Positions 1 through 64,000 of a stretch of 64,000 nucleotides of DNA are shown piece after piece. The notes beneath the pieces were generated by a model. The model worked only from the letters and a program-made list of their open reading frames with translations, ran no database searches and had not been told where the DNA came from. Numbering within the stretch: position 1 is the first letter of the stretch; every line of letters starts with the position of its first letter. Made by a program: the position numbers and the translations under genes. The DNA is taken from positions 822,528 to 886,527 of the forward strand of contig JAQTUX010000001.1 in NCBI GenBank assembly GCA_028707125.1, written 5' to 3'. Origin of the DNA: Candidatus Omnitrophota bacterium. GTDB lineage: Bacteria > Omnitrophota > Gorgyraeia > Gygaellales > JAQTUX01.

Positions 1-38
1 TATGCTGAGGCGGGCGCTTGATTTCGTAAAGTCAATCA

Positions 39-1313
39 ATGTATAACAAGACAACGCTGGATAACGGCATAAGAGTTATTACCTATAATATGCCGGAGAT
101 GAACTCCGTATCGTTCGGCATATGGATAAACGCGGGCTCAAGGAATGAAGAGGCGGGCCAGAAAGGCATTGCCCACCTGCTTGAGCATATGGTTTTCAAG
201 GGCTCGCGTAATTATTCCGGCCGCCGGATAAAAGAGTCCCTTGAAGGCGCGGGGGGAGCGTTAAACGCCTCCACTTCGGAAGAGCTCACCTGTTATTTTG
301 TGAAGATACCCGCGGAGTTCCAGCGGCTGGCCGTTCAGATCATATCCGATATGGCGCTTTATCCGCTGATAGAGGAGGCAGAGCTCGCCAAGGAGAAAGG
401 CGTCATAATTGAAGAGATAAAGATGTACAGAGACCTGCCGCAGGTCTTTGTATACGACCTGATGGATTCGCTTCTCTGGCCGGAACACCCGTTAGGCATA
501 AATGTCGCGGGGACCGAGGAGACGGTCGCCGCCATAAACAGGCAGCAGCTATTTGCCTTCAGGGATCAGTTCTATGATCCGGCCAACATTGTTATTACCG
601 CGGCCGGCAGGGTCAACCACGACCCGCTGTTGAAAGAATTGAACGGCATATTTAAGGCCGTTAAGAAGCAAGAGGCGGCCGGGTGCCTGGAGTTCAAGGG
701 CAGGCAGGAAAAGATCCAGGTGAAGATCATGGATAAGCCCACTGAACAGTCGCACCTCGTGATCGGTTTTCACGGATTAAGCCGCGGCGACCCAAAGAGG
801 TATAAGCTTTCATTGCTCAACATAATCTTAGGCGGGAATATGTCCAGCCGCCTCTTCAACGAGGTAAGGGAAGACAGGGGGCTTGCCTATGAGATAGGCA
901 GCGCGGTCAAGAGGTTCAAAGACACTGGCGCCTTTCTTGTGCACGCGGGCATAGACAATAAAAAGGTCACTGAGGCGATAGAGGTAATACTGAAGCAGAT
1001 ATACGGCATTAAGAAAGACCTGGTCAGCGATGATGAATTGAAACGGGCAAAGGATTTTTATATCGGCCAGCTCAAGATGGCTTTAGAAGATACATTGGAC
1101 CATATGGTATGGTTAGGCGAGCCGGAAGTCACGATGGGCAGGACATTTACGCCGGAAGAAGTATACGCGGAGATCTCCCGCATCAACGCCGCTGACCTGC
1201 GCGGCGTGGCAGGGGATATATTTGTGAAAGACGGATTGAATATAGCCCTTATCGGGCCGCTGAAGTCCAGGGAGAAAGAGATCAGTGGATGCGCAGAAAG
1301 AACAGGTAGTTAA
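39..1313 (+). CDS. M16 family zinc peptidase (pitrilysin/insulinase-like)
   Basis: Inverted zinc motif HLLEH (HxxEH) near N-terminus followed by downstream Glu; 424 aa two-half architecture typical of M16. Confidence 0.8.
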   Translation: MYNKTTLDNGIRVITYNMPEMNSVSFGIWINAGSRNEEAGQKGIAHLLEHMVFKGSRNYSGRRIKESLEGAGGALNASTSEELTCYFVKIPAEFQRLAVQIISDMALYPLIEEAELAKEKGVIIEEIKMYRDLPQVFVYDLMDSLLWPEHPLGINVAGTEETVAAINRQQLFAFRDQFYDPANIVITAAGRVNHDPLLKELNGIFKAVKKQEAAGCLEFKGRQEKIQVKIMDKPTEQSHLVIGFHGLSRGDPKRYKLSLLNIILGGNMSSRLFNEVREDRGLAYEIGSAVKRFKDTGAFLVHAGIDNKKVTEAIEVILKQIYGIKKDLVSDDELKRAKDFYIGQLKMALEDTLDHMVWLGEPEVTMGRTFTPEEVYAEISRINAADLRGVAGDIFVKDGLNIALIGPLKSREKEISGCAERTGS

Positions 1314-2709
1314 TAAGGGCTCCAGGAGGTCAACGCCCAGCGTATTCGCCTTATTTCTGCCTGAAATAAGGGAGCTGCTGGCAGTCAAGAACTTTCAGGA
1401 GCTGAAGAACCTGATCAGGGGCGTGCATTCCATGGATATCGCCGAGGGATGGCGCCTGCTCGAGCCAAATGAGAAACTCCTGATCTTTAAGCTGTTGAGC
1501 TTCAAACGGGCTGTGGAGTTGTTTGAAAATCTCAGGTTTGAGGAACAGTCGTTCCTGCTGGATAATCTCGGCAGCGTTGAGATCGCTTCGATCTTGAATG
1601 AGATGGCCTCCGATGAAAGGGCGCACTTATTTAAAGACCTCCCCGAGAAGATAATAAAGAAGCTGTTCTCCTTGATGAAGAAGGAGGAGGTTGACGATGT
1701 GCGCACCCTGCTTAAGTTTGAAGAAAACACGGCAGGCAGCCTGATGACCACCGAGTTTGTTATCCTTAAGAAGGACTTTACCGCGCGCAAGGCAATACTC
1801 AGGGTCCAGGAAAGCCATAAGGCCGGCCAGGCAAAGAATATCTATTCGGTTTACGTGGTTGATGACGAACACCGCCTTATCGGCGGTTTAAGCCTGCAGG
1901 ACCTTATAACCGCGCCGCCGGATATGCTGCTTAAGGACCTGCTTTCGCACGCCGAATTAATAAAGATAAATGTAAACAGCCCGAAGGAGGATGTCGCCAT
2001 TCAGTTCTCGCGCTATGACCTCCTTGACGCCCCGGTAGTTAACGACTCAGATCAGCTCGTAGGCATTATTACTATTGACGACGTTGTTGATTTGATACAC
2101 CGCCAGGCCACCGCCGAGATCTACGAAATAGGCAAGATGGGCCCGGCAGGCGGCAAGGAAATACGCTATGAAACGGCAAGCGTAGGGGAGCTGGTTAAAA
2201 GGCGCGCCGGATGGCTGATAGCTCTTTTGATCATAGATTTTATGACCGGGAAAGTTCTTAAGACGTATGAGGGATCGTTGACCGCCGTCGTAGCCCTTAC
2301 CTTCTTTATTCCGATGCTTCTTGATACCGGAGGCAACGCGGGAAACCAGGCGGCCATAACCATAATCAGGGGTCTGGCAACAGGCGATGTAAATTTTAAG
2401 AACGTATGGAAAGTGGCGCGCCTGGAAATAATAGCGGCTTTTATTATGGCGTTGATCGTGGCTTCAGTCGCCTTTGTAAGGGCGGTCATGCTCCAGGGAG
2501 ACATCATGCTTTCCCTGGTAGTCGGTTCTACCATGGGCCTTATCGTGATACTTGCTATCTTAACCGGGGTCTGTCTCCCTCTGTTCTCAAAGAAAATAGG
2601 CCTGGACCCGGCGGTCCTGGCAGGCCCTATCACAACGAGCGTAGTTGATATCGTGGGATTGATAATATATTTCAAGATCGCCCAATTCCTGATCCCCGCG
2701 TTAAACTGA
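1285..2709 (+). CDS. mgtE: Magnesium transporter MgtE
   Basis: N-terminal MgtE-N helical domain, tandem CBS region, C-terminal 5-TM domain with DTGGNAGNQ signature. Confidence 0.85.
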   Translation: MDAQKEQVVNKGSRRSTPSVFALFLPEIRELLAVKNFQELKNLIRGVHSMDIAEGWRLLEPNEKLLIFKLLSFKRAVELFENLRFEEQSFLLDNLGSVEIASILNEMASDERAHLFKDLPEKIIKKLFSLMKKEEVDDVRTLLKFEENTAGSLMTTEFVILKKDFTARKAILRVQESHKAGQAKNIYSVYVVDDEHRLIGGLSLQDLITAPPDMLLKDLLSHAELIKINVNSPKEDVAIQFSRYDLLDAPVVNDSDQLVGIITIDDVVDLIHRQATAEIYEIGKMGPAGGKEIRYETASVGELVKRRAGWLIALLIIDFMTGKVLKTYEGSLTAVVALTFFIPMLLDTGGNAGNQAAITIIRGLATGDVNFKNVWKVARLEIIAAFIMALIVASVAFVRAVMLQGDIMLSLVVGSTMGLIVILAILTGVCLPLFSKKIGLDPAVLAGPITTSVVDIVGLIIYFKIAQFLIPALN

Positions 2710-2726
2710 ATCAGAGGCTGTTTTCT

Positions 2727-3734
2727 ATGGAGAACTTTTTTACTTTACCGGCAATATTCACCGTCCTCGCCGTTCTTGTCATTCTTTCCGCTTTCTTTTC
2801 TTTATCGGAGACCTCCGTTATCGCCCTGAGCAAGATCAAATTGAGGCATATGGTGGAAAGGGGCGTAAGGCGCGCCAGGAGCGTACAGCGGCTGGTGACG
2901 AAATTAGACAGGTTTATCGCGGCGATCCTCATAAGCAACAATTTTGTGAATATAGCGATCTCCGCGATCGTGACCGCGGTCTTTATCGGCGTCTTCGGGC
3001 CGCGCAAAGGCGTTGTCGCCGCCACGTTTCTCTCCTCGCTGCTCATCCTTGTGTTTTGCGATATGATACCCAAGCTTATCGCCGTAAGGTTTCCCGATAA
3101 GATGGCGTTATTGACCTCTTATATTATGGAGGGGCTGATAGTAGTCCTTAATCCGTTGGTAACTTTGTTCACGGGTTTCAGTTCGTTTGTGCTTAAGTGT
3201 TTCGGCGTCGAACCGGGAAAACGCAAGCCCCTGATCTCGGAAGAGGAATTGCGGGTTATGATCGAGGTGGGCAAGGAAGAAGGGGTGGTAAGCGATGAGG
3301 AAAGAAAGATGCTGCACCGCATATTTGAATTCGGAGACACCATGGTAAGCGAGGTGATGGTGCCGAAGGAAAAAATGGCGGCTATGGATATAAGCAAGGG
3401 GGCGGAGGGCCTGCTTACCATACTTACCGAAGAGGGTTATTCCCGCATTCCGGTTTACAGGGACTCAATAGACAATATACTCGGAGTGATATATGCCAGG
3501 GATATCCTGTATATCTATTATAACAAAGGGCTGATAGTAGTAGAGGATATTTTGCATCAGCCGTTGTTTGTGCCGCCCGCCAAACGCGTTAATGAACTGT
3601 TGAGCGAATTTCAGACCAAAAAGGTGCAGATCGCCATAATCAAGGATGATAAAGGCATAACGCTGGGGCTGGTTACGCTTGAGGATCTGCTGGAAGAGAT
3701 AGTAGGCGAGATAGAAGAGGAAAAACACAGGTGA
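2727..3734 (+). CDS. CNNM/CorC-type DUF21 + CBS-pair membrane protein (TlyC/hemolysin-like)
   Basis: N-terminal TM DUF21-like region then CBS pair; same family architecture as CorC/TlyC. Confidence 0.75.
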   Translation: MENFFTLPAIFTVLAVLVILSAFFSLSETSVIALSKIKLRHMVERGVRRARSVQRLVTKLDRFIAAILISNNFVNIAISAIVTAVFIGVFGPRKGVVAATFLSSLLILVFCDMIPKLIAVRFPDKMALLTSYIMEGLIVVLNPLVTLFTGFSSFVLKCFGVEPGKRKPLISEEELRVMIEVGKEEGVVSDEERKMLHRIFEFGDTMVSEVMVPKEKMAAMDISKGAEGLLTILTEEGYSRIPVYRDSIDNILGVIYARDILYIYYNKGLIVVEDILHQPLFVPPAKRVNELLSEFQTKKVQIAIIKDDKGITLGLVTLEDLLEEIVGEIEEEKHR

Positions 3735-3876
3735 AGGCCGTTTCTGTCACGTTGTAATCCGCGTTCATCCGTGTTACAATAAATCCAGGAGGAATACCAT
3801 AGATTCGCGAAAGAAGGCCCTGCTGATAGCTCATCTCGCGCTTGATAAAAAGGCGGAGGATCTGCATGTCCTTGAT

Positions 3877-4146
3877 ATGAGGGGGGTAGCAAATTTCTGC
3901 GACTATTTTGTCCTGGCAAGCGGCTCATCCACGCGCCAGGTAAAGGCGATCGCGGAAAACATAGGCGAGGGGCTTCAAAACAGCGGCGAAAAGGACTTCT
4001 CCATAGAGGGGCTATCGGAGAGCCTTTGGGTGCTGATTGACTCCAGGGATGTGATCGTCCATATATTCTACGCGCCGCTTCGCGGGTACTACGCCCTTGA
4101 AAAGTTATGGGCGGACGCGAAAAGGGTAAGGGTAAGCAAGAGATGA
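3877..4146 (+). CDS. rsfS: Ribosome silencing factor RsfS (Iojap); start probably upstream of annotated ATG
   Basis: DYFVLASGSSTRQVKAIAENI motif. Frame stays open upstream to ~3799 with conserved-looking LIAHLALDKKAEDLHVLD and AGGAGG at 3786-3791 but no canonical start codon. Confidence 0.75.
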   Translation: MRGVANFCDYFVLASGSSTRQVKAIAENIGEGLQNSGEKDFSIEGLSESLWVLIDSRDVIVHIFYAPLRGYYALEKLWADAKRVRVSKR

Positions 4147-5222
4147 GAGACCTTTATGAACTGATACGGCTGGTTAATTCAACCCATGACCTTAACAGGG
4201 TATTGAATATAATAACCCGCAAGGTTTCAAATATGGTGGATGCTAAGGTGTGCAGCCTGCGGCTTCTTGACCGCGACAAAAAAGAATTGATACTGCGCTC
4301 TTATCACGGCCCATACAGAAGGTCGCATCTTTCCAAGGGTAATCTCAAGATGGGTGAGTCCATATCCGGCAGGGCGATCAAGGAAAAGAAGGCGTATATC
4401 ATAGCCGACCTTTACAAGGATTCGCTTTATAAGTCCCCGGAGATCGCCAGGCACGAGGGGGTGCGCTCCCTCTTAACGGTCCCCCTTCTTGACAGGGGAA
4501 AGGCGCTCGGCGTCTTGAGCGTATATTCCGATAAGCCGAACAGGTACCACATGGATGACCTGCACCTGCTTTCAATAGTGGCATCCCAGGTTGCCGTTGC
4601 CATATCAAACGCCCGGCTCTTTCAGGAGATCGAGTCCAACTATATTAATACCGTAAAGGTGCTGGTGAATACGATAGACGCCAAGGATAGCTATATCTAC
4701 GGCCATTCCGAGAAAGTGGCGATACACTCTTTTGCCATAGCCAGAGAGCTGGACCTGAGCCCGGAGGAAAGGCAGGCGGTAAGGACCGCCGGTTTTCTGC
4801 ATGATATGGGAAAGATCTCCGTTGACAGCGCCATACTCAGAAAGAAAGGTTTCCTAAATGACGATGAGTGGCACGAGATAGAGAAGCATCCGGAGATAGG
4901 CGCGCGCATAATAAGCCAGATCCCCAACCTTAATCACCTGGCGCCGCTGGTGCTGCATCATCATGCCAGGTTTGGAGGCGGAGGCTACCCGGATAAAAAC
5001 TTGAAAGGCGCGGATATCCCCATAGGCGCGCGCATAATATCTGTAGCAGACGCTTACGAAGCCATGGTTTCCGCCAGGCCATACCGCGGCGCCCTTGAAC
5101 ACAGGATCGTCGTAGAAGAACTCAGAAGCCGTTCCAACAGCCAGTTTGATCCTCATATCGTCCACACCTTTCTAAAAGTACTTAAGAAAGATCAGGAACC
5201 GCAGGAAGTGAGCATTGTATAG
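4143..5222 (+). CDS. GAF-domain sensor fused to HD-GYP phosphohydrolase (putative c-di-GMP phosphodiesterase)
   Basis: GAF-like N-terminus; HD motif in FLHDMGK; HHHARFGGGGYP (GYP signature). Internal ATG at 4143 forms ATGA overlap with rsfS stop. Confidence 0.75.
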   Translation: MRDLYELIRLVNSTHDLNRVLNIITRKVSNMVDAKVCSLRLLDRDKKELILRSYHGPYRRSHLSKGNLKMGESISGRAIKEKKAYIIADLYKDSLYKSPEIARHEGVRSLLTVPLLDRGKALGVLSVYSDKPNRYHMDDLHLLSIVASQVAVAISNARLFQEIESNYINTVKVLVNTIDAKDSYIYGHSEKVAIHSFAIARELDLSPEERQAVRTAGFLHDMGKISVDSAILRKKGFLNDDEWHEIEKHPEIGARIISQIPNLNHLAPLVLHHHARFGGGGYPDKNLKGADIPIGARIISVADAYEAMVSARPYRGALEHRIVVEELRSRSNSQFDPHIVHTFLKVLKKDQEPQEVSIV

Positions 5223-5224
5223 GG

Positions 5225-6880
5225 ATGCGTAAGGACATCAAGGCAGTTATAGCCTCGAGCTTGAAGGAATCACTTCGGATCTTTCAAATCCCTCCCGAGA
5301 GGATCCGGTCTCTTTCCATACAGTTAGACATACCGAAGGATGAAAGCTTCGGGGATATTTCGTCTAACCTTGCGATGCAGCTCAGCAAGGACTTGAAACA
5401 GCAGGCGCGCTCCATAGCCGATTCGCTCGTAGAGCATCTGAAGCGCGATCAGCGCCTTATGCCGCCGAAAGGCCTTGTTAAGGATATAAAGGCGCAAGAC
5501 CCCGGATTTATCAATTTTTATTTAAGCGACGAATACTTCTATGGAAGGCTCCGCGACGCGCTCATCCTGTCCGGGCGTTTCGGCTCTTCTAAGTCAGGAA
5601 GGGGCAAAAAAGCGCTTATTGAGTTTGTGAGCGCCAATCCCACAGGGCCTTTGTCTGTGGCCCACGCCCGGCAGGCGGCAGTAGGCGATTCACTTGCCTC
5701 CATACTTGAATTTCTGGGTTTCAGGGTGACCAGGGAGTATTACCTGAACGATAAGGGCAATCAGATCAATATACTGGGAAGGTCGGTAATGCTGCGCGCG
5801 CGTGAACTTAAAGGAGAGAGCGTCGCCTTTCCCGAAGATCATTATCAGGGGGATTACATACGGGATATCGCTAAAGAGGTCATCGGTTTGGGCAGGGAAA
5901 ATGAAGGCGAGAAGTGGTTTTGCGATTACGCCGTAGAATATTTGATGGGTATTATAGGGGCTGAGTTGAGGGATTTCGGCACTGGGTTTGACGTATGGTA
6001 TTCGCAGGCGGCCCTGGAGAGATCGGGAAAGATCGAAAAGGCGATAGGGCATCTGAAGAAAAAGGGCTGCGTATATGAAAATGAAGGCGCCGTGTGGTTT
6101 CGGTCTACCTCCTTCGGTGACGACAAAGACAGGGTGATCATAAAATCCGACGGCTCTTACACCTATATTACCCCCGATATCGCCTATCATGAGGATAAAT
6201 TCAGGCGCGGCTTTGACTGGCTTATAAACCTCTGGGGCCCCGACCATCACGGATATATCGGCAGGATCAAGGCGGCGGTCGCCGCCCTGGGTAAGAATAA
6301 GGAAGCCCTTTCCCTGATCATCGTTCAACTTGCCAGCATATTCCGCGACGGCAAGCAGTTATTGATGTCCACGAGAAAGGGCCAGTATATAACGCTGCGG
6401 CAGGTCCTTGATGAAGTCGGCAGGGACGCCTCCAGGTTCTTCTTTCTTATGCGCAGGACATCAAGCCACCTTGATTTTGATATTGACCTTGCCAAAAAAC
6501 ATAGCCAGGAAAACCCGGTTTTTTATGTGCAGTACGCCCACGCCAGGATAAGCAGTATATTGAAAAACGCGCGGGCGGGTTTTAACCTTAAGCGGGCGGA
6601 TCTAAAGCTGCTTAAGCAAAAAGAAGAACTGTTTTTAATGAGGGCCATCAGCCGGTTCCCTTACGTGCTCGAGGTCTGCCTTAGCAGCCTTGACCCGTTT
6701 TTTGTGACGGAATATTTGAAGAGGATGGCGGAGGCATTTCATAAATTCTACGATAACCACCGGGTGCTTGGCGATGATAAGCGGCTGACAGAGGCGCGGC
6801 TGGCTCTGATAAAGGCGGCGCAGATAGTGTTGTCCAACGGGTTCCGGCTTTTAGGCATAAGCGCTCCGGAGAAGATGTAG
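5225..6880 (+). CDS. argS: Arginine--tRNA ligase
   Basis: ANPTGPLSVAHAR class I motif, C-terminal DALR anticodon-binding region, 551 aa. Confidence 0.9.
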   Translation: MRKDIKAVIASSLKESLRIFQIPPERIRSLSIQLDIPKDESFGDISSNLAMQLSKDLKQQARSIADSLVEHLKRDQRLMPPKGLVKDIKAQDPGFINFYLSDEYFYGRLRDALILSGRFGSSKSGRGKKALIEFVSANPTGPLSVAHARQAAVGDSLASILEFLGFRVTREYYLNDKGNQINILGRSVMLRARELKGESVAFPEDHYQGDYIRDIAKEVIGLGRENEGEKWFCDYAVEYLMGIIGAELRDFGTGFDVWYSQAALERSGKIEKAIGHLKKKGCVYENEGAVWFRSTSFGDDKDRVIIKSDGSYTYITPDIAYHEDKFRRGFDWLINLWGPDHHGYIGRIKAAVAALGKNKEALSLIIVQLASIFRDGKQLLMSTRKGQYITLRQVLDEVGRDASRFFFLMRRTSSHLDFDIDLAKKHSQENPVFYVQYAHARISSILKNARAGFNLKRADLKLLKQKEELFLMRAISRFPYVLEVCLSSLDPFFVTEYLKRMAEAFHKFYDNHRVLGDDKRLTEARLALIKAAQIVLSNGFRLLGISAPEKM

Positions 6881-6882
6881 TT

Positions 6883-8580
6883 ATGCATAAGAATTGGATC
6901 TTTAGAAAAGGCGACAGCCGTATTCAGGAACATCTGGTTAAAGAGTTAAAGATATCCGCGCTGCTCGCGCGGTTATTGGTTAACCGCGGCATAAAACAGC
7001 CGCGGGACGCGCTTAAGTTCCTCAAGCCCGGCATCTCGGATCTATTAGACCCTTTGGATCTGCCGGATATGGAGAAGGCGGTAAAGCGCGTAAGAAAAGC
7101 GCTGAAAGATAAACAGCCGATCCTCATCTGCGGGGATTACGATGTTGACGGCATAACCGGCTGCGTGCTGCTTCACAAAGTGCTTGGCCGTATGGGCGGC
7201 CTGGCAGATATACATCTGCCCCACAGGATCAAGGACGGCTACGGCATAAGCAGGGACGCCGTTAAAATAGCCGTGAAGAAGAAGGCGCTGGCAATAAGCG
7301 TTGATTGCGGCATATCTGATTTTGAGGAAGTGGATGAGTTAAGAAAGAGCGGCATAGATACGATAATAATAGACCATCATACGCCTCATAACGGCAGATT
7401 GCCCACGGCCTTTGCCATTATCAACCCGAAACTGGAAACCTCCTCATACGGGTTTAAGGACCTTGCCGGAGTAGGCGTTGTCTTGAAAGTCGCGCAGGCG
7501 CTTACCGCGGATACCCTTGAGGCGGACCTGGACATAGTGGCCCTGGGAACGGTCGCGGATGTCGTGCCGTTACTTGGCGAAAACAGGATCATAGTGAAAG
7601 AGGGCCTGGCCAGATTGAATGCCACGCGGCATAACGGGCTGAAGGCGCTTATAGATGTTTCAGGCATAAAAGGCAAGGAGATATCGGTCGGCTATATAAG
7701 TTACATATTGGGCCCGAGGATAAACGCGGGCGGCAGGATGGGCGATGCCGGCGCCCCCCTGAAACTCTTGTTGAGCGATGATTATGATGAGGCAAAGTTG
7801 TTGGCAAACAGCCTGAATACGCATAACAGGAACCGGCAGAATATTGAAGAAAAGATCATGAACGAGGCGGTCTCCCGCATTGAATCAGGCGAGATGGATT
7901 TTAAAAATCATTATGTGATCGTTCTCGGCGGCGATAGTTGGCACAGGGGGGTGCTGGGGATCATCGCTTCCAAGATCGCGGACAGGTATTACAGGCCCGT
8001 TATCATAATCTCTTTTGAAGACGGCGTGGGAAAGGGCTCCTGCCGTTCCATAAGAAGCTTCCACATACTTGAGGCGCTGAGCCGCTGCCGGAAGCATCTG
8101 CAGGATTTCGGCGGGCACAAGTGCGCCGCGGGTATCACGGTCTTAGAGAGAGATCTGGATAATTTCCGGGAGAGTGTCAATGCCGCTGCCAGGGATATGC
8201 TTAAGCCGAGCGACCTTATACCTTCTATAGAGATCGATGCCGAGGTCAGGCTCGCGGATCTAAACCATGGCCTGCTTGATAGTATAAATGAGCTTTCGCC
8301 TTTTGGCTGTGATAACCCTGAGCCGTTATTTTCAACCCGTAACCTGAGTTTAAAGGGTCTGCCTCAGGTGATGGGCAGGGGTACGCTCAAGATGTGGGTA
8401 ACCGACGGCAATACAACTTATCAGGCCGTGGGCTTCGCGATGGCGTCGCTTAAGGATTACATAAGTTCGCTTTCGTCATTTGACGCCGCGTTCAAGGTCT
8501 CGGCAGATACCTGGGAAGGGCGTAACGATTTACAGCTGGAAATAGAGGATATCAGGCCTTCTGAACCTTCTCTGCTTTAA
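6883..8580 (+). CDS. recJ: Single-stranded-DNA-specific exonuclease RecJ
   Basis: DHH motif (IIIDHHTPH), DHHA1 region, ~565 aa. Confidence 0.9.
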   Translation: MHKNWIFRKGDSRIQEHLVKELKISALLARLLVNRGIKQPRDALKFLKPGISDLLDPLDLPDMEKAVKRVRKALKDKQPILICGDYDVDGITGCVLLHKVLGRMGGLADIHLPHRIKDGYGISRDAVKIAVKKKALAISVDCGISDFEEVDELRKSGIDTIIIDHHTPHNGRLPTAFAIINPKLETSSYGFKDLAGVGVVLKVAQALTADTLEADLDIVALGTVADVVPLLGENRIIVKEGLARLNATRHNGLKALIDVSGIKGKEISVGYISYILGPRINAGGRMGDAGAPLKLLLSDDYDEAKLLANSLNTHNRNRQNIEEKIMNEAVSRIESGEMDFKNHYVIVLGGDSWHRGVLGIIASKIADRYYRPVIIISFEDGVGKGSCRSIRSFHILEALSRCRKHLQDFGGHKCAAGITVLERDLDNFRESVNAAARDMLKPSDLIPSIEIDAEVRLADLNHGLLDSINELSPFGCDNPEPLFSTRNLSLKGLPQVMGRGTLKMWVTDGNTTYQAVGFAMASLKDYISSLSSFDAAFKVSADTWEGRNDLQLEIEDIRPSEPSLL

Positions 8581-8779
8581 GGCATTTTGTGCAGATGTTG
8601 ATCTTCTGCCTTCTGCCGTTAAGCAGCACCGTGATCTTCTGGATATTGGGAAGGAATGTCTTTTTATTGACGCGGGTTACCTTGCTTCCGGTACCGCCCT
8701 TTGCTTTGACGAGGCCCTTGCGCGAGAATGTGCGCCCCTTGACCGGGCCTTTATCGCATATGAAACATCTTTTTATCAT
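8552..8779 (-). CDS. rpmB: 50S ribosomal protein L28
   Basis: MxKxCxICxKGP...SRKG...KRTFLPN...CTKCLKAxKV pattern of bL28; 75 aa; 29-nt convergent overlap with recJ 3' end. Confidence 0.85.
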   Translation of the reverse strand: MIKRCFICDKGPVKGRTFSRKGLVKAKGGTGSKVTRVNKKTFLPNIQKITVLLNGRRQKINICTKCLKAEKVQKA

Positions 8780-8843
8780 AATGTGTCAGTATACTGTAAA
8801 AACCGTTTTTGTCAACATTTTTATCTAAAGAAAGCGAGGAGCC

Positions 8844-10097
8844 ATGGACAGAGTGGAACTGAAAAAATATCTATACGCCCGCGTTAAGGGCGTGATCAGC
8901 ACCGGTAAGCCCAGCCAGGACGAGCTCATTAGGCATTTTGATGAGATAGTGCAGGAACTGCAGAAGAATAAGAAATACGCCCATATACACCTGGATGAAG
9001 AGGTGGCGCGGGTGGCTATAAAGGAATTATGCGACGATATTACGGGGTTCGGGCCTCTGCAGGCGCTGCTGGATGATCCCGAGGTAAGCGAGATCATGGT
9101 TAACGGGATCCATAATATTTATATTGAGAAGAAGGGCAAAAGGGCGCTCAGCGGCATAAGTTTTGACGACGAAGAGCACCTTAAGTATATTGTTGAGAAG
9201 ATGCTTACCCCTTCAGGCAGGAGGCTGGATGAGTCCCTGCCTTTTGTGGATTTTGCCATGCCTGGAGGCATAAGGGTAAATGTCGCGATATCGCCGGTTA
9301 CTATGGAGGCGGCGGTGATCACGATACGGAAGTTCGCCTACGCCTTGAAATCCCTGGAGGATCTGGTCTCGCTGGGGACGCTTGATAAGCGCATGGCCTC
9401 TTTTCTTGTCTCTTGCGTGAAGGGCCGCCTTAATATTGTTTTTTCCGGCGCCACGGGCACCGGCAAGACCACGCTGCTAGCCGTCCTGTCTTCTCACATA
9501 GACAACAATGAGCGTATCATTATTATTGAGGATACGCCTGAGCTTGATTTTCGGCAGAGGCACGTTGTCCGCCTCTTGAGCCGGCTTGCCAATATCGCCG
9601 GCAAAGGCAAGATCAGCATCAGCGACCTTTTTATAAATTCGCTGCGAATGCACCCTACCCGCATTATCCTGGGAGAATTAAGAGGCGCTGAGGCAATGGA
9701 TTATCTTCAGGCATTAAACAGCGGACATAAAGGCAGCCTTGCCGTCCTTCACGCCAGTTCTCCGGAAAACGCGCTGGTGCGCCTTGAGCTGATGGCGCTT
9801 TACGCGGGGATCAACCTGCCTAATTGGGTTATCCGGGGGCTGATCGCTTCCGGAGTCGACCTTATTGTCCAGCTTGAGCAGTTCAAGGATGGAAGCCGCA
9901 AGGTAACGCGCATCAGCGAAGTAGGGGAACTGCAGAAAAACAATGATATCGCGCTTAAGGATATATTCGCCTATGAGATCGAATCCAGCAGCGACGAAAA
10001 GGTCAACGGCAGTTTTGTGGCGAAGGGCAAGCCGAGCTTCCTTGGCGACTTGAAGAAAAAGGGCGTAGAAATAGATGAAGCGATCTTTTCAAAGTGA
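8844..10097 (+). CDS. CpaF/TadA-family (VirB11-like) secretion ATPase
   Basis: Walker A GATGTGKTT, Walker B IIIEDTPEL, conserved His box; N-terminal CpaF-type domain. Confidence 0.8.
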   Translation: MDRVELKKYLYARVKGVISTGKPSQDELIRHFDEIVQELQKNKKYAHIHLDEEVARVAIKELCDDITGFGPLQALLDDPEVSEIMVNGIHNIYIEKKGKRALSGISFDDEEHLKYIVEKMLTPSGRRLDESLPFVDFAMPGGIRVNVAISPVTMEAAVITIRKFAYALKSLEDLVSLGTLDKRMASFLVSCVKGRLNIVFSGATGTGKTTLLAVLSSHIDNNERIIIIEDTPELDFRQRHVVRLLSRLANIAGKGKISISDLFINSLRMHPTRIILGELRGAEAMDYLQALNSGHKGSLAVLHASSPENALVRLELMALYAGINLPNWVIRGLIASGVDLIVQLEQFKDGSRKVTRISEVGELQKNNDIALKDIFAYEIESSSDEKVNGSFVAKGKPSFLGDLKKKGVEIDEAIFSK

Positions 10098-12996
10098 GCC
10101 CCTCTTAGAAGGCCTCAATGAAGAACAGCAAGAAGCGGTCACGCATACGGAAGGCCCTTTACTTATAATAGCCGGCGCAGGCACAGGCAAGACGCGGGTG
10201 ATCACCCGCCGCATCGCCTGGCTGATCAATTCCGGCCGCGCCACCACCCGTCAGATACTGGCGCTTACCTTCACCGATAAGGCGGCAACGGAAATGGAGG
10301 AGCGCGTTGACGTGCTGGTGCCGTACGGCTATACGGATATCTGGATCTCTACTTTTCACGCCTTCGGCGACAGGATCTTACGGGAAAATGCCATAGAGGC
10401 AGGGCTCAGGCCGGATTTTAAGGTGCTTACGCGCTCAGAAGCGGCCGTGTTCTTCCGCGAGAACCTGTATAAATTCAACCTTTCATATTACCGCCCGCTT
10501 TCAGACCCCGCGCATTTTATGACCGCGATGATAGGCCATTTTTCCCGCGCGAAGGATGAGGATATCTCTTCCGAAGAGTATATAGATTATTCGCTTAAAC
10601 TTACGCAGCGCGCCAAGGAGGATCCGGATGATGGAGCGCTTCAGGAGGAGGCGCTTAAGCAGGCGGAGATCGCTTACGCGTACCGCGCTTACCAGGAACT
10701 TCTCGTCAAGGCAGGCAAGGTTGATTTTGCCAATCAGTTTTCTCTGGCATTGCAGCTTTTGCGGGAGCATCCCGCGGTTTTAAGGCGCTATCAGGAGCAG
10801 TTCAAATATATCCTCGTTGATGAGTTCCAGGACACCAATTTCGCCCAATTTCAATTGCTTAAACTCCTGGGTTCACACGGCAGGAACATCACGGTTGTGG
10901 CCGACGATGACCAGTGCGTATTCAGGTTCAGGGGCGCGGCATACTCAAATATAATAAATTTCAATAATGAGTACCGGGACGCCAAGAAAATAAGCCTCAT
11001 ACGCAATTACCGCTCAACCCAGCCCATACTTGACTGCGCCTACCGGCTGATACAGCACAATAACCCGGAGAGATTTGAGGTCAAGGCGGATATCAATAAA
11101 CGCTTAGTCAGCGAAGAGAAGAACGGCGAGATGCCGCTGCATATGCATTTTGACACGTTTTCCAGCGAGGCAGACGCGGTGGCGCGGCAGATAAAGGAAA
11201 AGGCGGGCAAGGGCGGGTACCGCTATAATGATTTCTGCATACTCGTGCGTTCAAACAGCGACGCGGAGCCGTTCCTTCATTCGCTCAATATGCTTTCCAT
11301 ACCCTGGCGTTTCAGCGGCAACCGCGGCCTGTATTCCCGTGAAGAGGTCCGGTTGTGCGTTTCTTTCCTGCGGCTGATGGCCAATATCAACGATTCAATG
11401 AACCTCTATTTTCTCTCATCCGGAGCCGTATATGGCGTCCCCTTGAAAGACATTTCAGAGTGCATGCATTATTCCAAAAGGAGGAACCGCTCCCTGTTTT
11501 ATGTCTTTGAGCATTTATCCGAGATACCGGAATTGCAGGATATCAGCGCGGAGGCAAAGGAGAGGATAGGCAGGGTTGTTTCCGATATGAGCAGGTTCCT
11601 GGCGGACTCACGCGCGTTGATCACCGGCCGCCTGCTTTATCTTTTCCTTACCGATACCGGTTACATAAAGATGCTGGTAAAGGAAAAGAGCGCGGAGAGC
11701 GAAGAAAAGATACAAAATATCGCCAAGTTCTTTGAGCTGGTGCGCGCTTACGAACTTGTGGCGAGGGAAGACAGGGTGATATATTTCGTGAATTATTTAG
11801 ACCTGCTTATTGAAGCAGGCGATGACCCGGCAACGCAGGAGGCTGATTTAGACAGCGAGGCGGTAAATATCCTCACGATACACAAGGCAAAGGGGCTTGA
11901 GTTTCCGGTCGTGTTCATGGTATGCCTTGTCGCTGGCAGGTTCCCCTGGCCGCGCAGGCGCCAGCCGATCGAGCTGCCCGAGGAGCTATTCAAGGACATA
12001 CTGCCCAGCGGCGATTACCACACGCAGGAAGAAAGGCGGCTTTTCTATGTGGGGATGACCCGCGCCCAAAAGGAGCTCATTTTTACTTCCGCCCTTGACT
12101 ACGGCGGCAGCCGCGCCAGAAGGGTCAGCCCTTTTGTGCTTGAGGCGCTTGAGCTGCCCAAGGAAAGCACTCTTATCAAGCGCCCTTCCCTTGAGATAAT
12201 AAACAGGTATAAGCCGCCGGCGGAAAAGGAGCCGAGGCAAGGCGCGGGCACAATAAAGAACGGCGGGGTTCTATCGTTAAGCTATTATCAGTTGGACGAT
12301 TATCTTACCTGTCCGCTCAAATACAAGTATATCCATATTCTTCGCATACCTATTATGGAGCATCACACTGTTTTATACGGCAAGGCGATGCACGAGGCGG
12401 TGCAGATGTATTATACCTATAAGATGAAGGGCCTGCGCGTGGATGTCGATACTGTCATAGCGCGGTTCCGGGAGTCGTTTCGCGTAGAGGGGTTTCTCGC
12501 GCAGGAGCATCAGGATGACAGGTTGAAAAAGGGCAAGGAGTCGCTTAAGAAGTTTTTTGTGCTTGAGGAAGAGAGAAAACAGATGCCCTCCTATATAGAG
12601 AAAGAGTTTTCCTTTCAATATAAGGATAACCGCCTAAGAGGGCGCTGGGACAGGGTAGATGAGGCGGAAGAGGTCGTAATTATGGATTTCAAATCCTCAG
12701 AGGTTAAGTCGCAGCAGGAGGCGGATAAAAAGGCAAAGGACTCGCTGCAGCTCTCTCTATATGCCCTTGCCTATCAGCAGATCTATGACCGGCAGCCCGA
12801 TTATACGGCGCTTTATTTCCTTGAGACAGGCCTTATAGGCCGCGCGAAGAAGGAAGAGAAGGATTTTGAGAAGATCAGGGAGAATATAGATACCGTGGCA
12901 GGGGGTATCCGTCAGGCGGACTTTGAGGCCAGGCCTACCTATATGGCCTGTTCTTACTGCCCCTATAACTCCATATGCCCCAGCGCGTTTAAATAG
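10075..12996 (+). CDS. UvrD/PcrA-like superfamily 1 helicase fused to C-terminal PD-(D/E)XK (RecB/Cas4-like) nuclease with Cys cluster
   Basis: N-terminal AGAGTGKT Walker A and helicase motifs; C-terminal DFK...QLSLY and CxxC...CSYCPYNSIC cysteine cluster; 23-nt overlap with upstream cpaF-like gene. Confidence 0.8.
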   Translation: MKRSFQSEPLLEGLNEEQQEAVTHTEGPLLIIAGAGTGKTRVITRRIAWLINSGRATTRQILALTFTDKAATEMEERVDVLVPYGYTDIWISTFHAFGDRILRENAIEAGLRPDFKVLTRSEAAVFFRENLYKFNLSYYRPLSDPAHFMTAMIGHFSRAKDEDISSEEYIDYSLKLTQRAKEDPDDGALQEEALKQAEIAYAYRAYQELLVKAGKVDFANQFSLALQLLREHPAVLRRYQEQFKYILVDEFQDTNFAQFQLLKLLGSHGRNITVVADDDQCVFRFRGAAYSNIINFNNEYRDAKKISLIRNYRSTQPILDCAYRLIQHNNPERFEVKADINKRLVSEEKNGEMPLHMHFDTFSSEADAVARQIKEKAGKGGYRYNDFCILVRSNSDAEPFLHSLNMLSIPWRFSGNRGLYSREEVRLCVSFLRLMANINDSMNLYFLSSGAVYGVPLKDISECMHYSKRRNRSLFYVFEHLSEIPELQDISAEAKERIGRVVSDMSRFLADSRALITGRLLYLFLTDTGYIKMLVKEKSAESEEKIQNIAKFFELVRAYELVAREDRVIYFVNYLDLLIEAGDDPATQEADLDSEAVNILTIHKAKGLEFPVVFMVCLVAGRFPWPRRRQPIELPEELFKDILPSGDYHTQEERRLFYVGMTRAQKELIFTSALDYGGSRARRVSPFVLEALELPKESTLIKRPSLEIINRYKPPAEKEPRQGAGTIKNGGVLSLSYYQLDDYLTCPLKYKYIHILRIPIMEHHTVLYGKAMHEAVQMYYTYKMKGLRVDVDTVIARFRESFRVEGFLAQEHQDDRLKKGKESLKKFFVLEEERKQMPSYIEKEFSFQYKDNRLRGRWDRVDEAEEVVIMDFKSSEVKSQQEADKKAKDSLQLSLYALAYQQIYDRQPDYTALYFLETGLIGRAKKEEKDFEKIRENIDTVAGGIRQADFEARPTYMACSYCPYNSICPSAFK

Positions 12997-13007
12997 GGAT
13001 AAATGGC

Positions 13008-13036
13008 TTGACTATATTCATTAAGTGCGTTATACT
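13008..13036 (+). promoter_or_regulatory. Sigma70-like promoter for rpsO (TTGACT-17-TATACT)
   Basis: Hexamers read directly from sequence, 17-nt spacer, ~26 nt upstream of rpsO start. Confidence 0.5.
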
Positions 13037-13061
13037 ATGGCTTCTTTACTAATAGAGGGAG

Positions 13062-13340
13062 GTGGACAGATTGGTTTTGGCAAAGGAAGATAAGAGTAAG
13101 TTAGCAGGGCCATTCAAGGAACATCAGAAAGATACCGGCTCCGCGAGCGTGCAGATAGCCCTGATCACAGAGCGTATTAACCAGCTTAGCGAGCATTTTA
13201 AGGTCCATAAGAAGGATTTCGGCTCTCGCAGGGGCCTTCTTTCCTTAGTGAGCAAGCGCAAGAAGCTTCTCAAGTACCTTAAAATTAATGACGCGAAGAA
13301 GTATAAGGAAATATTAGATAAATTGGGTTTGAGAGGATAA
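13062..13340 (+). CDS. rpsO: 30S ribosomal protein S15
   Basis: DTGSxxVQIALxTERINxLxxHFKxHKKDxxSRRGLL hallmark; GTG start. Confidence 0.9.
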
Positions 13341-13367
13341 GCGTTTAAGTATATTTTTAGGAGGGGT

Positions 13368-15455
13368 ATGTCTTTAGAAAGCATGAAAATTGAGTTCGGC
13401 GGCAAGGAATTGATCTTAGAAACAGGCCATTTGGCCAGGCAGGCAGGCGGTTCGGTGACTGTCAGGTGCGGCGGGACGGTTGTGCTGGTTACTGCCTGTA
13501 TGTCCAGGGAAATAAAGGAGGACCGGGACTTTTTTCCTCTTACCGTTGAATATCAGGAAAAGACATATGCCGCCGGCAGGATCCCCGGGGGTTTCTTCAA
13601 GCGTGAAGGCAGGCCGTCAGAGAGCGAGATACTTTGCGCGCGGCTGATCGACAGGCCAATACGCCCGCTTTTTCCCGACGGGATGCGTAATGAAGTGCAG
13701 ATAATGGCTATAGTGCTTTCCAGCGACGGCGAAAACGACCCTGATGTGCTGGCGGTAGTAGGCGCCTCCTGCGCCCTTATGATCTCCGATATACCTTTTC
13801 CGGGCCCGGTCGGCGCTTCGCGCGTTGCCAGAGTGAATGGAGAGTTGGTGATCAATCCCACGTACGCGCAGATAGAAAAGAGCGATTTCGAAATGGTAGT
13901 GGCCGGCACGAAAGACGGCGTGATCATGCTTGAGTGCCGCGCGAAGGAGATACCCGAAGAGGATATTATTCAGGCGATCGAATTCGGCTATAAAAATACG
14001 CAGGTTTTAATGAAGCTTCAGGAGGAATTCAGCAGGAAATACGGAAGCAAGAAGCAGGAAGTGGTGTTAAAGGCGATAGACGAATCACTCGTAGAGAAGG
14101 TCCGCGGGCTCGCTGTCAGACCGTTGGAAGATATATTTAAGATAAGCGATAAGGAGGGGCGGGAAGACGCGGTTTCCGCCTTATCTAAACAGATCGAAGA
14201 GCAGCTTTTAAGCGATGAGATCTCTGCCAAGGACATAAGAGAGGCGCTTACTCGCGTGGAAAAGGCCCAGGTAAGGGATGCCATACTGGTTAAGTCCGTT
14301 CGCGCGGATTCAAGAGGGCTTAAAGAAGTAAGGCCTATAGATTGTAAGGTAGGTCTGCTTCCGCGCACGCATGGCTCGGGGCTTTTTACAAGGGGGCAGA
14401 CCCAGAGCCTGTCTGTCACCACATTGGGGACAGGGGAAGACGAACAGCTGATAGAGGCGTTAGAGGGGGAGAGCTACAAGAGTTTTATGCTGCATTACAG
14501 TTTTCCGCCTTTCAGCGTAGGCGAGACAAAGCCGGTGCGCGGCCCGGGCAGGAGAGAGATAGGCCATGGCGCGCTGGCGGAAAAGGCCCTGTCGGTAATG
14601 ATGCCTTCAAAAGAGGCGTTTCCCTATACTGTGCGCGTGGTCTCTGAAATATTGGAATCAAACGGTTCATCCAGCATGGCCACGGTATGCGCGGCAACCC
14701 TGTCGCTTATGGACGCGGGGGTCCCTCTGAAGGACGCCGTTGCCGGAGTTGCCATGGGCCTTATCAAAGAAAAACAAAAGGCCATCATCCTGACCGATAT
14801 AACCGGGCTTGAAGATCATTTCGGCGATATGGATTTTAAGGTTGCCGGCACTACAAAGGGCGTCACCGCTTTGCAGCTTGACCTGAAGATCGAAGGCATA
14901 TCGTCGGATATTTTGAGGCAGGCGGTAGCTCAGGCGGAAGAGGCGCGTTTATTTATCCTGGAAAAGATGAAGCAGGCAATTGCCGCGCCAAGGCAGGAGC
15001 TTTCCGCGTACGCCCCGCGCATAACCATGCTTAAGGTAAATCCCGAGAAGATAGGGGAACTTATCGGCCCCGGCGGAAAGAACGTAAAGAAGATCATCAG
15101 CCAGACAGGCGTTACCATAGATATACAGGACGACGGCACTGTGATGGTGGGTTCCACGGACCCCAAGAGGTCACAGGAGGCCATTGATATAATAAACAGC
15201 ATCACCGAAGAAGCCAAGGTCGGCAAGATCTATAACGCCAAGGTCAAGCGCATAATGAATTTCGGCGCCTTCTGCGAGATCGCTCCCGGAAAAGAAGGCC
15301 TGGTCCATGTTTCCGAGCTGGCCGATACCTTCGTCAAGAATGTAGAGGACGTGGTAAAGGTGGGGGATGAGATAAAGGTCAAGGTTGTGAACATAGACGA
15401 ATTGGGCAGGATAAACCTGAGCAAGAAACAGGCCGACGCTGAAGCCAAGAAATAA
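13368..15455 (+). CDS. pnp: Polynucleotide phosphorylase
   Basis: Two RNase PH domains, KH and S1 domains, 695 aa; conserved rpsO-pnp synteny. Confidence 0.95.
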   Translation: MSLESMKIEFGGKELILETGHLARQAGGSVTVRCGGTVVLVTACMSREIKEDRDFFPLTVEYQEKTYAAGRIPGGFFKREGRPSESEILCARLIDRPIRPLFPDGMRNEVQIMAIVLSSDGENDPDVLAVVGASCALMISDIPFPGPVGASRVARVNGELVINPTYAQIEKSDFEMVVAGTKDGVIMLECRAKEIPEEDIIQAIEFGYKNTQVLMKLQEEFSRKYGSKKQEVVLKAIDESLVEKVRGLAVRPLEDIFKISDKEGREDAVSALSKQIEEQLLSDEISAKDIREALTRVEKAQVRDAILVKSVRADSRGLKEVRPIDCKVGLLPRTHGSGLFTRGQTQSLSVTTLGTGEDEQLIEALEGESYKSFMLHYSFPPFSVGETKPVRGPGRREIGHGALAEKALSVMMPSKEAFPYTVRVVSEILESNGSSSMATVCAATLSLMDAGVPLKDAVAGVAMGLIKEKQKAIILTDITGLEDHFGDMDFKVAGTTKGVTALQLDLKIEGISSDILRQAVAQAEEARLFILEKMKQAIAAPRQELSAYAPRITMLKVNPEKIGELIGPGGKNVKKIISQTGVTIDIQDDGTVMVGSTDPKRSQEAIDIINSITEEAKVGKIYNAKVKRIMNFGAFCEIAPGKEGLVHVSELADTFVKNVEDVVKVGDEIKVKVVNIDELGRINLSKKQADAEAKK

Positions 15456-15475
15456 ACAGATGCACCCCCTTTACG

Positions 15476-17680
15476 ATGAAGGACAGGCATACGAGAGAGA
15501 TCAAGACAATACTTCTGCTTGCCTCAGGTATAATACTGCTGGCCAGCGTAATTTCTTATAATCCTTCAGACCTCGCTTTTTTCACCTCATCGCCGAATAT
15601 GCCCGCAAAGAATTTTGTGCGCGTATTCGGCGCTTATCTTTCAGCCGCGCTTTTTTTCCTTATAGGATGGGCCGCGTATGTCCTGCCCTTTCTCGTATTT
15701 TACTGGGCAGCCAGGGTGTTCAAGGGCAAAGCGCCGAATTTACGGGCGGTTAAGGTCCTGGGCGCGGCAGTGCTGTTTATGTCCTTGAGTTCTTTGCTGG
15801 CGATGTGCGGCATAAGGGAGGGCAATGCTATTTTTGCCAGGGGGGGCCTGTTAGGTTTTGCCTCTTCGGCGTTTATGGTGAGATACTTCGGGAATTTCGG
15901 CGCGGCCACCGTTTTTCTCGCCCTCGGCACGCTTTCCTTTATACTGGCTACCGACTATCTTGCTTCTCATATATTGTCCGGGTTCAGCACGCTTTACGCC
16001 TCTTTGCTTTCCATCTTGAATTATGGTAATAGAGTGATCAGGGTCTCTCCGCGGTTTAAGAAGATCAACGCCAGCAGGCCGCCCGAAGAGGCAAGGGCAG
16101 AGGAAGCGGCAAAGCCGCGTCCGGCCGCCGCCAGGGAGGAATTGCCGTTAAAGCCGAGGATAGAGATCAAGGTGAAAGAGCAGAAACAGCCGGCGAAAAT
16201 AAAGATCCCCGAAATGAAGATCGGCGACTATAAGCTTCCTTCTCTGGCGCTGTTGGATTCTCCTCCGCCAATAGGCGAGCGTCAGTTAAGAGGCGATCTT
16301 ACTTCTAACGCGAGGATACTGGAGGAGACCCTGTCTGACTTCGGCATATCCGTGAAGGTCACCGATATAGAAAGGGGCCCTGTCATTACCCGCTATGAAT
16401 TGGAGCCCGCGCCCGGCGTCAAGGTGCAGAAGATCACAAGCTTGGGAGATGACATAGCGCTTGCCCTGAAAGCCCAGTCGGTGAGGATAGTGGCGCCCAT
16501 ACCCGGTAAGGCGAGAGTGGGCATTGAGGTGCCCAACGCGCAGAGCAGCTTAGTATACTTACAGGAAGTTCTTTCTTCTAAAGAATACCTTGCTTCTGAT
16601 TCCAAGCTTACCCTTGTTTTAGGAAAAGATATAGCGGGGAAATCCGTGATAGCAGACCTCGGGGAGATGCCGCATCTTCTTATCGCCGGGACTACCGGCT
16701 CGGGAAAGACGGTTTGCGTCAATAGCTTGATCATGTCCATCCTGTTCAAGTCCACCCCGCGCGAGGTAAAACTGTTGATGGTTGACCCAAAAATGGTTGA
16801 GCTCGCCCCTTATAACGGGCTGCCGCATTTGCTCTGTCCGGTGGTTACAAACGCGAAAAAGGCGTCCAACGCCCTGAACTGGGTCGTGGCGGAGATGGAG
16901 GAGCGCTATAAACTGCTGGCAGGTTTAGGCGTAAGGAATATAGCTTCTTATAATGAAAAGTCCGAGTCGCTTATGCCTTATATAGTGGTAATAATAGATG
17001 AACTGGCCGACCTTATGGTGGTCGCCCAGGAACAGATCGAAGACGCGATAACGCGCCTGGCGCAGCTTTCCCGCGCCGTAGGCATTCATCTTTTGCTGGC
17101 GACGCAGAGGCCGTCCGTTGACGTCATAACCGGCGTCATAAAGGCGAATTTTCCCGCGAGGATCTCTTTTCAGGTCGCCTCCAAGGTCGATTCAAGGACG
17201 GTGCTTGACGCTAACGGAGCGGATAAGCTTTTGGGCAGGGGGGATATGCTTTTCCTGTCGCCCGGAGAGTCAAAATTGATCAGGGCGCAGGGCAGCCTTA
17301 TAAAGGATAAAGAGATAGAGCGCGTAGTTGATTTCATAAAATCACAGAGCCAGCCCGTATATGAAGAGGCGATCCTGAAGGAACAGGAGAGGTCTTCCGT
17401 ATCGGGAGGCATTAAAGACGAGCTTTACGATGAGGCGGTGCGGCTGATAATGCAAAGCGGCCACGCCTCGGTTTCCATACTGCAGAGAAGAATGCGGTTG
17501 GGTTATACCCGTGCCGCCCGCCTTATAGATATGATGGAGGAGAGCGGATTGCTCGGGCCTTATCAGGGCTCCAAGCCAAGGGAAATCCTGATCAACAGGG
17601 AGGAGTGGCTTAGAGAGAACCTCAATAAAGAAGGCGCCTCAAAGGATGAAGACCAGATAGGCGCCGCGGAGGAAAACTGA
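15476..17680 (+). CDS. ftsK: DNA translocase FtsK
   Basis: N-terminal TM segments, linker, FtsK motor with Walker A GTTGSGKT, C-terminal gamma winged-helix. Confidence 0.9.
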   Translation: MKDRHTREIKTILLLASGIILLASVISYNPSDLAFFTSSPNMPAKNFVRVFGAYLSAALFFLIGWAAYVLPFLVFYWAARVFKGKAPNLRAVKVLGAAVLFMSLSSLLAMCGIREGNAIFARGGLLGFASSAFMVRYFGNFGAATVFLALGTLSFILATDYLASHILSGFSTLYASLLSILNYGNRVIRVSPRFKKINASRPPEEARAEEAAKPRPAAAREELPLKPRIEIKVKEQKQPAKIKIPEMKIGDYKLPSLALLDSPPPIGERQLRGDLTSNARILEETLSDFGISVKVTDIERGPVITRYELEPAPGVKVQKITSLGDDIALALKAQSVRIVAPIPGKARVGIEVPNAQSSLVYLQEVLSSKEYLASDSKLTLVLGKDIAGKSVIADLGEMPHLLIAGTTGSGKTVCVNSLIMSILFKSTPREVKLLMVDPKMVELAPYNGLPHLLCPVVTNAKKASNALNWVVAEMEERYKLLAGLGVRNIASYNEKSESLMPYIVVIIDELADLMVVAQEQIEDAITRLAQLSRAVGIHLLLATQRPSVDVITGVIKANFPARISFQVASKVDSRTVLDANGADKLLGRGDMLFLSPGESKLIRAQGSLIKDKEIERVVDFIKSQSQPVYEEAILKEQERSSVSGGIKDELYDEAVRLIMQSGHASVSILQRRMRLGYTRAARLIDMMEESGLLGPYQGSKPREILINREEWLRENLNKEGASKDEDQIGAAEEN

Positions 17681-17683
17681 TAT

Positions 17684-18406
17684 ATGGATACCATCGGCAT
17701 TGTCTTAAGACAGAAGAGGGAGGAACTCGGTTTAAGCCTGAGCGACGCGGCGAAGAAGACCAAGATCCATATAAATATCCTGAAGGCGCTGGAAGAGGAC
17801 AGGTTTGAAGGCATAAGCCCCGTATACGTCAAAGGATTCTTAAAGATCTATTCCCGCCTGCTTGGCCTGAATGAGAGAGAGGTAATAGACAAATATTCTT
17901 CTCTTCAGGTGGAACAGGAGACATTTGATTTTGAAAAACAAAAAGAACCCAAAAAAGAAGATACGGCCTTAAGCAAGATCGATTACCGCCTTGCCGCTAA
18001 GGCCGCTGCCGGTGTCGTTGTTTTGTTATTGCTGTTTTTTATGGTTTCTAAAGCCGCCAGGTTTATCGGCTCTCACCGCGCCAGGAAGCCTGTCAGGGTA
18101 AGAACTGCCTCTCCAAGAGCCGGTCTCATCCCCATAAATAAAACCAATATATTAAAATTAAGCGTGCTCGTAAAGGAGGACAGCTGGGTCAAGGTGAAGG
18201 CGGACGGCAGGACGGTCTTTCAGAATGTGCTTAAACGCGGGAAGACCGAGGTCTGGCAGGCAAAAGATAAAATAGAGCTCTCCCTGGGCAATGCCGGCGC
18301 GACAGAACTTGAGGTAAACGGCAAGATCATTTCCGGCCTGGGCAGGCGCGGACAGGTGATCAAGTCGATCCTGATCACAAAAGAGGGGCTGGAAATAAAA
18401 GGTTAA
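17684..18406 (+). CDS. RodZ-like HTH/transmembrane cytoskeleton protein
   Basis: N-terminal XRE-type HTH, single TM, C-terminal DUF4115-like beta domain. Confidence 0.6.
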   Translation: MDTIGIVLRQKREELGLSLSDAAKKTKIHINILKALEEDRFEGISPVYVKGFLKIYSRLLGLNEREVIDKYSSLQVEQETFDFEKQKEPKKEDTALSKIDYRLAAKAAAGVVVLLLLFFMVSKAARFIGSHRARKPVRVRTASPRAGLIPINKTNILKLSVLVKEDSWVKVKADGRTVFQNVLKRGKTEVWQAKDKIELSLGNAGATELEVNGKIISGLGRRGQVIKSILITKEGLEIKG

Positions 18407-18410
18407 TTTA

Positions 18411-18534
18411 TAATGACCAATGTCCAAGCTCCAATGACGAATGAAATCACAATGACCCAAATCCCAAATAGAAAATACAAATTGGGTATTGGGATTTGGA
18501 CATTCATTCGTCATTGGGATTTGGTAATTGTGAC
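18411..18534. repeat. Heptamer-periodic imperfect palindromic intergenic element A (CCCAAAT / ATTGGGA units plus CCAATGACGAATGAA inverted 15-mer)
   Basis: Long imperfect inverted repeat read directly; fills the whole rodZ-like/rimO spacer. Confidence 0.6.
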
Positions 18535-18538
18535 TTAA

Positions 18539-19810
18539 ATGAAGAGCGAAATGAAAGTCGGTATATTAAGCTTAGGCTGCCCGCGCAACCTGGTGGATTC
18601 CGAAACCATGCTGGGGCGGCTTAAGTCCAAAAACCGCAGGATCGTAGATATAAAAGATGCCGACGTGGCGATCGTGAACACCTGCGCGTTCATTGAGGAT
18701 GCTAAAAGAGAATCGATAGACGCCATCCTGAATTTGATAGGCCTGAAGAGGGAAGGCGCGATCAGGAAGATCATTGTCGCCGGCTGCCTGGCACAGCGTT
18801 ACCCCGAAGAGCTTAGAAAAAACTTCAAAGAGGTAGACGCGTTTGTCGGTACATTAAATATCAATCATAACGAGATCAACCGTTATCTGCTCACCCCGCG
18901 CCACTCTGTTTATCTCAAGATATCCGAAGGATGCGCTAATAAATGCAGTTACTGCGTGATACCCGCCATAAAAGGGCCTTTTGTCAGCAGGGGTATGGCG
19001 TCTATAATCAATGAAGTGCGGCGCCTGGACAGGCTCGGCGTAAAGGAGCTCAATATAGTCGGCCAGGACATAACGCTCTACGGCAGGGATATCTTCGGCA
19101 GGCCGTCTTTGGCCGGATTGTTAAAGAAGATCGTTGCCGCGGCCGACAATATCAAGTGGATACGCCTGCTTTATATGAATCCGGAGCGGCTTGACGATGA
19201 GCTGATAGAGGTTATAGGCGGCGAGCCGAAGATCTGTAAATATATTGATATGCCCCTTCAGCATATCAATGACAGGATATTGAAATTGATGAACAGGAAC
19301 ACGAGCAGGAAGCGGATAACGTCTTTGATCAGGAAGATAAGAAAGGCCGTGCCGGGCGCCGCCTTGAGGACTTCGCTGATAGCCGGTTTTCCCTCCGAGA
19401 CAAAAAAGGAATTTGAGGAACTGGTTGATTTTATCGGAGAGGTTAAATTTGAGCGCCTGGGAGCGTTTATCTATTCCCGGGAGGAAGGCACGGCAGCGTA
19501 TCATCTTAAGGGCCAGGTCCCTCAGAAAACGAAAGAGGAGCGGTTTGACAGGATCATGGCCGCGCAGCAGGAGATAGCCAAAGGAGTAAACTCCGGGTTC
19601 ATAAACAAGGAGATAGACGCGTTGATCGAAGAGAAAGACGCGAAGGATGCCGGCCTGTACCTGGCGCGGTCTCAGTATGACGCGCCTGAAGTGGACGGGA
19701 TCGTGTATGTGCGTTCTCAAAAAAAGCTTAAGCCCGGAGATCTGGTAAGGGCCAGGATAGAAGATACGCTTGAATACGATTTAGTGGCGCGATATGAACC
19801 TTCCCAATAA
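18539..19810 (+). CDS. rimO: Ribosomal protein S12 methylthiotransferase RimO (MiaB-family radical SAM)
   Basis: N-terminal MTTase domain LGCPRN, radical SAM CANKCSYC, C-terminal TRAM. Confidence 0.8.
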   Translation: MKSEMKVGILSLGCPRNLVDSETMLGRLKSKNRRIVDIKDADVAIVNTCAFIEDAKRESIDAILNLIGLKREGAIRKIIVAGCLAQRYPEELRKNFKEVDAFVGTLNINHNEINRYLLTPRHSVYLKISEGCANKCSYCVIPAIKGPFVSRGMASIINEVRRLDRLGVKELNIVGQDITLYGRDIFGRPSLAGLLKKIVAAADNIKWIRLLYMNPERLDDELIEVIGGEPKICKYIDMPLQHINDRILKLMNRNTSRKRITSLIRKIRKAVPGAALRTSLIAGFPSETKKEFEELVDFIGEVKFERLGAFIYSREEGTAAYHLKGQVPQKTKEERFDRIMAAQQEIAKGVNSGFINKEIDALIEEKDAKDAGLYLARSQYDAPEVDGIVYVRSQKKLKPGDLVRARIEDTLEYDLVARYEPSQ

Positions 19811-20372
19811 ACTTACTATTTCCAGAATTTTCCTCACCTTTATATTCCTCTATCTTTTATTCCGCCAAAGCATCGGCGGCAAAGCCGCCGCCCTTGTAAT
19901 ATTCGTATTCGCGGCAGCGTCCGATCTGTTTGACGGATGGATCGCCAAAAAGCGCAATATGGTCACCGATTTCGGCAAGATAATGGACCCCATAGCGGAT
20001 AAGATACTGGTGCTTGGGGCGTTCATTGCCTTCGTGAAGCTCGATCTGATAGATGTGTGGATGGTCGTGGTGATCATAGTAAGGGAGTTGATAATCACTC
20101 ATCTTCGGCTTTATGCCCTGACGCAGAAAAAAGTAATGGCCGCGGAAAGGGCGGGTAAGCATAAGACGGTATCGCAAATGGTAGCCATATTCACGATCCT
20201 TTGCTACCTTTTATTCAAGGAAATACTGGTAGGTTTTGGTATATGGGGCGCCGGCTGGGAGCGTTCCTTCAGCGTAGGCATATACCTGCTTATGCTGGTC
20301 ACGGTGGTGCTTACTCTTATTTCCGGCCTGTCTTATTTCTGGCGCAATAGAAAACTTATAGTATCAAAATAA
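19794..20372 (+). CDS. pgsA: CDP-diacylglycerol--glycerol-3-phosphate 3-phosphatidyltransferase
   Basis: CDP-alcohol phosphatidyltransferase motif DLFDGWIAKK...GKIMDPIADK. Confidence 0.85.
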   Translation: MNLPNKLTISRIFLTFIFLYLLFRQSIGGKAAALVIFVFAAASDLFDGWIAKKRNMVTDFGKIMDPIADKILVLGAFIAFVKLDLIDVWMVVVIIVRELIITHLRLYALTQKKVMAAERAGKHKTVSQMVAIFTILCYLLFKEILVGFGIWGAGWERSFSVGIYLLMLVTVVLTLISGLSYFWRNRKLIVSK

Positions 20373-20374
20373 AA

Positions 20375-20836
20375 GTGTTATTGACCGCGGCCAAACTGAT
20401 CTCTACGGGTTTTTTTCTGGGTTTTTGCCCTGTTATGCCGGGGACTGTCGGGAGCCTGGCTGGGTTAGGGCTGTCGTTTTTTCTCAATGGGCATTCTTTT
20501 ATACAGTGGTTAATTTTATTGCTGCTGTTTATCGCTGGCGTATGGTCGGCATCAGCGGCCGAGAGGGCGCTGCGGAAAAATGACCCGCCTCAAGTAATAG
20601 TTGACGAAATCTTTGCGATGCTGCTTATCGCGGCATTTCTGCCGCGCAATACCGCGGTATTGCTTGCCGCATTTGTACTTTTCCGCGTTTTTGACATACT
20701 CAAACCTCCGCCGATCAAAAAGATCCAGGGCCTTCATGCCGGTATCGGCATTATGCTGGATGACGTTGTAGCTGGTATTTATACGGTGGCGGTTATTCAG
20801 ATAGCGCTTAAATTTGCCCTGAAGAGGGTTTCGTAG
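20375..20836 (+). CDS. pgpA: Phosphatidylglycerophosphatase A
   Basis: PGTVGSLAG motif and PgpA-type membrane topology. Confidence 0.85.
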   Translation: MLLTAAKLISTGFFLGFCPVMPGTVGSLAGLGLSFFLNGHSFIQWLILLLLFIAGVWSASAAERALRKNDPPQVIVDEIFAMLLIAAFLPRNTAVLLAAFVLFRVFDILKPPPIKKIQGLHAGIGIMLDDVVAGIYTVAVIQIALKFALKRVS

Positions 20837-21384
20837 ATTGAGCCTTTGGGGGTAAGCGTGCTTTTGATAAGAGAAAGGGAAGATACCCTGAATGACCTGC
20901 CTGCTCCGGAGAAATGATCCTTCCTTGATTTTATTTCGTCAGCCAGTTTTAAGAGGTTCAGTGAAGAACGCACCCTGCCTAATGTCAGATGTGATTTGAA
21001 CTCTCTTTTTTCTTTGGGAAATCCCAACCGTTGCATTTCTTCCTCAATTGCCTGAGCGATCCTGCCGCAGGCATTTTCTTTGTCTTTGAGCCCTGCCCAG
21101 ACCACCCGCGGAGAGCCTCCCGGAGGGAATGTGCCAAGGCCGGAAAGAGTTGCCTCAAACGCGCTGAAACCGGCCGCGATCTTACTTAATGACTCATTTA
21201 TTTTATCCAGCGCGGCCACGTCCGTATCGCCGAGGAATTTTAAGGTGAGATGGATATTGTCCGGCTCCACCCATTTTACGTCCGCTCCGGTTTTTTTAAG
21301 CATATGCTGCAGTTCTTCAAGGGCGTCTTTGATTTCTTGCGGGAGCTCAATCGCGATAAATGCTCTTATTGTTTCTTCAGGCAT
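20797..21384 (-). CDS. thpR: RNA 2',3'-cyclic phosphodiesterase (2H/LigT family)
   Basis: Two HxT motifs (HLTLKFLG, HLTLGRV). Confidence 0.85.
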   Translation of the reverse strand: MPEETIRAFIAIELPQEIKDALEELQHMLKKTGADVKWVEPDNIHLTLKFLGDTDVAALDKINESLSKIAAGFSAFEATLSGLGTFPPGGSPRVVWAGLKDKENACGRIAQAIEEEMQRLGFPKEKREFKSHLTLGRVRSSLNLLKLADEIKSRKDHFSGAGRSFRVSSLSLIKSTLTPKGSIYETLFRANLSAI

Positions 21385-21842
21385 TTTAAGATCAGTTTTA
21401 AGGCCGAATCAGCTGACTTGTTCTTGATCTGAAGGCGGGTTCCGGAGAATTTAAATTTATTACAGGCAGATCTGCCCTTATAATTTACACAGACGAACAC
21501 AGTGCCTACGGGCTTAGCCTTTGTCCCGCCGGAAGGCCCGGCAGTGCCGGTTATGCTTACGCCGACAACGCTGCCGCCTTTTTTCTTCACGTTTTTTGCC
21601 ATACATACGGCGCATTGGCTGCTTACCGCCCCGTATTTCTTGATCAAGGAGCCGGGCACGCCCAGAAGTGTTGTCTTGGCCTGGTTAGAATAGGCGACGA
21701 CCCCCAGTTTGAAGAATCTTGAGGCGCCGCTTACGTTGGTTATCCTATGGGCAAGCAGGCCCCCTGTGCAGGACTCGGCAATGCTTAGGGTGAGGCCGTT
21801 TCTTGTGAAGGCCTCTTTGATCTTGTTTTCTAACGCGGCCAT
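21366..21842 (-). CDS. pncC: Nicotinamide-nucleotide amidohydrolase PncC (CinA C-terminal domain); start trimmed to internal ATG
   Basis: LSIAESCTGGLLA motif. The longer GTG-initiated ORF would overlap the FMN riboswitch and rib promoter, so internal Met (MAALENK) is preferred. Confidence 0.8.
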   Translation of the reverse strand: MAALENKIKEAFTRNGLTLSIAESCTGGLLAHRITNVSGASRFFKLGVVAYSNQAKTTLLGVPGSLIKKYGAVSSQCAVCMAKNVKKKGGSVVGVSITGTAGPSGGTKAKPVGTVFVCVNYKGRSACNKFKFSGTRLQIKNKSADSALKLILKCLKKQ

Positions 21843-21871
21843 AGGCCTATTATACCACAGGCGATATTTCT

Positions 21872-21899
21872 TGACATAGAGATTTTCCCTGATATAATA
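21872..21899 (+). promoter_or_regulatory. Sigma70-like promoter of rib operon (TTGACA-16-TATAAT)
   Basis: Consensus hexamers read directly, immediately upstream of the riboswitch 5' end. Confidence 0.55.
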
Positions 21900-21907
21900 A
21901 AACTTGT

Positions 21908-22065
21908 CTTCGGGGTAGGGTGAGATTCCCGACTGGTGGTTGCGCAGAAAGCGCACACCGGCGCTTCCTTTAGCGCCGGGTGTTATAGCCCACGAGTTCG
22001 CTGATAGGCGAGCAGAACCGGTGAAATGCCGGTGCCAATGGTAAAGTCCAGATGGAAGAAGGCAG
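21908..22065 (+). promoter_or_regulatory. FMN riboswitch (RFN element) aptamer
   Basis: 5' CTTCGGGGTAGGGTGAGATTCCCGACTGGTGGT and 3' CCAATGGTAAAGTCCAGATGGAAGAAGG match conserved RFN segments; located upstream of ribBA. Confidence 0.75.
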
Positions 22066-22092
22066 GCGGCATCAGGTTTGATGTCGGGAAGC

Positions 22093-22120
22093 CCCGAAGA
22101 ATTTTCGGGGTTATTTTTTT
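22093..22120 (+). terminator. Riboswitch expression-platform intrinsic terminator (CCCCGAAGAATTTTCGGGG + T-run)
   Basis: GC stem followed by TTATTTTTTT just before the ribBA RBS. Confidence 0.65.
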
Positions 22121-22133
22121 GGGAGAATAAAAT

Positions 22134-23336
22134 ATGAAATTCAATGAGATTCCGGAGATAATTGAAGAACTGAAATCAGGCAGAATGGTCATCGTTGTTG
22201 ATGATGAGGACAGGGAGAATGAAGGGGACCTTGTAATGGCCGCCTCATCTGTCAACGCCGAGGCGATAAATTTTATGGCCACGCACGGCAAAGGCCTGAT
22301 CTGCGTGCCTATGGAGGCGGGGCGGCTGAACGAATTGAATATCCACCCGATGTCTTCATACAACGACAGGTTCAGGACCGGCTGGATGGTCTCTGTGGAT
22401 GCCGCTTCAGGCATCACTACCGGAATATCCGCCGCGGACAGGGCAAGGACGGTACAGGTCTTGATCGGCCCCGGATCGCGGCCCGAAGACATAGTGCGCG
22501 GCGGGCATATCTTTCCGCTTAAGGCAAGCAACGGCGGCGTGCTTGTGCGCGCGGGCCATACAGAGGCATGCGTTGATCTGATGCGGCTGTCTTCTTTGTA
22601 TCCTGCAGGCGTGATCTGCGAGATCATGAACTCGGACGGCACAATGGCCCGGTTCAATGATTTGGCAGAGTTTTCCAGGAAGCACGGTTTAAAGATATGC
22701 AGCATAGCCGGTCTTATCCAGTACCGCCGCCGCTCTGAGAAGCTGGTTAAAAGGGCGGCGCGGGCCAAGCTCCCCACGGAATTCGGCGAGTTTGATCTGA
22801 TACTTTACAGCACCGAGATAGACAGTAGCTATCACACGGCTTTGGTAAGATCGCTTAAGGCCAACGATAGTGATCCGGTTTTAGTCAGGGTGCACTCGGA
22901 ATGTTTGACAGGCGACGTGTTCTCTTCTTTAAGATGCGACTGCGGCAGGCAGCTTAAGATCGCCATGGAGATGATAGGCAAGGCAGGCAGCGGCGTAATA
23001 TTGTATATGAACCAGGAGGGCAGGGGTATCGGACTTCTGGGTAAGATAAAGGCCTATGCCCTGCAGGACGGCGGTATGGATACGGTTGAAGCAAACCACG
23101 CATTGGGATTCGGCGCGGACCTGCGGGATTATGGTATAGGCGCGCAGATCCTGGTAGACCTGGGCATTAAGAATATACGGCTGATCACCAATAATCCAAA
23201 AAAAATTGTGGGGTTGGAGGGTTATGATTTGAAGGTGGTCGAAAGGGTGCCGCTTGAGATAAAGCCGAACCCCGCGAATTACAAGTATCTTAAGACAAAG
23301 AAAGAGAAATTGGGGCACGAACTGACATTGGAGTAA
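22134..23336 (+). CDS. ribBA: Bifunctional 3,4-dihydroxy-2-butanone-4-phosphate synthase / GTP cyclohydrolase II
   Basis: DHBP synthase N-half (RENEGDL) and GCHII C-half with CxCGxxxxC zinc motif. Confidence 0.95.
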
Positions 23337-23352
23337 GAATAAGGAGGGAGCG

Positions 23353-23817
23353 ATGGTAAAGATAGTAGAAGGTAATCTGATAGCAAAGGGAAAGAAATTC
23401 AGCATTGTCGCATCAAGGTTCAACGATTTTGTCACAAAGGAGCTCGTGAGGGGCTGCCTGGATACATTAGTGCGCCATGGAGCGGATGACGCGGACGTAA
23501 AAGTGGTATGGGTGCCGGGGGCGTTTGAGATACCCGCGGTTGCCGATAAGCTGGCCGCGGGAAAGTCAAGCGACGCGGTGATCTGCCTCGGCACGGTCAT
23601 CAGGGGCGCTACTCCGCATTTTGAATTTGTGGCAAGCGAATGCGCCAAAGGCGTAGCCAACGTGTCTTTAAAGACGGGCAAACCCGTAATATTCGGGGTC
23701 ATCACAGCTGATACCATTGAACAGGCAATTGAGCGCGCCGGAACAAAGGACGGCAACAAAGGCAGGGACGCGGCCTTAAATGCCATAGAAATGGCAAATC
23801 TTATAGATAAGATATAG
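23353..23817 (+). CDS. ribH: 6,7-dimethyl-8-ribityllumazine synthase
   Basis: 154 aa, conserved lumazine synthase core (VPGAFEIP). Confidence 0.95.
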
Positions 23818-23819
23818 GC

Positions 23820-24239
23820 ATGAGAAAGCGCACGCTGGCGCGCGAATGCGCGCTGAAGATTCTTTATCAGGTAGACATTACCGGCTCCGGCTTTGAGAAA
23901 GCTAAAGAGGAGTTCTGTTCCGTTTTCAACGAAGAGTGGGATAATGAAGAGGTAAAGGACTATTCCACCATGCTTGTGGAAGGCGTGATAGAAAATACGG
24001 CGCGCATTGATAAGGAGATATCCGCGCACGCCACCAATTGGCAGCTTAAGCGCATGGCAGTGGTAGACAGGAATATACTGCGGCTGGGATGCTTTGAGCT
24101 GCTCTTCCGCGACGATATCCCTCCCAAGGTCGCCATAAACGAAGCCGTTGACCTCGCCAAGAGATATTCATCTAATGAAGCGGGCAAGTTCGTGAACGGC
24201 GTCCTCGACAAGATAAAATCCGATAAGGAAAAGGCCTGA
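23820..24239 (+). CDS. nusB: Transcription antitermination factor NusB
   Basis: 139 aa all-helical, conserved NusB residues; canonical ribH-nusB linkage. Confidence 0.9.
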   Translation: MRKRTLARECALKILYQVDITGSGFEKAKEEFCSVFNEEWDNEEVKDYSTMLVEGVIENTARIDKEISAHATNWQLKRMAVVDRNILRLGCFELLFRDDIPPKVAINEAVDLAKRYSSNEAGKFVNGVLDKIKSDKEKA

Positions 24240-24248
24240 GATACCCGT

Positions 24249-25058
24249 ATGAGATACGCGGACCTGCATACGCACACCATCTATTCAGACGGCACCTGCA
24301 CTCCCGAGGAGCTTGTTGATTCCGCCGTCAAGGCGGGGCTTTACTGTGTAGCCATATGCGACCATGACGTGGTTGACGCGGTCGGGCCGGCGCTGGATGA
24401 AGCAGCCAGGCGCAATATCGAGGTCGTGCCCGCCATTGAATTATCCGCCAATATAGAGAACGGAGAAGTCCACATACTCGGATATTTTATAGACCATACC
24501 GATAGGGCGCTCAAGGAGCGCGTTGCTAAATTAAAGGAAGCGCGCGTTGAGCGGGTGTTCAGTATCTGCGATAAGCTGAAAACGCTGGGGGTTGATATCA
24601 GGGCTGAGGATGTGCTGGATCTCGCCGGGCCGGGTTCCGTCGGCCGCCTTCACATCGCGCGTTTTATGCATCAAAAAGGATATATCTCTTCCGTCGGTGA
24701 AGCGTTCAGGAAATATATCGGGGACAGAGGGCCTGCCTATGTAAACCGTTTCCGCCTGTCTCCTCCTTCAGCGATCGATCTTATTGTTGAGGCGGGAGGC
24801 GTGCCCGTGCTTGCCCATCCGTATTCATTGCCTGACGATGGCATGATAGAGCAGTTTGTTTCTCAGGGCATAAAAGGCATAGAGGTTTTTTACCCGGAAC
24901 ACACCCCTTCAATGATAGAAAAGTACAGGGCCCTTGCCGCGCGGTTCAATCTGTTTATGACCGGCGGCTCTGATTTTCACGGTAAGGCAAAGGATACGCC
25001 CCTGGGCAGCGTGAGGGTGCCCTACGAGCTTGTGGAAAGGTTAAAAAATGCGAGGTAG
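24249..25058 (+). CDS. PHP-domain phosphoesterase of the TrpH/YciV (RNase AM / pAp-phosphatase) family
   Basis: N-terminal DLHTHTIYSDG, internal VLAHP, C-terminal GGSDFHG; embedded in the rib operon. Confidence 0.8.
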   Translation: MRYADLHTHTIYSDGTCTPEELVDSAVKAGLYCVAICDHDVVDAVGPALDEAARRNIEVVPAIELSANIENGEVHILGYFIDHTDRALKERVAKLKEARVERVFSICDKLKTLGVDIRAEDVLDLAGPGSVGRLHIARFMHQKGYISSVGEAFRKYIGDRGPAYVNRFRLSPPSAIDLIVEAGGVPVLAHPYSLPDDGMIEQFVSQGIKGIEVFYPEHTPSMIEKYRALAARFNLFMTGGSDFHGKAKDTPLGSVRVPYELVERLKNAR

Positions 25059-25071
25059 GGAAGAATTCTAT

Positions 25072-26148
25072 ATGCGCATGGCCCTGGAATGCGCTTTAAA
25101 GGCAAAGGGGCATACCAGCCCCAATCCTCTTGTAGGCGCTGTTTTAGTCAAGGGCAACAGGGTCATCTCAACCGGTTTTCACAGAAGGGCGGGCCTTGAC
25201 CACGCGGAGATAGACGCGATAAACAATGCCATAGGCAGCATCAGGGGTTCTACGCTTTACGTTACGCTTGAGCCCTGTTCCCATTTTGGCAGGACGCCGC
25301 CTTGCGCGGATGCCATAATCAAAAGCGGCATAAAGAAGGTGGTCGTAGGCATGAAGGACCCCAATCCCTTGAATAACGGCAGGGGCTTAAGCGCCTTGAA
25401 AAAGGCGGGCATAGAATTAAAGGCAGGGGTCCTTGAGCCGGAGTTGAGGGAAATAAACCGTCCGTTCATAAAATTCATTACCAGGAAAATGCCCTATGTG
25501 GTGGTCAAGGCGGGTATGAGTTTGGACGGCAGGATCGCCACCAGCACAGGTGAGTCCAAATGGATCACCTCGGATAAGGCGCGCAGATCCGCCCGGCGCC
25601 TGCGAAGCGAGTTTGACGCGATCATGGCAGGCAGTAATACGGTATTGCGCGATGACCCCTCTTTGGAGCCGGAACCGGCAAGGCCGGGTTATAAAAAGAT
25701 AATAATAGACAGGAAGTTGAGGATATCCCCGCGGGCCAGACTATTCAGGGGCGGTTCGGGGGTCATAATAGCGGCCTCCGATAAGAATCCCCTATCCAGA
25801 ATAAACAGATTTAAAGATAAGGCGGTTATACTGCCTGTGAGAGAACAGCGCGGCCGCCTGGATTTGAAGGACTTAATGAGGAAGTTGGCAGGGCTTGAGA
25901 TCACCAGCGTATTTGTTGAGGGCGGCGGAGAGCTTATCGGTTCACTATTTGATGCGCGCCTTGTGGACAGGGTAATGTTTTTTATCGCGCCTAAGATAAT
26001 CGGAGGCAGGGATGCTGTCAGTGTAGTGATGGGGAGGGGGGTGCCTAGCATAGCCAATTCCCATAAGATAACTAATCTCTCAGTAAGGAAAATCGGTAGA
26101 GATTTGTTGGTAGAAGGGGATGTGGATTCTACACACGTAAGTGTGTAG
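25072..26148 (+). CDS. ribD: Bifunctional riboflavin biosynthesis deaminase/reductase RibD
   Basis: CDA zinc motif HAEIDAI...PCxHxGRTPPC and C-terminal RibD_C reductase; last 7 codons lie inside a REP hairpin. Confidence 0.9.
   Translation: MRMALECALKAKGHTSPNPLVGAVLVKGNRVISTGFHRRAGLDHAEIDAINNAIGSIRGSTLYVTLEPCSHFGRTPPCADAIIKSGIKKVVVGMKDPNPLNNGRGLSALKKAGIELKAGVLEPELREINRPFIKFITRKMPYVVVKAGMSLDGRIATSTGESKWITSDKARRSARRLRSEFDAIMAGSNTVLRDDPSLEPEPARPGYKKIIIDRKLRISPRARLFRGGSGVIIAASDKNPLSRINRFKDKAVILPVREQRGRLDLKDLMRKLAGLEITSVFVEGGGELIGSLFDARLVDRVMFFIAPKIIGGRDAVSVVMGRGVPSIANSHKITNLSVRKIGRDLLVEGDVDSTHVSV
26129..26148. repeat. REP-type hairpin copy (CTACACAC-GTAA-GTGTGTAG)
   Basis: Perfect 8-bp stem/4-nt loop, same family as hairpins flanking the IS200-like tnpA. 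Confidence 0.55.
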
Positions 26149-26157
26149 TGAGAAATT

Positions 26158-26742
26158 ATGTTCACTGGTATTGTAGAAGAATTAGGCAAAGTAAAAAACC
26201 TCAAGCGGGGCGCCGCTATTTCTGTCCTGGAGATCGAAGCAGATAAGGCCTTGGAAGGCGTAAAGACAGGGGATAGCGTTTCTGTCAACGGCGCCTGCCT
26301 CACTGTTACAAAAAAAGATAAGAATACCCTGCAGTTTGACGTGATGAACGAGACGCTGAAAAAGAGCAATCTCGGGGAATTGAAGTTTAATCAGCCGGTA
26401 AACCTTGAACGCGCCTTAAAAACGGGAGACAGGGTTTCCGGCCATTTTGTCACAGGCCATATTGATTGCGTCGGAGTAATAAGGGATAAACGCCATATAG
26501 AAGGTAATCTTGTTTTTGAGATCGCCCCGCCGGCGAAATTCATGCCCTTAATTGCCCCCAAGGGGTCTGTCTGCGTAGAGGGCGTATCCCTTACAGTAGT
26601 AGATAAAAAAAGCGGCAGTTTCACCGTTTATATGATCCCGCACACCTTAAAATCCACCACCTTGGGCCTTAAAGGACATTCCGCGAAGGTTAACCTTGAG
26701 TTTGATATCCTCGCCAAATATGCCTCCACGGCATTATGTTAA
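26158..26742 (+). CDS. ribE: Riboflavin synthase alpha subunit
   Basis: MFTGIVEE N-terminus, two lumazine-binding repeats. Confidence 0.9.
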   Translation: MFTGIVEELGKVKNLKRGAAISVLEIEADKALEGVKTGDSVSVNGACLTVTKKDKNTLQFDVMNETLKKSNLGELKFNQPVNLERALKTGDRVSGHFVTGHIDCVGVIRDKRHIEGNLVFEIAPPAKFMPLIAPKGSVCVEGVSLTVVDKKSGSFTVYMIPHTLKSTTLGLKGHSAKVNLEFDILAKYASTALC

Positions 26743-26790
26743 CTTGCCAAATTACCCGTAATTTGATATACTAATAGGACTATAAATATA

Positions 26791-26828
26791 GGTACCGCAT
26801 AACGCAGCAGCGGGCGGTACCGTTTTTC
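26791..26828 (+). terminator. Intrinsic terminator after rib operon (GGTACCGC...GCGGTACC + GTTTTT)
   Basis: 8-bp perfect stem plus T-run. Confidence 0.6.
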
Positions 26829-26850
26829 AGGAATTCAATAGCGGGAAAAA

Positions 26851-26928
26851 CGGGGAGTAGCTCAGTTTGGCTAGAGCGTTTGGTTCGGGACCAAAAGGCC
26901 GTGGGTTCAAGTCCCACCTCCCCGACCA
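26851..26928 (+). tRNA. tRNA-Pro (anticodon CGG)
   Basis: Cloverleaf folded by hand: 7-bp acceptor CGGGGAG/CTCCCCG, U8A9, D-stem GCTC/GAGC, anticodon loop TTCGGGA, T-loop TTCAAGT, encoded CCA. Confidence 0.85.
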
Positions 26929-26936
26929 TCTTTATT

Positions 26937-29684
<2,748 letters not shown>

Positions 29685-29688
<4 letters not shown>

Positions 29689-30302
29689 TCTTTAAGCATT
29701 TAGCCGTAGGCAGCATGGGTGTCAATTGCTACATACTCGCGGATGAGAATACGGCAGAGGCGGTGATAATTGACCCGGGGGCAGAGGCGGATAAGATAAA
29801 GACGTTATTGGAGCGTTCAGGGCTTAAGGCGAAATTTATCGTGCTTACGCACGGCCACTTTGACCACATAGGCGCCGTCAACGCGTTCAATGTCCCTGTA
29901 CACGCTCATAGCGGCGATAAAGAGATGCTTGTCTCCGCCAGAAAGAACCTGTCTTCGCTTTTCTCCCGTTCCTTTGAAGTCAAGGCGCCGGTCAAGCCCC
30001 TTGAGGAGAACGATACGCTGACATTGGGCGAGATAGCGCTCAAGGTTATCCATACGCCCGGCCATACAGCGGGCGGCATATCGCTTCTTGTCCTGAAGCC
30101 GGTAAATGATATTATTTTCACGGGGGATACGCTTTTTTGTGACGGTGTGGGAAGGGCAGATCTTGAGGGATCGGACCAGGAGGCGCTGTTAAGTTCCATA
30201 AAAGACAAGCTCTTCGCCCTTCCCGATAAAACGGTGGTTTACCCCGGCCATGGCCCCAAGACCACTATCGGCTGGGAGAAAAAGCATAACTCGTTTTTGT
30301 AA
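29685..30302 (+). CDS. MBL-fold metallo-hydrolase (glyoxalase II-like)
   Basis: THGHFDHIG metal-binding motif. Confidence 0.8.
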
Positions 30303-30304
30303 GA

Positions 30305-31192
30305 ATGGAAGAATTCTTAGACACATTTCTTGATTATCTTTCGGTGGAACGGGGCCTGGCCCGGAATACCATCATCTCTTACCGCAAGGACCTGTCTTAT
30401 TACCTGAGTTTCTTGAGGGGGCGCAAAGTGGCCGCCCTCTCCGATACCACGAAGGAGCACATAACCGATTTTATGTTCAAACAGAAAGGCCGCGGACTTT
30501 CCGCGAACTCTATTGCCAGAGGCCTGGCAGCGATGAGGATGTTTTACAGGTTTCTGCAGCGGGAAAAGGTCATACCTCGCGACCCGACCGCGTTGCTGGA
30601 TTCCCCCAAGCTCTGGAAGAAGATCCCCGAGTCCTTAAGCCTGAATGAAGTTGAGGCGCTGCTGAACGCGCCGAATTTACGGAACGCGCAGGGCGTAAGG
30701 GACAGGGCGATACTTGAGGTAATGTACGCGACCGGTATGAGGGCATCGGAGGTAGTTGACCTCAAACTGGATAATATAAATAAAGATGTCGGTTTCCTGC
30801 GCTGCATAGGCAAGGGCAACAAGGAGAGGGTCATCCCTTTAGGCAGAAAGGCGATCTCCGGAGTGGACAGGTATATAAGCCAGGCCAGGCCCGCCCTGTT
30901 GAAGGGCAGGGAAAGCCCATATGTTTTCCTGAACAGGTTCGGCGGCAGGATCTCACGGCAGTCATTGTGGAAGATAATAAAGAAATACGCGCGCGTAGCG
31001 AATATAAAGAAGCCGATAAAGCCGCACATAATCAGGCATTCGTTCGCTACCCATCTTTTAGAGAGGGGCGCTGACTTGAGGTCTTTGCAGGAGATGCTCG
31101 GCCATTCAGATATCTCGACAACGCAGATCTACACGCATGTTGACAGGGACAGATTAAAGAAAGTGCACAAGTTGTTCCATCCGAGAGGATAG
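30305..31192 (+). CDS. Tyrosine recombinase XerC/XerD
   Basis: R...HxxR...Y catalytic set (IRHSFATHLL, LGHSDISTTQIYTHV). Confidence 0.85.
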   Translation: MEEFLDTFLDYLSVERGLARNTIISYRKDLSYYLSFLRGRKVAALSDTTKEHITDFMFKQKGRGLSANSIARGLAAMRMFYRFLQREKVIPRDPTALLDSPKLWKKIPESLSLNEVEALLNAPNLRNAQGVRDRAILEVMYATGMRASEVVDLKLDNINKDVGFLRCIGKGNKERVIPLGRKAISGVDRYISQARPALLKGRESPYVFLNRFGGRISRQSLWKIIKKYARVANIKKPIKPHIIRHSFATHLLERGADLRSLQEMLGHSDISTTQIYTHVDRDRLKKVHKLFHPRG

Positions 31193-31196
31193 GGTT

Positions 31197-32477
31197 ATGC
31201 GGGGATATATCGGAAAACTACCGAAGGATGTTGTTGGTTTGCTGAAAATCTGCGCGGATGCCGCGGAGGGGCTTGGTTTTCGCGCCTACGTAGTCGGCGG
31301 GTTTGTGCGGGACCTGATCCTCGGGGTGAGGAATCTCGATGTTGATATAGCGATAGAGGGCGGCGGTATCGCGTTCGCGGACGAACTTTCTAAAAAGCTG
31401 GGAGGCGAGGCAGTGCGGCACAAGCATTTTGGCACGGCAACAGTCGTATCCAAAGACGGTTTTAAGATAGACATAGCTACTGCCCGTAAAGAGTCATACC
31501 ACGCGCCGGCGCAGCTGCCCACGGTAAAGCCCGGCCTCATAGAGGACGACCTCAAGAGGCGTGATTTTACCATAAACGCGATGGCAATAGACATAAGCAG
31601 GAGCGGCTTTGGCCGGCTGCTTGATCTTTTTGACTGCCGGGAGGACCTGAAGACGGGAAAGATAAGGGTCCTGCACGACAGGAGTTTTATTGATGACCCG
31701 ACGCGCATAATGAGGGCGGTGAGATTTGAGCAGAGGTATGATTTCAGGATAGAGCCGCGCACGGAAACGCTCTTGCGCGAAGCGGCAGAGCTCAAGATGC
31801 TGGATATTGTCCAGAAACACAGGGTGCGCGATGAATTGATGCTTATGCTTAAAGAGGATGAGCCGATACGCTGTATAAAACGGCTGAATAATATATACGG
31901 TTTTTCCTTTTTGCATCCCGGATTGAAATTAGACAACAATATCTTCGGCCTGCTTAAGGATGTCGGCGGCGTCATAACATGGTTCAGGAAAAGGTTCCCT
32001 TCAAAGCGGCCTTTGGATACCTGGCTTATGTATCTTATGGCCTTGCTTGACAGGTTATCGGTCCCGGCCGTAAATGTGGTATGCGGCCACTTTGCCTTCA
32101 GGAGGGGCGAGACAAAGAGGATCATCTCTTGCAAGAAAGACGTTAACAGCGTCATTGGATTCCTCAAGAAGAAGGGCTTAAGGCCGTATTTGATATATAA
32201 GAAACTTGAACCCCTGACTTATGAGGTAATACTGCTTGCTTACGTCAAATCAGGGAGCAAGGCGGTAAAACAGAGGGTAGTTGATTTCTTATCAAGCTAT
32301 AACGAGACGAGAATATCGGTTTCCGGAGAAGATATCCGCGCGATAGGGCTGTCCCCGGGCCCGCGTTTTAAAAAGATGCTGGAAGAAATACTTTTTGCCA
32401 AAATAGACGGGCGGATCAAGACCAGGAAGGACGAGCTGGATTACCTTCGCAGGAAGGGCAAGGCAAAGAACAGATAA
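31197..32477 (+). CDS. cca: tRNA nucleotidyltransferase (CCA-adding) / poly(A) polymerase family
   Basis: Pol-beta head GGFVRDLILG...DVDIA. Confidence 0.75.
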   Translation: MRGYIGKLPKDVVGLLKICADAAEGLGFRAYVVGGFVRDLILGVRNLDVDIAIEGGGIAFADELSKKLGGEAVRHKHFGTATVVSKDGFKIDIATARKESYHAPAQLPTVKPGLIEDDLKRRDFTINAMAIDISRSGFGRLLDLFDCREDLKTGKIRVLHDRSFIDDPTRIMRAVRFEQRYDFRIEPRTETLLREAAELKMLDIVQKHRVRDELMLMLKEDEPIRCIKRLNNIYGFSFLHPGLKLDNNIFGLLKDVGGVITWFRKRFPSKRPLDTWLMYLMALLDRLSVPAVNVVCGHFAFRRGETKRIISCKKDVNSVIGFLKKKGLRPYLIYKKLEPLTYEVILLAYVKSGSKAVKQRVVDFLSSYNETRISVSGEDIRAIGLSPGPRFKKMLEEILFAKIDGRIKTRKDELDYLRRKGKAKNR

Positions 32478-32494
32478 TTCAGGGAGAGGATCAA

Positions 32495-32887
32495 ATGTAC
32501 AGGGCTGGGAAGGTAGCAGAGGCGATAAGGAGGGAAGTAGGCATCATAATACAAAAGGAGTTGAAGGACCCGCGCATGGGATTTGTGACGGTTACCAGGG
32601 TAGAGGTCACCAATGACCTGCGCTATGCCAAGGTTTATTTCAGCACGTTAGGGAAAAAGGAAGACGAACAGAAAAGCATAGACGCGCTTAACAGCGCGTC
32701 CGGCTATATCAAGCGGCTGGTTTCAGAGCGCGTTAAACTGAGGTTGTTCCCGGAAATGACCTTTATGATCGACCGCTCGGCGGAATACAGCATACATATA
32801 CAGGATGAACTGGATAAGATACGCGAACAGAAACAGAGGGAGATAGATGAGCTTAAAAAGGGTGAGAGAGGCGATAGAAAAGAATAA
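32495..32887 (+). CDS. rbfA: Ribosome-binding factor A
   Basis: KH-like RbfA core (VTVTRVEVTNDLRYAKVYF). Confidence 0.85.
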   Translation: MYRAGKVAEAIRREVGIIIQKELKDPRMGFVTVTRVEVTNDLRYAKVYFSTLGKKEDEQKSIDALNSASGYIKRLVSERVKLRLFPEMTFMIDRSAEYSIHIQDELDKIREQKQREIDELKKGERGDRKE

Positions 32888-33827
32888 GAGTTTTCTGGTC
32901 AGCGCCCACGTAAATCTTGAAGGCGACGCCATAGGCTCGGAACTGGCGCTCGCGCACCTGCTTAAATTAAAGGGTAAATCCGTGGCCGTGGTGAATGATT
33001 CAAGGGTCCCTGCCGAGTATTCTTTTATGCCGGCCCAGGAGTATCTGGCGGGGCTTAACGAGGTGGAAAGGCAGGGGCGAAGATTTGATGCCGCTATCCT
33101 GGTCGATTGTTCCGATATGGGCAGGATAGGCGCGGTCAAGGCTCTCGCGGAAAGATCCCGGACGATAATAAATATAGACCATCACATCAGCAATGCCAGG
33201 TTCGCGGATATAAACTGGGTCGTTCCTCACGCCTCTTCCGCGTCCGAGTTGATCTTTAAATTGTATAAGGCGGAGAAGGCCCGTTTTGATAAGACGTCGG
33301 CATTACTGTTATATGTGGGGCTGCTTACCGATACGGGTTCGTTCCGTTATTCAAACACAAGCCCGTCAACTCACAGGATGGCCGCGGAACTGCTGAAGTT
33401 CGGGATAAACGCCCGGGATATTTATTCTTTGATCTACGAGGCAAACCCCTATTCAGATATGATGGCGCTTGCCCGCGCGTTTACACAGTTAAAACGGGAT
33501 GCCGGAGGCAGGGTGATATGGGCCAAGCTAAAGAGGGATTTTTTCACTAAAAGAAAGATCAAGATCGACGTAAGCGATCAGATACTCGGTTTCGCCCGTT
33601 CAGTAAAAGGCGTTGAAGTGGCCGTTATTTTTAAGGAGAATCTGGGGGATAGGCGTGAGGTCAGGGTCAATTTCAGGTCCGCGGGCAAAGTGGATGTTGC
33701 CGGGATAGCCGCGTCTTTAGGGGGCGGAGGCCACAGGACCGCGGCCGGCTGCACCGTATCCGGAAACATAGACAATATACAGAAGAAGGTATTGGGCATG
33801 ATAAGGGAGGCGATAAGAAAAATATGA
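32847..33827 (+). CDS. nrnA: DHH/DHHA1 phosphoesterase NrnA-like (nanoRNase/pAp phosphatase)
   Basis: DHH motif INIDHHISN, GGGH motif in DHHA1 (GGGGHRTAAG). Confidence 0.8.
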   Translation: MSLKRVREAIEKNKSFLVSAHVNLEGDAIGSELALAHLLKLKGKSVAVVNDSRVPAEYSFMPAQEYLAGLNEVERQGRRFDAAILVDCSDMGRIGAVKALAERSRTIINIDHHISNARFADINWVVPHASSASELIFKLYKAEKARFDKTSALLLYVGLLTDTGSFRYSNTSPSTHRMAAELLKFGINARDIYSLIYEANPYSDMMALARAFTQLKRDAGGRVIWAKLKRDFFTKRKIKIDVSDQILGFARSVKGVEVAVIFKENLGDRREVRVNFRSAGKVDVAGIAASLGGGGHRTAAGCTVSGNIDNIQKKVLGMIREAIRKI

Positions 33828-34495
33828 TCCGCAAGGACGGAATAATAATAATAGATAAGCCCGCGGGGCTTAGTTCCCACGATGTGGTGCTTCAGGTAAG
33901 GCGCAGGCTTAAGGTAAAAAAAGTGGGGCACGCCGGTACTCTTGACCCTATGGCGACAGGCGTGCTTGTGGTATTCGTCGGTTCAGCCACCAAGTTATTC
34001 GGCAGCTTCTCATCAATGGATAAGGAATACGCCGCCACGTTCAGGCTGGGAAAGGCGACCGATACAGGCGACCTTCAAGGCAAGGTAATAAAAGAGATGC
34101 CTTACGCTCATATAACCGAAGGCCGGGTAAGGGAGGTCTTTAAGCTTTTCACGGGCGATATTGAGCAGGTGCCTCCGATGACTTCGGCCTTAAAACATAA
34201 AGGCAGCCGGCTTTATGAGCTTGCCAGAAAAGGCATTTCCGTTGAGCGCGCGCCCAGGAAGCTGAAGATATATGATCTTGAACTGAAGAATTTCAATCCC
34301 CCTGACGTAGAGTTTTATCTGAAGTGTTCAAAGGGGACATATGTAAGAAAGCTCGCTGAGGATATAGCTGAGGCGTTATCCTGCTGCGCGTATATTTCTC
34401 AGATAAGGCGCCTTTCCGTGGGCGGTTTCACATTAGACAAGGCAGTGAAACTTGACGATGTAAATGAAGGCCATATATTATACTGGAAGAATTAG
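33824..34495 (+). CDS. truB: tRNA pseudouridine(55) synthase
   Basis: HAGTLDP catalytic Asp motif. Confidence 0.9.
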   Translation: MIRKDGIIIIDKPAGLSSHDVVLQVRRRLKVKKVGHAGTLDPMATGVLVVFVGSATKLFGSFSSMDKEYAATFRLGKATDTGDLQGKVIKEMPYAHITEGRVREVFKLFTGDIEQVPPMTSALKHKGSRLYELARKGISVERAPRKLKIYDLELKNFNPPDVEFYLKCSKGTYVRKLAEDIAEALSCCAYISQIRRLSVGGFTLDKAVKLDDVNEGHILYWKN

Positions 34496-35366
34496 CCCGC
34501 GGATCAAGGGCGCAGTTATTGCCATAGGTATCTTTGACGGTATGCACATCGGCCACAGCGCGCTGCTGGACAAGGCGGTGGGCAGGGCCAGGCGCCTTAA
34601 AATAAAAAGCGCGGCGGTCACATTTTGGCCGCATCCGGCTAAGACGCCGGTGATCTGTTCGCTGCATAAACGGCTGGCGCTTATGCGCCGGAGAGGCCTG
34701 GATTATTGCCTCATCCTTCCATTTACAAAGATGTTCTCGCGTATCCCCCCGCGCAAATTTATAAATGATATGATCGTGAAGAAGCTCTCTCCCCGGTATT
34801 TATTTGTGGGCTCAAACTTTACCTTTGGTAAAGACGCGCAGGGCGATGTGCGGCTCCTCAAGGAGTTCTCCCGTAATTTCAACTTCTCCGTGGAAGAGGT
34901 AAAATTGAAAGAGCTCGGCGGAAAGGCCGTAAGCAGCACAGCGATAAGGCGCCTGATAATTAAAGGCCGCCTGCGCCGGGCGGCCAGGTTATTGGGCAGG
35001 GATTTTACCATAGAAGGAGATGTGATAAGTTCCAAGAAACTCGGCAGGCACCTGGGTTATCCGACGATAAACGTTGATTACGGCAACGAAGTGCTCCCCC
35101 CCGACGGCATATACGCGGCCCGGATCCTTATCGGCACGGGCCTTTATAAAGGCGTCTGCTATATCGGCAGGAGGCCTACTATTGAAAAGGGGATGAGGCG
35201 TTCAGTCGAGGTCCATATTTTTGATTTCGCTCAAGATGTATACGGCAGGTATGTTGAAATAAGCCTGCTCAAGTTCCTCAGAAAAGACGCCAAATTCAAT
35301 ACCCTCCATGATTTAACCCGCCAGATATCCCGCGATATAAAAGCGTCCAGGAAGTACCTCTCTTAA
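34464..35366 (+). CDS. ribF: Bifunctional riboflavin kinase / FMN adenylyltransferase
   Basis: GxFDGxHxGH nucleotidyltransferase motif and C-terminal riboflavin kinase domain. Confidence 0.9.
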   Translation: MKAIYYTGRISPRIKGAVIAIGIFDGMHIGHSALLDKAVGRARRLKIKSAAVTFWPHPAKTPVICSLHKRLALMRRRGLDYCLILPFTKMFSRIPPRKFINDMIVKKLSPRYLFVGSNFTFGKDAQGDVRLLKEFSRNFNFSVEEVKLKELGGKAVSSTAIRRLIIKGRLRRAARLLGRDFTIEGDVISSKKLGRHLGYPTINVDYGNEVLPPDGIYAARILIGTGLYKGVCYIGRRPTIEKGMRRSVEVHIFDFAQDVYGRYVEISLLKFLRKDAKFNTLHDLTRQISRDIKASRKYLS

Positions 35367-35399
35367 TTTCCGCGCCTTAAAATAAACACACTTTTTTTC

Positions 35400-35428
35400 T
35401 TGACAAAGTGGCACGCCCGCACTATACT
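35400..35428 (+). promoter_or_regulatory. Consensus sigma70-like promoter of dcw cluster (TTGACA-17-TATACT)
   Basis: Read directly; followed by MraZ operator repeats. Confidence 0.6.
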
Positions 35429-35439
35429 CCTACTATGTT

Positions 35440-35465
35440 GTGGAGCAAAGTGGTATAAAGTGGAG
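35440..35465 (+). promoter_or_regulatory. Putative MraZ operator: three GTGG(A/T) direct repeats at exact 10-bp spacing
   Basis: GTGGAGCAAA GTGGTATAAA GTGGAG read directly, between promoter and mraZ start. Confidence 0.55.
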
Positions 35466-35471
35466 TAGGCT

Positions 35472-35912
35472 ATGTTTTACGGTGAACACCAGCATTCAAT
35501 AGACAATAAAGGAAGGCTTGTCCTGCCGTCCCGTTTTCGCGAGACAGCCAAGGCCCATTTCATAGAGAAATTTTTTATAACCAGGGGCCTTGATAAGTGC
35601 TTGTTCATGTTCTCCGAAGACGAGTGGCGCACGCAGGAGGCAAAATTCAAATCAATATCTTTTACCAAGCAGCAGGCGCGCGTATTTAACAGGATCTATT
35701 TCTCAGGGGCGGTAGAGGCCTCTTTTGACAAGCAGGGGAGGATGCTCATACCCCAATATCTTAAGAACTACGCGGGGATAAAGCGCGATGTGGTCCTGGT
35801 CGGTGTATCCAACAGGATCGAGATATGGTCTAAGGACGCCTGGCAGAAGTTTTACGCGGATTACCAGCCTTCTTTTGAACAGATAGCAGAGCAGATATTG
35901 GAAACGGAATAA
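35472..35912 (+). CDS. mraZ: Transcriptional regulator MraZ
   Basis: Tandem MraZ/SpoVT-AbrB repeats, DxxGR motifs. Confidence 0.9.
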   Translation: MFYGEHQHSIDNKGRLVLPSRFRETAKAHFIEKFFITRGLDKCLFMFSEDEWRTQEAKFKSISFTKQQARVFNRIYFSGAVEASFDKQGRMLIPQYLKNYAGIKRDVVLVGVSNRIEIWSKDAWQKFYADYQPSFEQIAEQILETE

Positions 35913-35916
35913 TAGT

Positions 35917-36810
35917 GTGGAAAAATATGAACATAAACCGGTCATGTATAAAGAAGCCATAGAATACCTTGATCCAAAGCCCGGAGATATCATAATAGAC
36001 GCCACTGTCGGTTTGGGGGGTCATACTGAAGAACTGATAAAGAGGGTGCGCCCCGGAGGTCGGGTCATCGGCATAGACAGGGACGAGGAGTCCCTGTCTT
36101 ATGCCGGGGACCGGCTCAAGGATTACGCCGATTCCCTGCTTCTGGTGCACGGAGACTTCAGGCAGATCGACGAGATAATGCGCAAGCTCGGCATAGATAA
36201 GGTTGACGGGATATTATACGATTTTGGATTGTCTTCCTTTCAGATCCAGGACGCCAAAAGGGGTTTTAGTTTTAACAGAGAGGGGCCGTTGGATATGAGA
36301 ATGGACAGGAACAGCTACATTTCGGCCTATGACCTTGTGAATAATCTGACTGAAAGCGAGATATCAAACATACTGAAACTTTACGGGCAGGAAAGGTGGC
36401 ATAACCGCATCGCCCGTTTTGTGGTCCAGGAGCGTTCGCGTTCGCCGATATCCACCACGACGCAGCTTTCAAACATAGTATTGAGGTCCATGCCTTATCA
36501 TAGAGGGCACTGGCACATACATCCGGCAACGCGCACATTTATGGCGCTGCGTATCGCCGTGAACCGGGAACTGGAGGCGATAGATTCCTCTCTTATTAAA
36601 TCAGCGGATCTTCTCAACAAGGGGGGCAGGATATGCGCCATCAGTTTTCATTCGCTTGAGGACAGGATAGTGAAGAATAATTTCAAGAAACTCGCCAAGG
36701 AAGGCCGGCTGAAGATAGTGACCGCCAAACCGCTGAGGCCGTCATTCCTGGAGATCAGGGAAAACCGCAGGGCGCGCAGCGCCAAATTCAGGGTAGCAGA
36801 AAGGGCCTAA
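35917..36810 (+). CDS. rsmH: 16S rRNA (cytosine1402-N4)-methyltransferase
   Basis: SAM-binding DATxGxGGH and conserved RsmH core. Confidence 0.9.
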   Translation: MEKYEHKPVMYKEAIEYLDPKPGDIIIDATVGLGGHTEELIKRVRPGGRVIGIDRDEESLSYAGDRLKDYADSLLLVHGDFRQIDEIMRKLGIDKVDGILYDFGLSSFQIQDAKRGFSFNREGPLDMRMDRNSYISAYDLVNNLTESEISNILKLYGQERWHNRIARFVVQERSRSPISTTTQLSNIVLRSMPYHRGHWHIHPATRTFMALRIAVNRELEAIDSSLIKSADLLNKGGRICAISFHSLEDRIVKNNFKKLAKEGRLKIVTAKPLRPSFLEIRENRRARSAKFRVAERA

Positions 36811-37176
36811 ATGGTAAAAAGATTCCTTATATGCGCAGTTATAACCACGACCACAGCGTTGCTTTATGTCTATCAGCACACAGAGATATTCAAGCTCGCC
36901 TATCTGGCGCAGAAAAGATCCGCGCGCTATCAAGAACTTCTTGATAAGAATACGCACCTGAGATATAATAACAGATGTGTATCTTCTTTGTCTAATATCG
37001 GCAGCAGGATGATGAACGAAAGGGAATTTGAGATCCCTGTTTCCGAGCAGATGGTAAGGGTAAACCTTCCCGGCAGCAAAGAGGGCTCTCTGCAAGAGGC
37101 GCGGGCGCGGACAAGCCTGTTGAGCCTTTTGAACATCAGATTGCGGCAGGCAGAGGCCAAGACAATAGGAAGGTAG
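36811..37176 (+). CDS. ftsL: Putative cell division protein FtsL
   Basis: Small bitopic protein (N-terminal TM, coiled-coil) in the canonical rsmH-ftsL-ftsI slot; no strong sequence signature. Confidence 0.5.
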   Translation: MVKRFLICAVITTTTALLYVYQHTEIFKLAYLAQKRSARYQELLDKNTHLRYNNRCVSSLSNIGSRMMNEREFEIPVSEQMVRVNLPGSKEGSLQEARARTSLLSLLNIRLRQAEAKTIGR

Positions 37177-37237
37177 CCTGAGCAGATTCGATTGACTCCA
37201 GCCACATTTTAGATAGATCCACAATCTGATTTCAAAG

Positions 37238-38944
37238 GTGCGCATTAAAAGCTCCATTCCCCGCTTTTATATATTATTCGTTGTAAGCTCCGTTTTTATT
37301 TTACTGGTTTCATTCCGCCTTATCTACATTCAATTCTTTAAATCCTCCTACCTTAATTCCCTTGCCGGGAAGCAGCACAATCTTTATGTTGAAATCGAGC
37401 CGCAGAGGGGCCGCATATTTGACAGGAATATGCGCCTTGAAGCGGTGAATATGCCGATTGAATCCCTGTATGCCTCTCCCGATGATATAGAAAACAAGGG
37501 CGAGGCAGCGGCGGTCATCGCGAAGTACGCGGGTTTGGACTACGGATTTGTCAAGGGCAGGCTGGACAGGCGCAAACAGTTTGTCTGGATCGCCAGGAAG
37601 CTCTCTCCGGAAATATCCGATAAGATCGAAGGCCTTAATATCAAGGGGCTGGGTTTTATCAGGGAAAGCAAGCGCAGCTATCCCAACGGCCGCCTGGGAG
37701 CTCACATAATAGGGTTTGCCGGCCTGGATAACACGGGGCTTGAAGGGATAGAGCTGGTATATGATAAATATTTAAAGGGCGAAAGCGGCTGGGCGTATGT
37801 GCTGAGGGATGCCCGCCAGAAACAGCTATCCATCCAGGACAGGATAACCCCTTCCAAAGACGGTTTTGATGTAGTGCTGACCATAGATGAAGTCATTCAG
37901 TTCATCGCTGAGACCGAATTGGAAAAGGCCTGCAAGGCGCATAACGCCAGGGGCGGCAGCATTGTAGTCATGGACCCCGCGACCGGCGAGATACTGGCGA
38001 TGGCGAGCATTCCGGGATTTAACCCGGATTCTGTCTTGAAGAGAAACCCGGACGCGGTGCGCAACCGCGCGGTATGCGATCTATTGGAGCCGGGTTCGGT
38101 GTTCAAGATCGTAGCCGCCTCTGCCGCCCTGGAAGAGGGCTTCTGGAACGAAAGCGATAGAATATTCTGCGAGAACGGCAGTTACCGCGTTGCCAATCAT
38201 ACGCTCCATGACCACAGGCCGCACGGAGACCTTAGCTTTAGAGAGGTAGTTGAACAGTCCAGCAATATAGGCGTGACCAAGATCGCCCAGAAGATGGGGG
38301 CCGATGTCATATATAAGTACGCTAAACTCTTCGGTTTCGGCAGCGCGACGGCGGTCGATCTGTCGGGCGAGATAAACGGGATGTTGAAAAAGCCCTCGGA
38401 GTGGTCCAAGACCTCCATAGGCGCGGTGCCTATCGGGCAGGAAGTAGGCGTTACCACTATTCAGCTTGCCTGCGCGATCTCCGTGATCGCCAACGGCGGA
38501 AAACTTATGCGCCCCTACGTGGTTAAGAGGATACAGGATAAATTTGATGAAGCGATAAAGGAGTATTCTCCGCTGTTCAAGAGGCAGGTGATTTCCGAAC
38601 CGACATCTCTGAGGATGAGAAGGATATTGCAGGGAGTCGTGGAGCAGGGCACGGCAAAAATGGCCGTCTCCGATAAATTTACCATGGCGGGCAAGACCGG
38701 CACAGGCCAAAAGGTAGAGAAAGACGGCCGGTATTCGCACAGCAAATTCATAGCTTCATTCGTGGGGTTTGCCCCGGCTGAAAACCCGCGGCTTGCCATA
38801 GCGGTAGTCGTTGATGAACCGCACCCTTATTATTTCGGAGGGGTCGTATCCGCCCCTGTGTTTAAAAAGGTCGCGGAGGAATCGTTAAAGTACCTTGGAG
38901 TTCCGGCAGATAAGCTGCATATGGCAGCGCAGAAGGCCAGATGA
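37238..38944 (+). CDS. ftsI: Peptidoglycan D,D-transpeptidase FtsI (PBP3)
   Basis: N-terminal TM, dimerisation domain, transpeptidase motifs SxxK (SVFK), SxN, KTGT. Confidence 0.9.
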   Translation: MRIKSSIPRFYILFVVSSVFILLVSFRLIYIQFFKSSYLNSLAGKQHNLYVEIEPQRGRIFDRNMRLEAVNMPIESLYASPDDIENKGEAAAVIAKYAGLDYGFVKGRLDRRKQFVWIARKLSPEISDKIEGLNIKGLGFIRESKRSYPNGRLGAHIIGFAGLDNTGLEGIELVYDKYLKGESGWAYVLRDARQKQLSIQDRITPSKDGFDVVLTIDEVIQFIAETELEKACKAHNARGGSIVVMDPATGEILAMASIPGFNPDSVLKRNPDAVRNRAVCDLLEPGSVFKIVAASAALEEGFWNESDRIFCENGSYRVANHTLHDHRPHGDLSFREVVEQSSNIGVTKIAQKMGADVIYKYAKLFGFGSATAVDLSGEINGMLKKPSEWSKTSIGAVPIGQEVGVTTIQLACAISVIANGGKLMRPYVVKRIQDKFDEAIKEYSPLFKRQVISEPTSLRMRRILQGVVEQGTAKMAVSDKFTMAGKTGTGQKVEKDGRYSHSKFIASFVGFAPAENPRLAIAVVVDEPHPYYFGGVVSAPVFKKVAEESLKYLGVPADKLHMAAQKAR

Positions 38945-40407
38945 AATTAAGAGATGTGGTAGCCAACCTGGGTATTGACAGCCAACTGGGGGCATTCGCG
39001 GATATTGAGATCAAAGGCGTATCCCGCGATTCCAGGGAGGTATCTTCCGATTTTATATTCATAGCGGTTGACGGCTTCAGGCAGGACGGCAGGGCATTTA
39101 TAGATGAGGCGATAAGAAGGGGGGCAAGGGCGATAGTTTCCAAATGCGGAGCGCTGCCTGGGCGCGGCAATATCTGTTTTCTTAATGTGGCGGATGACAG
39201 GAAGGCGGAGGCGGTCATAGCGTCCAATTTTTATTCCCATCCTTCCAGGAAGATAAAATTGACAGGGATCACCGGCACCGACGGAAAGACGACCACCTCA
39301 TATTTAACGGAGGCAATATTCAACAAGGGGGGGTTCAAGACAGGCGTGATCGGCACGGTTGAATACAGGTATGGCGGCAAAAGGATGGAAGCGGCGAACA
39401 CTACTCCGGGAGCGGTTAAATTACAGGCTTTATTGAGCTCAATGTTGAAGGCGGGCATTGACTACGCTGTCATGGAGGTATCTTCCCACGCCCTGGAACA
39501 GGCAAGAACGGACGGCCTGCTGTTTAAAAGCGCCGTATTCACCAACCTTAGCCCCGAACACCTGGATTACCATAAGACGATGGAGGCATATTTTCAGGCA
39601 AAGTCGCGTTTATTCCAGGGCCTGGGCGCTGGTTCCCGCGCGATAATCAACAAGGATTCTCCGTACGCCGATAAACTTTTGGGTATCTGTAAAGCCGATA
39701 CCCTGACCTACGGCATTGGGCCGGCGGCTTGCGTGCGGGCGGATGATATAGCGCTTGGCGACACAGGAAGCAGTTTTATAATGCGTACAAGCGGCGCTTC
39801 TGTTAAAATAAGCACATCGCTTATAGGCAGGCACAATATCTACAATATCCTCGCGGCTGCCTGCGTAGGCATCAGCGAGGGAATAGATTTGGAAACGATA
39901 GCCGAGGGGGTCAAGCAGCTTGTTTTTGTGCCGGGGCGGCTGGAGGCTGTAGACCGCGGACAGGATTTCCGCGTTTTTGTTGATTATGCCCATACTGATC
40001 AGGCGCTCCAGAACGTATTAAGCGCCCTGAGGCAGTGCTCGCGCCGCAGGATCATCACGGTATTCGGCTGCGGCGGAGGCAGGGATAAGCTTAAGCGCCC
40101 GCGAATGGGCAGGGTCGCTGCCGAGATGTCGGACCTCTGTTTCATTACATCGGATAACCCCCGCGATGAAGAGCCGCTTGATATAATCAAGGATATCCTG
40201 TCCGGCATCAGCAAGAATAACTTTAAGGTCGTGGCTGACAGAGGACAGGCGATCTGTGAGGCAGTGGCGGAGGCGGATACCGCGGACGTGGTCTTGATCT
40301 GCGGCAAGGGCCATGAGGATTACCAGATATACGGCAAGAAAAAGATCAGGTTCAGCGACAGGGAGGCAGTAGAGGAATGCCTGCGGCATTTACCGTTGAA
40401 GAAATAA
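38941..40407 (+). CDS. murE: UDP-N-acetylmuramoyl-L-alanyl-D-glutamate--2,6-diaminopimelate ligase
   Basis: Mur ligase P-loop GITGTDGKTT and DNPR motif. Confidence 0.9.
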   Translation: MKLRDVVANLGIDSQLGAFADIEIKGVSRDSREVSSDFIFIAVDGFRQDGRAFIDEAIRRGARAIVSKCGALPGRGNICFLNVADDRKAEAVIASNFYSHPSRKIKLTGITGTDGKTTTSYLTEAIFNKGGFKTGVIGTVEYRYGGKRMEAANTTPGAVKLQALLSSMLKAGIDYAVMEVSSHALEQARTDGLLFKSAVFTNLSPEHLDYHKTMEAYFQAKSRLFQGLGAGSRAIINKDSPYADKLLGICKADTLTYGIGPAACVRADDIALGDTGSSFIMRTSGASVKISTSLIGRHNIYNILAAACVGISEGIDLETIAEGVKQLVFVPGRLEAVDRGQDFRVFVDYAHTDQALQNVLSALRQCSRRRIITVFGCGGGRDKLKRPRMGRVAAEMSDLCFITSDNPRDEEPLDIIKDILSGISKNNFKVVADRGQAICEAVAEADTADVVLICGKGHEDYQIYGKKKIRFSDREAVEECLRHLPLKK

Positions 40408-41741
40408 TCCGGGCAACAGGGGCGCGGCTGGTTTCAGGCGGCTTCAACCGCCTGATCAAAGGCGTTTCCATTGATTCCAGAAAGCTCAAGGCGGGTGAGG
40501 CGTTTATCGCCATTAAGGGCGAGCGCTTTGACGGCCATTCATTTATAGGCGGCGTCTTAGAAAAACATCCCGCCGCCGTTATAGTGGAAAAAGAGGGCGC
40601 GGCCGTTTGCATACCGAAAGATATCTGCCTTTTGCGGGTGCCTGATACAAGGCGGGCGTTGGGCGATATAGCGGCATTCCACAGGAACAGATTTAATATC
40701 CCGGTCATAGCGGTCACCGGTTCAGCCGGTAAGACAACGGCAAAAGAGATGGCGGCGCACATCCTTTCTGCCAGGTTCAAGGTACTGAAGAATGAAGGCA
40801 CGGAAAACAACCATATAGGCGTGCCTTTGACGCTGCTTCGGCTTAATAAGAGCCACCAGGCAGCGGTGATTGAGCTGGGGACAAACCATTTCGGGGAGAT
40901 AGAAGAGTTATCAAGGATATCCTCGCCGAATGTAGGCATAATTATAAATATCGGGCCCGCGCATCTTGAGTATCTCGGAGACCTGTCCGGCGTGCTGAAA
41001 GAGAAGGCGTCTCTTATAAAGAATTTAAGGCATCCTGCTGTCGCGGTGCTGAATTCAGACGATCCGATGTTAAGGAAGATAGCCCCTGCCAGAGGGGCCC
41101 GCGTATTTAGTTTCGGGGCCAACGCGGCCGCGGATATGGCGGCGTCGGAGATCTCCTTGAAGGCGGATAAATTAAGGTTCAGGGTAAATTCGCGATGCGG
41201 CATAAAACTTGGCACCCTCGGCAGGCATAATGTATATAACGCGCTGGCAGCCATCACGGCCGCGCGGATCCTGGGGATGGGTTACGCGGCCATAAAACAG
41301 CGGCTGGCGAGTTTCAAGTTTCCTTCGGGCAGGCTTAATCTTCTAAAGCGCGGGGATTTTTTTCTTATAGATGATTCTTACAACTCTAATCCCTTGAGCC
41401 TGGAAAAGGCGCTTTCAGCCTTATCGGGTTTTACCGCCGCCGGAAGGAAGATCCTGGTTATGGGAGATATGCTTGAACTGGGCGAGGACAGGGAACATAT
41501 ACACAGGTCGCTTTGCGAAAAGATCAAAGGCGCCTGCGATGTGTTCATTTCCGTGGGAGACCTGTCAGGGCTGGTCGCCGAAGAGCTGAAAAAAGACGAT
41601 TTTAATTGTGAGTCCATATTCATATGCGGTTCATCAAAGGATGCCAGGGACATCCTGTTTGAGTCGGTGAGGCCGAAGGCCGATGATGTGGTCCTGATCA
41701 AGGGGTCTCGCCGGATGAGATTGGAAGATATCTTAACCTGA
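40377..41741 (+). CDS. murF: UDP-N-acetylmuramoyl-tripeptide--D-alanyl-D-alanine ligase
   Basis: Mur ligase P-loop GSAGKTT, three-domain architecture. Confidence 0.9.
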   Translation: MPAAFTVEEIIRATGARLVSGGFNRLIKGVSIDSRKLKAGEAFIAIKGERFDGHSFIGGVLEKHPAAVIVEKEGAAVCIPKDICLLRVPDTRRALGDIAAFHRNRFNIPVIAVTGSAGKTTAKEMAAHILSARFKVLKNEGTENNHIGVPLTLLRLNKSHQAAVIELGTNHFGEIEELSRISSPNVGIIINIGPAHLEYLGDLSGVLKEKASLIKNLRHPAVAVLNSDDPMLRKIAPARGARVFSFGANAAADMAASEISLKADKLRFRVNSRCGIKLGTLGRHNVYNALAAITAARILGMGYAAIKQRLASFKFPSGRLNLLKRGDFFLIDDSYNSNPLSLEKALSALSGFTAAGRKILVMGDMLELGEDREHIHRSLCEKIKGACDVFISVGDLSGLVAEELKKDDFNCESIFICGSSKDARDILFESVRPKADDVVLIKGSRRMRLEDILT

Positions 41742-41748
41742 TCATATT

Positions 41749-42834
41749 ATGTTTTACTACCTGGCGCATTCGCTTCGCGATCTATTCTTCGGATTTAACG
41801 TCTTCCGTTACATATCATTCCGTTCCATCGCCGCCGCGATATGCGCCTTCCTTGTATGCGTTATATTCGGGCCGGCCGTTATAAAGCGGCTGACTAAATT
41901 CAACTGCCTGGAAAACGTGGATAACGCCCATTGCCCTCAACTTAATGCCTTTCACGAAGGCAAGAAAAACACTCCCGGGATGGGCGGCATACTGATCGTG
42001 TCTTCAATACTGATAACCAATCTTTTATGGTCGGATATCTTTAACAAGTACATCATCCTTTGCCTGTTGAGCCTCGTGTATCTGGGTATTGTCGGTTTCA
42101 TTGACGATTATATAAAGATAATAAAAAGGGACAAGAACGGCCTTTCGGGCAGAGTCAAGCTGGCGTTCCAGATCGTTCTCGGGCTGGGTGTGGGCCTGGC
42201 GTTGTTCATTGAACCGGGAAGGACTGTCATGGATGTGCCGTTACTAAAAGGCCCCATATTGGACCTGGGGGTCTTTTATGTCCTGTTCGCTATATTGGTC
42301 ATAAGCGGCACTTCCAACGCAGTTAATATAGCCGACGGCCTGGACGGCCTGGCAGCCGGAAGTATGATCATGGTTGCCGCGGCATACGGCATACTGAGTT
42401 ATGTCACAGGCCACGCCAGGATCAGCGAATATCTGCTTATCCCTTTTGTGCCGGGAGCCGGTGAACTGACGGTGTTCTGCTCCAGCGTTTTCGGGGCTGT
42501 GCTGGGTTTTCTCTGGTTTAACTGTTATCCTGCGGCAGTATTTATGGGCGACGTGGGCTCGCTTTCCCTGGGCGGCGCGTTGGGCGTGGTGGCGCTGTCC
42601 ATAAAGAAGGAGCTGTTGCTTGTAATAGTGGGCGGGATATTCGTGGTAGAGATCGTCTCGGTTATTTTACAGGTGGCTTCTTTTAAACTGAGAGGCAAGC
42701 GGCTGTTTAAGGTAGCGCCGCTTCATCATCACTTGCAGATGATCGGCTGGAAGGAGCCGAAGATAATCACCAGGTTCTGGATAGTTTCCATTATGTTGGC
42801 CCTCCTTACGCTGCTGACGTTAAAATTAAGATGA
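41749..42834 (+). CDS. mraY: Phospho-N-acetylmuramoyl-pentapeptide transferase
   Basis: Polytopic membrane protein with NAxNxxDGxDGL motif. Confidence 0.95.
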   Translation: MFYYLAHSLRDLFFGFNVFRYISFRSIAAAICAFLVCVIFGPAVIKRLTKFNCLENVDNAHCPQLNAFHEGKKNTPGMGGILIVSSILITNLLWSDIFNKYIILCLLSLVYLGIVGFIDDYIKIIKRDKNGLSGRVKLAFQIVLGLGVGLALFIEPGRTVMDVPLLKGPILDLGVFYVLFAILVISGTSNAVNIADGLDGLAAGSMIMVAAAYGILSYVTGHARISEYLLIPFVPGAGELTVFCSSVFGAVLGFLWFNCYPAAVFMGDVGSLSLGGALGVVALSIKKELLLVIVGGIFVVEIVSVILQVASFKLRGKRLFKVAPLHHHLQMIGWKEPKIITRFWIVSIMLALLTLLTLKLR

Positions 42835-44099
42835 AAGAATTCAAGGGTAAAAAGGCGGCTGTCCTGGGGGCGGGCCGTTCCGGGCTCGCGGCCGCGGCCC
42901 TGCTTAAAGACGCGGGGGCGGACGTGTTTGTCTCCGACCTGAGCGATTCCAGCAAGATCCTGGAGAGCGAGAGATTCCTTGCCGCCCGGGACATAGAATT
43001 TGAATTTGGAAAGCACTCCAAAGACAGGATAAAACAGAGCGGCCTTATTGTCATAAGCCCGGGCATAAGCGGGAACTCCGACATAGTGAAGTGGGCGGAT
43101 GGCCTGAAAATACCCATCATAAGCGAGATCGAACTGGGTTATCTTTTTTGCAAGGGCAGGATCGTGGCGGTCACCGGCACCAACGGGAAGACCACGGTAA
43201 CCACCCTCATCGGGAAGGTGATCTCGGCTGCCGGCTATAAGTGTTTTACCTGCGGCAACATCGGCAGGCCGTTTTGCGCGGACGCGGGGCAGGCGAGAGA
43301 GGGGGATTTTATCTCTTTGGAGGTAAGCTCTTTTCAGCTTGAAAGGACCCAAAGTTTTAAGCCGCGTGTGGCGGTAATGCTCAACATCAGCCCCGACCAT
43401 ATGGACAGATACCGCGATATTGATGAGTATTTTTCCGCGAAAAAGAAGATATACGCCAATCAGGGCAGCGACGATTTTCTTATACTCAATTACGATGACC
43501 CGCTTTTGGCCGGCCTGGCAGGCGAGGCGCCTTCCAGGGCGATGTTTTTCAGAGACAAGTTGGAAGATTCCAAACACGGCGTAAAATTGAATCCCAATCA
43601 CTTCGCGGTTATGGCCGCGGCCGAGGCGCTGGGCATACCTGAGAAGACCTGTATGGCGGTATTCAGGGAATTCAAAGGCGTGGAGCATCGCCTTGAAGCA
43701 GTGCGCACGATCAGAGATATATTATTCATCAACGACTCAAAGGCGACCAACGTGGATTCCGCGATCTGGGCATTGAAAAATTTGAGCCGGCCGGCGGTGA
43801 TCATTGCCGGCGGCAGGGATAAAAATTGCCCGCTGGACCCGGTCTTGCCGCTGGTAAGGCAAAAGGTAAAGCATATGGTGCTGATCGGCGAGGCCACGGA
43901 TAAGTTCTATGATTTTTTTAAAGATACCGTCAGTATTGATAAAGCCGGCGATCTGGAAGGCGCGGTAAGGGCCGCCTATAAGAGGGCAGCGCCCGGCGAC
44001 TGCGTCATCCTCAGCCCCATGTGCGCGAGTTTCGATATGTTTGATAACTATGAACATAGAGGGAGAGTATTTAAAGAGATAGTTAATAAATTGACATAG
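42831..44099 (+). CDS. murD: UDP-N-acetylmuramoylalanine--D-glutamate ligase
   Basis: GTNGKTT P-loop, MurD domain organisation. Confidence 0.9.
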   Translation: MKEFKGKKAAVLGAGRSGLAAAALLKDAGADVFVSDLSDSSKILESERFLAARDIEFEFGKHSKDRIKQSGLIVISPGISGNSDIVKWADGLKIPIISEIELGYLFCKGRIVAVTGTNGKTTVTTLIGKVISAAGYKCFTCGNIGRPFCADAGQAREGDFISLEVSSFQLERTQSFKPRVAVMLNISPDHMDRYRDIDEYFSAKKKIYANQGSDDFLILNYDDPLLAGLAGEAPSRAMFFRDKLEDSKHGVKLNPNHFAVMAAAEALGIPEKTCMAVFREFKGVEHRLEAVRTIRDILFINDSKATNVDSAIWALKNLSRPAVIIAGGRDKNCPLDPVLPLVRQKVKHMVLIGEATDKFYDFFKDTVSIDKAGDLEGAVRAAYKRAAPGDCVILSPMCASFDMFDNYEHRGRVFKEIVNKLT

Positions 44100-44104
44100 G
44101 GAAA

Positions 44105-44249
44105 TAAAACCCTAAACCCGAAACCCTAAACTCTAAATAAACCCAAATGTTAAAACCACAAACCCAAAACTTGATTATGGTTGCTGTTTGTAGTTTTGTG
44201 TTTTGAGTTTGTAGTTTGTTTAGTGTTTAGAGTTTAGTGTTTAGAGTTT
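44105..44249. repeat. Heptamer-periodic imperfect palindromic intergenic element B (CCCTAAA-like array facing TTTAGDG-like array)
   Basis: Left arm AAACCCT AAACCCG AAACCCT AAACTCT; right arm GTGTTTA GAGTTTA GTGTTTA GAGTTTA; occupies the whole murD-ftsW spacer. Confidence 0.6.
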
Positions 44250-44255
44250 AAGAAT

Positions 44256-45344
44256 ATGAGGCGGACAAGGATAACATTATTCTGCGTGACGGTGGCCCTG
44301 ATATGCCTGGGCCTGGTGATGATCTACAGCGCCAGTTCGATCTACGCCTGGGAAAACTACAAGGACAGCGCCTTTTTCCTGAAGAGGCAGCTGCTTTACG
44401 TCATCTTGGGGGCGATAGGCGGTTTTTTCACGCTTTCCTTTGATTACGCCCTCCTGCGCAAGGCGGCCAAGCCGCTGATGGTATTCTCAGTATTTCTGCT
44501 TTTACTTCTGCTCCTGCCGGGTATTTCCAGGGAGGTCTCAGGGGCAAGGCGCTGGTTCAGGTTAGGATTGATCGGTTTCCAGCCGTCGGAGCTGGCCATA
44601 TTGACAATGATCATCTATGTTTCGGATTTCATCTCCCGCAAAAAGGGCATCGTCAGGGATTTCTATTCCGGGTTCCTTCCGCCGGTGATGGTTTTAGGTT
44701 TTGTCACGCTGCTTATATTCCTTCAGCCGGACTTCGGCACCGCGGTAGGGATGGGCACGGTCACGCTGATAATCATTTTCCTGGGCGGCGCGCGGCTGGC
44801 CCATCTCGGTTCAATACTCCTGGCGGCTTTCCCTTTCTTATACGTTCTGGTCTTCAGCGTTCCCTATCGCAGGGCGAGGATAATGTCGTTCCTTAATCCC
44901 TGGCTTGACCCCAAGGGCAGCGGTTTCCAGATCATTCAATCGCAGATAGCGCTTGGTTCGGGCGGGCTTTTCGGAGTGGGGCTGGGCGAAGGCAAGCAGA
45001 AGCTGTTTTACCTGCCTGCCGCGCATACCGATTTTATATTCTCCATAATCGGAGAAGAACTGGGTTTTCTCGGCACAATGGCCGTGGTCATACTTTTTGT
45101 CACGTTGATATGGCAGGGCGTAAATATTGCCAGGAACTCTCCGGATCTATTCGGATGTTTATTGAGCGTGGGAGTGACATCAATGCTCGCCTTTAAGGCA
45201 TTCATAAACATAGGCGTGTCTTGCGGTATCCTGCCTACCAAAGGGCTCCCCTTGCCGTTTATAAGTTACGGGGGCTCTTCCTTATTGTTTGATATGATAG
45301 GCGTGGCTATTTTGCTTAATGTGGCAAAACACGCTGAGATATGA
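44256..45344 (+). CDS. ftsW: SEDS-family peptidoglycan glycosyltransferase FtsW
   Basis: 10-TM SEDS topology, conserved FtsW/RodA motifs. Confidence 0.9.
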   Translation: MRRTRITLFCVTVALICLGLVMIYSASSIYAWENYKDSAFFLKRQLLYVILGAIGGFFTLSFDYALLRKAAKPLMVFSVFLLLLLLLPGISREVSGARRWFRLGLIGFQPSELAILTMIIYVSDFISRKKGIVRDFYSGFLPPVMVLGFVTLLIFLQPDFGTAVGMGTVTLIIIFLGGARLAHLGSILLAAFPFLYVLVFSVPYRRARIMSFLNPWLDPKGSGFQIIQSQIALGSGGLFGVGLGEGKQKLFYLPAAHTDFIFSIIGEELGFLGTMAVVILFVTLIWQGVNIARNSPDLFGCLLSVGVTSMLAFKAFINIGVSCGILPTKGLPLPFISYGGSSLLFDMIGVAILLNVAKHAEI

Positions 45345-46429
45345 AAATACTGATCGCCTGCGGCGCCAGCGGCGGCCACATATTTCCGGCGATAAGTTTC
45401 GCGGAGCGCCTGAAGGCAGAGAGGCCTCAAGCGCGGATATTGTTCGTTGTCTCAAAGACGGCGTTCGGCAGCGCGATCCCGGGCGGCTATGATACCAGGG
45501 TCATTTCTGTTCTGCCGCCGGCGAGGTTCTTTTCCGCGCGTTTTTTCTGTTTTCTATTCTCGCTGGCCAGGGCATTCTTTGAAAGTATCTCCATCATCCG
45601 TAAATTTGATCCCGTCTTAGTAGTGGGATTCGGCTGTTATTCCTGCGTCCCCGCGGTATTGGCGGCGGTTATTTTAAGGAAGAAGACATTGCTGCACGAA
45701 CAGAACGTTATTCCGGGAAGGGCGCTGCGCCTTCTGGCGCCGTTCGTGAACAAAATAGCGATAAGCTTTCAGGAGACGCGCGATAGATTCGGTTTCTTAT
45801 ATAGGAAAAAGATCGTATTGACCGGCAATCCTTTACGCGGGGAGCTGTTTGGGAAGAGCCGGGATGACGCCTTGAGTTTTTTCGGTTTTGATCCGGGGAA
45901 GAAGACGATCCTGGTAATGGGCGGCAGCCAGGGAAGCCGGAAGATCAACAAGGCCTTTATCAGCGCGGCGGCGCCGCTCAAGGATCATCTGTCCATGCAG
46001 GTCATACATATTTGCGGCAGGGACGACAGGGAATATCTGGCGGGCGAGTACAAAAGATTAGGCGTAGATGCCCGCGTGTTTGATTTCCTGAAAGATATGG
46101 GATACGCCTATTCTCTGGCAGACGCGGTGGTATCGCGCGCCGGGGCTATGGCGGTATCTGAGATCATCGGGCTGGGAAAACCATCCGTGCTTATACCTTA
46201 TCCGTTTGCCAGGGCCCATCAATCGGCGAATGCCGAGGTGCTTTCTTCGGCGGGCGCCGCCATTGTGATAAAAGATGTCGAGCTGAGCGCGGAATACCTG
46301 CGCGGCAGATTATTGCTTTTATTGCGCGAACAGGAAGAAATTGATAGAATAAAGCGGGGGTTATCGGGGTTGGCAGTGCTGGAGGCGGATAAATTGCTGG
46401 TTAACAGCGCGTTGGAGCTATCGCATTGA
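45341..46429 (+). CDS. murG: UDP-N-acetylglucosamine--N-acetylmuramyl-(pentapeptide) pyrophosphoryl-undecaprenol N-acetylglucosamine transferase
   Basis: GT28 fold, GGSGGHIFP motif. Confidence 0.9.
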   Translation: MKILIACGASGGHIFPAISFAERLKAERPQARILFVVSKTAFGSAIPGGYDTRVISVLPPARFFSARFFCFLFSLARAFFESISIIRKFDPVLVVGFGCYSCVPAVLAAVILRKKTLLHEQNVIPGRALRLLAPFVNKIAISFQETRDRFGFLYRKKIVLTGNPLRGELFGKSRDDALSFFGFDPGKKTILVMGGSQGSRKINKAFISAAAPLKDHLSMQVIHICGRDDREYLAGEYKRLGVDARVFDFLKDMGYAYSLADAVVSRAGAMAVSEIIGLGKPSVLIPYPFARAHQSANAEVLSSAGAAIVIKDVELSAEYLRGRLLLLLREQEEIDRIKRGLSGLAVLEADKLLVNSALELSH

Positions 46430-47238
46430 TGGGCCTTATCAAGAGATGTTTGCTGCCGCTGGCAGTAATGATGTTTTGTGTTTTATCCTGCCGTGCTGAA
46501 TCCGTAGCGGGAAAAGAATGGAAAGAGAAAAGGAGCGAGCATTTCATTGTCTATTATGATGAGTTCAACAGGGATTTCCTGGATAAGCTGATAAGGCAGG
46601 CAGAGCGCCTGTATACGAAGATCACCGATAATCTGGGATATATGCGTTATGATTACTGGACCTGGGACAACAGGGCGAAGTTTTATATTTATAATGATAA
46701 AGACGGCTACGTGTCAGGCACGGGGCAGCCGCGCTGGTCTGAGGGCGCGGCAGATACCTACAACAAGATAATCACGACCTATTACGGCGCTTCAGACATT
46801 TTTTTTAACAGCATCCTGCCTCATGAGTTGGGGCATCTTATGTTCAGGGAATTCGTCGGTTTCAAGGCCTCGGTCCCGCTCTGGTTTGAAGAGGGCGTGG
46901 CTGTGATGCAGGAGGTATTGATGGATGAGGTGAGGCGGCATTCGGCAAGAAGCAGGGTAAAGAACGCCTGGCGCAACAAGACGTTCATACCCCTGACTAT
47001 CCTTTCATCCATGTCCGTGAGGGATGAGGATGATGAGTCAAGGGTAGGTTTATTTTATGACGAAGCGCTGATGGCCGTGTATTTCCTGATGGATGAGTTC
47101 GGCAGGGAAAGGTTTGTGAGGTTGTGCAGGCGCATAAGGGACGGCGACGGCTTTGCCGAGGCGCTGGTCTCCGTGTATCGCATTAATTCACTTGAAGAGT
47201 TGAATGAACGATTTGTTGAATATATAAGCAATGAATAG
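46426..47238 (+). CDS. Secreted putative gluzincin metallopeptidase (peptidase MA-like, HExxH + downstream Glu)
   Basis: Signal peptide; HELGH motif followed ~20 aa later by EEG; inserted between murG and murC. Confidence 0.55.
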   Translation: MMGLIKRCLLPLAVMMFCVLSCRAESVAGKEWKEKRSEHFIVYYDEFNRDFLDKLIRQAERLYTKITDNLGYMRYDYWTWDNRAKFYIYNDKDGYVSGTGQPRWSEGAADTYNKIITTYYGASDIFFNSILPHELGHLMFREFVGFKASVPLWFEEGVAVMQEVLMDEVRRHSARSRVKNAWRNKTFIPLTILSSMSVRDEDDESRVGLFYDEALMAVYFLMDEFGRERFVRLCRRIRDGDGFAEALVSVYRINSLEELNERFVEYISNE

Positions 47239-48610
47239 GCGCGTGCATTTCATAGGCATAGGCGGCATAGGCATGAGCGGGATCGCCAGCATACTGCTTA
47301 AAAAGGGCGAGAGCGTAAGCGGTTCCGACCTTAAGCTCAGCGCGGTAACCGATAAATTGAAGAAAGAGGGCGCCAGGGTCTCTCAGGGCCATTCCGCGGC
47401 TAACGTGGGATACGCCGACATAGTGGTCTATTCCTCGGCCATCAAGGAGGAGAATCCTGAATTAAAAGAGGCGCGCAGGCGCGGCATTGAGATATACAGC
47501 CGCGCGAGGATGCTGGCTGAGATAATGCTAGGTCATAAAGTCGTCACAGTGACCGGCGCGCACGGAAAGACCACCACCACATCCCTTATCTCGCACCTTT
47601 TGCAATACGCGGGATTATCGCCGACGGTGGCGGTGGGAGGCATACTGGCCAACATAGAAGATAACGCTTCCTTCGGCAACGGCTCGTTTTTTGTGGCTGA
47701 GGCGGACGAATCAGACGGCTCTTTCCTCTGTTATTCGCCGGATTATTCCGTGATAACCAACCTGGATTTTGAGCATATGGATTTCTATGGGACAGAGGAA
47801 AAACTCTTTGCCGCGTTCAGCGAGTTCATAAACAAGACCCGCGACAACGGCATTATCTTTGCCTGCGGCGACGACCGCAATTTAAGGCAGATGCTGGCAA
47901 AGAGCGGCAAAAAGAGCGTCCTGTTCGGCCTGGATGGGAATACGGATGTATATGCCGGGGATATTGTCCTGAACGGTTTTTCCTCGGAATTTGACTGTTA
48001 CGCTAAAGGCGCTTTCCTGGGAAGGTTCCATCTGCCTTTGGCGGGAAGGCACAATGTCTCAAACGCCCTGGCTGTAATAGCGGTAGGCAGCGAGGCCGGC
48101 GTAAAGGCCGATGTGATGAAAGAGGCCATGGCCTGTTTTCGCGGCATAGGCAGGAGGTTTCAGGTGAGGGCGGAATTAAAAGATGAGCGGATAATCGTAG
48201 TGGAAGATTACGGCCATCACCCCACTGAAATAAAGCGGACGCTGGAGGCGGTTAAGTCCTGCAAGTATGACAGGATAATCTGCGCCTTTCAGCCGCACAG
48301 GTACACGAGGACGCGGCTGTTGATGGACGAGTTTACGAAATGCTTTGACGCGGCAGACCACCTGATACTTACCGATATTTACGCGGCGTCGGAGCAGCCG
48401 ATTGAAGGCATTGATTCGCGGGTCTTATATAGAAATATACAGAGCAGGTTGGGCGGCAGGGTGGAATTCGCGCGCAAGGCAGAGATATCCGCGCGGATCG
48501 AGCGGATCTTGCGGCCCGGAGATTTTGTTATTATACTCGGCGCCGGAGATATCACAGAGGTATGCGATGAATTGGTGGAAAGGATTGGAAGGAAGGCTGA
48601 GGTTAGATGA
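47231..48610 (+). CDS. murC: UDP-N-acetylmuramate--L-alanine ligase
   Basis: GIGGIGMSG N-terminal motif, P-loop GAHGKTTTT. Confidence 0.9.
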   Translation: MNRRVHFIGIGGIGMSGIASILLKKGESVSGSDLKLSAVTDKLKKEGARVSQGHSAANVGYADIVVYSSAIKEENPELKEARRRGIEIYSRARMLAEIMLGHKVVTVTGAHGKTTTTSLISHLLQYAGLSPTVAVGGILANIEDNASFGNGSFFVAEADESDGSFLCYSPDYSVITNLDFEHMDFYGTEEKLFAAFSEFINKTRDNGIIFACGDDRNLRQMLAKSGKKSVLFGLDGNTDVYAGDIVLNGFSSEFDCYAKGAFLGRFHLPLAGRHNVSNALAVIAVGSEAGVKADVMKEAMACFRGIGRRFQVRAELKDERIIVVEDYGHHPTEIKRTLEAVKSCKYDRIICAFQPHRYTRTRLLMDEFTKCFDAADHLILTDIYAASEQPIEGIDSRVLYRNIQSRLGGRVEFARKAEISARIERILRPGDFVIILGAGDITEVCDELVERIGRKAEVR

Positions 48611-49454
48611 GCCGCTGCGGCGCCACAGCAGTTTTCGCATAGGCGGCAAAGCGCGCTTCTGGTATGAGCCGAAGGATATAGAGGGCTTGAGAGAGGCGCT
48701 TAGGCGGATCAAACAACATTCCATAAAAGCTGCCATAATCGGCGCCGGCAGCAATATCTTATTTGATGATAGTGGATTTAAAGGGGCCTGCCTGCGGCTT
48801 TGCTCGCCGGGATTCAGCGCGATCAGTAAGGCGGGAAGCAGTTCTATTGTCTGCGGCGCTGGCGCGATGCTCAAGGATATCGTGAGTTTTGCCGGGAGCC
48901 ATAATATGGGCGGGGCAGAGTTCCTGGCAGGCATACCCGGGACCCTGGGCGGCGCTATTATCATGAACGCGGGAGTAGAGAGCAGGAACATTTCCGATCT
49001 GGTCTCTGAAGTCGATCTTATGGATTATTCAGGCCGCGTCAGGGCGGTCAAGAAAGAAAACATCGCTTTCGCTTACCGGCGCTCTCGCCTGGGCAGGTAT
49101 ATAGTGCTTGGGGCTAAATTAAGGCTTTTCGCGCGCGAAGGGGAGTTGATCGGCAGGGATGTCAGGCGCATCATTGACAGGAGGCTCAAGACGCAGGACT
49201 ACAGCCATCCCAGCGCCGGGTGCGTATTCAAGAACCCTCCTTCTGATTCAGCCGGCCGGCTCATAGATATCTGCGGCCTTAAAGGAGAAAGGGTCGGCGG
49301 GGCAGAGGTTTCCAGCCGCCACGCCAATTTTATAATAAACAGGGGCAGGGCCAGATCGCGGGACGTTATACGGCTGATGAATATAATAAAAGGCAGGGTA
49401 AAGGACGAGTTCGGGATATGCTTAGAGCCGGAAATAAAGATATTGGGAAATTAA
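48567..49454 (+). CDS. murB: UDP-N-acetylenolpyruvoylglucosamine reductase
   Basis: FAD-binding PCMH domain (RIGGKA), MurB C-terminal domain. Start trimmed to ATG at 48567 (MNWWKG), a 44-nt overlap with murC. Confidence 0.85.
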   Translation: MNWWKGLEGRLRLDEPLRRHSSFRIGGKARFWYEPKDIEGLREALRRIKQHSIKAAIIGAGSNILFDDSGFKGACLRLCSPGFSAISKAGSSSIVCGAGAMLKDIVSFAGSHNMGGAEFLAGIPGTLGGAIIMNAGVESRNISDLVSEVDLMDYSGRVRAVKKENIAFAYRRSRLGRYIVLGAKLRLFAREGELIGRDVRRIIDRRLKTQDYSHPSAGCVFKNPPSDSAGRLIDICGLKGERVGGAEVSSRHANFIINRGRARSRDVIRLMNIIKGRVKDEFGICLEPEIKILGN

Positions 49455-50374
49455 AGAAAGCTAATGTAGGCATTTTGATGGGAGGGGTCTCTTCTGAGAG
49501 AGAGATATCTCTTAAGTCCGGCGCAGCCGTGGCTGCCTGCCTGCGCGAGGCGGGATTCAACATAAAAGAGATAGATATTGCTACGGATAGGCCGGCTGAT
49601 ATAAAGCGGCTGCTGCGGGAGTCAGGGATCGGCCTCGCCTTTATCGCGCTGCACGGCCGGCTGGGAGAAGATGGGAAGATCCAGAAGATACTCGGCGATC
49701 TGGGCATTGTTTATACCGGCTCTTCTCCGCGCGCCAGCGATCTTGCCCTGGATAAGGTATCTTCAAGGGTGCTGTTTGAAAAAGGCGGTTTGCATACGCC
49801 GCGGTATAGCATTTTGAACAAAAAACGTTCGTTGGATGATCTGCCTGATATTTCCTTTCCGGTTGTGGTAAAGCCGCCGCGCGAGGGCTCCAGCATAGGC
49901 CTGTCAATAGTTGATTCGCCTGGCGGCCTGAAACAGGCGTTGTCCCGCGCGTTTGAATATGACAGCAGGGCGATCGTGGAGGAATATATACGGGGGCGCG
50001 AAGTGACCGTGGGTATCCTGGCGGATAATGCCCTGCCTGTCATAGAGATCTTCCCCAAAAGAAGGTTCTTTGATTATAGCGCGAAATATAAGAAGGGGTT
50101 CACCGAATATATAGTGCCGGCAAAATTAAAGAAGAGCGAATCCTCTGCCTGTAAGGACGCGGCCTTGAAGGCGCACCGGCTGCTGGGCTGCGACAGTTTT
50201 TCCCGGGTGGACATCATTCTTTCCCAGGGCGGCAGGCCGTATGTGCTGGAGGTTAACACCATACCGGGCTTTACCGCGTCCAGCCTGCTGCCGAAGGCGG
50301 CGGCTTCTATTGGGTTGACTTTTTCTGATTTATGTATAGAATTGTTAAGGTTGGCTTATGAAAAAGAAAAATAA
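49418..50374 (+). CDS. ddl: D-alanine--D-alanine ligase
   Basis: VGILMGGVSSEREISLKSG N-terminus, ATP-grasp motifs. Confidence 0.9.
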   Translation: MLRAGNKDIGKLKKANVGILMGGVSSEREISLKSGAAVAACLREAGFNIKEIDIATDRPADIKRLLRESGIGLAFIALHGRLGEDGKIQKILGDLGIVYTGSSPRASDLALDKVSSRVLFEKGGLHTPRYSILNKKRSLDDLPDISFPVVVKPPREGSSIGLSIVDSPGGLKQALSRAFEYDSRAIVEEYIRGREVTVGILADNALPVIEIFPKRRFFDYSAKYKKGFTEYIVPAKLKKSESSACKDAALKAHRLLGCDSFSRVDIILSQGGRPYVLEVNTIPGFTASSLLPKAAASIGLTFSDLCIELLRLAYEKEK

Positions 50375-51092
50375 AAAGACATTATCGCTTATAATAATCC
50401 TGCTCATTGCCCTGGGTTCAGCCGCTGCCCTCGCGTGGTACGCGGCGCGGGCCGTAAGGTCCTCGGCATTCTTCAGGATAAAGGGCGTAGCCATCGCTTC
50501 CAACGCGAAGATAGATGTCTCGCATCTTATAGGCAGGAATATATTTGACGTTGACCTGAGAAGGGAGATCCGGTTTCTCAGGAACAACTATCCCCGGCTC
50601 AGGATATTGAGCGTGGTCAAGCGTTTTCCCGACAGGATGATCATAAATTCCCGGACGCGCGCGGCAATAGCGCAGATAAAGTCCTACCGCTACCTGTTCA
50701 TAGACGAAGAGGCGGTCATATTGCCGGAAGAATCCGATTATGGCAGCAGCACGCTTCCTGTCATCGTAGGCCTGGAGTCAAAGATAAGCAGGCCCAGGTA
50801 CGGCTGGTCATACGCCGATCTAAAGGAGATCAAGATCGCGTTTGAGCTTATGAAAGAACTGAAAGGTAATCCCGATACCGCCGGTTTAGATATCGCGAAG
50901 ATAGACGTGTCCAGCCCCGGCAGCCTTTCTTTTTCTGTCAGGCCTTCCGGCTTGCCGATCAAGGTGGGGGATGAGGATATAAAAAAGCGCGTAAGATCGC
51001 TGGGGGCTGTATTGCGCAAGCTGGACGCGAAATTGGATAACTTGAGCTATATAGACCTCAGGTTTTCTGAGCCGGTAGTCAAACCAAAATAA
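50358..51092 (+). CDS. ftsQ: Cell division protein FtsQ/DivIB
   Basis: Single N-terminal TM then POTRA-like domain; canonical ddl-ftsQ-ftsA position. Confidence 0.75.
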   Translation: MKKKNKKTLSLIIILLIALGSAAALAWYAARAVRSSAFFRIKGVAIASNAKIDVSHLIGRNIFDVDLRREIRFLRNNYPRLRILSVVKRFPDRMIINSRTRAAIAQIKSYRYLFIDEEAVILPEESDYGSSTLPVIVGLESKISRPRYGWSYADLKEIKIAFELMKELKGNPDTAGLDIAKIDVSSPGSLSFSVRPSGLPIKVGDEDIKKRVRSLGAVLRKLDAKLDNLSYIDLRFSEPVVKPK

Positions 51093-51095
51093 ATC

Positions 51096-52319
51096 ATGGC
51101 AGTTAAGAACAGTATGGTCTGCGGACTGGATATCGGCACGAGCAAAATAGCGGGCTGCCTTTGCCTGGGCGCCAGGGGGCAGCAGAAGCCCGCGTTGTTT
51201 TTTTCTTCCGCGGAGGCGCGCGGCATAAAGAAAGGCGTGGTAAACGACGCTGCCTTGTTTTGCGAATCGGTGGATAAGGTTTTAGGCGGCCTGCAGAAGG
51301 ACTCAGGCGCGCGGTTCAGGGAAGTGCATGTAAGCCTCCAGGGGGATTTTTCCTGCAGGCATTCCAACGCCGCTGTTACGCTCTCTGAACGAGGGAACAG
51401 GCAGATAACCAGCCAGGACATCAGGAAAATAAACGAACAGGCAAGGATGCTTGGGGTGCGCCTGGATGAATCGCTTCTGTATTCTTTTCCGGTTTACTAC
51501 GTTATAGATGACGATGTGAGGAGCGCCAAGCCCGCGGGGCTTTACGCGCGCAAATTTGAGGTGGACCTTTATCTGGTCACCGCCCCGGCGAGCTTAACGG
51601 ATAACATCGCCCTGGCGATAAATAACGCCGGCTATAATGTGGCCGGCTTTTATTTGTCTTCGGCGGCATTGGGGCATTCCGCGTTAACCGCTGAGGAGCA
51701 GGATAAGGGGGTGCTGTTGATAGATATGGGCGCTGAGATCACCGAGGCGGCTGTATTCAAAGACGGCGGCGTCAGGCACCTTGAGATATTCGGCTTCGGC
51801 GCGGATGATTTTACGCGCGCGTTAAAGGATGAGCTTAAGATAGGCATTGAGCTGGCAGAGGAGATCAAGGAATCATACGGCACTCTGTTTGTGGAGCAGC
51901 TGGACGATAAACAGGAGATCATGATAAACCGGCATGGTTCGTATGTGCCGGTTAAGCGCAGCGAGATTTGCTGCGCGCTGGTAAAGAAGTCAGGGCCCAT
52001 ACTAAAGGCAATGGAGAACAGGTTAAGGTATATCATCAACAAGGAGGAGTTGCCTTGCGGTATTGTGGCGGCAGGGGGCGGCTCTTACCTTGAAGGGCTG
52101 CTTGAGGCGATGGAGAAGGTCTTCCATGTTTCCGTAAAGATCGCAGCCATACGCCAGGATCTGACGCAAAAGAAGGAGCTGAAATACGCCACCGCGCTTG
52201 GCATCATTAAAATGGTGCTTGAGTCGCGGGAGCAGAAAGAATCATCTCTACCCACCCCCGAAGGCCTCTTCCGCAGGCTATCCGAGAAGCTCAAGGAAGT
52301 GTATCAGGAATATTTCTAG
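51096..52319 (+). CDS. ftsA: Cell division protein FtsA
   Basis: Actin-like ATPase motifs (GLDIGTSKI), FtsA domain layout. Confidence 0.9.
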   Translation: MAVKNSMVCGLDIGTSKIAGCLCLGARGQQKPALFFSSAEARGIKKGVVNDAALFCESVDKVLGGLQKDSGARFREVHVSLQGDFSCRHSNAAVTLSERGNRQITSQDIRKINEQARMLGVRLDESLLYSFPVYYVIDDDVRSAKPAGLYARKFEVDLYLVTAPASLTDNIALAINNAGYNVAGFYLSSAALGHSALTAEEQDKGVLLIDMGAEITEAAVFKDGGVRHLEIFGFGADDFTRALKDELKIGIELAEEIKESYGTLFVEQLDDKQEIMINRHGSYVPVKRSEICCALVKKSGPILKAMENRLRYIINKEELPCGIVAAGGGSYLEGLLEAMEKVFHVSVKIAAIRQDLTQKKELKYATALGIIKMVLESREQKESSLPTPEGLFRRLSEKLKEVYQEYF

Positions 52320-52347
52320 TCTTTACCATCTTCCAAGGCGTTTCCCT

Positions 52348-52367
52348 CTACACACTTACGTGTGTAG
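52348..52367. repeat. REP-type hairpin (CTACACAC-TTAC-GTGTGTAG) overlapping tnpA stop codon
   Basis: Perfect 8-bp stem; the TAA stop of tnpA lies in the loop. Confidence 0.6.
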
Positions 52368-52727
52368 AATCCTTTGGCTGCGGATGTATTCTTGCACGCT
52401 TTCTAATTCTACTATATCCACTTCTCTAAAACCATATCGCCTTGCCCAGAAATGCTTAGGATTGTAATTCCCCACACGTAAGTGTGGGGTGTTCTCCAAT
52501 AGTTTCTTACCAGAAACAGATTTTAGTGTTCTTACCATATCAGCCAATTCTTTCCTGTCTTTTGCTTCCAGCAACATATGCACGTGGTTCTTATTGGATT
52601 CCATTTCCAAAATATTATAGTTCTTTCGTTGTGCTACCTCTAGAAAAGAGTTCTTTGCTATCTCTTCAGCTTTCGCTTCCAGTGTTTCTCTTCTGCGCTT
52701 TGTCACGAACCAGATATGGTAATACAT
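52356..52727 (-). CDS. tnpA: IS200/IS605-family Y1 (HUH) transposase TnpA / REP-associated tyrosine transposase-like
   Basis: HUH motif HVHMLL, C-terminal catalytic Tyr in SVQEYIRSQ, ~123 aa; REP hairpins at gene end and inside it. Confidence 0.8.
   Translation of the reverse strand: MYYHIWFVTKRRRETLEAKAEEIAKNSFLEVAQRKNYNILEMESNKNHVHMLLEAKDRKELADMVRTLKSVSGKKLLENTPHLRVGNYNPKHFWARRYGFREVDIVELESVQEYIRSQRILHT
52470..52489. repeat. REP-type hairpin in inverted orientation (CCCCACAC-GTAA-GTGTGGGG), inside tnpA coding sequence
   Basis: Perfect 8-bp stem; encodes TPHLRVG of TnpA. Confidence 0.55.
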
Positions 52728-52806
52728 GGTTTTTGCGGAAATTACCCCCCTCTACTATATATGACGCAAAAATCAGCGTTTTACTTGCAAGAAAGTTTAA
52801 ATATTC

Positions 52807-53042
52807 TATGAACCCGCTGGCTTCCTCGCTCATATCGGTTTTGCCCCGAATGGTATTCAAAGAGGGCCGGCAAAGGTCTCTCGCAGCTCGGTGCTTGCGG
52901 AACTCGCCCTTTTTGCTCCAGCAAAAAGGGCTCAGACAGTCCTCGCACTTTGGGCCTTATAGGCCACAAAGTTCCCTCGCTGCTCGAGCTGCTTTGCCTA
53001 AAACCTCAAATTCGCTCGTAAGCCAGCGGGTTCATTTACGAG
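52807..53042. repeat. MITE-like element with ~24-bp terminal inverted repeats (ATGAACCCGCTGGCTTcCtCGCTC) and internal 11-bp perfect hairpin
   Basis: TIRs read directly at ~52808-52833 and ~53016-53040; internal GCCCTTTTTGC-TCCA-GCAAAAAGGGC. Confidence 0.45.
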
Positions 53043-53177
53043 ATGCTCGCTCGTAGGAATATCAAAAATAACTAAGCAATCAGAACTTATTACGGTATAA
53101 TAGATAGCAGCAAGGAGAACCGTCCCCGATCCAATATTTATATTACAAGAAAGCATAATGTCGACTAATTATTTTCT

Positions 53178-53205
53178 TGACATATAATATTAAATGTGTT
53201 AATCT
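53178..53205 (+). promoter_or_regulatory. Sigma70-like promoter of island operon (TTGACA-16-TAATCT) with AAAGGAGG RBS downstream
   Basis: Read directly in AT-rich spacer upstream of 53232. Confidence 0.45.
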
Positions 53206-53231
53206 GTTAACATCTATGAAAGGAGGCAAGC

Positions 53232-53432
53232 ATGCAAAAACAAAAAAATGACACTGAAAGAGATATGGTAAAACATCTGAAGAAATTAGTTATGCTTAGC
53301 GAAAATTCCTTGATTATAAGTCTATCTCAACAAGATGTCCCTCATCAGACGATACGAAAAGTTGCCGGAGTTGATATGTCTCGTGTCACCTCGTTGCTTC
53401 GCGGGGTAAAGTCTGCAAAAAAGACTGATTAG
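53232..53432 (+). CDS. Small putative HTH protein, paralog 1 of 4 (66 aa)
   Basis: Hydrophobic helix then helix-turn-helix-like HQTIRKVAGVDMSRVTSLLRG; aligns with the other three small ORFs. Confidence 0.5.
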   Translation: MQKQKNDTERDMVKHLKKLVMLSENSLIISLSQQDVPHQTIRKVAGVDMSRVTSLLRGVKSAKKTD

Positions 53433-53448
53433 CGAAAGGAGTACTACT

Positions 53449-53613
53449 ATGCAAAACACTGACAAAATCATTGAGGAATTAGTGGCTATAAAGAAGCTGC
53501 TTATGCTTCAATTAATGCGCGATGACGTGGACGCCTCCGTAATTGGGAAGGTACTAGAACTAACCCCTACGCGAATACGACAAATAATACCAGTAAAAGA
53601 CGTACGCAAATAA
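53449..53613 (+). CDS. Small putative HTH protein, paralog 2 of 4 (54 aa; below ORF-track cutoff)
   Basis: MQNTDKIIEELVAIKKLLMLQLMRDDVDASVIGKVLELTPTRIRQIIPVKDVRK; AGGAG RBS 8 nt upstream; same architecture as neighbours. Confidence 0.5.
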   Translation: MQNTDKIIEELVAIKKLLMLQLMRDDVDASVIGKVLELTPTRIRQIIPVKDVRK

Positions 53614-53628
53614 TAAGGAGCCTTCATA

Positions 53629-53856
53629 ATGAAACGAACTAGGAAAATTGGCGCAGAAGACGAAGTTTCAGTAAAATTGGGCATCTTAATCCGGTTGTTT
53701 ATTGAATTTCTGATAACATCGGAAAATAAGAACTTTAATACTGGCAACGTTGCAAGAATCTTAAAATCACTCGATATTACACCAACCGAAATTGCAAGAA
53801 TGTTAGGTAAGAAATCTGTAACTGATGTTGCACCATTTCTTTATCGTAAGAAGTAA
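53629..53856 (+). CDS. Small putative HTH protein, paralog 3 of 4 (75 aa)
   Basis: LGILIRLFIEFLI helix then NVARILKSLDITPTEIARMLG HTH-like segment. Confidence 0.5.
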   Translation: MKRTRKIGAEDEVSVKLGILIRLFIEFLITSENKNFNTGNVARILKSLDITPTEIARMLGKKSVTDVAPFLYRKK

Positions 53857-53869
53857 GGGGTAGATACCA

Positions 53870-54769
53870 ATGTCTACTTATATTCAGCAAGTAACAGACG
53901 TTAGATCAAATTCAAGTGACCAAATACACTTCGCAGCAAAATTGATTAGGCGTTCCAGACAAAAAAAGGCCGTGTTTAAGGCAATCTACCGTGGTAAAAA
54001 ACAGATTAAATCCATTTCTGAAATAGAGAAAGTCACCGATTTAAATAATATCCAAATATTAAAAGCTGGTGGGACCTTAGCTGGGAATGGTATTGTCAAA
54101 AAAGTAAAAAAGGGATACCAAAAAGATACATTTTATGCACAACATTATCGCAAAATATTGTCTCTCGCCTCAAATAGTAAAAAGTTGAAACAATTCCCAA
54201 CAAAAACACAACCCTATCTCAATTCTAATATAGGCACAACTAGTAGAATATCGCTTAAAAAACCTGCGCAAAAAGTAAGATTTATTACAATTGATGATAT
54301 CTATTCATTTAGAAAAATTAAAGATAATAAATCAAAAAATAATATAGATGGAACATTTCTTTCCAAACTTCCTGAGAATGAAATCAAAAGTGGAATCGCA
54401 AAGATCATTAGGGAAAGCGGAATATTTAAAGACTGGGCAGGAGAAAAAAATGATCTATTTACAACAAAAGTAAGCATTGGATCAAAAAGGGTGGCTGCTG
54501 TTTTTGCGTTTAAAGGAAAAGGCACAAAAGGCATTTTAACATTAGATAAAATGGGAAAAAGAGCAGACCAAATTCAGCGACTATTTGACAGCCAATCTTC
54601 TCAACTATTTATAGTGGTTTATAAAGGACAAATAGGCCAAGTTATTCTTGAGCAGATGTATGCTTACGCTATTGCGAAGGCTCTTTACGGTAAAGAGATC
54701 TATTACGGTATTATTGATGGAGATGACTTGATGCGGCTAATTTCATCTTATAAGAACTGTTTTGAATAG
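53870..54769 (+). CDS. Hypothetical K-rich 299-aa protein, no recognisable domain
   Basis: AT-rich codon usage; N-terminal possible winged-helix-like segment, low-complexity K/N/S linker, C-terminal alpha/beta region (possible nuclease-like fold, unproven). Confidence 0.5.
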   Translation: MSTYIQQVTDVRSNSSDQIHFAAKLIRRSRQKKAVFKAIYRGKKQIKSISEIEKVTDLNNIQILKAGGTLAGNGIVKKVKKGYQKDTFYAQHYRKILSLASNSKKLKQFPTKTQPYLNSNIGTTSRISLKKPAQKVRFITIDDIYSFRKIKDNKSKNNIDGTFLSKLPENEIKSGIAKIIRESGIFKDWAGEKNDLFTTKVSIGSKRVAAVFAFKGKGTKGILTLDKMGKRADQIQRLFDSQSSQLFIVVYKGQIGQVILEQMYAYAIAKALYGKEIYYGIIDGDDLMRLISSYKNCFE

Positions 54770-54780
54770 GAGGCGACATA

Positions 54781-54990
54781 ATGAAGAAAAAGCGCAGTAT
54801 AACTAAAAAAAGTCTGTCTGATTCCGATCGTTTAGATATAATCATATCTTTACTAAGTCACTTACTAACTGTTCAGTTATATAAATCAGGCGCGACAATG
54901 GATGATATATGTAGGCATTTACATATTGCAAAAACATCCGTGGTCGATATGTTAAAAGGTTTCAAGCGAAAGCTCGGTAATAATTCGTAA
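54781..54990 (+). CDS. Small putative HTH protein, paralog 4 of 4 (69 aa)
   Basis: IIISLLSHLLTVQL helix then TMDDICRHLHIAKTSVVDMLKGF. Confidence 0.5.
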   Translation: MKKKRSITKKSLSDSDRLDIIISLLSHLLTVQLYKSGATMDDICRHLHIAKTSVVDMLKGFKRKLGNNS

Positions 54991-55080
54991 ACAAGACGGT
55001 TACAATTAATCTTGGACCAATAACATAATGGGGACGGTTCTCATTAGTTTTAGTTGCTGAATCATAACAGACCTAGTAGC

Positions 55081-55180
55081 CGCTTTTCGTAATTAGCTAA
55101 TTTCCCGTAACTTACAGAACAAATATTTACCCCACACTTACGTGTGGGGAATGGCAATCCCTGATTGTCTCAGCGGGTGG
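55081..55180 (+). repeat. Repeat unit U1: CGCTTTTCGTAATTAGCTAATT head (12-bp perfect palindrome AATTAGCTAATT) + REP hairpin (55130-55149) + CTGATTGTCTCAGCGGGTG tail
   Basis: Read directly; second copy U2 ~175 bp downstream. Confidence 0.55.
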
Positions 55181-55255
55181 CTTTGGACGGGGCGCCCCGC
55201 CCCGCGCGGAGTTCTCCCGTCCGTTATGGTAATGAATTCTATGAAGAATGGCAGA

Positions 55256-55400
55256 CGCTTTTCGTAATTAGCTAATTCCCCCATAACTCTATATAAGGAT
55301 ATCACAAGATGTGATATCCTTTATTGTTTCTAATGCTATTGGAGGGTACCCCACACTTACGTGTGGGGAATGACAATTCTGCACTGATTGTCTCAGCGGG
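55256..55400 (+). repeat. Repeat unit U2: same head, extra perfect hairpin AAGGATATCAC-AAGAT-GTGATATCCTT (55295-55321), REP hairpin (55349-55368), tail merging into 230-bp repeat copy 1
   Basis: Read directly. Confidence 0.55.
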
Positions 55401-55613
55401 TGACTGCCGAGCGGGCACAGAATTTCGGGAGGGGTGACGTCGTTTTGAGGGCTCCCGCCGCGCGGACCCGCCAAGACATCTGGCGGGGAGCACGGCGGGA
55501 AACAAAACGACGGCAGGACCCCTCCCTCAGAGTTACAATCTAGATACTTCGGCGGTGATTTATTGACAAGGCCGCCTCAGTATCAACACCAGGACGCATA
55601 CGAAGGTGTTGAC
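55384..55613 (+). repeat. ~230-bp GC-rich structured direct repeat, copy 1 (upstream of MNT/HEPN pair)
   Basis: Near-identical to 56405-56634; nested inverted repeats GGGAGGGGTGACGTCGTTTTG / CAAAACGACGGCAGGACCCCTCCC and inner CCCGCCA-AGACATC-TGGCGGG. Confidence 0.7.
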
Positions 55614-55638
55614 ATTTATATAAGTTATATTGTATAAT
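55609..55638 (+). promoter_or_regulatory. Consensus sigma70-like promoter (TTGACA-18-TATAAT) for MNT/HEPN operon
   Basis: Perfect hexamers read directly at the end of repeat copy 1. Confidence 0.55.
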
Positions 55639-55679
55639 TAAGTTGCGAATACTTAGCGGGATAAAAAAATTAGGCAAAT

Positions 55680-55967
55680 ATGACGACAAAGATTAGTAGA
55701 ATAAAACAAATAATACTGCCGATCTTGCAACAATACGGCGCTAAAAAAGCAGCGCTATTTGGCTCATATGTCAGAGACCAGATGAAAAAGGATAGTGATA
55801 TTGATATATTGGTAGAAATTGAAAAGGATATCAGCCTGCTTGATTTTATAGGTCTTAAACAAGAGATTGAAGAGGCGTTAGGAAGGAAGATAGATTTGGT
55901 GGAATATGACAGCATTAAACCTCTTCTCAGAAAGCGTATTTTAAAAGAGCAAGTGGTAATTCTATGA
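55680..55967 (+). CDS. Minimal nucleotidyltransferase (MntA-like antitoxin)
   Basis: GSxxRG...DSDIDILV pol-beta NTase motif, 95 aa. Confidence 0.8.
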   Translation: MTTKISRIKQIILPILQQYGAKKAALFGSYVRDQMKKDSDIDILVEIEKDISLLDFIGLKQEIEEALGRKIDLVEYDSIKPLLRKRILKEQVVIL

Positions 55968-56308
55968 AAAGAGACGCTAGAGTATATATCGAAGATATCA
56001 TAGAGAGCATTACAAAGATAGAAGAGTATACGAAGGATCTTAAGTCCGAAGACGATTTCTATAAGGATACTCAGATTCAAGATGCTGTCTTAAGGCGGCT
56101 GGAAATCATCGGTGAGGCAGTTAAGAATATCCCCGAAGAGATCAAGAGGAAATATCCGCAGATACCATGGAAGAAGATTGCCGGCATGAGAGATATTCTT
56201 ACTCATCAATATTTTGTAGTAAACCTGAAACAAACATTTAAGGCAGTCAAAGAAGACATCCTCGATCTAAAAAAGAACATTGCGCAGATAAACAAAGAAT
56301 TGCCATAG
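55964..56308 (+). CDS. HEPN-domain toxin (DUF86/HepT-like)
   Basis: Rx4HxY motif (RDILTHQY), 114 aa, 4-nt overlap with upstream NTase gene. Confidence 0.8.
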   Translation: MKRDARVYIEDIIESITKIEEYTKDLKSEDDFYKDTQIQDAVLRRLEIIGEAVKNIPEEIKRKYPQIPWKKIAGMRDILTHQYFVVNLKQTFKAVKEDILDLKKNIAQINKELP

Positions 56309-56352
56309 TTGTTTTGAGGTCGCAAAGTGCGACCTCAAAGATTGTTTCGTTT

Positions 56353-56384
56353 ACGCCTCCAAATTAACTTGGAGGCGTTTTTAT
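56353..56384 (+). terminator. Intrinsic terminator after HEPN gene (GCCTCC-AAATTAAC-TTGGAGGC + T-run), preceded by a second hairpin at 56314-56338
   Basis: Read directly. Confidence 0.65.
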
Positions 56385-56404
56385 TGGACGCGGATGGATT
56401 GGTT

Positions 56405-56634
56405 CTGATTGTCTCAGCGGGTGACGCCGAGCGGGCACAGAATTTCGGGAGGGGTGACGTCGTTTTGAGGGCTCCCGCCGCGCGGACCCGCCAAGACATC
56501 TGGCGGGGAGCACGGCGGGAAACAAAACGACGGCAGGACCCCTCCCCTCAGAGTTACAATCTAGATACTTCGGCGGTGATTTATTGACAAGGCCGCCTCA
56601 GTATCAACACCGAGCAGCATACGAAGGTGTTGAC
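56405..56634 (+). repeat. ~230-bp GC-rich structured direct repeat, copy 2 (upstream of yggS)
   Basis: Near-identical to 55384-55613 (few substitutions/indels). Confidence 0.7.
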
Positions 56635-56664
56635 TTCCTCGATAGATTATGATAATTTAAGGCG

Positions 56665-57312
56665 ATGATTAGGGAGAATATTGCCCGCATAAGAGAGGAA
56701 ATATCGGCTGTTTGCGGGAAAATCGGCCGTGACCCTAAGGAAATCAGGATTATTGCCGTATCAAAAGGCAGGTCAATAGAGGAAATTGAGGAAGTTCTGG
56801 CCTGCGGCATCACTGATATCGGCGAAAATAAGGTCCAGGAAGCCAAGCGCAAGATTAAAGGTTTAAGCGCCAAGTTGCACATGGTTGGACACCTGCAGTC
56901 AAACAAGTCCAAGGGCGCTGTTGAGCTCTTTGATCTGATACATTCTGTGGACAGCTTTGAACTCGCTGAAGCCATTGATAAACAGGCGGCAAAACTCGGC
57001 AAAGTCCAGGATATCCTGATCGAGGTCAACACTTCCGGCGAAAAGAGCAAATTCGGCATAAGGCCGGACGACCTTATCCTGCTTATCGGCCGGATAAGAG
57101 AGCTTAAACACATTCGCGTCAAGGGGCTGATGACAATGGCGCCTGTGGCGGATAACCCCGAGGAAATAAGGCCGTATTTCAGGAAGTTAAGGGAGTTAAG
57201 AGACCGGGAACATCTGGCAGAACTATCAATGGGAATGAGCGATGACTATAAGGTCGCCATAGAAGAAGGCGCCACAATAGTGCGCCTGGGCAGGGCGATA
57301 TTTGAAAAGTAG
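56665..57312 (+). CDS. yggS: PLP homeostasis protein YggS/PROSC family
   Basis: Alanine-racemase-N-like TIM barrel with conserved Lys in IAVSKGRS...HMVGHLQSNK. Confidence 0.85.
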   Translation: MIRENIARIREEISAVCGKIGRDPKEIRIIAVSKGRSIEEIEEVLACGITDIGENKVQEAKRKIKGLSAKLHMVGHLQSNKSKGAVELFDLIHSVDSFELAEAIDKQAAKLGKVQDILIEVNTSGEKSKFGIRPDDLILLIGRIRELKHIRVKGLMTMAPVADNPEEIRPYFRKLRELRDREHLAELSMGMSDDYKVAIEEGATIVRLGRAIFEK

Positions 57313-57322
57313 CGAGTAGAGA

Positions 57323-58168
57323 GTGGCAAGTAGCGAGATGAAGAAGATCATAGGTATAATCGGTTTTGGCAATATGGGTTCGGCGATCGCCGGCAGGGCA
57401 AAGGCCGCGTATCAAGTTTGCGTATTTGATAAAGACAATGCCAAACTCAAGGGCCTGGCAGGCATAGATGCCGCGGGCAGCGTTTCCGAACTTATTAATA
57501 AGTCAGAAATAATAATACTGGCTGTAAAACCGCAGGACTTTGAGCCGCTGCTTAATGAAATTGGCAGCGGCATAAAAGATAAATTGGCGGTCTCTATCGC
57601 CGCTGGAGTTGCCACGACTTACGTTGAGAAACGCCTGCGCGGAGCGCGGGTTGCGCGGGTTATGCCGAATATGCCGGCAAAGATCGGCAAAGGCGTTTCC
57701 TGCGTTACGGCAGGCAGGTCGGCAACGCCGGATGATATCAAGGCAACAAAAGATATATTCGCTAATTTAGGGCAGGTTATGGCATTGAAGGAAGAGATGA
57801 TGGACGCGGCAACCGCGGTTTCCGGCAGCGGCCCGGGTTTTTATTTCAACGAAGTTGAAAGCCGCCCTGATGAGCATAAACAAAATTGCTATGAGTTCCA
57901 GGAGGATTTTATCTCGCGGCTGAGCAAGGCGGCTGAGGCAGCGGGTTTTGACGAAAAAGACGCCCATTTTTTAGCGCATCATACTGTCACGGGCAGTGAG
58001 TTATTGCTTAAGGCCGGCAGCCTGAATGCCGCGCAGTTGAGGGATCAAGTCGCTTCAAAGGGCGGCACTACCGAAGCAGGGTTAAAGGTTTTGCAGGCAG
58101 GAGGGGATCTGGTTGAGGCGGTTAAGGCCGCGGCAGAACGCGCGGCAGAACTTTCCAGGAAGGAGTGA
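57323..58168 (+). CDS. proC: Pyrroline-5-carboxylate reductase
   Basis: IGFGNMGSAIAGR Rossmann motif, ProC dimerisation domain. Confidence 0.85.
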   Translation: MASSEMKKIIGIIGFGNMGSAIAGRAKAAYQVCVFDKDNAKLKGLAGIDAAGSVSELINKSEIIILAVKPQDFEPLLNEIGSGIKDKLAVSIAAGVATTYVEKRLRGARVARVMPNMPAKIGKGVSCVTAGRSATPDDIKATKDIFANLGQVMALKEEMMDAATAVSGSGPGFYFNEVESRPDEHKQNCYEFQEDFISRLSKAAEAAGFDEKDAHFLAHHTVTGSELLLKAGSLNAAQLRDQVASKGGTTEAGLKVLQAGGDLVEAVKAAAERAAELSRKE

Positions 58169-59034
58169 AGGATATGGGTAAGATCGGCATTATCGGAGGA
58201 AGCGGGCTTTACAAAATAGAAGGTATTAAGAATATAAGGGAAAAAGAGGTTGATACGCCTTTCGGCGCGCCTTCAGATAATTTTATTCTGGGAGAACTTG
58301 AGGGTAAGGAAGTGGTGTTTCTGCCGCGGCACGGAGTAGGCCACAGGATCTCGCCCAGCGAGATAAATTACCGCGCGAACATATTCGCCATGAAAGTTCT
58401 GGGCGTGGACAGGATCATTTCCGTCTCCGCCTGCGGCAGCTTAAGGGAAGAGCTCAGGCCTCTGGACTTTGTGCTTCCCGGACAATTTGTGGACAGGACA
58501 AACCAGGCGCGCAAGATGACCTTTTTCAGCGGCGGCATCGTCGCCCATATATCCTTCGCGGAGCCGGTCTGCCGCAACCTGTTGGAAAGCGTTTACAAGA
58601 CGGCCAGATCAGAGGGCATATCCATACACAAGGACAAGACATATCTGAATATGGAAGGCCCGGCGTTTTCCACTATCGCGGAATCCAATCTATATAGAAG
58701 CTGGGGAATGGATATAATAGGTATGACCAATATGGCTGAGGCGCGGCTGGCAAGAGAGGCGGAGATCTGCTATGTTACGCTGGCGGCTATAACCGACTAT
58801 GACTGCTGGTATCCCGAACATGATAAGGTCACCATTGAGATGATCATCAACAATCTTAATAAGAACGTGGACAATGCCAAGAATATAATAAAGCAAGCGG
58901 TGAAGAATATGCCGCAAAGCTCCGATTGCGGCTGCGGGAGCGCGCTTCAATACGCCATTCTGACCGACAGAAAGGCCATACCGGTAAAGGTCAAAAGGCA
59001 GTTGGCCCCGATCATCGGGAAATATATCAAGTGA
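58165..59034 (+). CDS. mtnP: S-methyl-5'-thioadenosine phosphorylase (PNP/MTAP family)
   Basis: IGIIGGSGLY N-terminus and PNP-family core. Confidence 0.85.
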   Translation: MKDMGKIGIIGGSGLYKIEGIKNIREKEVDTPFGAPSDNFILGELEGKEVVFLPRHGVGHRISPSEINYRANIFAMKVLGVDRIISVSACGSLREELRPLDFVLPGQFVDRTNQARKMTFFSGGIVAHISFAEPVCRNLLESVYKTARSEGISIHKDKTYLNMEGPAFSTIAESNLYRSWGMDIIGMTNMAEARLAREAEICYVTLAAITDYDCWYPEHDKVTIEMIINNLNKNVDNAKNIIKQAVKNMPQSSDCGCGSALQYAILTDRKAIPVKVKRQLAPIIGKYIK

Positions 59035-61817
59035 TGGACTATAAATCTACTCTGAATCTTCCCAAGACAGATTTCCCCATGAAGGCCGACCTGCCTAATC
59101 GCGAGCCGCTCCTGCTGCGGAAATGGCAGGGAGAAGATATCTATAAGCTTATCCTGCGAAAAACCGCCGCCGGGAGCAAATATATCCTTCATGACGGCCC
59201 TCCTTATGCCAACGGGAACATCCATATCGGCCACGCCCTGAATAAAACCCTCAAAGATATTATCGTAAAATACAAGGCCATGCGCGGGTTTAATTCGGCG
59301 TACGTGCCGGGATGGGACTGCCACGGCCTGCCGGTAGAGCACCAGTTATTCAAAGAGCTCAAGATCAATAAATACCAGATCGCGCAGGTTGATTTCAGAA
59401 AAAAGGCCTATGATTATGCCCTGAAATATGTGGCTATCCAGAAAGAGGAATTCAGGCGCTTGGGGATCTTTGGCGAATGGTCTCATCCTTACCTGACGCT
59501 GGATAAGGATTATGAAGAGAGCATAGTCGGCTCCTTTAACGCCCTGGTCAAGAAGGGATATGTTTACCGCGGCTTAAAGCCGGTGAACTGGTGTTATAGA
59601 TGTGAAACCGCTCTTGCCGAAGCGGAGGTAGAATATGAAAACCATACCTCGCCGTCCATATTTGTCAAATTCAAGCTGGATGAGACCGGGGATTTCGGCA
59701 AAGAAAGTTATCTGGTCATCTGGACGACGACCCCCTGGACGCTGATCGCCAATGTGGCAGTGGCGGTCCATCCTCGGTTCGTTTATCATTACGTCAAGAC
59801 CGACAAGGGAAATCTGATCATAGCCAAAGACCTCCTGCCCAACGTTTTATCGCTTTCAGGCATAGAAAAGTACGAAGTGCTTAAGGAAGTAAAAGGCAAA
59901 GACCTCGAGGGCCTGAATTACGTCCATCCTTTCGGGCTGAGAAACGGCCGTGTGGTGCTGGCGGATTATGTTTCGTCTGAAGAAGGAAGCGGTCTGGTGC
60001 ATACAGCGCCCGGCCACGGCAACGAAGATTATTTTACCGGCATCAAATATAAATTGGATATAGTCATGCCGGTTGACAGCAAAGGGAATTTTGATGCCGG
60101 CGCCGGAGAGTTCAAGGGGTTGAGCGTCCATGACGCGAACAAGCCCATATTAGAGAAGCTGCAAGGTTTGGGCGCCCTGCTTTGGTCAGGGCAGATCCAG
60201 CATTCCTATCCGCATTGCTGGCGCTGTAAGAATCCCGTGATCTTCAGGGCGACCCGGCAGTGGTTTTTAAATATTGATTTCCGGGAAGAAGGCGCTAAGG
60301 ATACCTTGCGGCAGCGGCTCCTGGAAACGATAAAGAGAGATATCGTATGGATCCCGGGGTCAGGCAAGGAGAGGATCTCCGGCATGGTAGAATTGCGCCC
60401 GGACTGGTGCCTGTCCCGACAGAGATATTGGGGCGTACCCATTCCAGCGCTGGCGTGTAATAGCTGCAAAGAAGAATTTTTAGAGCCGGCGGTAATTGAA
60501 AAATTCGCCAAATTTACAAAAGAAGAAGGAAGCGATTGCTGGTTTCAGAGAGACGTAAAGGACTTTTTACCGGCAGGCCTGAAATGCCCGCGCTGCGGCA
60601 AGGCGGATTTTTCTAAAGGCAGCGATATATTGGACGTCTGGTTTGATTCGGGGGTCAGCCATCAGGCAGTGCTGAACAAGCGCGAAGAATTAGGCGGCAG
60701 CCCCGCTGAATTATACCTGGAAGGGTCTGACCAGCATCGCGGATGGTTCCAGTCATCCTTGATCCCGTCCATGTGCATTGATGGCCATCCGCCGTTTAAG
60801 GCGGTGCTGACGCACGGCTTTGTGGTTGACGGCGAAGGAAAGAAGATGTCAAAGTCGCAGGGCAACGTTATAGCGCCTCAGGATATCATCAAGAATTACG
60901 GGGCGGACATCCTGCGGCTGTGGGTGGCGTCCAGCGATTATAACGAAGATATCCGTATTTCAAAAGAGATATTGACCCGCCTTTCAGAAGGGTATCGTAA
61001 GATCAGGAATACGGTGAGGTTTATATTGAGCAACATCTATGATTTTAACCCCGATACGGATAAGGCCGGCGAAGATGATTTAAAAAATATCGACCGGTGG
61101 ATATTACGGGAAGCGAATGTTTTATTACAGAACGCGGAGAAAGCGTATGATTCTTTTGTTTTTCATCAGGCTTATAAATTGATCTATGATTTTTGTAATC
61201 AAGACCTTTCTATGGGCTATCTGGATATGGTAAAGGGGAGGCTTTACACGACATATCCCCCTGATTCAAAAGAGAGGAGAGCGGCGCAGACGGCGATCTA
61301 TGAACTATTAAGCATTTTAGTAAGGTTAATGGCGCCGATACTGGCATTTACCGCGGAAGAGATCTGGGAGAATATGCCCAAGGAGAAAAAAGATGTTTCA
61401 GCGGTCAGCGTGCATGCTTTAGATCTCCCCCAACCTGAAAATATTGAGATAACAAAAGAAATGGCTGATTTTGATTCAGGCGTTATGCTGTGCAGGCCTT
61501 ATGTAGCGAAGGCATTAGAGGAAAAACGCGCCGCGGGCCTCATCGGCAGTTCCTTTGACGCGAAAATTAAACTGTTGACAAATAACGAAGAAAGATATAC
61601 ATTTCTATCAAGTTTAGAAGGCGACCTTTGCGAGATTTTCAAGGTTTCGCAGGTAGAGGTCAAGCGGCAGGACGATCTAGATAAGGATTTTGCCGTTGAG
61701 GTTGATAAGGCGGACGGCATAAAGTGCGAACGCTGCTGGAATTATTCGCGTCCGGCGGAAACTGAAAAGGCGGGCCCGTACATCTGCGCGAGGTGCGCGA
61801 AAGCAATGGGAGGATAA
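59034..61817 (+). CDS. ileS: Isoleucine--tRNA ligase
   Basis: HIGH motif (PYANGNIHIGH), KMSKS, C-terminal Zn finger CxxC...CxxC. Start trimmed to MDYKSTLNLPKT (TGATG overlap with mtnP). Confidence 0.95.
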   Translation: MDYKSTLNLPKTDFPMKADLPNREPLLLRKWQGEDIYKLILRKTAAGSKYILHDGPPYANGNIHIGHALNKTLKDIIVKYKAMRGFNSAYVPGWDCHGLPVEHQLFKELKINKYQIAQVDFRKKAYDYALKYVAIQKEEFRRLGIFGEWSHPYLTLDKDYEESIVGSFNALVKKGYVYRGLKPVNWCYRCETALAEAEVEYENHTSPSIFVKFKLDETGDFGKESYLVIWTTTPWTLIANVAVAVHPRFVYHYVKTDKGNLIIAKDLLPNVLSLSGIEKYEVLKEVKGKDLEGLNYVHPFGLRNGRVVLADYVSSEEGSGLVHTAPGHGNEDYFTGIKYKLDIVMPVDSKGNFDAGAGEFKGLSVHDANKPILEKLQGLGALLWSGQIQHSYPHCWRCKNPVIFRATRQWFLNIDFREEGAKDTLRQRLLETIKRDIVWIPGSGKERISGMVELRPDWCLSRQRYWGVPIPALACNSCKEEFLEPAVIEKFAKFTKEEGSDCWFQRDVKDFLPAGLKCPRCGKADFSKGSDILDVWFDSGVSHQAVLNKREELGGSPAELYLEGSDQHRGWFQSSLIPSMCIDGHPPFKAVLTHGFVVDGEGKKMSKSQGNVIAPQDIIKNYGADILRLWVASSDYNEDIRISKEILTRLSEGYRKIRNTVRFILSNIYDFNPDTDKAGEDDLKNIDRWILREANVLLQNAEKAYDSFVFHQAYKLIYDFCNQDLSMGYLDMVKGRLYTTYPPDSKERRAAQTAIYELLSILVRLMAPILAFTAEEIWENMPKEKKDVSAVSVHALDLPQPENIEITKEMADFDSGVMLCRPYVAKALEEKRAAGLIGSSFDAKIKLLTNNEERYTFLSSLEGDLCEIFKVSQVEVKRQDDLDKDFAVEVDKADGIKCERCWNYSRPAETEKAGPYICARCAKAMGG

Positions 61818-61819
61818 AA

Positions 61820-62215
61820 TTGAAGAAGAGACAGACAAAGAAACTGACAAAGAAACAATTGAATGATTTCAAGAAACTGATCATAAAGAGAAAAGAAGAG
61901 ATGCTTGACGACATAAGGCATATGTCGGAAAACACGCTGAGGAAGTCCCAAAAAGATAATTCCGGGGATATCTCGGGATACACTTACCATATGGCGGATG
62001 TTGCCACGGACACCTATGACCGCGAGTTCTCAATGGGCATCGCCTCCAATGAGAGGCAGCTGCTGTATGAAGTAGATGAGGCCCTGAAAAAGATCAAAGA
62101 CGGCACCTACGGTATCTGCGAGGATTGCGAGAAGATCATTCCCAAGACCCGCCTTAAGGCCATACCTTACGTAAAACTTTGCCTAAAGTGCCAGAAAGAA
62201 AGAGAAAAAAGATAA
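61820..62215 (+). CDS. DksA/TraR-family C4 zinc-finger protein
   Basis: CxxC...CxxC (CEDCEKII...CLKCQ) at C-terminus; TTG start 5 nt after GGAGGA RBS. Confidence 0.7.
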   Translation: MKKRQTKKLTKKQLNDFKKLIIKRKEEMLDDIRHMSENTLRKSQKDNSGDISGYTYHMADVATDTYDREFSMGIASNERQLLYEVDEALKKIKDGTYGICEDCEKIIPKTRLKAIPYVKLCLKCQKEREKR

Positions 62216-62637
62216 TCCTTTTATTATCTTTCATTTTATTACTTGACCAGGCAACGAAGTTATACTTCAGCAGCCGTTTCTCGCCAGGCGAGTCCTTACC
62301 GATAATCAAAAACATCCTGCATTTTACGCTTGTGTTTAACACAGGCGCGGCATTCGGCATATTCAAGGACCAGGCGTCTGTATTTGTGCTGATAGGGATA
62401 CTGGCGGTCTGTTTTATAATCTTTAATCTTCGGCGTGACGGCGCATCCGGGCGTTGGGCGCTGCTGCTGATCCTTGCCGGCGCCATAGGAAATCTTATAG
62501 ACAGGGCGCGCCTGGGTTACGTGATCGACTTCATTGATTTCCGCGTCTGGCCCGTATTCAATATCGCCGATTCCGCCATTACCATCGGCGCTGTCTGGCT
62601 TTTCATCAGCGCATTTTTACGAAAGCAAAAAGCGTAG
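62179..62637 (+). CDS. lspA: Lipoprotein signal peptidase II
   Basis: NTGAAFG and FNIADSAI motifs; canonical ileS-lspA linkage. Confidence 0.9.
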   Translation: MPKVPERKRKKIILLLSFILLLDQATKLYFSSRFSPGESLPIIKNILHFTLVFNTGAAFGIFKDQASVFVLIGILAVCFIIFNLRRDGASGRWALLLILAGAIGNLIDRARLGYVIDFIDFRVWPVFNIADSAITIGAVWLFISAFLRKQKA

Positions 62638-62643
62638 AACTTT

Positions 62644-63378
62644 ATGCACCCAGTCATTTGTACAATCGGGCCGTTCACAGTATACTCCTACGGCCTTATG
62701 GTGGTCGCCGGATTCCTGCTTGCCTTGTTCCTGGCGAAAAGGCAGGCGCCGAAATACGGCATAGACCCGCAGCTTCTATCTAATCTCTGTTTTCTGCTTC
62801 TTGTTTCGGGAGTGCTCGGCGCGCGGATATTTTATGTGGCGCTGCACTTTTCTTTGTTCAGGGACAACCCGTTTGAAATATTTTTGCTTAACAGGGGCGG
62901 CTTGAGCTGGTTCGGCGGCTTGTTTTTCGCTGCGGCAGGCAGCGTATTTTATTTGCGCAAAAAGAAGGCCGGTGTATTTTTGCACCTTGATTTCCTGGCG
63001 CCCTACATCGCTCTGGCTCAGGCAGTGGGAAGGATAGGGTGTTTCCTGAACGGCTGCTGTTTCGGTTATCCTTCCGATAATGGGGTGTATTTTCCGGTTC
63101 ATGGAGCGCGGCTGGTCCCTGTCCAGCTTTATTCCGCGTTGTCGCTCTTCGTCATCTTTCTGCTGCTCAGGTCTTTTCAGGGGCGTATGCTCAAGCGCGG
63201 CTCTCTATTTTCCCTGTATCTGTTGTTCGCTTCCGCCGAAAGATTTCTTAGCGAATTTCTAAGAGCGGAGGAGCGCCTGTTTTTCGCTGGCCTCAGCATA
63301 TTCCAGTGGATATGCGCAGGCATATTTCTGGCATCCCTTATCGCATTAGTCGCAATAAAACTCAATCGACAAAAATAG
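62644..63378 (+). CDS. lgt: Phosphatidylglycerol--prolipoprotein diacylglyceryl transferase
   Basis: Lgt signature G...Y...G and conserved GRIGCFLNGCCFG region. Confidence 0.9.
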   Translation: MHPVICTIGPFTVYSYGLMVVAGFLLALFLAKRQAPKYGIDPQLLSNLCFLLLVSGVLGARIFYVALHFSLFRDNPFEIFLLNRGGLSWFGGLFFAAAGSVFYLRKKKAGVFLHLDFLAPYIALAQAVGRIGCFLNGCCFGYPSDNGVYFPVHGARLVPVQLYSALSLFVIFLLLRSFQGRMLKRGSLFSLYLLFASAERFLSEFLRAEERLFFAGLSIFQWICAGIFLASLIALVAIKLNRQK

Positions 63379-63570
63379 TCCGTCATTGCGAGCCCCGCAT
63401 TTGTCTGGGCGAAGCGACCGAAGGGAGTCCCGAGCGAAGTCGAGGGGCAATCTCTTTTTGCGGCTGGATTGTCTGTGTTTCGCGGCAGCGGGGCCTGCCG
63501 CCGAGCCACCCTATCCGTGCTCATTTTCCATAACAGACGGGAGGACTGCGCGCGGATAGGGGACCTGTCT

Positions 63571-63595
63571 CGGCGTCACCCGCTGAGACAATCAG
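63571..63595 (-). repeat. Inverted copy of the 25-nt head (CTGATTGTCTCAGCGGGTGACGCCG) of the 230-bp repeats
   Basis: Exact reverse complement of 56405-56429; sits in a GC-rich hairpin-rich spacer after lgt. Confidence 0.55.
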
Positions 63596-63765
63596 AACTA
63601 CTTAACCCCTCGCCCGCAATGTAACTACCCACTTTCCTATTCAGATAGGAAACAGTTTCTTATCCGTTCCGTAGAATACATCTCCTGTTATCCTTGTTTT
63701 GCCTGCTTCTAAGTAGTATAATATGGTTCAACGTAAAATGTTAGGAGTTCAAAATAGGAGTGATA

Positions 63766-64000
63766 ATGTTTAAAAAAATATTTCTTCTGAAATTCAAAGT
63801 GGTTTTGTTATCGGTTGTATCGTTAATGGTTTTTATGTTTGTTTCAGGGTGTGCTACTATGGGTAGCGGAAGATTCATGTTGCGACAGGACTTGATAGTT
63901 AATCAGTATGATACAATAAAAGAAATCGTGATTGAGGAAGCTGCAAATAACGGCTTTAGTCATCTCGTTTCAGAAGTAAAGCCATCACAGTTTAATAATT
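63766..64000 (+). CDS. Putative lipoprotein, 5' partial (runs off window end)
   Basis: ATG after AGGAG RBS and TATAAT-containing promoter; signal peptide with lipobox-like VSGCAT. Confidence 0.45.
   Translation, partial: MFKKIFLLKFKVVLLSVVSLMVFMFVSGCATMGSGRFMLRQDLIVNQYDTIKEIVIEEAANNGFSHLVSEVKPSQFNN

Follow-up and report, generated by a model that had tools for sequence, protein, structure and literature searches.

The stretch of DNA analyzed here, a 64,000-nucleotide window from a Candidatus Omnitrophota genome, carries a rodZ-like gene (positions 17684 to 18406, + strand; Pfam HTH_25 and RodZ_C domains; stop codon TAA at 18404 to 18406), the product of which is 100% identical to an NCBI protein from an Omnitrophota MAG. 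It is followed on the same strand by rimO (18539 to 19810; UPF0004, Radical_SAM, and TRAM domains) and then by pgsA and pgpA. The rimO gene has no clear Shine-Dalgarno sequence, and alignment showed that a second in-frame ATG at 18551 fits the N termini of its relatives better. A palindromic feature, element A, fills the 132-base spacer (18407 to 18538) that separates rodZ from rimO; it begins 1 to 4 nt past the rodZ stop codon and lies inside the operon, directly upstream of rimO-pgsA-pgpA. A sequence scan found no promoter consensus around element A or around element B, a second such feature in the window. Two TTAA tetranucleotides flank element A, one (18403 to 18406) overlapping the rodZ stop codon and the other (18535 to 18538) supplying the TAA stop codon of a small open reading frame, and together they form a candidate target-site duplication. 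Removal of 18407 to 18538 in silico left GGTTAA immediately followed by ATG, a natural stop/start junction.

The core of element A (18410 to 18534) is an imperfect palindrome of ~125 nt built from 7-nt units, AC-rich on the left and GT-rich on the right, as the first-pass annotation of the sequence had described it; the contig breaks of an independent assembly, discussed below, imply limits at ~18410 and 18533. On the + strand, the 5′ arm (18410 to 18469; 70% A+C) can be read as the units ATAATGA, CCAATGT, CCAAGCT, CCAATGA, CGAATGA, AATCACA, ATGACCC, AAATCCC, and AAAT, which lead into an A-rich apical loop (18470 to 18480; AGAAAATACAA), and the 3′ arm (18481 to 18534; 70% G+T) can be read as ATTGGGT, ATTGGGA, TTTGGAC, ATTCATT, CGTCATT, GGGATTT, GGTAATT, and GTGAC. 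The 70% in each arm compares with a background of 48% (standard deviation, 7%). The CCCAAAT and ATTGGGA heptamers and the perfect 15-bp inverted pair claimed earlier were all located: CCCAAAT occurs twice in tandem at 18456 to 18469, ATTGGGT is followed by ATTGGGA at 18481 to 18494, and the halves of the inverted repeat lie at 18431 to 18445 (CCAATGACGAATGAA) and 18503 to 18517 (TTCATTCGTCATTGG), nested in 28-nt arms that are 82% complementary. Identity at a lag of 7 nt was 0.55 to 0.57, against a background of 0.247 (standard deviation, 0.064), and elements A and B were the two strongest lag-7 loci within the window. A gap-free hairpin finder missed element A, as did strict composition-only scans for an AC-rich stretch followed by a GT-rich one, which at loose settings returned noise; we therefore used lag-7 periodicity and word-array scans instead.

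It had been suggested that the fold energy of both strands be compared with that of shuffled sequences. Folded as RNA, element A had a minimum free energy of −46.9 kcal/mol on the + strand (z score, −6.0) and −45.9 kcal/mol on the − strand (z score, −5.5), and folded as DNA it reached −28.6 kcal/mol (z score, −5.7); in each of these three cases, none of 200 shuffles folded as well. Chance therefore falls far short of explaining either the hairpin or its 7-nt periodicity. Most of the structural description in the first-pass annotation therefore stands, but its term “strand-asymmetric” is misleading: the AC-rich and GT-rich arms are real, yet the reverse complement has the identical AC-then-GT layout, so the strands are not distinguished.

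The same annotation had stated that the spacer contains no open reading frame. We found one, the sole ORF of this small element with terminal inverted repeats: an ATG-initiated frame of 41 codons (18413 to 18538, + strand; product, MTNVQAPMTNEITMTQIPNRKYKLGIGIWTFIRHWDLVIVT) that spans the spacer, starting 7 nt after the rodZ stop codon and ending in a TAA that abuts the rimO ATG. If it encoded a real 41-residue protein or served as a leader ORF, its translation would melt the hairpin and restore rodZ-rimO coupling. Such a bridging ORF arises in only ~3.5% of random spacers with equal dinucleotide statistics, and the C-terminal half of its product is hydrophobic. However, the polar-then-hydrophobic pattern follows automatically from the order of the AC-rich and GT-rich arms, the ORF has no clear Shine-Dalgarno sequence, and we found no identical gene on record and no Pfam match. 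Furthermore, every frame of element B is interrupted by stop codons, and an A-like element in a genus-level relative (L088) has an ORF of just 15 codons. We consider a coding role very improbable; the 41-codon ORF is probably fortuitous.

Comparison with relatives bears on how the spacer arose. A strain represented by the Logan assembly of SRR33086907 (L085), which matches the window at 96.9% identity on one side of element A and at 94.9% on the other, lacks the element: its rodZ TGA overlaps a rimO TTG, and where it has 6 nt, the window has 147 nt (18405 to 18551). In a more distant relative (L086; 66% RodZ identity) the rodZ-rimO spacer is 7 nt long, and across ~30 Omnitrophota genomes it is 0 to 10 nt long or holds unrelated palindromic inserts. 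Nothing resembling conservation of element A was therefore found at this junction in L085, L086, or the ~30 Omnitrophota genomes. Because a strain that is ~96% identical lacks it, element A is, by sequence comparison, a recent insertion and not a conserved cis regulator. Its arms are only ~80% complementary and its units are unlike one another, whereas the flanks have diverged by only 3 to 5%; the palindrome would therefore have been old on arrival. An old palindrome in a young site suggests that it was imported whole and did not grow in place.

Might the hairpin nevertheless have grown locally, through heptamer slippage and strand-switch (quasi-palindrome) templating and with no transposition, so that the likeness of such elements across genomes reflects a shared mutational mechanism? 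Heptamer simple repeats are overrepresented in bacteria, and their length varies among close relatives (Rehm et al. 2015, PMC4692102). In addition, high-GC hairpins on one contig can be alike in style but only ~70 to 80% alike in sequence, the ~96% identical strain has a different heptamer array at the site of element B, and other lineages (L010, L033, and L064) contain hairpins made of unrelated heptamers. Slippage and arm-to-arm templating may well generate some of the high-GC members locally. For element A itself, the site expanded from 6 to 147 nt over a period in which its flanks diverged by just 3 to 5%, and fresh slippage would give identical units, not the differing units and mismatched arms observed; moreover, exact 113-nt copies and 95%-identical 125-nt copies of related elements sit in unrelated flanks, and identical specific words reappear in different phyla. 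Local growth is thus an unlikely origin for element A.

The reading that we favor, and regard as probable, is that element A is a recently acquired, noncoding, and nonautonomous MITE/REP-like foldback repeat that was inserted ready-made between rodZ and rimO. Its arms would be inverted arrays of 7-nt units with a CCAA/TTGG core, mostly of the CCAATGA/TCATTGG and CCCAAAT/ATTTGGG types. The ready-made imperfect palindrome would have entered the junction of the rodZ stop codon and the rimO start codon, possibly at TTAA, parting two genes that overlap in the presumed ancestral arrangement, and element A would be one of a broad class of heptamer-array hairpins present in several phyla. TTAA, the flanking sequence, is its own reverse complement, L085 has TTGA at the empty site, and no duplication is consistent between members: the element in L088 is flanked by AATG on both sides, and a pair of copies in L092 has no duplication.

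Element A occurs once in the window, where we found no second copy. Contigs of the independent Logan assembly, which was built with a k of 31, break symmetrically in elements A and B, 33 to 37 nt inside each end; in element A the left break is at 18439, and the inner 64 nt (18440 to 18503) are missing. This pattern suggests that k-mers lying wholly inside the elements occur at more than one locus, and loss of coverage at the hairpin could add to the effect. Flip-flop inversion between the 15-bp repeats was considered as a cause of the breaks and was rejected, as the left break lies 6 nt before the repeat ends. That the inner part is missing from independent contigs is also what might be expected if element A were an assembly artifact, a foldback chimera in the MAG. 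This we find scarcely credible: both outer arms, including the 15-bp repeat halves, were reproduced independently with the correct flanks, the genes on either side keep their order and reading frames, and at least 120 similar loci occur in other assemblies. A domain scan of the only obvious island in the window (52320 to 56664) identified no transposase or RAYT partner.

Element B (44100 to 44255; core, ~44107 to 44249) is a heptamer-array hairpin in the murD-ftsW spacer, with CCCTAAA-type units on the left and TTTAGAG or TTTAGTG units on the right. It too lies inside an operon, directly upstream of ftsW-murG, and it is absent from L088. The window also contains a murB ORF (48402 to 49454). 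Elements A and B were said to share a style, which holds for the hairpin and the lag-7 periodicity, but pairwise comparison revealed no sequence homology beyond composition. The proposal of a dispersed MITE/REP-like family is supported for element A, which is missing from the ~96% identical strain and has at least 120 similar loci elsewhere, but not in its grouping of A with B; judged by sequence, the two are members of two families of one class and not of one family.

A relative of element A lies in L088 at 4012 to 4191, at a different junction (ftsW-murG), and shares with it the words CCAAATCCCAAAT, CCAATGACC, and TCATTCG..ATTGGGATTTG. This relative contains a nested GC-rich mini-hairpin of 27 to 29 nt and has a homologue in yet another context (L135). 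The search for further copies that had been proposed was made in metagenomes with a pattern for the core stem of element A, CCAAATCCCAA N{25,55} TTGGGATTTG, and returned at least 120 loci, inside heptamer-array hairpins; by rough estimate, and not by computation, a few to a few tens of matches would be expected by chance. The labeled hosts among the matches listed were Acidobacteria/Vicinamibacterales, Omnitrophota, and Magasanikbacteria (Patescibacteria), and one further matching contig was labeled both Paceibacterota and Parachlamydiales. Two 100%-identical 113-nt copies lie 368 nt apart with different flanks in L092, and L136 and L200 hold a common element of ~125 nt with 95% identity, again in different flanks. 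Since identical or nearly identical copies sit in different flanks, the sequences indicate that the unit of this class can be copied.

The high-GC matches among those listed lay between 24 convergent, 22 codirectional, and 2 divergent gene pairs, at a median distance of 10 nt from a stop codon, and one member (L192) lies between rpsN and rpsH. In additional, unselected elements from high-GC contigs, the C-rich arm was 5′ in ~12 cases to 2, and members of the class normally place the A-run arm 5′ of the T-run arm, whichever strand is read. An orientation control in viral contigs gave two matches per pattern, too few to compare, and the two reversed-pattern matches were one coding-like locus without heptamer arrays. 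It is conceivable, but we think it doubtful, that the CCAA-core hairpins are a single horizontally spread family with a polarity fixed by an RNA-level role. Such a family would have spread across Acidobacteriota, Omnitrophota, and Patescibacteria, moved by putative machinery recognizing hairpins or single-stranded DNA, and its polarity would exist because it acts at the RNA level in either direction of transcription, the members serving as intercistronic or 3′-end hairpins that might be iterated weak terminators or stabilizers. If true, such a model would also account for the excess of heptamer repeats that has long been noted in bacteria.

What, then, might element A do where it has landed? 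Because rimO, pgsA, and pgpA follow without a recognizable promoter, element A is presumably transcribed within the operon mRNA, where it would form a hairpin of ~50 bp. As an intercistronic stem-loop it would break translational coupling, and it could be cut by a double-strand-specific RNase or could hold back 3′ exonucleases. An intercistronic stem-loop with an RNA-level effect of this kind would be the most likely role of element A.

The first-pass annotation had offered a regulatory RNA structure as an alternative to a mobile repeat. A lineage-specific cis-regulatory RNA, selected to tune rimO and pgsA as an attenuator, an RNase III site, or a translational gate, would be in keeping with the strong fold on the mRNA strand and with the want of a clear Shine-Dalgarno sequence at rimO, and the start region of rimO can pair with the right arm in an alternative structure: GACATTCATT (18499 to 18508) is 90% complementary to AATGAAAGTC (18550 to 18559), which spans the second ATG. 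Yet the fold is equally strong on the nontranscribed strand and as DNA, the same architecture occurs at unrelated junctions, and the element is absent from the ~96% identical strain and from all of the other relatives examined. At the gathering thresholds of Rfam 15, the window yielded only an FMN riboswitch and tRNA, with nothing at element A, and a relaxed search gave as its best matches generic long-hairpin (plant microRNA precursor) models at 30 bits against cutoffs of at least 100. With no conservation at the locus and no Rfam family at threshold, a conserved regulatory function finds no support, and we regard selected cis regulation as improbable.

An intrinsic, possibly bidirectional, terminator would account for the concentration of the class just past stop codons and between convergent genes, and for the fact that every 3′-arm unit ends in UUU and every 5′-arm unit carries AAA. 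Against this, element A has no GC-rich stem followed by a T run. Its longest run is TTT, in agreement with the earlier statement that it has no T run, and a terminator scan of 17600 to 19000 returned 0 sites. In addition, elements A and B both lie inside operons (rimO-pgsA-pgpA and ftsW-murG) without promoter consensus, and L192 has a member between two ribosomal protein genes. A terminator is therefore a most unlikely explanation. We infer that element A is neither a terminator nor a ligand-sensing regulator and that any RNA-level effect would be a by-product of insertion, not a conserved function.

For annotation, the implication is that the spacer separating rodZ from rimO should be labeled “repeat”: it is an insertion rather than a conserved regulator. 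Hairpins of this design turn up again in essential operons (dcw, ribosomal protein, atp, and groE) and span distant phyla, being found in Acidobacteria, Omnitrophota, and Patescibacteria and also in Xanthomonas. Such elements differ between strains of one species and break short-read assemblies, and in practice they are one cause of fragmented contigs when uncultured lineages are assembled from metagenomes. The motif CCAAATCCCAA...TTGGGATTTGG, which is defined, abundant, and easily searched, makes the mobility of these arrays testable and likewise opens their polarity and their effects on operon expression to test.

Searches of the literature for the repeat of element A as a string found no paper, and we compared it with known systems by architecture. 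REP and REPIN elements, which are mobilized by RAYTs and are known to influence the stability of mRNA (Bertels & Rainey 2011, PMC3116915; Di Nocera et al. 2013, PMC3733652), are likewise short (~100 nt), noncoding, intergenic hairpin repeats that lie past stop codons and inside operons and vary in presence between strains. Unlike them, element A has no GTAG- or CGTC-headed unit palindrome of 20 to 40 nt; it is built of nonpalindromic heptamers, it contains no GTAG, and its single CGTC is in the middle of the 15-bp repeat rather than heading a unit. Bacterial MITEs such as Correia/NEMIS, RUP, and Nezha (reviewed by Delihas 2011, PMC3184786) resemble the class in being 100 to 200 nt long, AT-rich relative to the genome, noncoding, and intergenic, with inverted-repeat ends, in their cotranscription (which for element A is presumed), in varying between strains, and in leaving identical copies in different flanks, as in L092. 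Element A differs in that the whole of it is one foldback of tandem short units and not unique DNA between short terminal repeats, in that its target duplication is only a candidate, and in that no parent insertion sequence is known. In this respect its architecture is nearer, by analogy, to that of the eukaryotic foldback (FB) transposons.

Among heptamer repeats, the TAACTGA direct repeats of Beggiatoaceae, Cyanobacteria, and Bacteroidetes (MacGregor 2015, PMC4679880) are also intergenic, patchy across phyla, and located within operons, including ribosomal protein operons, and like element A they adjoin genes without Shine-Dalgarno sequences. They differ from it in being direct arrays that lie just before start codons, with an inverted partner in 1 of 170 cases and no hairpins. 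The cyanobacterial STRR heptamer repeats, reportedly described by Mazel and colleagues in 1990, are said to be tandem and intergenic and to form mainly direct arrays; one of them, STRR2, has the unit TTGGTCA, which we take to match the GGTCATT/AATGACC unit of element A. Small dispersed repeats nested in heptamer hairpins, a possible parallel to the mini-hairpin in L088, were reportedly described by Elhai and colleagues in 2008. The STRRs thus differ from element A in phylum and in the predominance of direct arrays.

The closest published relatives are the inverted (GGGAATC)n heptamer arrays of Xanthomonas. Rehm et al. (2015, PLoS One, PMC4692102) described these paired arrays, together with GGGGA(C/T)T repeats in Nostoc, as 89 to 93% intergenic, at a mean distance of 28 nt past the ORF that precedes them, and seldom found between divergent genes; in 70 to 75 cases per genome, two inverted arrays lie 21 to 67 nt apart with the potential to form a stem-loop. 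The paired Xanthomonas arrays lie 3 to 30 nt past stop codons and occur inside groES-groEL, atpA-atpG, and atpD-atpC; the repeats vary in length among close species, and their function is not known (PMC4692102). Element A likewise has tandem 7-nt units in each arm and two neighboring inverted arrays capable of forming a stem-loop, and it and its relatives are intergenic, near an upstream stop codon, and rarely between divergent genes. Its GGGATTT fits the GGGANTN consensus of Rehm et al. (PMC4692102), and as in Xanthomonas, the A run is in the 5′ arm and the T run is in the 3′ arm. In contrast, the G/C polarity is opposite, with the C-rich arm 5′ here and the G-rich array 5′ in Xanthomonas; element A mixes CCAATGA-type units with CCCAAAT, and the hosts belong to different phyla. 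The Xanthomonas class is quadruplex capable, with four or more intact G tracts, whereas element A has three GGG runs (GGGTATT, GGGATTT, and GGGATTT) with one 22-nt gap and the G+T arm of element B has none, and a quadruplex reading of A and B was accordingly rejected for want of G runs. Exact copies in different flanks within the class of element A suggest a unit-wise mobility that has not been reported for Xanthomonas. On this comparison of sequences, our verdict is that element A would be a MITE/REP-like mobile foldback repeat and a variant within the already described class of heptamer hairpins.

Element A, a heptamer-repeat hairpin at positions 18410 to 18534, lies in the 132-nt spacer (18407-18538) between a rodZ-like gene (17684-18406; Pfam HTH_25 and RodZ_C) and rimO (18539-19810; UPF0004, Radical_SAM, and TRAM), which is followed by pgsA and then pgpA, all on one strand. 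All the structural details listed in the first-pass annotation were found in place: a perfect 15-bp inverted pair (18431-18445 and 18503-18517), a tandem of two CCCAAAT units (18456-18469), and ATTGGGT ATTGGGA (18481-18494). The 28-nt arms that enclose the 15-bp pair are 82% complementary, and the left arm can be parsed into the 7-nt units ATAATGA CCAATGT CCAAGCT CCAATGA CGAATGA AATCACA ATGACCC AAATCCC. A+C makes up 70% of the left arm and G+T 70% of the right (window background, 48%; sd, 7%). The AC-then-GT layout described earlier is real but does not mark one strand, since the reverse complement also reads AC then GT. Lag-7 identity within element A is 0.55 to 0.57, versus a background of 0.247 (sd, 0.064), and the top two lag-7 signals of the entire 64 kb are element A and element B, a second heptamer-array hairpin in the murD-ftsW spacer.

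The predicted minimum free energy of element A is −46.9 kcal/mol for the plus-strand RNA (z, −6.0), −45.9 kcal/mol for the minus-strand RNA (z, −5.5), and −28.6 kcal/mol for single-stranded DNA (z, −5.7), and in each case 0 of 200 shuffles folded as well. The longest T-run is three, in keeping with the earlier statement that there is none, and a scan of the element found no terminator-like or promoter-like site. The statement that it contains no open reading frame (ORF) was wrong: a 41-codon ATG ORF (18413-18538) begins 7 nt past the rodZ stop codon, and its TAA abuts the rimO ATG; a bridging ORF of this kind would arise by chance with p about 0.035. The observation of the element itself was essentially right.

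The element had been proposed to be either a mobile repeat or a regulatory RNA. About 30 Omnitrophota loci retain the rodZ-rimO pairing; in most, the genes overlap or lie 0 to 10 nt apart. In L085 (a locus from the Logan assembly of SRR33086907), which matches the window at 96.9% identity on the upstream side of element A and at 94.9% on the downstream side, about the species boundary, the rodZ TGA overlaps the rimO TTG start codon, and 6 nt correspond to 147 nt of the window (18405-18551). In L086, a genus-level relative with a RodZ 66% identical to that of the window, the spacer is 7 nt. With these two loci as outgroups lacking element A, insertion in the lineage of the window is the parsimonious explanation, and the comparisons show that element A is a recent, nonconserved insertion. 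A conserved regulatory RNA at this junction was ruled out by the absence of conservation in related genomes, so the evidence does not support that half of the proposal as a conserved function. The window comes from a Candidatus Omnitrophota MAG; NCBI holds exact (100%) matches to its RodZ and FtsW, whereas its RimO reaches at most 61% identity among GTDB species representatives.

The rodZ-rimO junction is an insertion hot spot in Omnitrophota. Several of the about 30 loci carry unrelated palindromic inserts between the two genes, different in different genomes, about 100 to 250 nt upstream of rimO (L011, L012, L015, L016, L018, L021, L024, and L026).

Slippage yields identical units. The units of element A are unlike one another and its arms are only about 80% complementary, despite a divergence of just 3 to 5% in its flanks, which argues that it probably arrived as a ready, imperfect palindrome and not by fresh local expansion. 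The element is flanked by TTAA at 18403 to 18406 and 18535 to 18538, and removal of the insert with one TTAA leaves GGTTAA/ATG, a natural stop/start junction. The TTAA pair is thus a candidate target duplication, a possibility tempered by the facts that TTAA is itself palindromic and that the empty site reads TTGA. The RimO N terminus is MKSEMKVG in the window and (M)IREKIG in L085, and a second rimO ATG, at 18551, gives a better alignment with relatives, so the insertion event also remodeled the rimO start region.

A relative of element A was found in L088 (JGI sample 3300033150; FtsW 73% identical to that of the window), where a 180-nt hairpin (4012-4191; −54.2 kcal/mol; z, −4.1) occupies the ftsW-murG spacer; in the window, these two genes overlap. 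The two hairpins have in common the words CCAAATCCCAAAT, CCAATGACC, and TCATTCG..ATTGGGATTTG and 17 9-mers, versus a noise level of 4 to 7. The L088 element has a GC-rich mini-hairpin of 27 to 29 nt, GTCCCGGCCTGTAAAGGCAACAGCCTGGGG, nested within its right arm at about 4112 to 4141; this mini-hairpin is missing from the homologous element of contig L135 and is thus an insertion within an insertion.

We scanned metagenomes with the pattern CCAAATCCCAA N{25,55} TTGGGATTTG, which fits both elements, and recovered at least 120 matching loci, where a rough, uncomputed estimate of chance expectation would be a few to a few tens. Nearly all of the matches listed are hairpins with CCCAAAT-like 7- to 8-mers in the 5′ arm and a complementary ATTTGGG array in the 3′ arm. 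Among the matches listed, flank GC is mostly 0.60 to 0.68 (0.36 to 0.53 in 14), several low-GC members, like element A, include AATGACC/GGTCATT among their units, and the best match to element A outside the selected core is L152 (GGTCATTGGGATTTGGTCATTGGGA versus CGTCATTGGGATTTGGTAATTGTGA). Host labels include Acidobacteria/Vicinamibacterales (L156), Omnitrophota (L145), Magasanikbacteria (L136), and Paceibacterota or Parachlamydiales (L152).

Members of this class, that is, hairpins with inverted arrays of 7-nt units in their two arms, also occur as copies. L092 carries two 113-nt copies, 100% identical and 368 nt apart, with different flanks; L136 and L200 have in common an element of roughly 125 nt at about 95% identity, again with different flanks; and the L135 homologue, which lies in another context, matches the L088 element at about 80% identity over about 135 nt. 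The class, to which element A belongs, is widespread, and some of its members are exact copies, evidence that such a unit can be duplicated; these identical copies in different flanks, together with the absence of element A from L085, support the mobile-repeat half of the proposal. High-GC members on a single contig are alike in style but just 70 to 80% identical, and local array dynamics probably also contribute.

For 89 distinct high-GC loci among the matches listed, genes were called by third-position GC. The surrounding gene pairs were convergent in 24 cases, codirectional in 22, and divergent in 2, and the median distance from the element to the facing stop codon was 10 nt, with 55% within −5 to +15 nt. 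Members also lie within operons (rpsN-rpsH, L192) and between tRNA genes (L101 and L191). In extra elements on the same contigs, which were not selected by the pattern, the C-rich arm was 5′ in about 12 and 3′ in 2. On viral contigs, both forward-pattern matches were genuine hairpins, and the two reversed-pattern matches were one coding-like locus with no arrays. Hairpins of other heptamers, namely, GACACNN units in an Omnitrophota locus (L010, 6413-6503), GTTTCTG/CCAGAAA units of reversed polarity in a PVC-group genome (L064, 1-140), and several arrays of reversed polarity in a deltaproteobacterium (L033, 267-1393), indicate that the 7-nt foldback design is not bound to one unit.

Element B (44100-44255) has the design of element A, with CCCTAAA-type units on the left, TTTAGAG/TTTAGTG on the right, and a lag-7 identity of up to 0.76. 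The likeness noted at first pass extends to this design and not to sequence, since direct comparison found none in common. As RNA, it has a minimum free energy of −41.1 kcal/mol on the plus strand and −48.3 kcal/mol on the minus strand; the better folding of the noncoding strand arises because positions that are C·A mismatches in the mRNA strand are G·U pairs there. The middle G of every TTTAGGG unit is replaced (TTTAGAG/TTTAGTG), so that all G-runs are gone. Element B is absent from L088, where murD and ftsW overlap, and a strain about 96% identical (L089, 1-49) has another heptamer array upstream of ftsW, ACACATT AAACTTT ACACATT ACACAGA, in which its Logan contig also breaks. This suggests rapid replacement of heptamer elements at the murD-ftsW junction; such junctions turn over fast.

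A second, independent assembly, the Logan assembly of SRR22315508, presumably built with k = 31, has flanking genes identical to those of the window and contig ends inside both hairpins. At element A, the left contig ends at 18439, 33 nt past the rodZ stop, and the right one starts at 18504, 35 nt before the rimO ATG; at element B, the corresponding positions are 44136, 37 nt past the murD stop, and 44220, 36 nt before the ftsW ATG. In a de Bruijn graph, contigs penetrate an element by k − 1 plus a few bases, as at all four ends here, when its internal k-mers are present at several loci. The repeat limits so implied (about 18410-18533 and 44107-44249) match the palindrome ends, and, since the two arms have no 31-mers in common, palindromy by itself should leave the graph intact. 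Reduced coverage within hairpins is an alternative explanation. The breaks are suggestive of further copies of A and B in the same (meta)genome.

Other repeats were noted. Between ftsA and a yggS-like gene, which adjoin in L088, the window has an island of about 4.3 kb (52320-56664) with a low GC content (0.38-0.42); the scanned island ORFs gave no significant Pfam match and no transposase domain. The island contains three copies of the palindrome CCCCACACTTACGTGTGGGG (about 52467-52486, 55131-55150, and 55350-55369) and a direct repeat of roughly 230 nt (55384-55634 and 56405-56634; 94 to 100% identical) flanking an ORF at 55670-56080(−). The 30 nt at the direct-repeat start (GTTCTGATTGTCTCAGCGGGTGACGCCGAG, 56402-56431) have a perfect inverted copy 7 kb off (63569-63598), within GC-rich intergenic DNA (63379-63744) where a GTCATTGCGAG...GCAATCTC-type palindromic repeat like the rodZ-rimO inserts of L016 and L018 is also present. 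L086 has, within 20 kb, two copies (5108-5275 and 19616-19840) of another MITE-like repeat, whose ends are GCAAATAGAAAATGTCAG...CTGACATTTTCTATTTGC and whose core is GTTCCACCTCGGAGGTGGAAC; this core also lies directly past the rodZ stop in L087 (1216-1236). The only Rfam matches in the window were an FMN riboswitch (98 bits; 21902-22067), upstream of a gene at 22134 to 23336, and a tRNA gene (26851-26925).

We envisage that element A was copied in as a unit from another locus and that, as no promoter consensus follows it, it is transcribed within a rodZ-rimO-pgsA-pgpA message. In RNA, it would form a long imperfect duplex that would break the ancestral translational coupling of rodZ and rimO and would be a plausible RNase III substrate or 3′ exonuclease barrier, roles for which REP elements are known; it is unlikely to be an efficient terminator. 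The bridging 41-codon ORF, which has no counterpart in element B or in the L088 element, might conceivably help ribosomes through.

In size, inverted ends, and noncoding character, element A resembles a MITE. Membership in the REP/REPIN family was rejected on unit structure, which in that family is a palindrome headed by GTAG or CGTC. The GGTCATT unit of element A equals the cyanobacterial STRR2 heptamer TTGGTCA, and Elhai and colleagues reportedly described, in 2008, heptamer hairpins with very small mobile repeats inside them. A literature search with the strings GGGATTTGGGATTT and AAATCCCAAATCCC found no paper.

The closest published description of the class is that of the (GGGAATC)n arrays of Xanthomonas, with the consensus GGGANTN (Rehm et al. 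2015, PMC4692102). These arrays are 89 to 93% intergenic, lie on average 28 nt past the upstream ORF, are underrepresented between divergent genes, and also occur inside groES-groEL and the atp operon; in 70 to 75 cases per genome, two inverted arrays lie 21 to 67 nt apart with stem-loop potential, and the authors state that their function "remains to be elucidated" (PMC4692102). The GGGATTT unit fits their consensus. However, the Xanthomonas arrays are defined by quadruplex capacity, a property absent from element A, with three GGG runs, and from element B, with none, and there the plus-strand G-array comes first, a G/C polarity opposite to that found here. In both systems, nevertheless, the 5′ arm carries the A-run and the 3′ arm the T-run, a common polarity that suggests a possible constraint at the level of RNA or single-stranded DNA.

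Follow-up and report, generated by a model that had tools for sequence, protein, structure and literature searches.

The dcw cluster of a Candidatus Omnitrophota MAG raises a simple question: why does a long palindrome built of heptamers stand between murD and ftsW, in a cluster where genes are otherwise packed end to end? A preliminary description of the surrounding 64-kb window (the whole stretch of DNA analysed here) had offered several answers: an internal attenuator or processing site, a fold maintained as RNA on the antisense strand or, as a fallback, a passenger repeat.

The murD-ftsW junction and the architecture of element B

The FtsW and MurD proteins encoded here are identical to NCBI proteins from a 1.26-Mb contig (MurD, MDD4909889.1). 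Pfam searches identified mraY, murD, ftsW and murG in the window, and the whole murD-ftsW spacer corresponds to an imperfect palindrome, hereafter element B (Table 1). This spacer measures 156 nt, against -31 to +7 nt for the neighbouring dcw junctions, so that the interruption of tightly packed genes noticed in the preliminary description is real; a check of the sequence likewise agreed with its account of heptamer-array arms forming a palindrome at this junction. The stem starts 7 nt past the murD stop and finishes 6 nt before the ftsW ATG.

Table 1. Coordinates in the 64-kb window of the two heptamer elements, the parts of element B and its flanking genes
Feature	Coordinates	Strand	Basis or description
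element A	18407..18538	+	units AATGACC / AAATCCC; between rodZ-like and rimO
murD	42831..44099	+	Pfam Mur_ligase_M/C and MurD-like_N
element B (entire murD-ftsW spacer)	44100..44255	+	imperfect palindrome
conserved 5' outer arm of B	44106..44142	+	alignment A5 columns 12-48; TRF
variable apical region of B	44143..44213	+	CAAAAC-type inner-stem units; loop ~44171-44185
conserved 3' outer arm of B, GTTTGTTTAGTGTTTAGAGTTTAGTGTTTAGAGTTTA	44214..44250	+	alignment A5 columns 175-211; TRF
ftsW	44256..45344	+	Pfam FTSW_RODA_SPOVE

In the closest relative available (L002, FtsW 73% identical), murD and ftsW share an overlap of 4 nt (ATGA), and in a second one (L003) they abut; the insertion is thus absent from both, and most of the 65 murD-ftsW junctions that were measured are 17 nt or shorter. 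A chimeric query joining the C-terminus of MurD to the N-terminus of FtsW retrieved no relative between 73% and 100% identity. Since the two genes overlap or abut in these two relatives, element B corresponds to a lineage-specific insertion into a stop-start overlap. The C-terminal codons of murD read N K L T stop in the window and N R L stop in L002, a difference explained by the splitting of the ancestral ATGA overlap: the new murD stop is located two codons into the insert, and ftsW has kept its ATG. Inspection of the upstream sequences revealed no Shine-Dalgarno-like motif in front of ftsW, nor in front of rimO, which follows element A; the genes located behind other genuine gaps in the window do carry such motifs.

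The inverted repeat of B is composed of two 64-nt arms (44107-44170 and 44186-44249) that are 72% complementary and enclose a 15-nt loop, the complementarity rising to 88% in their outer portion (44113-44137 and 44226-44250). Both arms are made of heptamers, of the types AAACNCN and NGNGTTT. With a period of 7, TRF detected AAACCCT repeated 4.4 times at 44107-44137 and TGTTTAG repeated 4.9 times at 44217-44250, the right arm being also readable as a 14-mer repeated 4.7 times at 44187-44250. The 5' outer arm contains five phased units, AAAACCC TAAACCC GAAACCC TAAACTC TAAATAAAC. Allowing up to two mismatches, the 13-mer AAACCCTAAACCC occurs 9 times, against 1.8 expected, and seven of these nine occurrences are within B. 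The GC content of the spacer is 0.31 and its stem is long and A/U-rich.

Short-read contigs from the source sample end inside element A and inside element B. A contig assembled independently from this sample (Logan) begins within the right arm of B, with 36 bases identical. As this independent assembly matches and about 40 homologues are present in other assemblies, element B is a real feature and not an assembly artefact.

We compared element B with known categories of non-coding elements. In Rfam 15, no family reached its gathering threshold over the whole window, and an E-value scan of B returned only sub-threshold plant miRNA-precursor hairpins (e.g., 36 bits for 90 needed). No promoter-like or terminator-like sites were detected between positions 43700 and 44600, and the stem of B does not have the form of an intrinsic terminator or attenuator, a short G+C-rich stem with a U tract. 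Integron attC sites have R'/R'' cores of the form GTTRRRY; GTTTAGA in B has a T at position 4, and the neighbouring genes are essential genes, not cassettes. A CRISPR or a true telomere was also rejected, B being internal and devoid of spacers. By inspection, B contains several CCC/GGG tracts; the consensus arm of its family has only one, so that a G-quadruplex or i-motif does not characterise the family. Like STRR repeats, B is composed of 7-nt units arranged in tandem in intergenic DNA. Canonical STRR units (CCCCA[A/G]T, TT[G/T]GTCA and CAACAGT) are found in heterocystous cyanobacteria, whereas the units of B are AAACCCT, AAACTCT and AAACACT and its host belongs to Omnitrophota; only element A fits, through its unit AATGACC, which matches a permuted complement of the STRR unit TTGGTCA. 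Full-text literature searches for the sequence of B returned bisulfite primers only, and those on Omnitrophota repeats nothing relevant.

Dispersed homologues of element B

A scan of metagenomes with a pattern derived from B (AAACYCNAAACYC, 70-100 nt, GDGTTTAGDGTTT) matched more than 120 contigs. About half of the matches were eukaryote-type (AAACCCT)n/(AGGGTTT)n telomere fold-backs, which were discarded, and about 44 were true homologues. These elements are 115-160 nt long; their outer arms, which measure about 37 nt, are conserved and imperfect. In the alignment of 39 members (alignment A5), the consensus of the left arm is TAAACCC TAAACTC GAAACCC TAAACTC TAAACAAAC and that of the right arm GTTTGTTTA GGATTTA GAGTTTA GTGTTTA GAGTTTA; the consensus of the 3' outer arm is aTTTGTTTAGGATTTAGAGTTTAGTGTTTAGAGTTTA, its first base being G in B and most of its close members. 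Column identity reaches 0.87 for the left arm and 0.90 for the right one, with a mean pairwise identity of 82%, an apparent conservation somewhat inflated by the 21 plain bases fixed in the scan pattern. Element B reaches 92% identity to one member (L098). The members share features located beyond the search pattern, namely TAAACAAAC / GTTTGTTTA and GGATTTAG, and the same irregularities recur there, in the TAAAC-AAAC junction and the order of unit variants. The apex varies in length and sequence among members, yet is self-complementary in each copy; some apexes carry extra G+C-rich mini-hairpins. The family is oriented: with the family HMM, the best strand outscores the opposite one by 20-60 bits among the members with the highest scores, a margin that is smaller or nearly nil in several others. 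Element B (44103-44250) scores 111 bits on the plus strand and 76 bits on the minus strand.

All copies are intergenic: the flanking genes have the direction of the element in 17 cases and the opposite direction in 11, the other copies standing in mixed contexts or at contig ends. Among 20 downstream genes examined, 19 belong to different Pfam families (HslV, ETF, ArgJ, L1, HPF, TIM, LeuRS and others) and one has no Pfam match, which argues against a gene-specific cis-regulator. Two contigs (L124 and L184) contain two family copies each. The hosts, inferred from the cluster names of flanking proteins, include Candidatus Omnitrophota (L139, L153) and Thermodesulfobacteriota/'Deltaproteobacteria' (L103, L146). 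The family HMM detected a single B-type copy in the 64-kb window, and exact 29-mer searches combined with blastn found no copy in viral contigs and plasmids at the sensitivity used; both observations speak against a dispersed repeat.

Inspection by eye of the flanks of 39 copies revealed no consistent direct repeat that could correspond to a target-site duplication, the boundaries being fuzzy enough for a 2-nt duplication to be possible. The apparent ATG...CAT ends of the copies are inverted and not direct, and a 7-nt GATATCG repeat in L119, considered as a candidate duplication, turned out to belong to an outer palindrome of CGAAAT units.

One orthologous pair of loci (L091 and L163) made it possible to compare the divergence of an element with that of its neighbour. 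The element is 85.5% identical, apex included, for only 47% at the third codon positions of the adjacent gene, and in this single pair the changes in the element are few and none is compensatory. This conservation points to a constraint on the primary sequence or to gene conversion, and is unlike what a decaying passenger would show.

Several traits of the family, taken together, suggest a repeat dispersed at the DNA level: arms that are conserved without covarying (see below), an interior that varies, copies in both orientations beside unrelated genes, differences between strains and a presence in more than one phylum. Element B is thus probably one copy of a dispersed family of imperfect-palindrome intergenic repeats of the REPIN/ERIC/MITE kind, with arms phased as AAAC-NNN, and probably not a dedicated regulator of the dcw cluster. 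The passenger repeat, evoked as a fallback in the preliminary description, has become the best-supported of its proposals, as the family of B is located at unrelated loci (about 40 copies) in two phyla. This family of heptamer-lattice palindromes in Omnitrophota and Thermodesulfobacteriota is apparently previously undescribed.

In size, the B family is similar to the ERIC (IRU) elements, enterobacterial imperfect palindromes of about 127 bp found in intergenic regions that are transcribed, within operons or between them. ERIC elements occur in either orientation, are not confined to one lineage, vary in their presence between related genomes, have been reported to insert at TA sites, and have Enterobacteriaceae and Vibrio as hosts. 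The B family resembles them in size, imperfect palindromy, intergenic location, use of either orientation, presence or absence between genomes and occurrence in more than one lineage. In contrast, the two share no sequence similarity, ERIC elements have no heptamer phasing, their hosts are different, and ERIC insertions are at TA sites whereas no consistent duplication was seen around B copies.

REPINs consist of two REP sequences in inverted orientation and are mobilised by RAYT tyrosine transposases (PMC3116915). As in the B family, they are intergenic hairpin repeats of about 100 nt that are dispersed and long-persisting, lack target-site duplications and conserve their sequence without perfect pairing. 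However, the arms of B are A/C-rich heptamer arrays without internal palindrome; they contain neither the short REP palindromes nor a GTAG or CGTC tag (PMC3733652), and their heptamer lattice is absent from REP, so that B cannot be classified as a REP or REPIN unit. Like the B family, bacterial MITEs (Correia/NEMIS, Nezha) are short non-coding elements present in multiple copies, in which the terminal inverted repeats are conserved and the interior is more variable. They differ from it in that no target-site duplication was found for the B family, whose ends are tandem heptamers and whose interior is palindromic and highly variable in length.

The heptamer phasing itself recalls another group of repeats. 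Heptameric repeats are over-represented in bacterial intergenic DNA, where slippage has been proposed as their origin (PMC4692102, PMC4679880). Examples are the cyanobacterial STRR, the GGGAATC repeats of Xanthomonas, with occasional inverted pairs, the TAACTGA repeats of Beggiatoaceae, and the GACCAAT and TTTTGAA arrays located near start codons in Nostoc (PMC4692102, PMC4679880, bioRxiv 10.1101/2022.06.06.494920). As in B, their 7-nt units are arranged in tandem in intergenic DNA, often beside start codons; moreover, the AATGACC unit of element A is a permutation of the Nostoc GACCAAT, and L061, one of the related loci surveyed below, carries TTTTGAA arrays. The known heptanucleotide repeats are mostly plain direct arrays of a single unit, whereas the B family is an oriented palindrome whose unit variants keep a fixed order across phyla, as expected for a discrete repeat family and unlike a microsatellite.

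If this family-repeat reading is correct, a putative trans-acting protein reading the arm sequences would copy the elements at the DNA level, and the heptamer apex would subsequently drift through slippage. The lack of a consistent target-site duplication makes copying through a hairpin or a single strand, as with RAYT or IS200/605-like systems, likelier than classical DDE cut-and-paste, and such a route is also plausible because one strand consistently folds better. Once inserted, B is almost certainly co-transcribed within the dcw mRNA, where it would fold on itself and bring the murD stop next to the ftsW start. Translation of ftsW would then probably still proceed through termination-reinitiation, since this gene has no Shine-Dalgarno motif and folding keeps stop and start adjacent. 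This adjacency would explain why insertions at overlapping junctions are tolerated, which would make them tolerable rather than regulatory.

The interruption of the dcw cluster by B is probably benign and, on the family-repeat reading, ordinary: in a genome that is 95% coding, the repeat would have landed in the only type of site where it is tolerated. On that reading, the family is more useful than the interruption. It is highly conserved across Omnitrophota and Thermodesulfobacteriota, and its 7-nt phasing would tie it to STRR and similar heptanucleotide repeats, a group whose origin and function have remained obscure ever since 1990. The family alignment and search model could then be used to look for partner proteins by co-occurrence and to address translational coupling across long operon-internal hairpins, and the family would flag one reason why short-read contigs of candidate-phylum genomes break. 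The family and its class, both of them apparently undescribed, could open the old question of heptamer repeats to experiment.

Heptamer hairpins as a class and possible selection by the host

To place B among other elements, we surveyed 1.24 Mb of related loci from 80 species representatives, mostly Omnitrophota. This set contains 21 tandem arrays of period 7, against two at most for each other period from 4 to 16, and 7 is the best period for 21 of the 46 long inverted repeats detected. Our catalogue comprises about 20 clear heptamer-array hairpins. Their units differ from one hairpin to the next, and all of them are located between co-directional genes, where they usually fill the spacer. 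The A-rich arm is 5' on the sense strand in 17 of the first 20 hairpins, a bias that was not seen in the B family, with its 17 copies running with the flanking genes and 11 against. In L061, which carries the TTTTGAA arrays, two pairs of heptamer hairpins are recognisably related copies at different loci. In L002, the next junction, that of ftsW with murG, contains another heptamer hairpin, different from B.

Element A, in the same window, has the architecture of B and belongs to a different family. It is absent from L084 (SRR33086907), whose RimO is 96% identical and in which the rodZ-like gene and rimO overlap by 4 nt, indicating that such elements are gained or lost between close strains.

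The murD-ftsW junction carries heptamer hairpins or arrays in the window and in L034, L049 and L078, and solitary arrays in L050, L054 and L082. Four of the ten heptamer elements found in dcw clusters are located at this junction, which accounts for 9% of the 718 that were measured (P=0.009; 0.04 when the window is left out), in a test that was post hoc, involved ten elements and used loci all centred on ftsW. This excess speaks against a mere passenger, as does the conservation of the element in the L091/L163 pair, and both would be expected if B were a cis-acting mRNA element selected by the host, i.e., a reusable module of operon punctuation on polycistronic transcripts. Such a module could be an RNase III/E processing site, a 3'-exonuclease barrier stabilising the upstream mur segment or a device tuning the translational coupling of ftsW. 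The occurrence of murD-ftsW elements in several independent lineages is in line with this proposal, as are the occupation of the spacer by the elements, the stop and start codons being close to the base of the stem, and the downstream genes devoid of Shine-Dalgarno motifs. However, we consider it rather unlikely. The closest relatives have no element at murD-ftsW, a 96%-identical strain lacks element A, family copies occur in both orientations relative to transcription and beside unrelated genes, and no terminator-like feature was found; the statistical excess has the limits given above.

Pairing also argues against a selected RNA structure. In alignment A5, all five measures of covariation are at or below the values obtained for shuffled alignments (e.g., a covariation score of 0.094 for a shuffled mean of 0.104), and cells in which both sides of a pair have changed number 15, for 26.9 after shuffling. 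The compensatory base-pair changes typical of structured RNAs were thus not observed in the B family, and identical arm-to-arm mismatch positions recur in most of its copies. This absence of covariation, together with the conserved mismatches, indicates a constraint on the sequence and not on pairing.

A more radical proposal would retain host selection at the sequence level. Heptamer-lattice palindromes (B-type, A-type, those with the many other Omnitrophota units and perhaps the STRR arrays with GACCAAT/TTTTGAA) would then form a distinct, cross-phylum class of elements, neither ordinary MITEs nor slippage products, written or maintained by a factor that would read one preferred single strand of nucleic acid in steps of 7 nt. 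We regard this broader class as a speculative and quite improbable interpretation of the data.

Strand asymmetry and the antisense strand

The preliminary description had noticed that several arm mismatches would become wobble pairs only in a minus-strand transcript, and had suggested that the fold is maintained as RNA on the antisense strand. The element would in that case be kept as an antisense transcript or a small RNA gene overlapping the junction. The minus strand of B does fold better than the plus strand, both as RNA (-48.3 kcal/mol, z -8.7, versus -41.1 kcal/mol, z -4.5, relative to shuffled sequence) and as DNA (-27.1, z -7.2, versus -21.7, z -4.6). An ungapped alignment of the two arms gives 46 Watson-Crick pairs and 18 mismatches, among which four C·A mismatches would indeed become G·U pairs on the minus strand. 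The observation thus holds for these four positions and fails for the other 14: two are G·T mismatches, i.e., wobbles on the plus strand, and 12 are unpaired on either strand. In the 20 hairpins of the heptamer class, 44 mismatches correspond to sense wobbles, 37 to antisense wobbles and 119 to transversions, a ratio of transitions to transversions of about 1:2 that matches the expectation without selection for pairing.

The same balance is found within the B family. RNAalifold returned no consensus structure for the 39-member alignment, and the outer helix was therefore imposed by hand on alignment A5 before counting pairs. In this helix, 82.5% of the cells are paired on one strand and 84.1% on the other, and wobbles specific to a single strand account for 108 cells (plus) and 130 cells (minus). 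For 30 of 43 members, the better fold is that of the 'minus' orientation, a proportion that at first sight favours an antisense RNA. However, this preference holds whatever the orientation of the host genes (in 14 of the 17 copies where they run with the element and in 8 of the 11 where they run against it), indicating that the asymmetry is inherited from the family consensus. The strand asymmetry of B is thus real, yet uninformative on antisense transcription at murD-ftsW. Folding both strands and counting wobbles leaves the mismatches about equally well explained on either strand, and with so few fitting wobbles, no covariation, an asymmetry common to the whole family and no promoter-like site on either strand, the proposed maintenance of an antisense RNA is unsupported and, in our opinion, very unlikely.

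Finally, a purely local origin of B, by slippage expansion of a heptamer microsatellite and inverted duplication, with neither mobility nor family, would agree with the abundance of intergenic heptamers attributed to slippage (PMC4692102, PMC4679880), with the locally expanded 14-mer in the right arm and with the differences in apex length among members, but appears hardly credible, being contradicted by the family alignment, in which unrelated loci from different phyla share the order of unit variants and the irregular TAAAC-AAAC junction, and by the ancestral 4-nt overlap of murD and ftsW, which offered no spacer for expansion.

Nesting of heptamer palindromes and associated hairpins

In six copies of the B family of dispersed heptamer palindromes, those of the Thermodesulfobacteriota type (L089, L103, L107, L174, L091 and L163), an outer palindrome of CGAAAT(C/T) heptamers encloses the B-type core, and an Omnitrophota element (L046:18730-18873) is itself built of the CGAAAT(C/T)-type unit. 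Palindromes with distinct heptamer units thus nest or fuse. Small G+C-rich hairpins are also nested within the A/T-rich heptamer palindromes, either in the outer arms (L107 and L163, which carry the hairpin GGGCGAAGCRTCCGYCTCGGACC at the same relative position) or at the apexes (L113, L153, L190 and L200). These nested hairpins are reminiscent of the 'small dispersed repeats' that have reportedly been described within cyanobacterial heptamer arrays.

The contig L061, from a groundwater MAG labelled as a Chlamydiae bacterium, contains five heptamer hairpins in 21 kb (see table), among which two pairs are related copies. They include TTTTGAA and ATGACCA arrays, the units reported upstream of Nostoc PCC 7120 genes.

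About half of the pattern matches in metagenome contigs (L086-L205) consist of plant- or algal-type telomere repeats in fold-back arrangement, (AAACCCT)n ... (AGGGTTT)n (e.g., L087, L093, L095, L112, L127 and L142). We rejected them as bacterial members of the B family, to which such telomere-type arrays are unrelated; they probably correspond to eukaryotic subtelomeres or to assembly fold-backs.

Open reading frames and gene junctions

An ORF of 20-51 codons crosses the 5' arm in 18 of the 39 aligned B-family members when read in the family's own orientation, versus 3 of 39 in the opposite one. They stay open because 27 of the 39 copies have G or A in place of T as the first base of the third heptamer, a change that abolishes an in-frame TAA. 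The predicted product contains …LNPK[L/S]ETLNSKQTQ…. No ORF of this type is present in element B, the copy located between murD and ftsW in the window.

At the same gene junction, one predicted protein of a JGI contig (P0242, 408 aa) runs from the C-terminal part of MurD into the N-terminal part of FtsW, with 53% identity to a MurD-FtsW chimeric query across the full query; in this other organism, the two genes are fused or the junction carries a frameshift.

The RNA fold of element A, a sister hairpin of the window, has predicted energies of -46.9 / -45.9 kcal/mol. This element is missing from L084, a locus encoding a RimO 96% identical to that of the window, where the rodZ-like gene and rimO overlap by 4 nt; the RimO N-termini of the two genomes are not alike.

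Other features of the window

The Peptidase_MA_2-domain gene of the dcw cluster is conserved between murG and murC in three related Omnitrophota loci (L001, L002 and L003).

Features of the window and of compared contigs
Feature	Position	Remarks
Element A	window 18407-18538	heptamer-array hairpin; units AATGACC / AAATCCC; flanked by rodZ-like gene and rimO
FMN riboswitch	window 21902-22067	98 bits; upstream of ORF starting 22134
tRNA gene	window 26851-26925	69 bits
Peptidase_MA_2-domain gene	window 46426-47238	inside dcw cluster; murG on one side, murC on other
Palindromic motif	window 52351, 52468, 55128, 55347	copy at 52351 degenerate
ORF-free stretches	window 53057-53869; 54770-55669	813 nt; 900 nt
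Direct repeat copies	window 55384-55613; 56405-56634	~230 nt
B-family 5'-arm ORFs (examples)	L089:3895-4044; L107:6352-6500; L115:1852-2000	alignment A5
L061 heptamer hairpins	430-506; 1444-1546; 2007-2126; 8174-8290; 14538-14649	

Two stretches lack any ORF of at least 70 aa, in contrast with a genome that is otherwise ~95% coding. Neither matched Rfam at E<=0.1; the longer one has a strong predicted fold (-0.34 kcal/mol per nt). Four occurrences of the palindromic motif CCCCACAC(T/G)TA(C/A)GTGTGGGG lie around a gene-poor region, and the two direct repeat copies, 94-100% identical and spaced by 1021 nt, enclose a short segment.

Follow-up and report, generated by a model that had tools for sequence, protein, structure and literature searches.

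Almost all bacteria carry FtsZ, and it is not well understood how the few lineages without it divide. FtsA is the usual membrane anchor for FtsZ. We analyzed a window of 64 kb (the whole stretch of Omnitrophota DNA under study) in which the dcw cluster stops at ftsA and about 4.3 kb of repeat-rich DNA with a transposase gene occupies the canonical slot of ftsZ, and asked what became of that gene. A preliminary description of this DNA had proposed either displacement of ftsZ through insertion or recombination at this site, or an organism that has FtsA but no FtsZ. Our results very probably reflect an ftsA-yggS junction that is ftsZ-less throughout the phylum, with no ftsZ elsewhere in the genome either, and an island that was inserted later and is not the displacer.

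The dcw cluster and the search for ftsZ

The dcw cluster is complete and collinear from mraZ to ftsA (Table 1), as previously described, with the gene order mraZ, rsmH, an ftsL-sized ORF, ftsI, murE, murF, mraY, murD, ftsW, murG, a Peptidase_MA_2 gene, murC, murB, ddl, ftsQ, and ftsA. The Peptidase_MA_2 gene, inserted between murG and murC, is the one addition. FtsA passes the TIGR01174 equivalog model (197.5 bits, cutoff 175.85) and carries the SHS2 (1C) insert (PF02491 SHS2_FTSA, E = 6.4e-10). Downstream, yggS opens the conserved block yggS-proC-mtap-ileS-dksA-like-lspA-lgt, and FtsK is encoded beside RodZ in the same window. The taxonomic assignment held throughout, with the best FtsA relatives all belonging to Omnitrophota, IleS sharing 61-69% identity with Omnitrophota loci, and a 299-aa protein of the island being 100% identical to NCBI PHR44_04390 (Candidatus Omnitrophica bacterium).

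The absence of ftsZ from its slot was borne out, as were the limits given for the gap, with ftsA ending at 52319, yggS resuming at 56665, and no tubulin/FtsZ ORF between them (52320-56664). A tblastn search of the whole window with E. coli FtsZ returned nothing significant (best E = 0.17 over 28 residues) and no ftsZ fragment or pseudogene, and a six-frame scan found no GGGTG(S/T)G-type motif; back-translated FtsZ, used as a positive control, scored 660 bits. All scanned ORFs of at least 110 aa in the window had ordinary assignments. The arrangement that defines the canonical ftsQAZ module, with ftsZ directly 3' of ftsA, is thus not found here.

The island between ftsA and yggS

Several kinds of small elements make up the island, and the GC content of its AT-rich part is 0.30-0.39 compared with about 0.52 in the flanks. 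The tnpA gene, MITE-like element, AT-rich operon, and toxin-antitoxin (TA) pair listed in the preliminary description were all recovered. Its tandem repeats are instead dispersed direct repeats, with no tandem arrays detected in the island by Tandem Repeats Finder, and its "REPs" proved to be copies of a single 20-nt palindrome, which is present within the tnpA coding sequence as well.

Table 1. Features of the dcw cluster, the island, and yggS, in window coordinates.
Feature	Position	Strand	Support or remark
dcw cluster, mraZ–ftsA	35472..52319	+	Pfam matches for all genes except a 121-aa ORF (36811-37176)
ftsQ	50358..51092	+	PF03799 FtsQ_DivIB_C, E = 8.5e-9
ftsA, final gene of the cluster, intact	51096..52319	+	TIGR01174, PF14450, PF02491
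Palindromic hairpin CTACACACTTACGTGTGTAG	52341..52372	.	Overlaps tnpA stop
tnpA, IS200/IS605-family Y1 transposase, 123 aa	52356..52727	-	PF01797, E = 1e-27
Foldback MITE-like element, 228 bp, 35-nt imperfect TIRs	52808..53035	.	Inverted repeat I3
AT-rich cassette, 16-nt inverted repeats AAGGAGAACCGTCCCC / GGGGACGGTTCTCATT at bounds	53112..55045	+	Inverted repeat I6
Two repeat units of ~100-150 bp, each with palindrome CCCCACACTTACGTGTGGGG	55078..55405	.	
231-bp direct repeat, copy 1	55384..55613	+	97.4% identical to copy 2
mntA, type VII TA nucleotidyltransferase antitoxin	55680..55967	+	NF047752, PF18765, PF01909
hepT, HEPN RNase toxin	55964..56308	+	PF01934, E = 1.6e-28
231-bp direct repeat, copy 2	56405..56634	+	Abuts native yggS leader
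yggS	56665..57312	+	TIGR00044, 190.8 bits; Pfam; synteny in 62 loci

TnpA scored 90 bits with the NCBIfam model transpos_IS200 (NF033573; cutoff 55) and fell below the cutoff of the RAYT model (33.6 against 80). IS200/IS605 elements carry distinct subterminal hairpins at their left and right ends. Here, one hairpin lies at the tnpA 3' end, with a related copy at 26124-26155, and the other copy is intragenic (52463-52482); inverted-repeat analysis of the island revealed no clear second IS end for tnpA. The foldback MITE-like element has a predicted DNA fold of -58.3 kcal/mol (z = -7.5). Within the AT-rich cassette, the operon itself spans 53232-54990 and comprises 4 small HTH-like ORFs (53232-53432, 53449-53613, 53629-53856, and 54781-54990) and the gene of the 299-aa protein (53870-54769), a winged-helix protein according to its structure model. 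An Mrr-like type IV restriction enzyme, which would combine an N-terminal winged helix with a PD-(D/E)xK nuclease domain at the C terminus, was considered as a candidate for this protein. Homologues were found and the module recurs; the cassette is horizontally acquired.

The 2 repeat units downstream of the cassette, with their palindromes at 55128-55160 and 55347-55377, are homologous to a stretch inside tnpA (52458-52502) and resemble remnants of tnpA or of a MITE. The 231-bp direct repeats flank the TA pair; copy 1 forms a long stable hairpin (RNA fold z = -5.7), and its 3' end provides the -35 box of a predicted sigma-70-type promoter upstream of mntA (55609-55638; 12/12 consensus matches). 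A second dispersed direct-repeat pair consists of copies of 55-59 bp that lie 219 bp apart. MntA scored 61.5 bits with NF047752 (cutoff 60) and shows the GS-x10-DxD motif (GSYVRDQMKKDSDID); HepT has the R-x4-H motif RDILTH and scored below its equivalog cutoff (44.9 against 60). The 2 genes (55680-56308) overlap by 4 bp, agree in motifs and gene order with type VII systems, and are followed by 2 terminator-like hairpins (56312-56340 and 56353-56378).

Three independent short-read contigs from the same sample were 100% identical to the window and agreed with its content. These contigs stop at 52371, 52989, 55157, and 56582, each within a repeat, one of them in the hairpin that overlaps the tnpA stop; none of the independent contigs spans the island junctions, and the order of elements within the island rests on the present contig.

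The junction and FtsA across Omnitrophota

A comparison with related genomes at the ftsA-yggS junction had been suggested as a check, and we carried it out on 80 other Omnitrophota species representatives retrieved via FtsA, with 1.5-10 kb available beyond ftsA and 73 loci offering at least 1.5 kb. The order ddl-ftsQ-ftsA-yggS-proC-mtap-ileS-dksA-lspA-lgt was conserved across the 80 species and is the same in the window. No FtsZ was found near ftsA in any of the 73 loci, even at E <= 10, in 1.27 Mb searched. In 62 loci, yggS comes next after ftsA, at a median distance of 120 bp; 45 of these gaps are shorter than 300 bp, and 6 measure at least 1 kb and hold unrelated genes. In the nearest relative with genomic context (L002; FtsA 59% identical; a 131.6-kb JGI contig), about 100 bp separate ftsA from yggS, which is followed by proC, mtap, and ileS. 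This locus holds no island and no ftsZ, and it shares with the window the last ~35 bp 5' of the yggS ATG (TTGACTT...TGATAATTTAAGGCG). Because island-free relatives also lack ftsZ at this slot, its absence there is ancestral to the phylum and predates the island. Foreign DNA has landed repeatedly in the ftsA-yggS spacer, an insertion hotspot of the ordinary kind.

We then examined FtsA in an alignment of 123 sequences (121 in a first pass). T. maritima R301/E304, whose numbering was verified, correspond to E. coli R300/E303, which we take to be the FtsA residues that bind the FtsZ tail; in a T. maritima co-crystal they are reportedly salt-bridged to it. Both were invariant in 42/42 database FtsA sequences from FtsZ-bearing bacteria and present in 3 structure-derived references (E. 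coli, S. aureus, and T. maritima). The FtsA of the window has K298 and P301 at these positions, and among Omnitrophota FtsA (n = 78), R300 was kept in only 8% and E303 in only 4%. Half of the 20 universally conserved FtsA positions are altered in Omnitrophota, and all 4 universally conserved positions of the 2B subdomain are replaced. Ten core positions remain 86-100% conserved, the ATPase-core residues are kept, and conservation extends to the C-terminal tail (...KEVYQEYF), a putative amphipathic membrane-targeting helix in which Y406 and F407 are identical in all 14 sequences compared. As a sign of lost FtsZ-tail binding, the R300/E303 loss is suggestive and not specific, since Omnitrophota FtsA is divergent overall.

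Published surveys point the same way. The supplement of Seymour et al. (2023) reports no genuine ftsZ across 421 Omnitrophota genomes, with a single exception that resembled an archaeal gene, and in Pende et al. (2021; PMC8178401), the legend of Fig. 5 places Omnitrophica among FtsZ-less phyla and a supplementary table gives FtsA without FtsZ in 3/5 genomes. A single genome, OLB16, led Rivas-Marin et al. (2016 and 2017) to class Omnitrophica as FtsZ-bearing, and a 2025 paper calls the Omnitrophota dcw genes "highly conserved." The presence of FtsA without FtsZ is an already reported phylum-level trait and not peculiar to this locus; the earlier remark that it would be unusual applies to bacteria generally and not to Omnitrophota.

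The suggestion that ftsZ once lay between ftsA and yggS in this lineage and was lost or moved through insertion of, or recombination between, the mobile elements did not survive these comparisons. A repeat-rich junction with a transposase gene could in principle mediate deletions, but the island-free nearest relative and 62 other loci with the same flanking genes are likewise without ftsZ, the sequence just before yggS is conserved between the window and that relative, and no ftsZ remnant is left, so displacement is barely conceivable. Nearly as improbable is a misassembly at the repeats, whether chimeric or collapsed, that cost the contig a segment with ftsZ. The breaks of the short-read assembly within repeats and the unbridged junctions would allow it, but the 3 contigs agree in content, both flanks are in phylum-typical order, and the relatives give no reason to expect ftsZ at this slot. 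Unusual tubulins occur in other PVC bacteria, and very remote homologues may escape sequence searches. It is nonetheless quite improbable that a highly divergent tubulin-superfamily or other cytoskeletal protein from another locus substitutes for FtsZ; nothing speaks directly for one, the window offers no candidate among its scanned ORFs, and the FtsA surface for the FtsZ tail is not conserved.

Benign relocation, in which ftsZ lies elsewhere, driven by a promoter of its own, and is odd in location only, is somewhat less remote but still unlikely. The contig is at least 1.26 Mb long and the window covers 64 kb of it, an intact FtsA implies an FtsZ partner in most bacteria, and the OLB16-based count would allow for one. 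Against relocation stand the 421 genomes of Seymour et al., the FtsA-only genomes in the table of Pende et al., and the loss in Omnitrophota of FtsA residues that are invariant alongside FtsZ. These surveys, the 1.27 Mb of FtsZ-free flanking sequence, and the FtsA residue loss support the other proposal of the preliminary description, that the organism lacks FtsZ and keeps FtsA; at the level of the whole genome, the absence of ftsZ is presumed from the literature and such indirect evidence.

Probable division without FtsZ and comparison with known systems

The Omnitrophota dcw cluster ends at ftsA and runs straight into yggS-proC-mtap-ileS. Under the phylum-wide reading, the 4.3-kb island would be a younger, lineage-specific build-up in which small selfish elements enlarged a spacer of usually ~120 bp, having neither taken out nor substituted for ftsZ. 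FtsA, with its ATPase core and tail kept, would act in division without FtsZ, probably as a membrane-bound scaffold recruiting FtsQ, FtsW, and FtsI. The locus represents no new kind of system, and what appears to be a missing essential gene beside mobile DNA is simply the usual condition in this phylum. The loss of FtsZ-linked residues from FtsA nevertheless yields a concrete hypothesis on FtsZ-independent division, for which we see about as much reason to accept as to doubt, namely that FtsA in Omnitrophota has taken on a new role as the main membrane scaffold of the divisome, working independently of FtsZ, a third FtsZ-less solution among PVC bacteria. If so, the changed R/E pair and the 4 replacements in the 2B subdomain would be the molecular trace of the repurposed FtsA, and the solution would differ from those of Chlamydiota and Planctomycetota, which do without FtsA.

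Chlamydiota and Planctomycetota, which like Omnitrophota belong to the PVC superphylum, also lack ftsZ and have kept peptidoglycan synthesis together with ftsQ, ftsW, ftsI, and ftsK. They have also lost FtsA, however, whereas Omnitrophota keep ftsA at the end of an intact, collinear dcw cluster. FtsK and RodZ, both encoded in the window, are the partners on which chlamydial MreB-based division relies (PMC7029139; PMC12283558). Compared with the canonical ftsQ-ftsA-ftsZ cluster of E. coli and Verrucomicrobium spinosum, the window has the same order from mraZ to ftsA but no ftsZ, its FtsA is without the invariant R/E pair, and in its relatives yggS comes directly after ftsA. The surveys of Seymour et al. 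(2023) and Pende et al. (2021) describe the same trait, no ftsZ homologue with FtsA present; the parts cited above are silent on the ftsA-yggS junction, on changes to the FtsZ-binding residues of FtsA, and on insertions at the junction. By curated models and motifs, the components of the island fit the IS200/IS605, foldback MITE, and type VII MntA/HepT families. They differ from typical IS200/IS605 elements in having no clear left and right ends, no tnpB, and a palindrome inside the tnpA coding sequence, and from typical MntA/HepT systems in that the cassette lies between 231-bp direct repeats, one of which gives the promoter its -35 box.

The ftsA-yggS junction and the absence of ftsZ

The dcw genes 5' of ftsQ run in the order mraZ, rsmH, a small ORF, ftsI, murE, murF, mraY, murD, ftsW, murG, a Peptidase_MA_2 gene, murC, murB, and ddl, and family scans of the window placed proC, an MTAP-type phosphorylase gene, ileS, a dksA-like gene, lspA, and lgt downstream of yggS. 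We identified no significant FtsZ match in the 64-kb window by tblastn with E. coli FtsZ (best E = 0.17, 28 residues) and no GGGTG(S/T)G-like motif in any of its frames, with a back-translated FtsZ recovered at 660 bits as the positive control; the preliminary description was therefore correct that ftsZ is missing from the slot between ftsA and yggS. GC content was 0.30-0.45 across 52.3-56.6 kb, the mobile-element island occupying that slot, vs ~0.52 in the flanks. Run SRR22315508 contains the same organism, and three independent short-read contigs from it match the window, all of them ending inside repeats.

The Peptidase_MA_2 gene (46426-47238, 270 aa) lies between murG and murC, and a homologue was found at the same position in 33 of the 58 Omnitrophota loci in which murG and murC are both covered. 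The longest murB ORF (48402-49454) has a TTG start and overlaps murC by ~200 bp; translation probably begins at a more 3' codon, because the gene call on an identical Logan contig is 295 aa.

Two readings of the empty slot had been proposed, displacement of ftsZ by the island and an organism without FtsZ that keeps FtsA. The closest relative for which flanking sequence was available is L002, a 131.6 kb contig from JGI whose FtsA is 59% identical to that of the window; there, yggS, proC, mtap, ileS, dksA, lspA, and lgt follow ~100 bp after ftsA, with neither island nor ftsZ at the junction. L002 and the window share the ~35 bp that lead up to the start codon of yggS (TTGACTT...TGATAATTTAAGGCG), so the native yggS leader is still present at the island's right-hand boundary. 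A promoter reading of the conserved TTGACTT...TGATAAT upstream of yggS was rejected, because a promoter there would sit too close to the start codon for a leader to fit and the scan for promoters gave no hit on it. All strong relatives of the window FtsA were from Omnitrophota, and a scan with an FtsA alignment across one genome per GTDB species gave 80 further Omnitrophota loci. No FtsZ match was obtained by tblastn across 82 loci (1.27 Mb), even at E <= 10. Among the 73 loci with at least 1.5 kb 3' of ftsA, yggS came next in 62, with a median gap of 120 bp (45 gaps < 300 bp and six of at least 1 kb), and other housekeeping genes followed ftsA in the remaining loci. The larger gaps contain unrelated genes, examples of which are listed in the table. 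Given these junctions and the varied cargo in their gaps, a junction without ftsZ is ancestral to Omnitrophota, and insertions have entered the spacer repeatedly. Displacement by the island was thus the wrong reading, since the island-free L002 and the other Omnitrophota junctions are also without ftsZ, and the suggested comparison of related genomes at this junction argues against it for the same reason.

The reading that the organism lacks FtsZ while keeping FtsA was right, and this state is already published for the phylum, though little discussed. Seymour et al. 2023 reported no genuine ftsZ among 421 Omnitrophota genomes, the one exception being 89% identical to an archaeal protein. In Pende et al. 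2021 (PMC8178401), Omnitrophica are grouped with Planctomycetes and Chlamydiae as FtsZ-less, with FtsA absence limited to the latter two among these three, and its table lists FtsA without FtsZ in Ca. Omnitrophus magneticus, RIFOXYB12_FULL_50_7, and SM23_29, and FtsZ only in OLB16, where it adjoins FtsA. Earlier reviews (Rivas-Marin et al. 2016, 2017) had scored the phylum as FtsZ-bearing from OLB16 alone, conceding doubt for other genomes, and a 2025 paper calls the dcw genes "highly conserved" in Omnitrophota. For the genome beyond the 64-kb window read here, this literature and indirect evidence suggest that ftsZ is absent elsewhere as well.

L002 is the sole close relative with context, because metagenomes scanned with the three closest FtsA sequences, aligned, yielded only two distant FtsA loci, the peptide patterns being too generic. 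L083, a further relative (FtsA 46% identical), ends ~210 bp past ftsA. There were no exact-sequence matches on record for the window FtsA, HepT, or TnpA, and this lineage was not among the species-representative (GTDB) genomes scanned, where the best FtsA identity was 37%. Several public MAGs titled "uncultured Planctomycetales," "Margulisiibacteriota," or "Verrucomicrobiota" (L003, L008, L013, L017, L068, and others) carry an Omnitrophota-type FtsA and ftsA-yggS-proC-mtap-ileS synteny, and their taxonomic labels are probably wrong.

Contents of the island

We consider the island an unexceptional mosaic of selfish elements that occupies a permissive site between genes. Family models, repeat analysis, and GC content bore out the preliminary description of a tnpA gene, a MITE-like element, an AT-rich block, and a toxin-antitoxin pair. 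Its tandem repeats did not hold, as TRF identified no tandem arrays. A RAYT/REP identity of tnpA was rejected in favor of IS200, since the REP-associated transposase model (REP_Tyr_transpos) scored 33.6 bits against a cutoff of 80. No Rfam families were found in 52000-57000. Within the tnpA coding sequence, the palindrome CCCCACAC(GT/TT)A(AG/CG)TGTGGGG encodes ...TPHLRVG...; intergenic, free-standing copies are present too and may be either what is left of related tnpA genes or elements that TnpA mobilised.

Features of the ftsA-yggS region and cargo at the same junction in relatives (L loci in their own coordinates)
Feature	Position	Details
ftsQ	50358-51092	ORF listing and family scan
ftsA	51096-52319	NCBIfam FtsA equivalog 197.5 bits vs cutoff 175.85; Pfam FtsA and SHS2 domains
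Palindromic hairpin	52341-52372	overlaps tnpA end
tnpA, IS200/IS605 transposase gene, 123 aa		minus strand; IS200 model 90 bits vs cutoff 55
Palindrome sites, CCCCACAC type	52458-52502, 55128-55160, 55336-55380, 26124-26155	
Foldback element (MITE-like), 228 bp		35-nt terminal inverted repeats; fold z = -7.5
AT-rich cassette	53112-55045	16-nt inverted repeats at ends; four small HTH-like ORFs and 299-aa protein
299-aa winged-helix protein	53870-54769	
Two repeat units with palindrome CCCCACACTTACGTGTGGGG		between AT-rich cassette and MntA/HepT; homologous to stretch inside tnpA
231-bp direct repeat copies	55384-55613 and 56405-56634	97.4% identical; bracket MntA/HepT
yggS	56665-57312	ORF listing and family scan
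SRR22315508 contig matches	44220-52371; 52989-55157; 56582-57830	100% identity
L024 cargo in ftsA-yggS spacer	11353-16506	1717-aa protein
L041 cargo in ftsA-yggS spacer	2222-4154	conserved pair, 195-aa and ~450-aa ORFs
L063 cargo in ftsA-yggS spacer	11348-13265	same conserved pair, 195-aa and ~450-aa ORFs

The 299-aa protein matches NCBI hypothetical protein PHR44_04390 [Candidatus Omnitrophica bacterium], encoded on a 1,261,957-bp contig, at 100% identity and belongs to an unannotated family, without a Pfam domain, of 71 homologues spread over several phyla. A module of a ~295-aa protein with two to four small HTH-like ORFs recurs elsewhere. In another lineage (L085-L087) it adjoins a HEPN gene and a restriction-modification gene of MmeI type, and in a Brocadiales genome (L088) it separates the B gene from the A gene of topoisomerase VI. 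Homology between these loci is detectable for two of the small ORFs. In an AlphaFold model (pLDDT 88.5), a winged helix at the N terminus precedes a C-terminal alpha/beta domain, for which only weak matches were obtained, to phage "restriction endonuclease" and Mrr proteins. Our best guess, tentatively, is that the cassette may be a mobile, Mrr-like DNA-targeting module with small regulators.

MntA/HepT, a type VII toxin-antitoxin pair, shows both of its signature motifs. Folding of either flanking 231-bp repeat gives a long, highly stable hairpin (z = -5.7). In the first copy the terminal TTGACA forms, with TATAAT of the toxin-antitoxin cassette, a perfect sigma-70-type promoter predicted by promoter scan; the second copy abuts the native yggS leader. 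The first ~30-70 bp of the repeat recur 3' of lgt (63525-63598, minus strand), and it therefore looks like a dispersed MITE-like family able to donate a -35 box.

FtsA residues in a phylum reported to lack FtsZ

We aligned FtsA from 78 Omnitrophota with 42 sequences of other phyla from the same search and three from solved structures (E. coli, S. aureus, and T. maritima). For twenty positions, conservation in the first non-Omnitrophota set was at least 93%, and S. aureus and T. maritima carried the same residue. Ten of these (D14, I15, G16, G45, G49, D138, P146, G212, G224, and G336, E. coli numbering) were kept at 86-100% in Omnitrophota and belong to the core of the fold, so Omnitrophota FtsA is under constraint. 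The other ten were lost, including all four in or beside subdomain 2B (D242, L293, R300, and E303). R300 and E303 were invariant in 42/42 database FtsA of FtsZ-bearing bacteria and in all three references, and were kept in only 8% and 4% of Omnitrophota FtsA, respectively, with K298 and P301 at these positions in the window FtsA. In the alignment, they correspond to R301 and E304 of T. maritima, which in the structure of Szwedziak et al. 2012 (PDB 4A2A) reportedly form salt bridges with the FtsZ C-terminal peptide. A further published account describes three salt bridges holding this peptide. Loss of the pair backs the FtsZ-less reading as an independent line, supportive rather than specific because Omnitrophota FtsA is divergent in general. 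Across the phylum, FtsA keeps its C-terminal tail (...KEVYQEYF), which fits a retained, putative membrane anchor.

FtsA of the window lineage is only 31-37% identical to other Omnitrophota FtsA, yet its IleS is 61-69% identical. The FtsA of this lineage (the window, L002, and L083) keeps the canonical L197, E201, G205, G331, and G337, lost in most Omnitrophota.

The remaining interest lies in the biology of FtsA without FtsZ, for which the conserved junction and the lost R/E pair offer a testable lead. The window also encodes a full-length FtsK (4TM, alpha, motor, and gamma domains) followed directly by a RodZ homologue (HTH_25 and RodZ_C; 15476-18406). Chlamydia is likewise without FtsZ, and FtsK and MreB/RodZ are central to its division.

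Follow-up and report, generated by a model that had tools for sequence, protein, structure and literature searches.

A probable REPtron-like unit built on an IS200-type transposase with putative recognition hairpins inside its own gene

In the window, the whole 64-kb stretch of DNA that was analysed, which comes from a 1.26-Mb contig of a Candidatus Omnitrophica metagenome-assembled genome, a gene for a small Y1/HUH transposase (tnpA) contains one hairpin within its coding sequence and an inverted hairpin over its stop codon, and further copies of both types lie outside the gene. We conclude that this is probably a REPtron-like unit that has an IS200-type (class 1) enzyme at its core and putative cognate hairpins inside the gene of the enzyme itself. 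REP/RAYT systems provide the principal example of a transposase that is settled in its genome and manages short repeats there. The clade described here occurs in phyla that have received little study (Omnitrophota, Planctomycetota) and would pair an IS200-type enzyme with a REPtron-like way of life, and its putative recognition hairpins, embedded in the open reading frame (ORF), make it a concrete candidate for an intermediate between IS200-type elements and REP/RAYT systems. In addition, it offers a clear example from nature of a sequence constrained both as protein and as nucleic-acid structure, in which covariation of base pairs appears as covariation of amino acids. With a protein of 123 aa and hairpins of 20 nt, the system is small and directly amenable to work in vitro. 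For annotation, it illustrates that the label "IS200/IS605 family transposase" can mask non-IS biology.

A Y1 transposase gene with two inverted hairpins

Five exact hairpins, each with an 8-bp stem and a 4-nt loop, were found in the window. They begin at 26129, 52348, 52470, 55130 and 55349, exactly where a first-pass annotation of the sequence had placed them. The degenerate 20-nt pattern that describes them was matched five times, against 0.00 matches expected from 100 dinucleotide-preserving shuffles of the whole window. Relaxed searches of the window (a looser core pattern with one mismatch) returned the same five and no further copies. The hairpins and the gene are as follows, with hp1 and hp2 denoting the two types:

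52356..52727, minus strand: tnpA, encoding a 123-aa Y1/HUH transposase of IS200 type, from the ORF, profile matches and alignment
52470..52489, minus strand: hp1, sense strand CCCCACAC-TTAC-GTGTGGGG followed by AAT; codons 80-86, (T)PHLRVG
52348..52367, minus strand: hp2, sense strand GGATT-CTACACAC-GTAA-GTGTGTAG-AGG; encodes ...LHT
26124..26155 (hairpin 26129-26148), plus strand: solo hp2-type copy, flanks GGATT and GAAA in common with tnpA
55128..55160 (hairpin 55130-55149), plus strand: solo hp1-type copy, 3' flank AATGGCAATCC in common with tnpA; non-coding
55336..55380 (hairpin 55349-55368), plus strand: solo hp1-type copy, 45 nt with 89% identity to an internal tnpA segment

The second hairpin, hp2, repeats hp1 in inverted form with a variant stem. 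On the sense strand it starts 122 nt beyond the start of hp1, with a spacer of 102 nt between the two, and its loop contains the TAA stop codon of tnpA (52356-52358). The arrangement proposed in the first-pass annotation, one hairpin within the ORF and an inverted relative over the stop codon, is therefore correct. Both hairpins are present in the predicted ssDNA fold (z = -3.2). The conserved sequences flanking the hairpins are AAT, GGATA and AGG. The 5' GT[AG]G foot of canonical REPs is absent, since the stems begin CCCC, CCAC or CTAC, and GTAG is seen in the window's hp2 only where the 3' arm ends, as its final four bases.

The TnpA protein has the hallmarks of the Y1/HUH superfamily on which its initial assignment had been based. 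Its match to Pfam Y1_Tnp (1e-27) covers positions 5-121 of the 121-position profile, with the HUH motif at codons 48-50 (H48-V49-H50, 52578-52586) and the catalytic Tyr114 at 52386-52388, within QEYIRSQ. In alignments with the ISDra2 and IS608 TnpA proteins, H48/H50 and Y114 fall on the HUH and catalytic-Tyr motifs. The AlphaFold model (pLDDT 79) shows the order b1-aA-b2-b3-aC-loop-b4-aD, which is the b-a-b-b-a-b-a core order of the superfamily.

We then compared class models. TnpA scores 90 bits against the NCBIfam IS200 equivalog NF033573 (cutoff 55) and 33.6 bits against the NCBIfam RAYT model REP_Tyr_transpos (cutoff 80). Its tyrosine motif is Y-x3-Q (YIRSQ), not Y-x3-NP, and it is Y-x3-Q that marks class 1 enzymes in the scheme of Quentin et al. 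2018 (PMC6006769). The best relatives among solved structures are ISDra2 TnpA (E = 5e-9) and IS608 TnpA, and no RAYT chain in the PDB was matched at E <= 1. By these sequence measures, TnpA is IS200-type and not a canonical RAYT. The clade is small: of 1.84 billion representatives clustered at 50% identity, only 7 share at least 50% identity with the query. A hairpin-encoded motif, TP[HRY][LFY]R..N, is found in some of the closest representatives only, mostly those that are at least 50% identical. The 64-kb window holds no second copy of tnpA.

The first-pass annotation described hp1 as a REP embedded in the transposase gene. The hp1 segment TPHLRVGN aligns gap-free to YPQLKEKL / FPHLKQPH of ISDra2-type TnpA and is collinear with P-Q/H-L-K of ISDra2 TnpA. 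Its residues begin just after the long helix 58-79 and form a low-pLDDT surface loop before strand b4 in the AlphaFold model. This alignment indicates that hp1 is not an insertion and instead recodes a conserved core loop, and hp1 is conserved across the clade.

Conservation and covariation of the in-gene hairpins

To sample the clade independently of the hairpins, 30 homologous metagenomic loci were picked by N-terminal and HUH peptide patterns only, a choice that is blind to the hairpins. The sequence was readable to the stop codon or to the contig end in 23 of the 30, and gene calls in these related loci are simple ORF calls. At about nt 235-238 of the gene, hp1 is perfect in 15 of the 23 homologues, has one mismatch in four, and is degenerate or absent in four. 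The hairpin over the stop codon (...I-P-H-T-stop) is conserved to a similar degree in the same 23. An additional hp1 lies 36-49 nt upstream of the start codon in six loci.

Base pairing is maintained through sequence change. Among the positional homologues of hp1, 89.9% of cells are paired and four pairs have changed on both sides; for hp2, 97.3% of cells are paired and, again, four pairs have changed on both sides. In neither case did any of 500 shuffles reach the observed score. Because hp1 is coding, stem covariation shows up as amino-acid covariation. The paired change of TPHLRVG (CAC...GTG) to TPYFRMG (TAC...ATG) alters both residues. In the change of TPHLRVG to TPRFRVG, CAC to CGC is compensated by a silent change of CGT to CGC, and in the change to TPHLRAG the step that compensates for a silent CCA to CCG is GTG to GCG (V to A).

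Synonymous variation is reduced at both hairpins. We calculated the synonymous-difference fraction, i.e. the proportion of different codons among sequence pairs with the same amino acid. This is 0.18 at codons 80-87 compared to 0.51 elsewhere in the gene (p = 2e-5), and 0.28 at codons 119-123 compared to the same 0.51 (p = 2e-3). Codons 80-87 are the lowest 8-codon window of tnpA by this measure. Taken together, hp1 and hp2 are a clade trait under selection at the nucleic-acid level.

Simpler explanations of the palindromes were also considered. Chance palindromes are ruled out by the shuffles and the covariation. An intrinsic terminator is unlikely, as there is no T run, and a double-stranded operator palindrome is unlikely, since it is the pairing rather than the sequence that is conserved.

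The loops of the two hairpins change together. Across lineages, hp1 loops of TTAC occur with hp2 loops of GTAA or GTGA, and hp1 loops of TTCC or TCCC with hp2 loops of GGAA or GGGA. Extragenic copies share the loop class of the in-gene hairpins of the same locus, with 12 loci in one class, 5 in the other and 0 exceptions. Since the loops co-vary as reverse complements, which is expected of one DNA hairpin read on two strands, this pattern argues for a DNA-level recognition element and for its co-evolution with the protein lineage. At least two mutually inverted hairpins thus lie at the transposase gene, as is characteristic of REPtrons; here they are within the ORF and at its end, not outside it.

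As a separate observation, some tnpA alleles are in decay yet keep both hairpins, in one case with a frameshift (locus L146) and in others with an internal deletion (L147/L148).

Dispersed copies in the window and in related genomes

The three extragenic copies in the 64-kb window are single hairpins in sense orientation relative to local genes. The hairpin at 26129 makes up the end of ribD, as had been proposed in the first-pass annotation; it supplies the final six codons and the TAG stop, and ribE starts 10 nt downstream. Both RibD and RibE were identified. RibD models stop about 9-12 residues short of the protein end, which implies that the hairpin forms a short added tail on RibD. The copy at 55128..55160 is in sense orientation relative to the adjoining plus-strand ORFs. 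Homology to tnpA extends past the hairpin stems, a feature that the first-pass annotation did not record. The 32 nt at 26124-26155 are 94% identical to the 3' end of tnpA, and the homology of 55336-55380 reaches 13 nt beyond the hairpin on its 5' side and 12 nt on its 3' side. There is no tight hp1-hp2 doublet in the window, where the sole pair is the in-gene one with its 102-nt spacer.

To get a broader picture, we scanned one genome per species with the hairpin pattern and obtained at least 120 loci, which are selected by hairpin and hence a biased sample. By our own estimate, the 20-nt degenerate pattern is expected to match by chance about 35-70 times in 596 Gb. Given this expectation, single matches in unrelated phyla (e.g. 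Nocardioides, Pyrinomonadaceae) were not counted as evidence. Among the matches listed, several metagenome-assembled genomes (MAGs) have at least five separate hairpin loci each. These belong to the Phycisphaerae, Sedimentisphaerales, Pirellulales and other Planctomycetia, and further to Saganbacteria/Margulisiibacteriota and one Nanoarchaeota MAG.

The typical form in PVC and Omnitrophota genomes is a doublet, RAAA-hp1-AATG-(0-15 nt)-GGATA-hp2-AGG. At least 27 hp1-hp2 doublets were found in related genomes among the matches listed, and these have the inverted arrangement of REPIN/BIME doublets. Inverted BIME-like doublets, which the first-pass annotation proposed as a check, are therefore present in relatives, and the window holds the in-gene pair only. 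Of the 27 doublets, 10 share one and the same 8-nt junction, AATGGATA, and these correspond to about seven distinct sites after orthologous loci are merged (matches listed). The longer doublet spacers resemble the tnpA codons right after hp1 and right before hp2; for example, aatgTCAGAAAAAGGATA resembles ...N-Q-K-K-I-P. From this resemblance and the recurrent junction, the doublet looks like the tnpA 3' region without its interior, amplified as a unit. The dispersed long form, hp1-96 nt-hp2, was not found among the 120 hairpin-selected loci listed.

Doublets outside tnpA are strongly biased in their position. Among the matches listed, a co-directional ORF follows within 60 nt after 19 of 23 doublets, 18 of 23 come after the end of a co-directional ORF, and one of 23 faces the end of an opposite-strand ORF; several of these 23 loci are orthologues, so that not all are independent. 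Doublets are conserved at orthologous sites across species. The hp2 3' arm together with AGG reads GGAGG just ahead of start codons.

These features raise the question of whether the hairpins are mainly cis-acting RNA elements of the host, such as intercistronic mRNA stabilisers or translation modulators, with a link to tnpA that is historical and not functional. The sense bias fits this, as do the Shine-Dalgarno overlap of GGAGG just upstream of start codons, the GNRA-type loops of hp2, the retention of doublets at orthologous sites in different species, and the window copy at 26129, which lies in sense orientation 10 nt before the ribE start. The sense bias is, however, also expected from strand-specific ssDNA insertion, and the reverse-complement co-variation of the loops fits one DNA hairpin, not two independent RNA loops. 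A search of the stems for U-G wobble restricted to one strand, as a means of telling an RNA from a DNA hairpin, gave no clear signal: U-G-compatible and A-C stem mismatches are about equally frequent, which provides no strand-specific RNA signature. No Rfam family matched the hairpins or doublets in the whole window, the island around tnpA or six doublet-bearing loci. An RNA role would also leave the close association with a hairpin-processing enzyme family unexplained. We therefore regard a predominantly host-RNA role as quite unlikely. At the same time, the presence of doublets at orthologous sites and beside co-directional ORFs also fits host-level selection on an RNA function.

Genomic setting of tnpA

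The gene occupies recurrent positions in related genomes. At least nine loci of relatives have it between genes E and C (AC39) of the V-type ATPase, and others have it between oppD and oppF. TnpA identity between syntenic loci is 75-95%, compared to 61-90% for the flanking genes. These comparisons indicate that tnpA in relatives is co-inherited at a fixed site across species, and it is apparently a resident, syntenic, single-copy gene and not a hopping IS.

The setting in the window is less clear-cut. The genome has 50-52% GC, and tnpA sits between ftsA and yggS in a foreign-looking island of 4.3 kb with 40% GC. It has no hairpin upstream of its start, unlike six homologous loci, and no good Shine-Dalgarno sequence near the start. 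On these three grounds, the tnpA of the window may be a recent arrival or poorly expressed. A MITE-like element lies 80 nt upstream of it.

It is against this background that an ordinary autonomous IS200-family insertion sequence has to be weighed, with the hairpins as its left- and right-end signals (LE and RE) and the other copies as scars or solo ends. The protein passes the NCBIfam IS200 equivalog cutoff and has the Y-x3-Q motif. In several homologues one hairpin precedes the start by 36-49 nt and another lies at the 3' end, similar to an LE/RE layout, the window's gene is in a low-GC island, and decayed copies exist (the L146 frameshift, the L147/L148 internal deletion). In IS200/IS605 elements, by contrast, the end hairpins point the same way along a single strand. 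The present hp2 is inverted relative to hp1, and the loops co-vary as reverse complements; in the window one hairpin is in the ORF, the other is inverted and none is upstream. The fixed syntenic positions of tnpA, which diverges roughly at the rate of its neighbours across species, also speak against a mobile element, as does the lack of a second copy in the window and of dispersed tnpA fragments among the 120 hairpin-selected loci listed. Finally, the 8-nt junction at about seven distinct sites (matches listed) points to amplification of the doublet, and not to independent decay of full elements. An autonomous IS200 element thus seems to us unlikely.

Proposed mechanism

Under the REPtron-like reading, hp1 and hp2 would fold in single-stranded DNA, each on a different strand, where TnpA would bind them. 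The enzyme would then nick and rejoin DNA beside the hairpins, copying short hp1-hp2 doublets and single hairpins to new sites, and the copies would persist mainly in intercistronic spacers. IS608 and ISDra2 TnpA and the E. coli TnpA-REP protein cut and rejoin next to hairpins in this way (summarised in PMC6006769). We infer binding and cleavage of the hairpins by TnpA from the activities of these enzymes, and we also propose ongoing dispersal and a reason for the in-gene placement. Retention of the recognition hairpins in the ORF may serve as a physical link between enzyme and substrate; we propose that, with the hairpins inside the ORF, the two are inherited together and co-evolve.

Several observations count against the REPtron-like reading. 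The TnpA sequence fails the RAYT model, and the 64 kb contain three extragenic copies, none of them a tight doublet. The gene of the window lies in a low-GC island without an upstream hairpin or a good Shine-Dalgarno sequence. A comparison of filled and empty sites also gave no clean boundary: at the ntpK-ntpE spacer, no clean insertion boundary or target site was seen between the filled locus L147 and the empty loci L098, L103, L130 and L131. These spacers are too diverged, and the right-hand junction near AGGGA/ACGAGAT alone is suggestive.

The inverted hairpins might alternatively bracket a segment of about 100 nt (strand b4 and the catalytic-Tyr helix) that is a self-excisable or rearrangeable cassette, by which TnpA switches its own gene off and leaves a doublet behind. 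The dispersed doublet does correspond to the tnpA 3' region minus the interval between AAT(G) and GGATA, and a hairpin is always present at both gene positions, with the two hairpin types swapped between them in the L143 and L077 subclade. Yet none of the 150 loci listed has an allele in which tnpA codons 1-79 are directly joined to a doublet, and in the decayed alleles that did turn up, the deletions lie in other parts of the gene. We consider such a cassette very unlikely.

A broader idea is that the recognition code is fused with the genetic code, in that the hairpin recognised consists of the enzyme's own codons and the catalytic-Tyr module is bracketed by inverted copies. This is speculative, and we hold it to be doubtful. 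If it were true, the gene itself would be a substrate, with self-regulation or self-excision as consequences, and the unit would be an intermediate form, still extant, that links insertion sequences to domesticated REP systems.

Relation to known systems

The first-pass annotation recognised a REP/RAYT pattern. That is borne out by the inverted REP-like hairpins, the dispersed copies and the doublets in relatives, and it does not extend to the protein, which is IS200-type (90 compared to 33.6 bits). The REPtron/RAYT systems of E. coli and Pseudomonas (class 2 TnpAY1, PMC6006769) resemble the present one in having a Y1/HUH enzyme whose gene is associated with short, mutually inverted palindromic hairpins. 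Likewise, their hairpins are scattered, frequently as inverted doublets, lie for the most part between co-directional genes and in some cases give stop codons. The gene is resident and syntenic in relatives, and hairpins and enzyme co-evolve. The present TnpA differs in its failure with the RAYT model (33.6 < 80 bits), in having Y-x3-Q and not Y-x3-NP, and in being a core-only protein of about 120 aa. Its hairpins differ in the absence of the 5' foot and in their location inside the ORF (core loop, stop codon), not flanking the gene.

IS200/IS605 TnpA proteins (IS200, IS608, ISDra2) are the closest by sequence and among solved structures, are of the same size and share Y-x3-Q, and their substrates are short ssDNA hairpins. 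Unlike these elements, the present gene has neither same-orientation flanking LE/RE hairpins nor tnpB, occurs once in the 64-kb window, and has a fixed syntenic location in relatives.

Class 3 TnpAY1 proteins (Planctomycetes, Acidobacteria) are also found in PVC-type phyla, and have been described as an IS-REPtron intermediate with atypical, sometimes abundant hairpins (PMC6006769). They are about 178 aa long with Y-x4-Q and a distinct core profile, whereas the present clade has proteins of about 120 aa with Y-x3-Q. The class 3 hairpins have a CnGA foot and flank the gene, in contrast to the in-gene hairpins described here.

Literature searches with the hairpin sequences, and with RAYT/REPIN combined with PVC or Omnitrophota names, returned no description of the present clade or of its hairpin sequences. 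What sets the present system apart is the combination of a class 1-like, core-only enzyme, hairpins fixed in the ORF, and base-pair covariation visible as amino-acid covariation.

An in-frame REP within a transposase gene, which the first-pass annotation called unusual, has a precedent. The tnpAREP genes of subclass 2.4 carry REPs as variable in-frame insertions (Quentin et al. 2018, PMC6006769), within the transposase ORF and between the HuH and Tyr motifs, as is hp1. Those REPs are variable insertions in a RAYT-class gene, whereas the present protein is class 1-like, and hp1 adds no residues, is fixed across the clade and is paired with the stop-codon hairpin. The clade also has in-frame inserts of its own. 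About half of the 14 closest homologues have an extra in-frame insert (EGYHRRKPVE or similar) at the same loop as hp1, and in the loci with DNA read (e.g. L091, L139) this insert is a translated hp2-like hairpin.

Genomic setting of tnpA

The IS200-type transposase gene tnpA lies inside a 4.3-kb island (52320-56650) with a GC content of 40% vs 50-52%, bounded by ftsA and yggS/proC. The island also contains four small HTH-like ORFs, a 299-aa ORF without clear family assignment and an MNT/HepT toxin-antitoxin pair. ftsA is without a following ftsZ, and none of the window encodes the tubulin signature GGGTG[ST]G.

Features of the island and of the rib operon surroundings
21902-22067: FMN riboswitch upstream of the rib operon, an ordinary feature
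26851-26925: tRNA gene downstream of ribE, an ordinary feature
52356-52727 (-): tnpA, in the island
52808-53035: 228-nt element with terminal inverted repeats
53232-54990: four small HTH-like ORFs, in the island
55161-55250: GC-rich repeat, shorter version
55384-55613: GC-rich repeat, long copy, direct repeat of 56405-56634
55680-56308: MNT/HepT pair, in the island
56405-56634: GC-rich repeat, long copy
63460-63598 (-): GC-rich repeat, shorter version

The 228-nt element lies upstream of tnpA, 80 nt away from its start, and is bounded at both ends by perfect inverted repeats of 16 bp (ATGAACCCGCTGGCTT / AAGCCAGCGGGTTCAT). It has a GC content of ~55% in AT-rich surroundings and is present as a single copy within the window. 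The element resembles a MITE, and its arrival may have removed the hairpin that homologues have upstream of the gene.

The GC-rich repeat spans ~230 nt, begins with CTGATTGTCTCAGCGGGTG and is predicted to fold into a very stable structure (-127 kcal/mol, z = -6.4) with a long hairpin of ~100 nt. Its two long copies bracket the MNT/HepT pair, and hairpins of the hp1 type, which in tnpA occupies codons 80-86, directly precede two copies of the repeat. Neither an Rfam search nor a comparison with viral contigs gave a match to it.

Decayed tnpA alleles

At the syntenic V-ATPase site, three related loci contain inactivated tnpA alleles: two have lost roughly codons 11-68 from the interior of the gene (L147, 2938-3170, and L148) and one carries a frameshift (L146, 435-795). 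All three keep both hp1 and hp2, the inverted copy over the tnpA stop codon, intact. Among the representatives from the search for TnpA relatives, P0124 is a predicted protein of 771 aa that consists of 13 tandem repeats with weak similarity to residues 52-87 of TnpA; a tandem DNA repeat has probably been annotated as an ORF here.

Hairpin core in other repeats

In Saganbacteria / Margulisiibacteriota / WOR-1 MAGs a perfect palindrome of 26 nt, ATTCCCCACACTTAAGTGTGGGGAAT, occurs many times (L002, L003, L006, L010, L014, L017, L025, L032, L054, L058, L067, L070, L071, L080 and others). Its stem and flanks are identical to those of hp1, and its loop is the symmetric TTAA. The copies are for the most part intergenic, and the 8-kb pieces covering these loci showed no homologue of TnpA.

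In the Nanoarchaeota MAG MM_PC_MetaG.mb.229, a longer palindrome is conserved around a central CTCCACACTTAAGTGTGG[AG]G (gtcaagatgcttgcgaaaa ... ttagcatcttgagc; L021, L027, L041, L050, L060, L084, L097). This is a MITE-like archaeal repeat that has the hairpin core in common. The identical 20-nt hairpin CCCCACACTTACGTGTGGGG was observed in an Owenweeksia MAG (L033, L056, L101, L114) and in other Bacteroidota loci, where it is flanked by different short hairpins of the gtgccttcggcac type, suggesting a distinct composite repeat family that uses the same core again.
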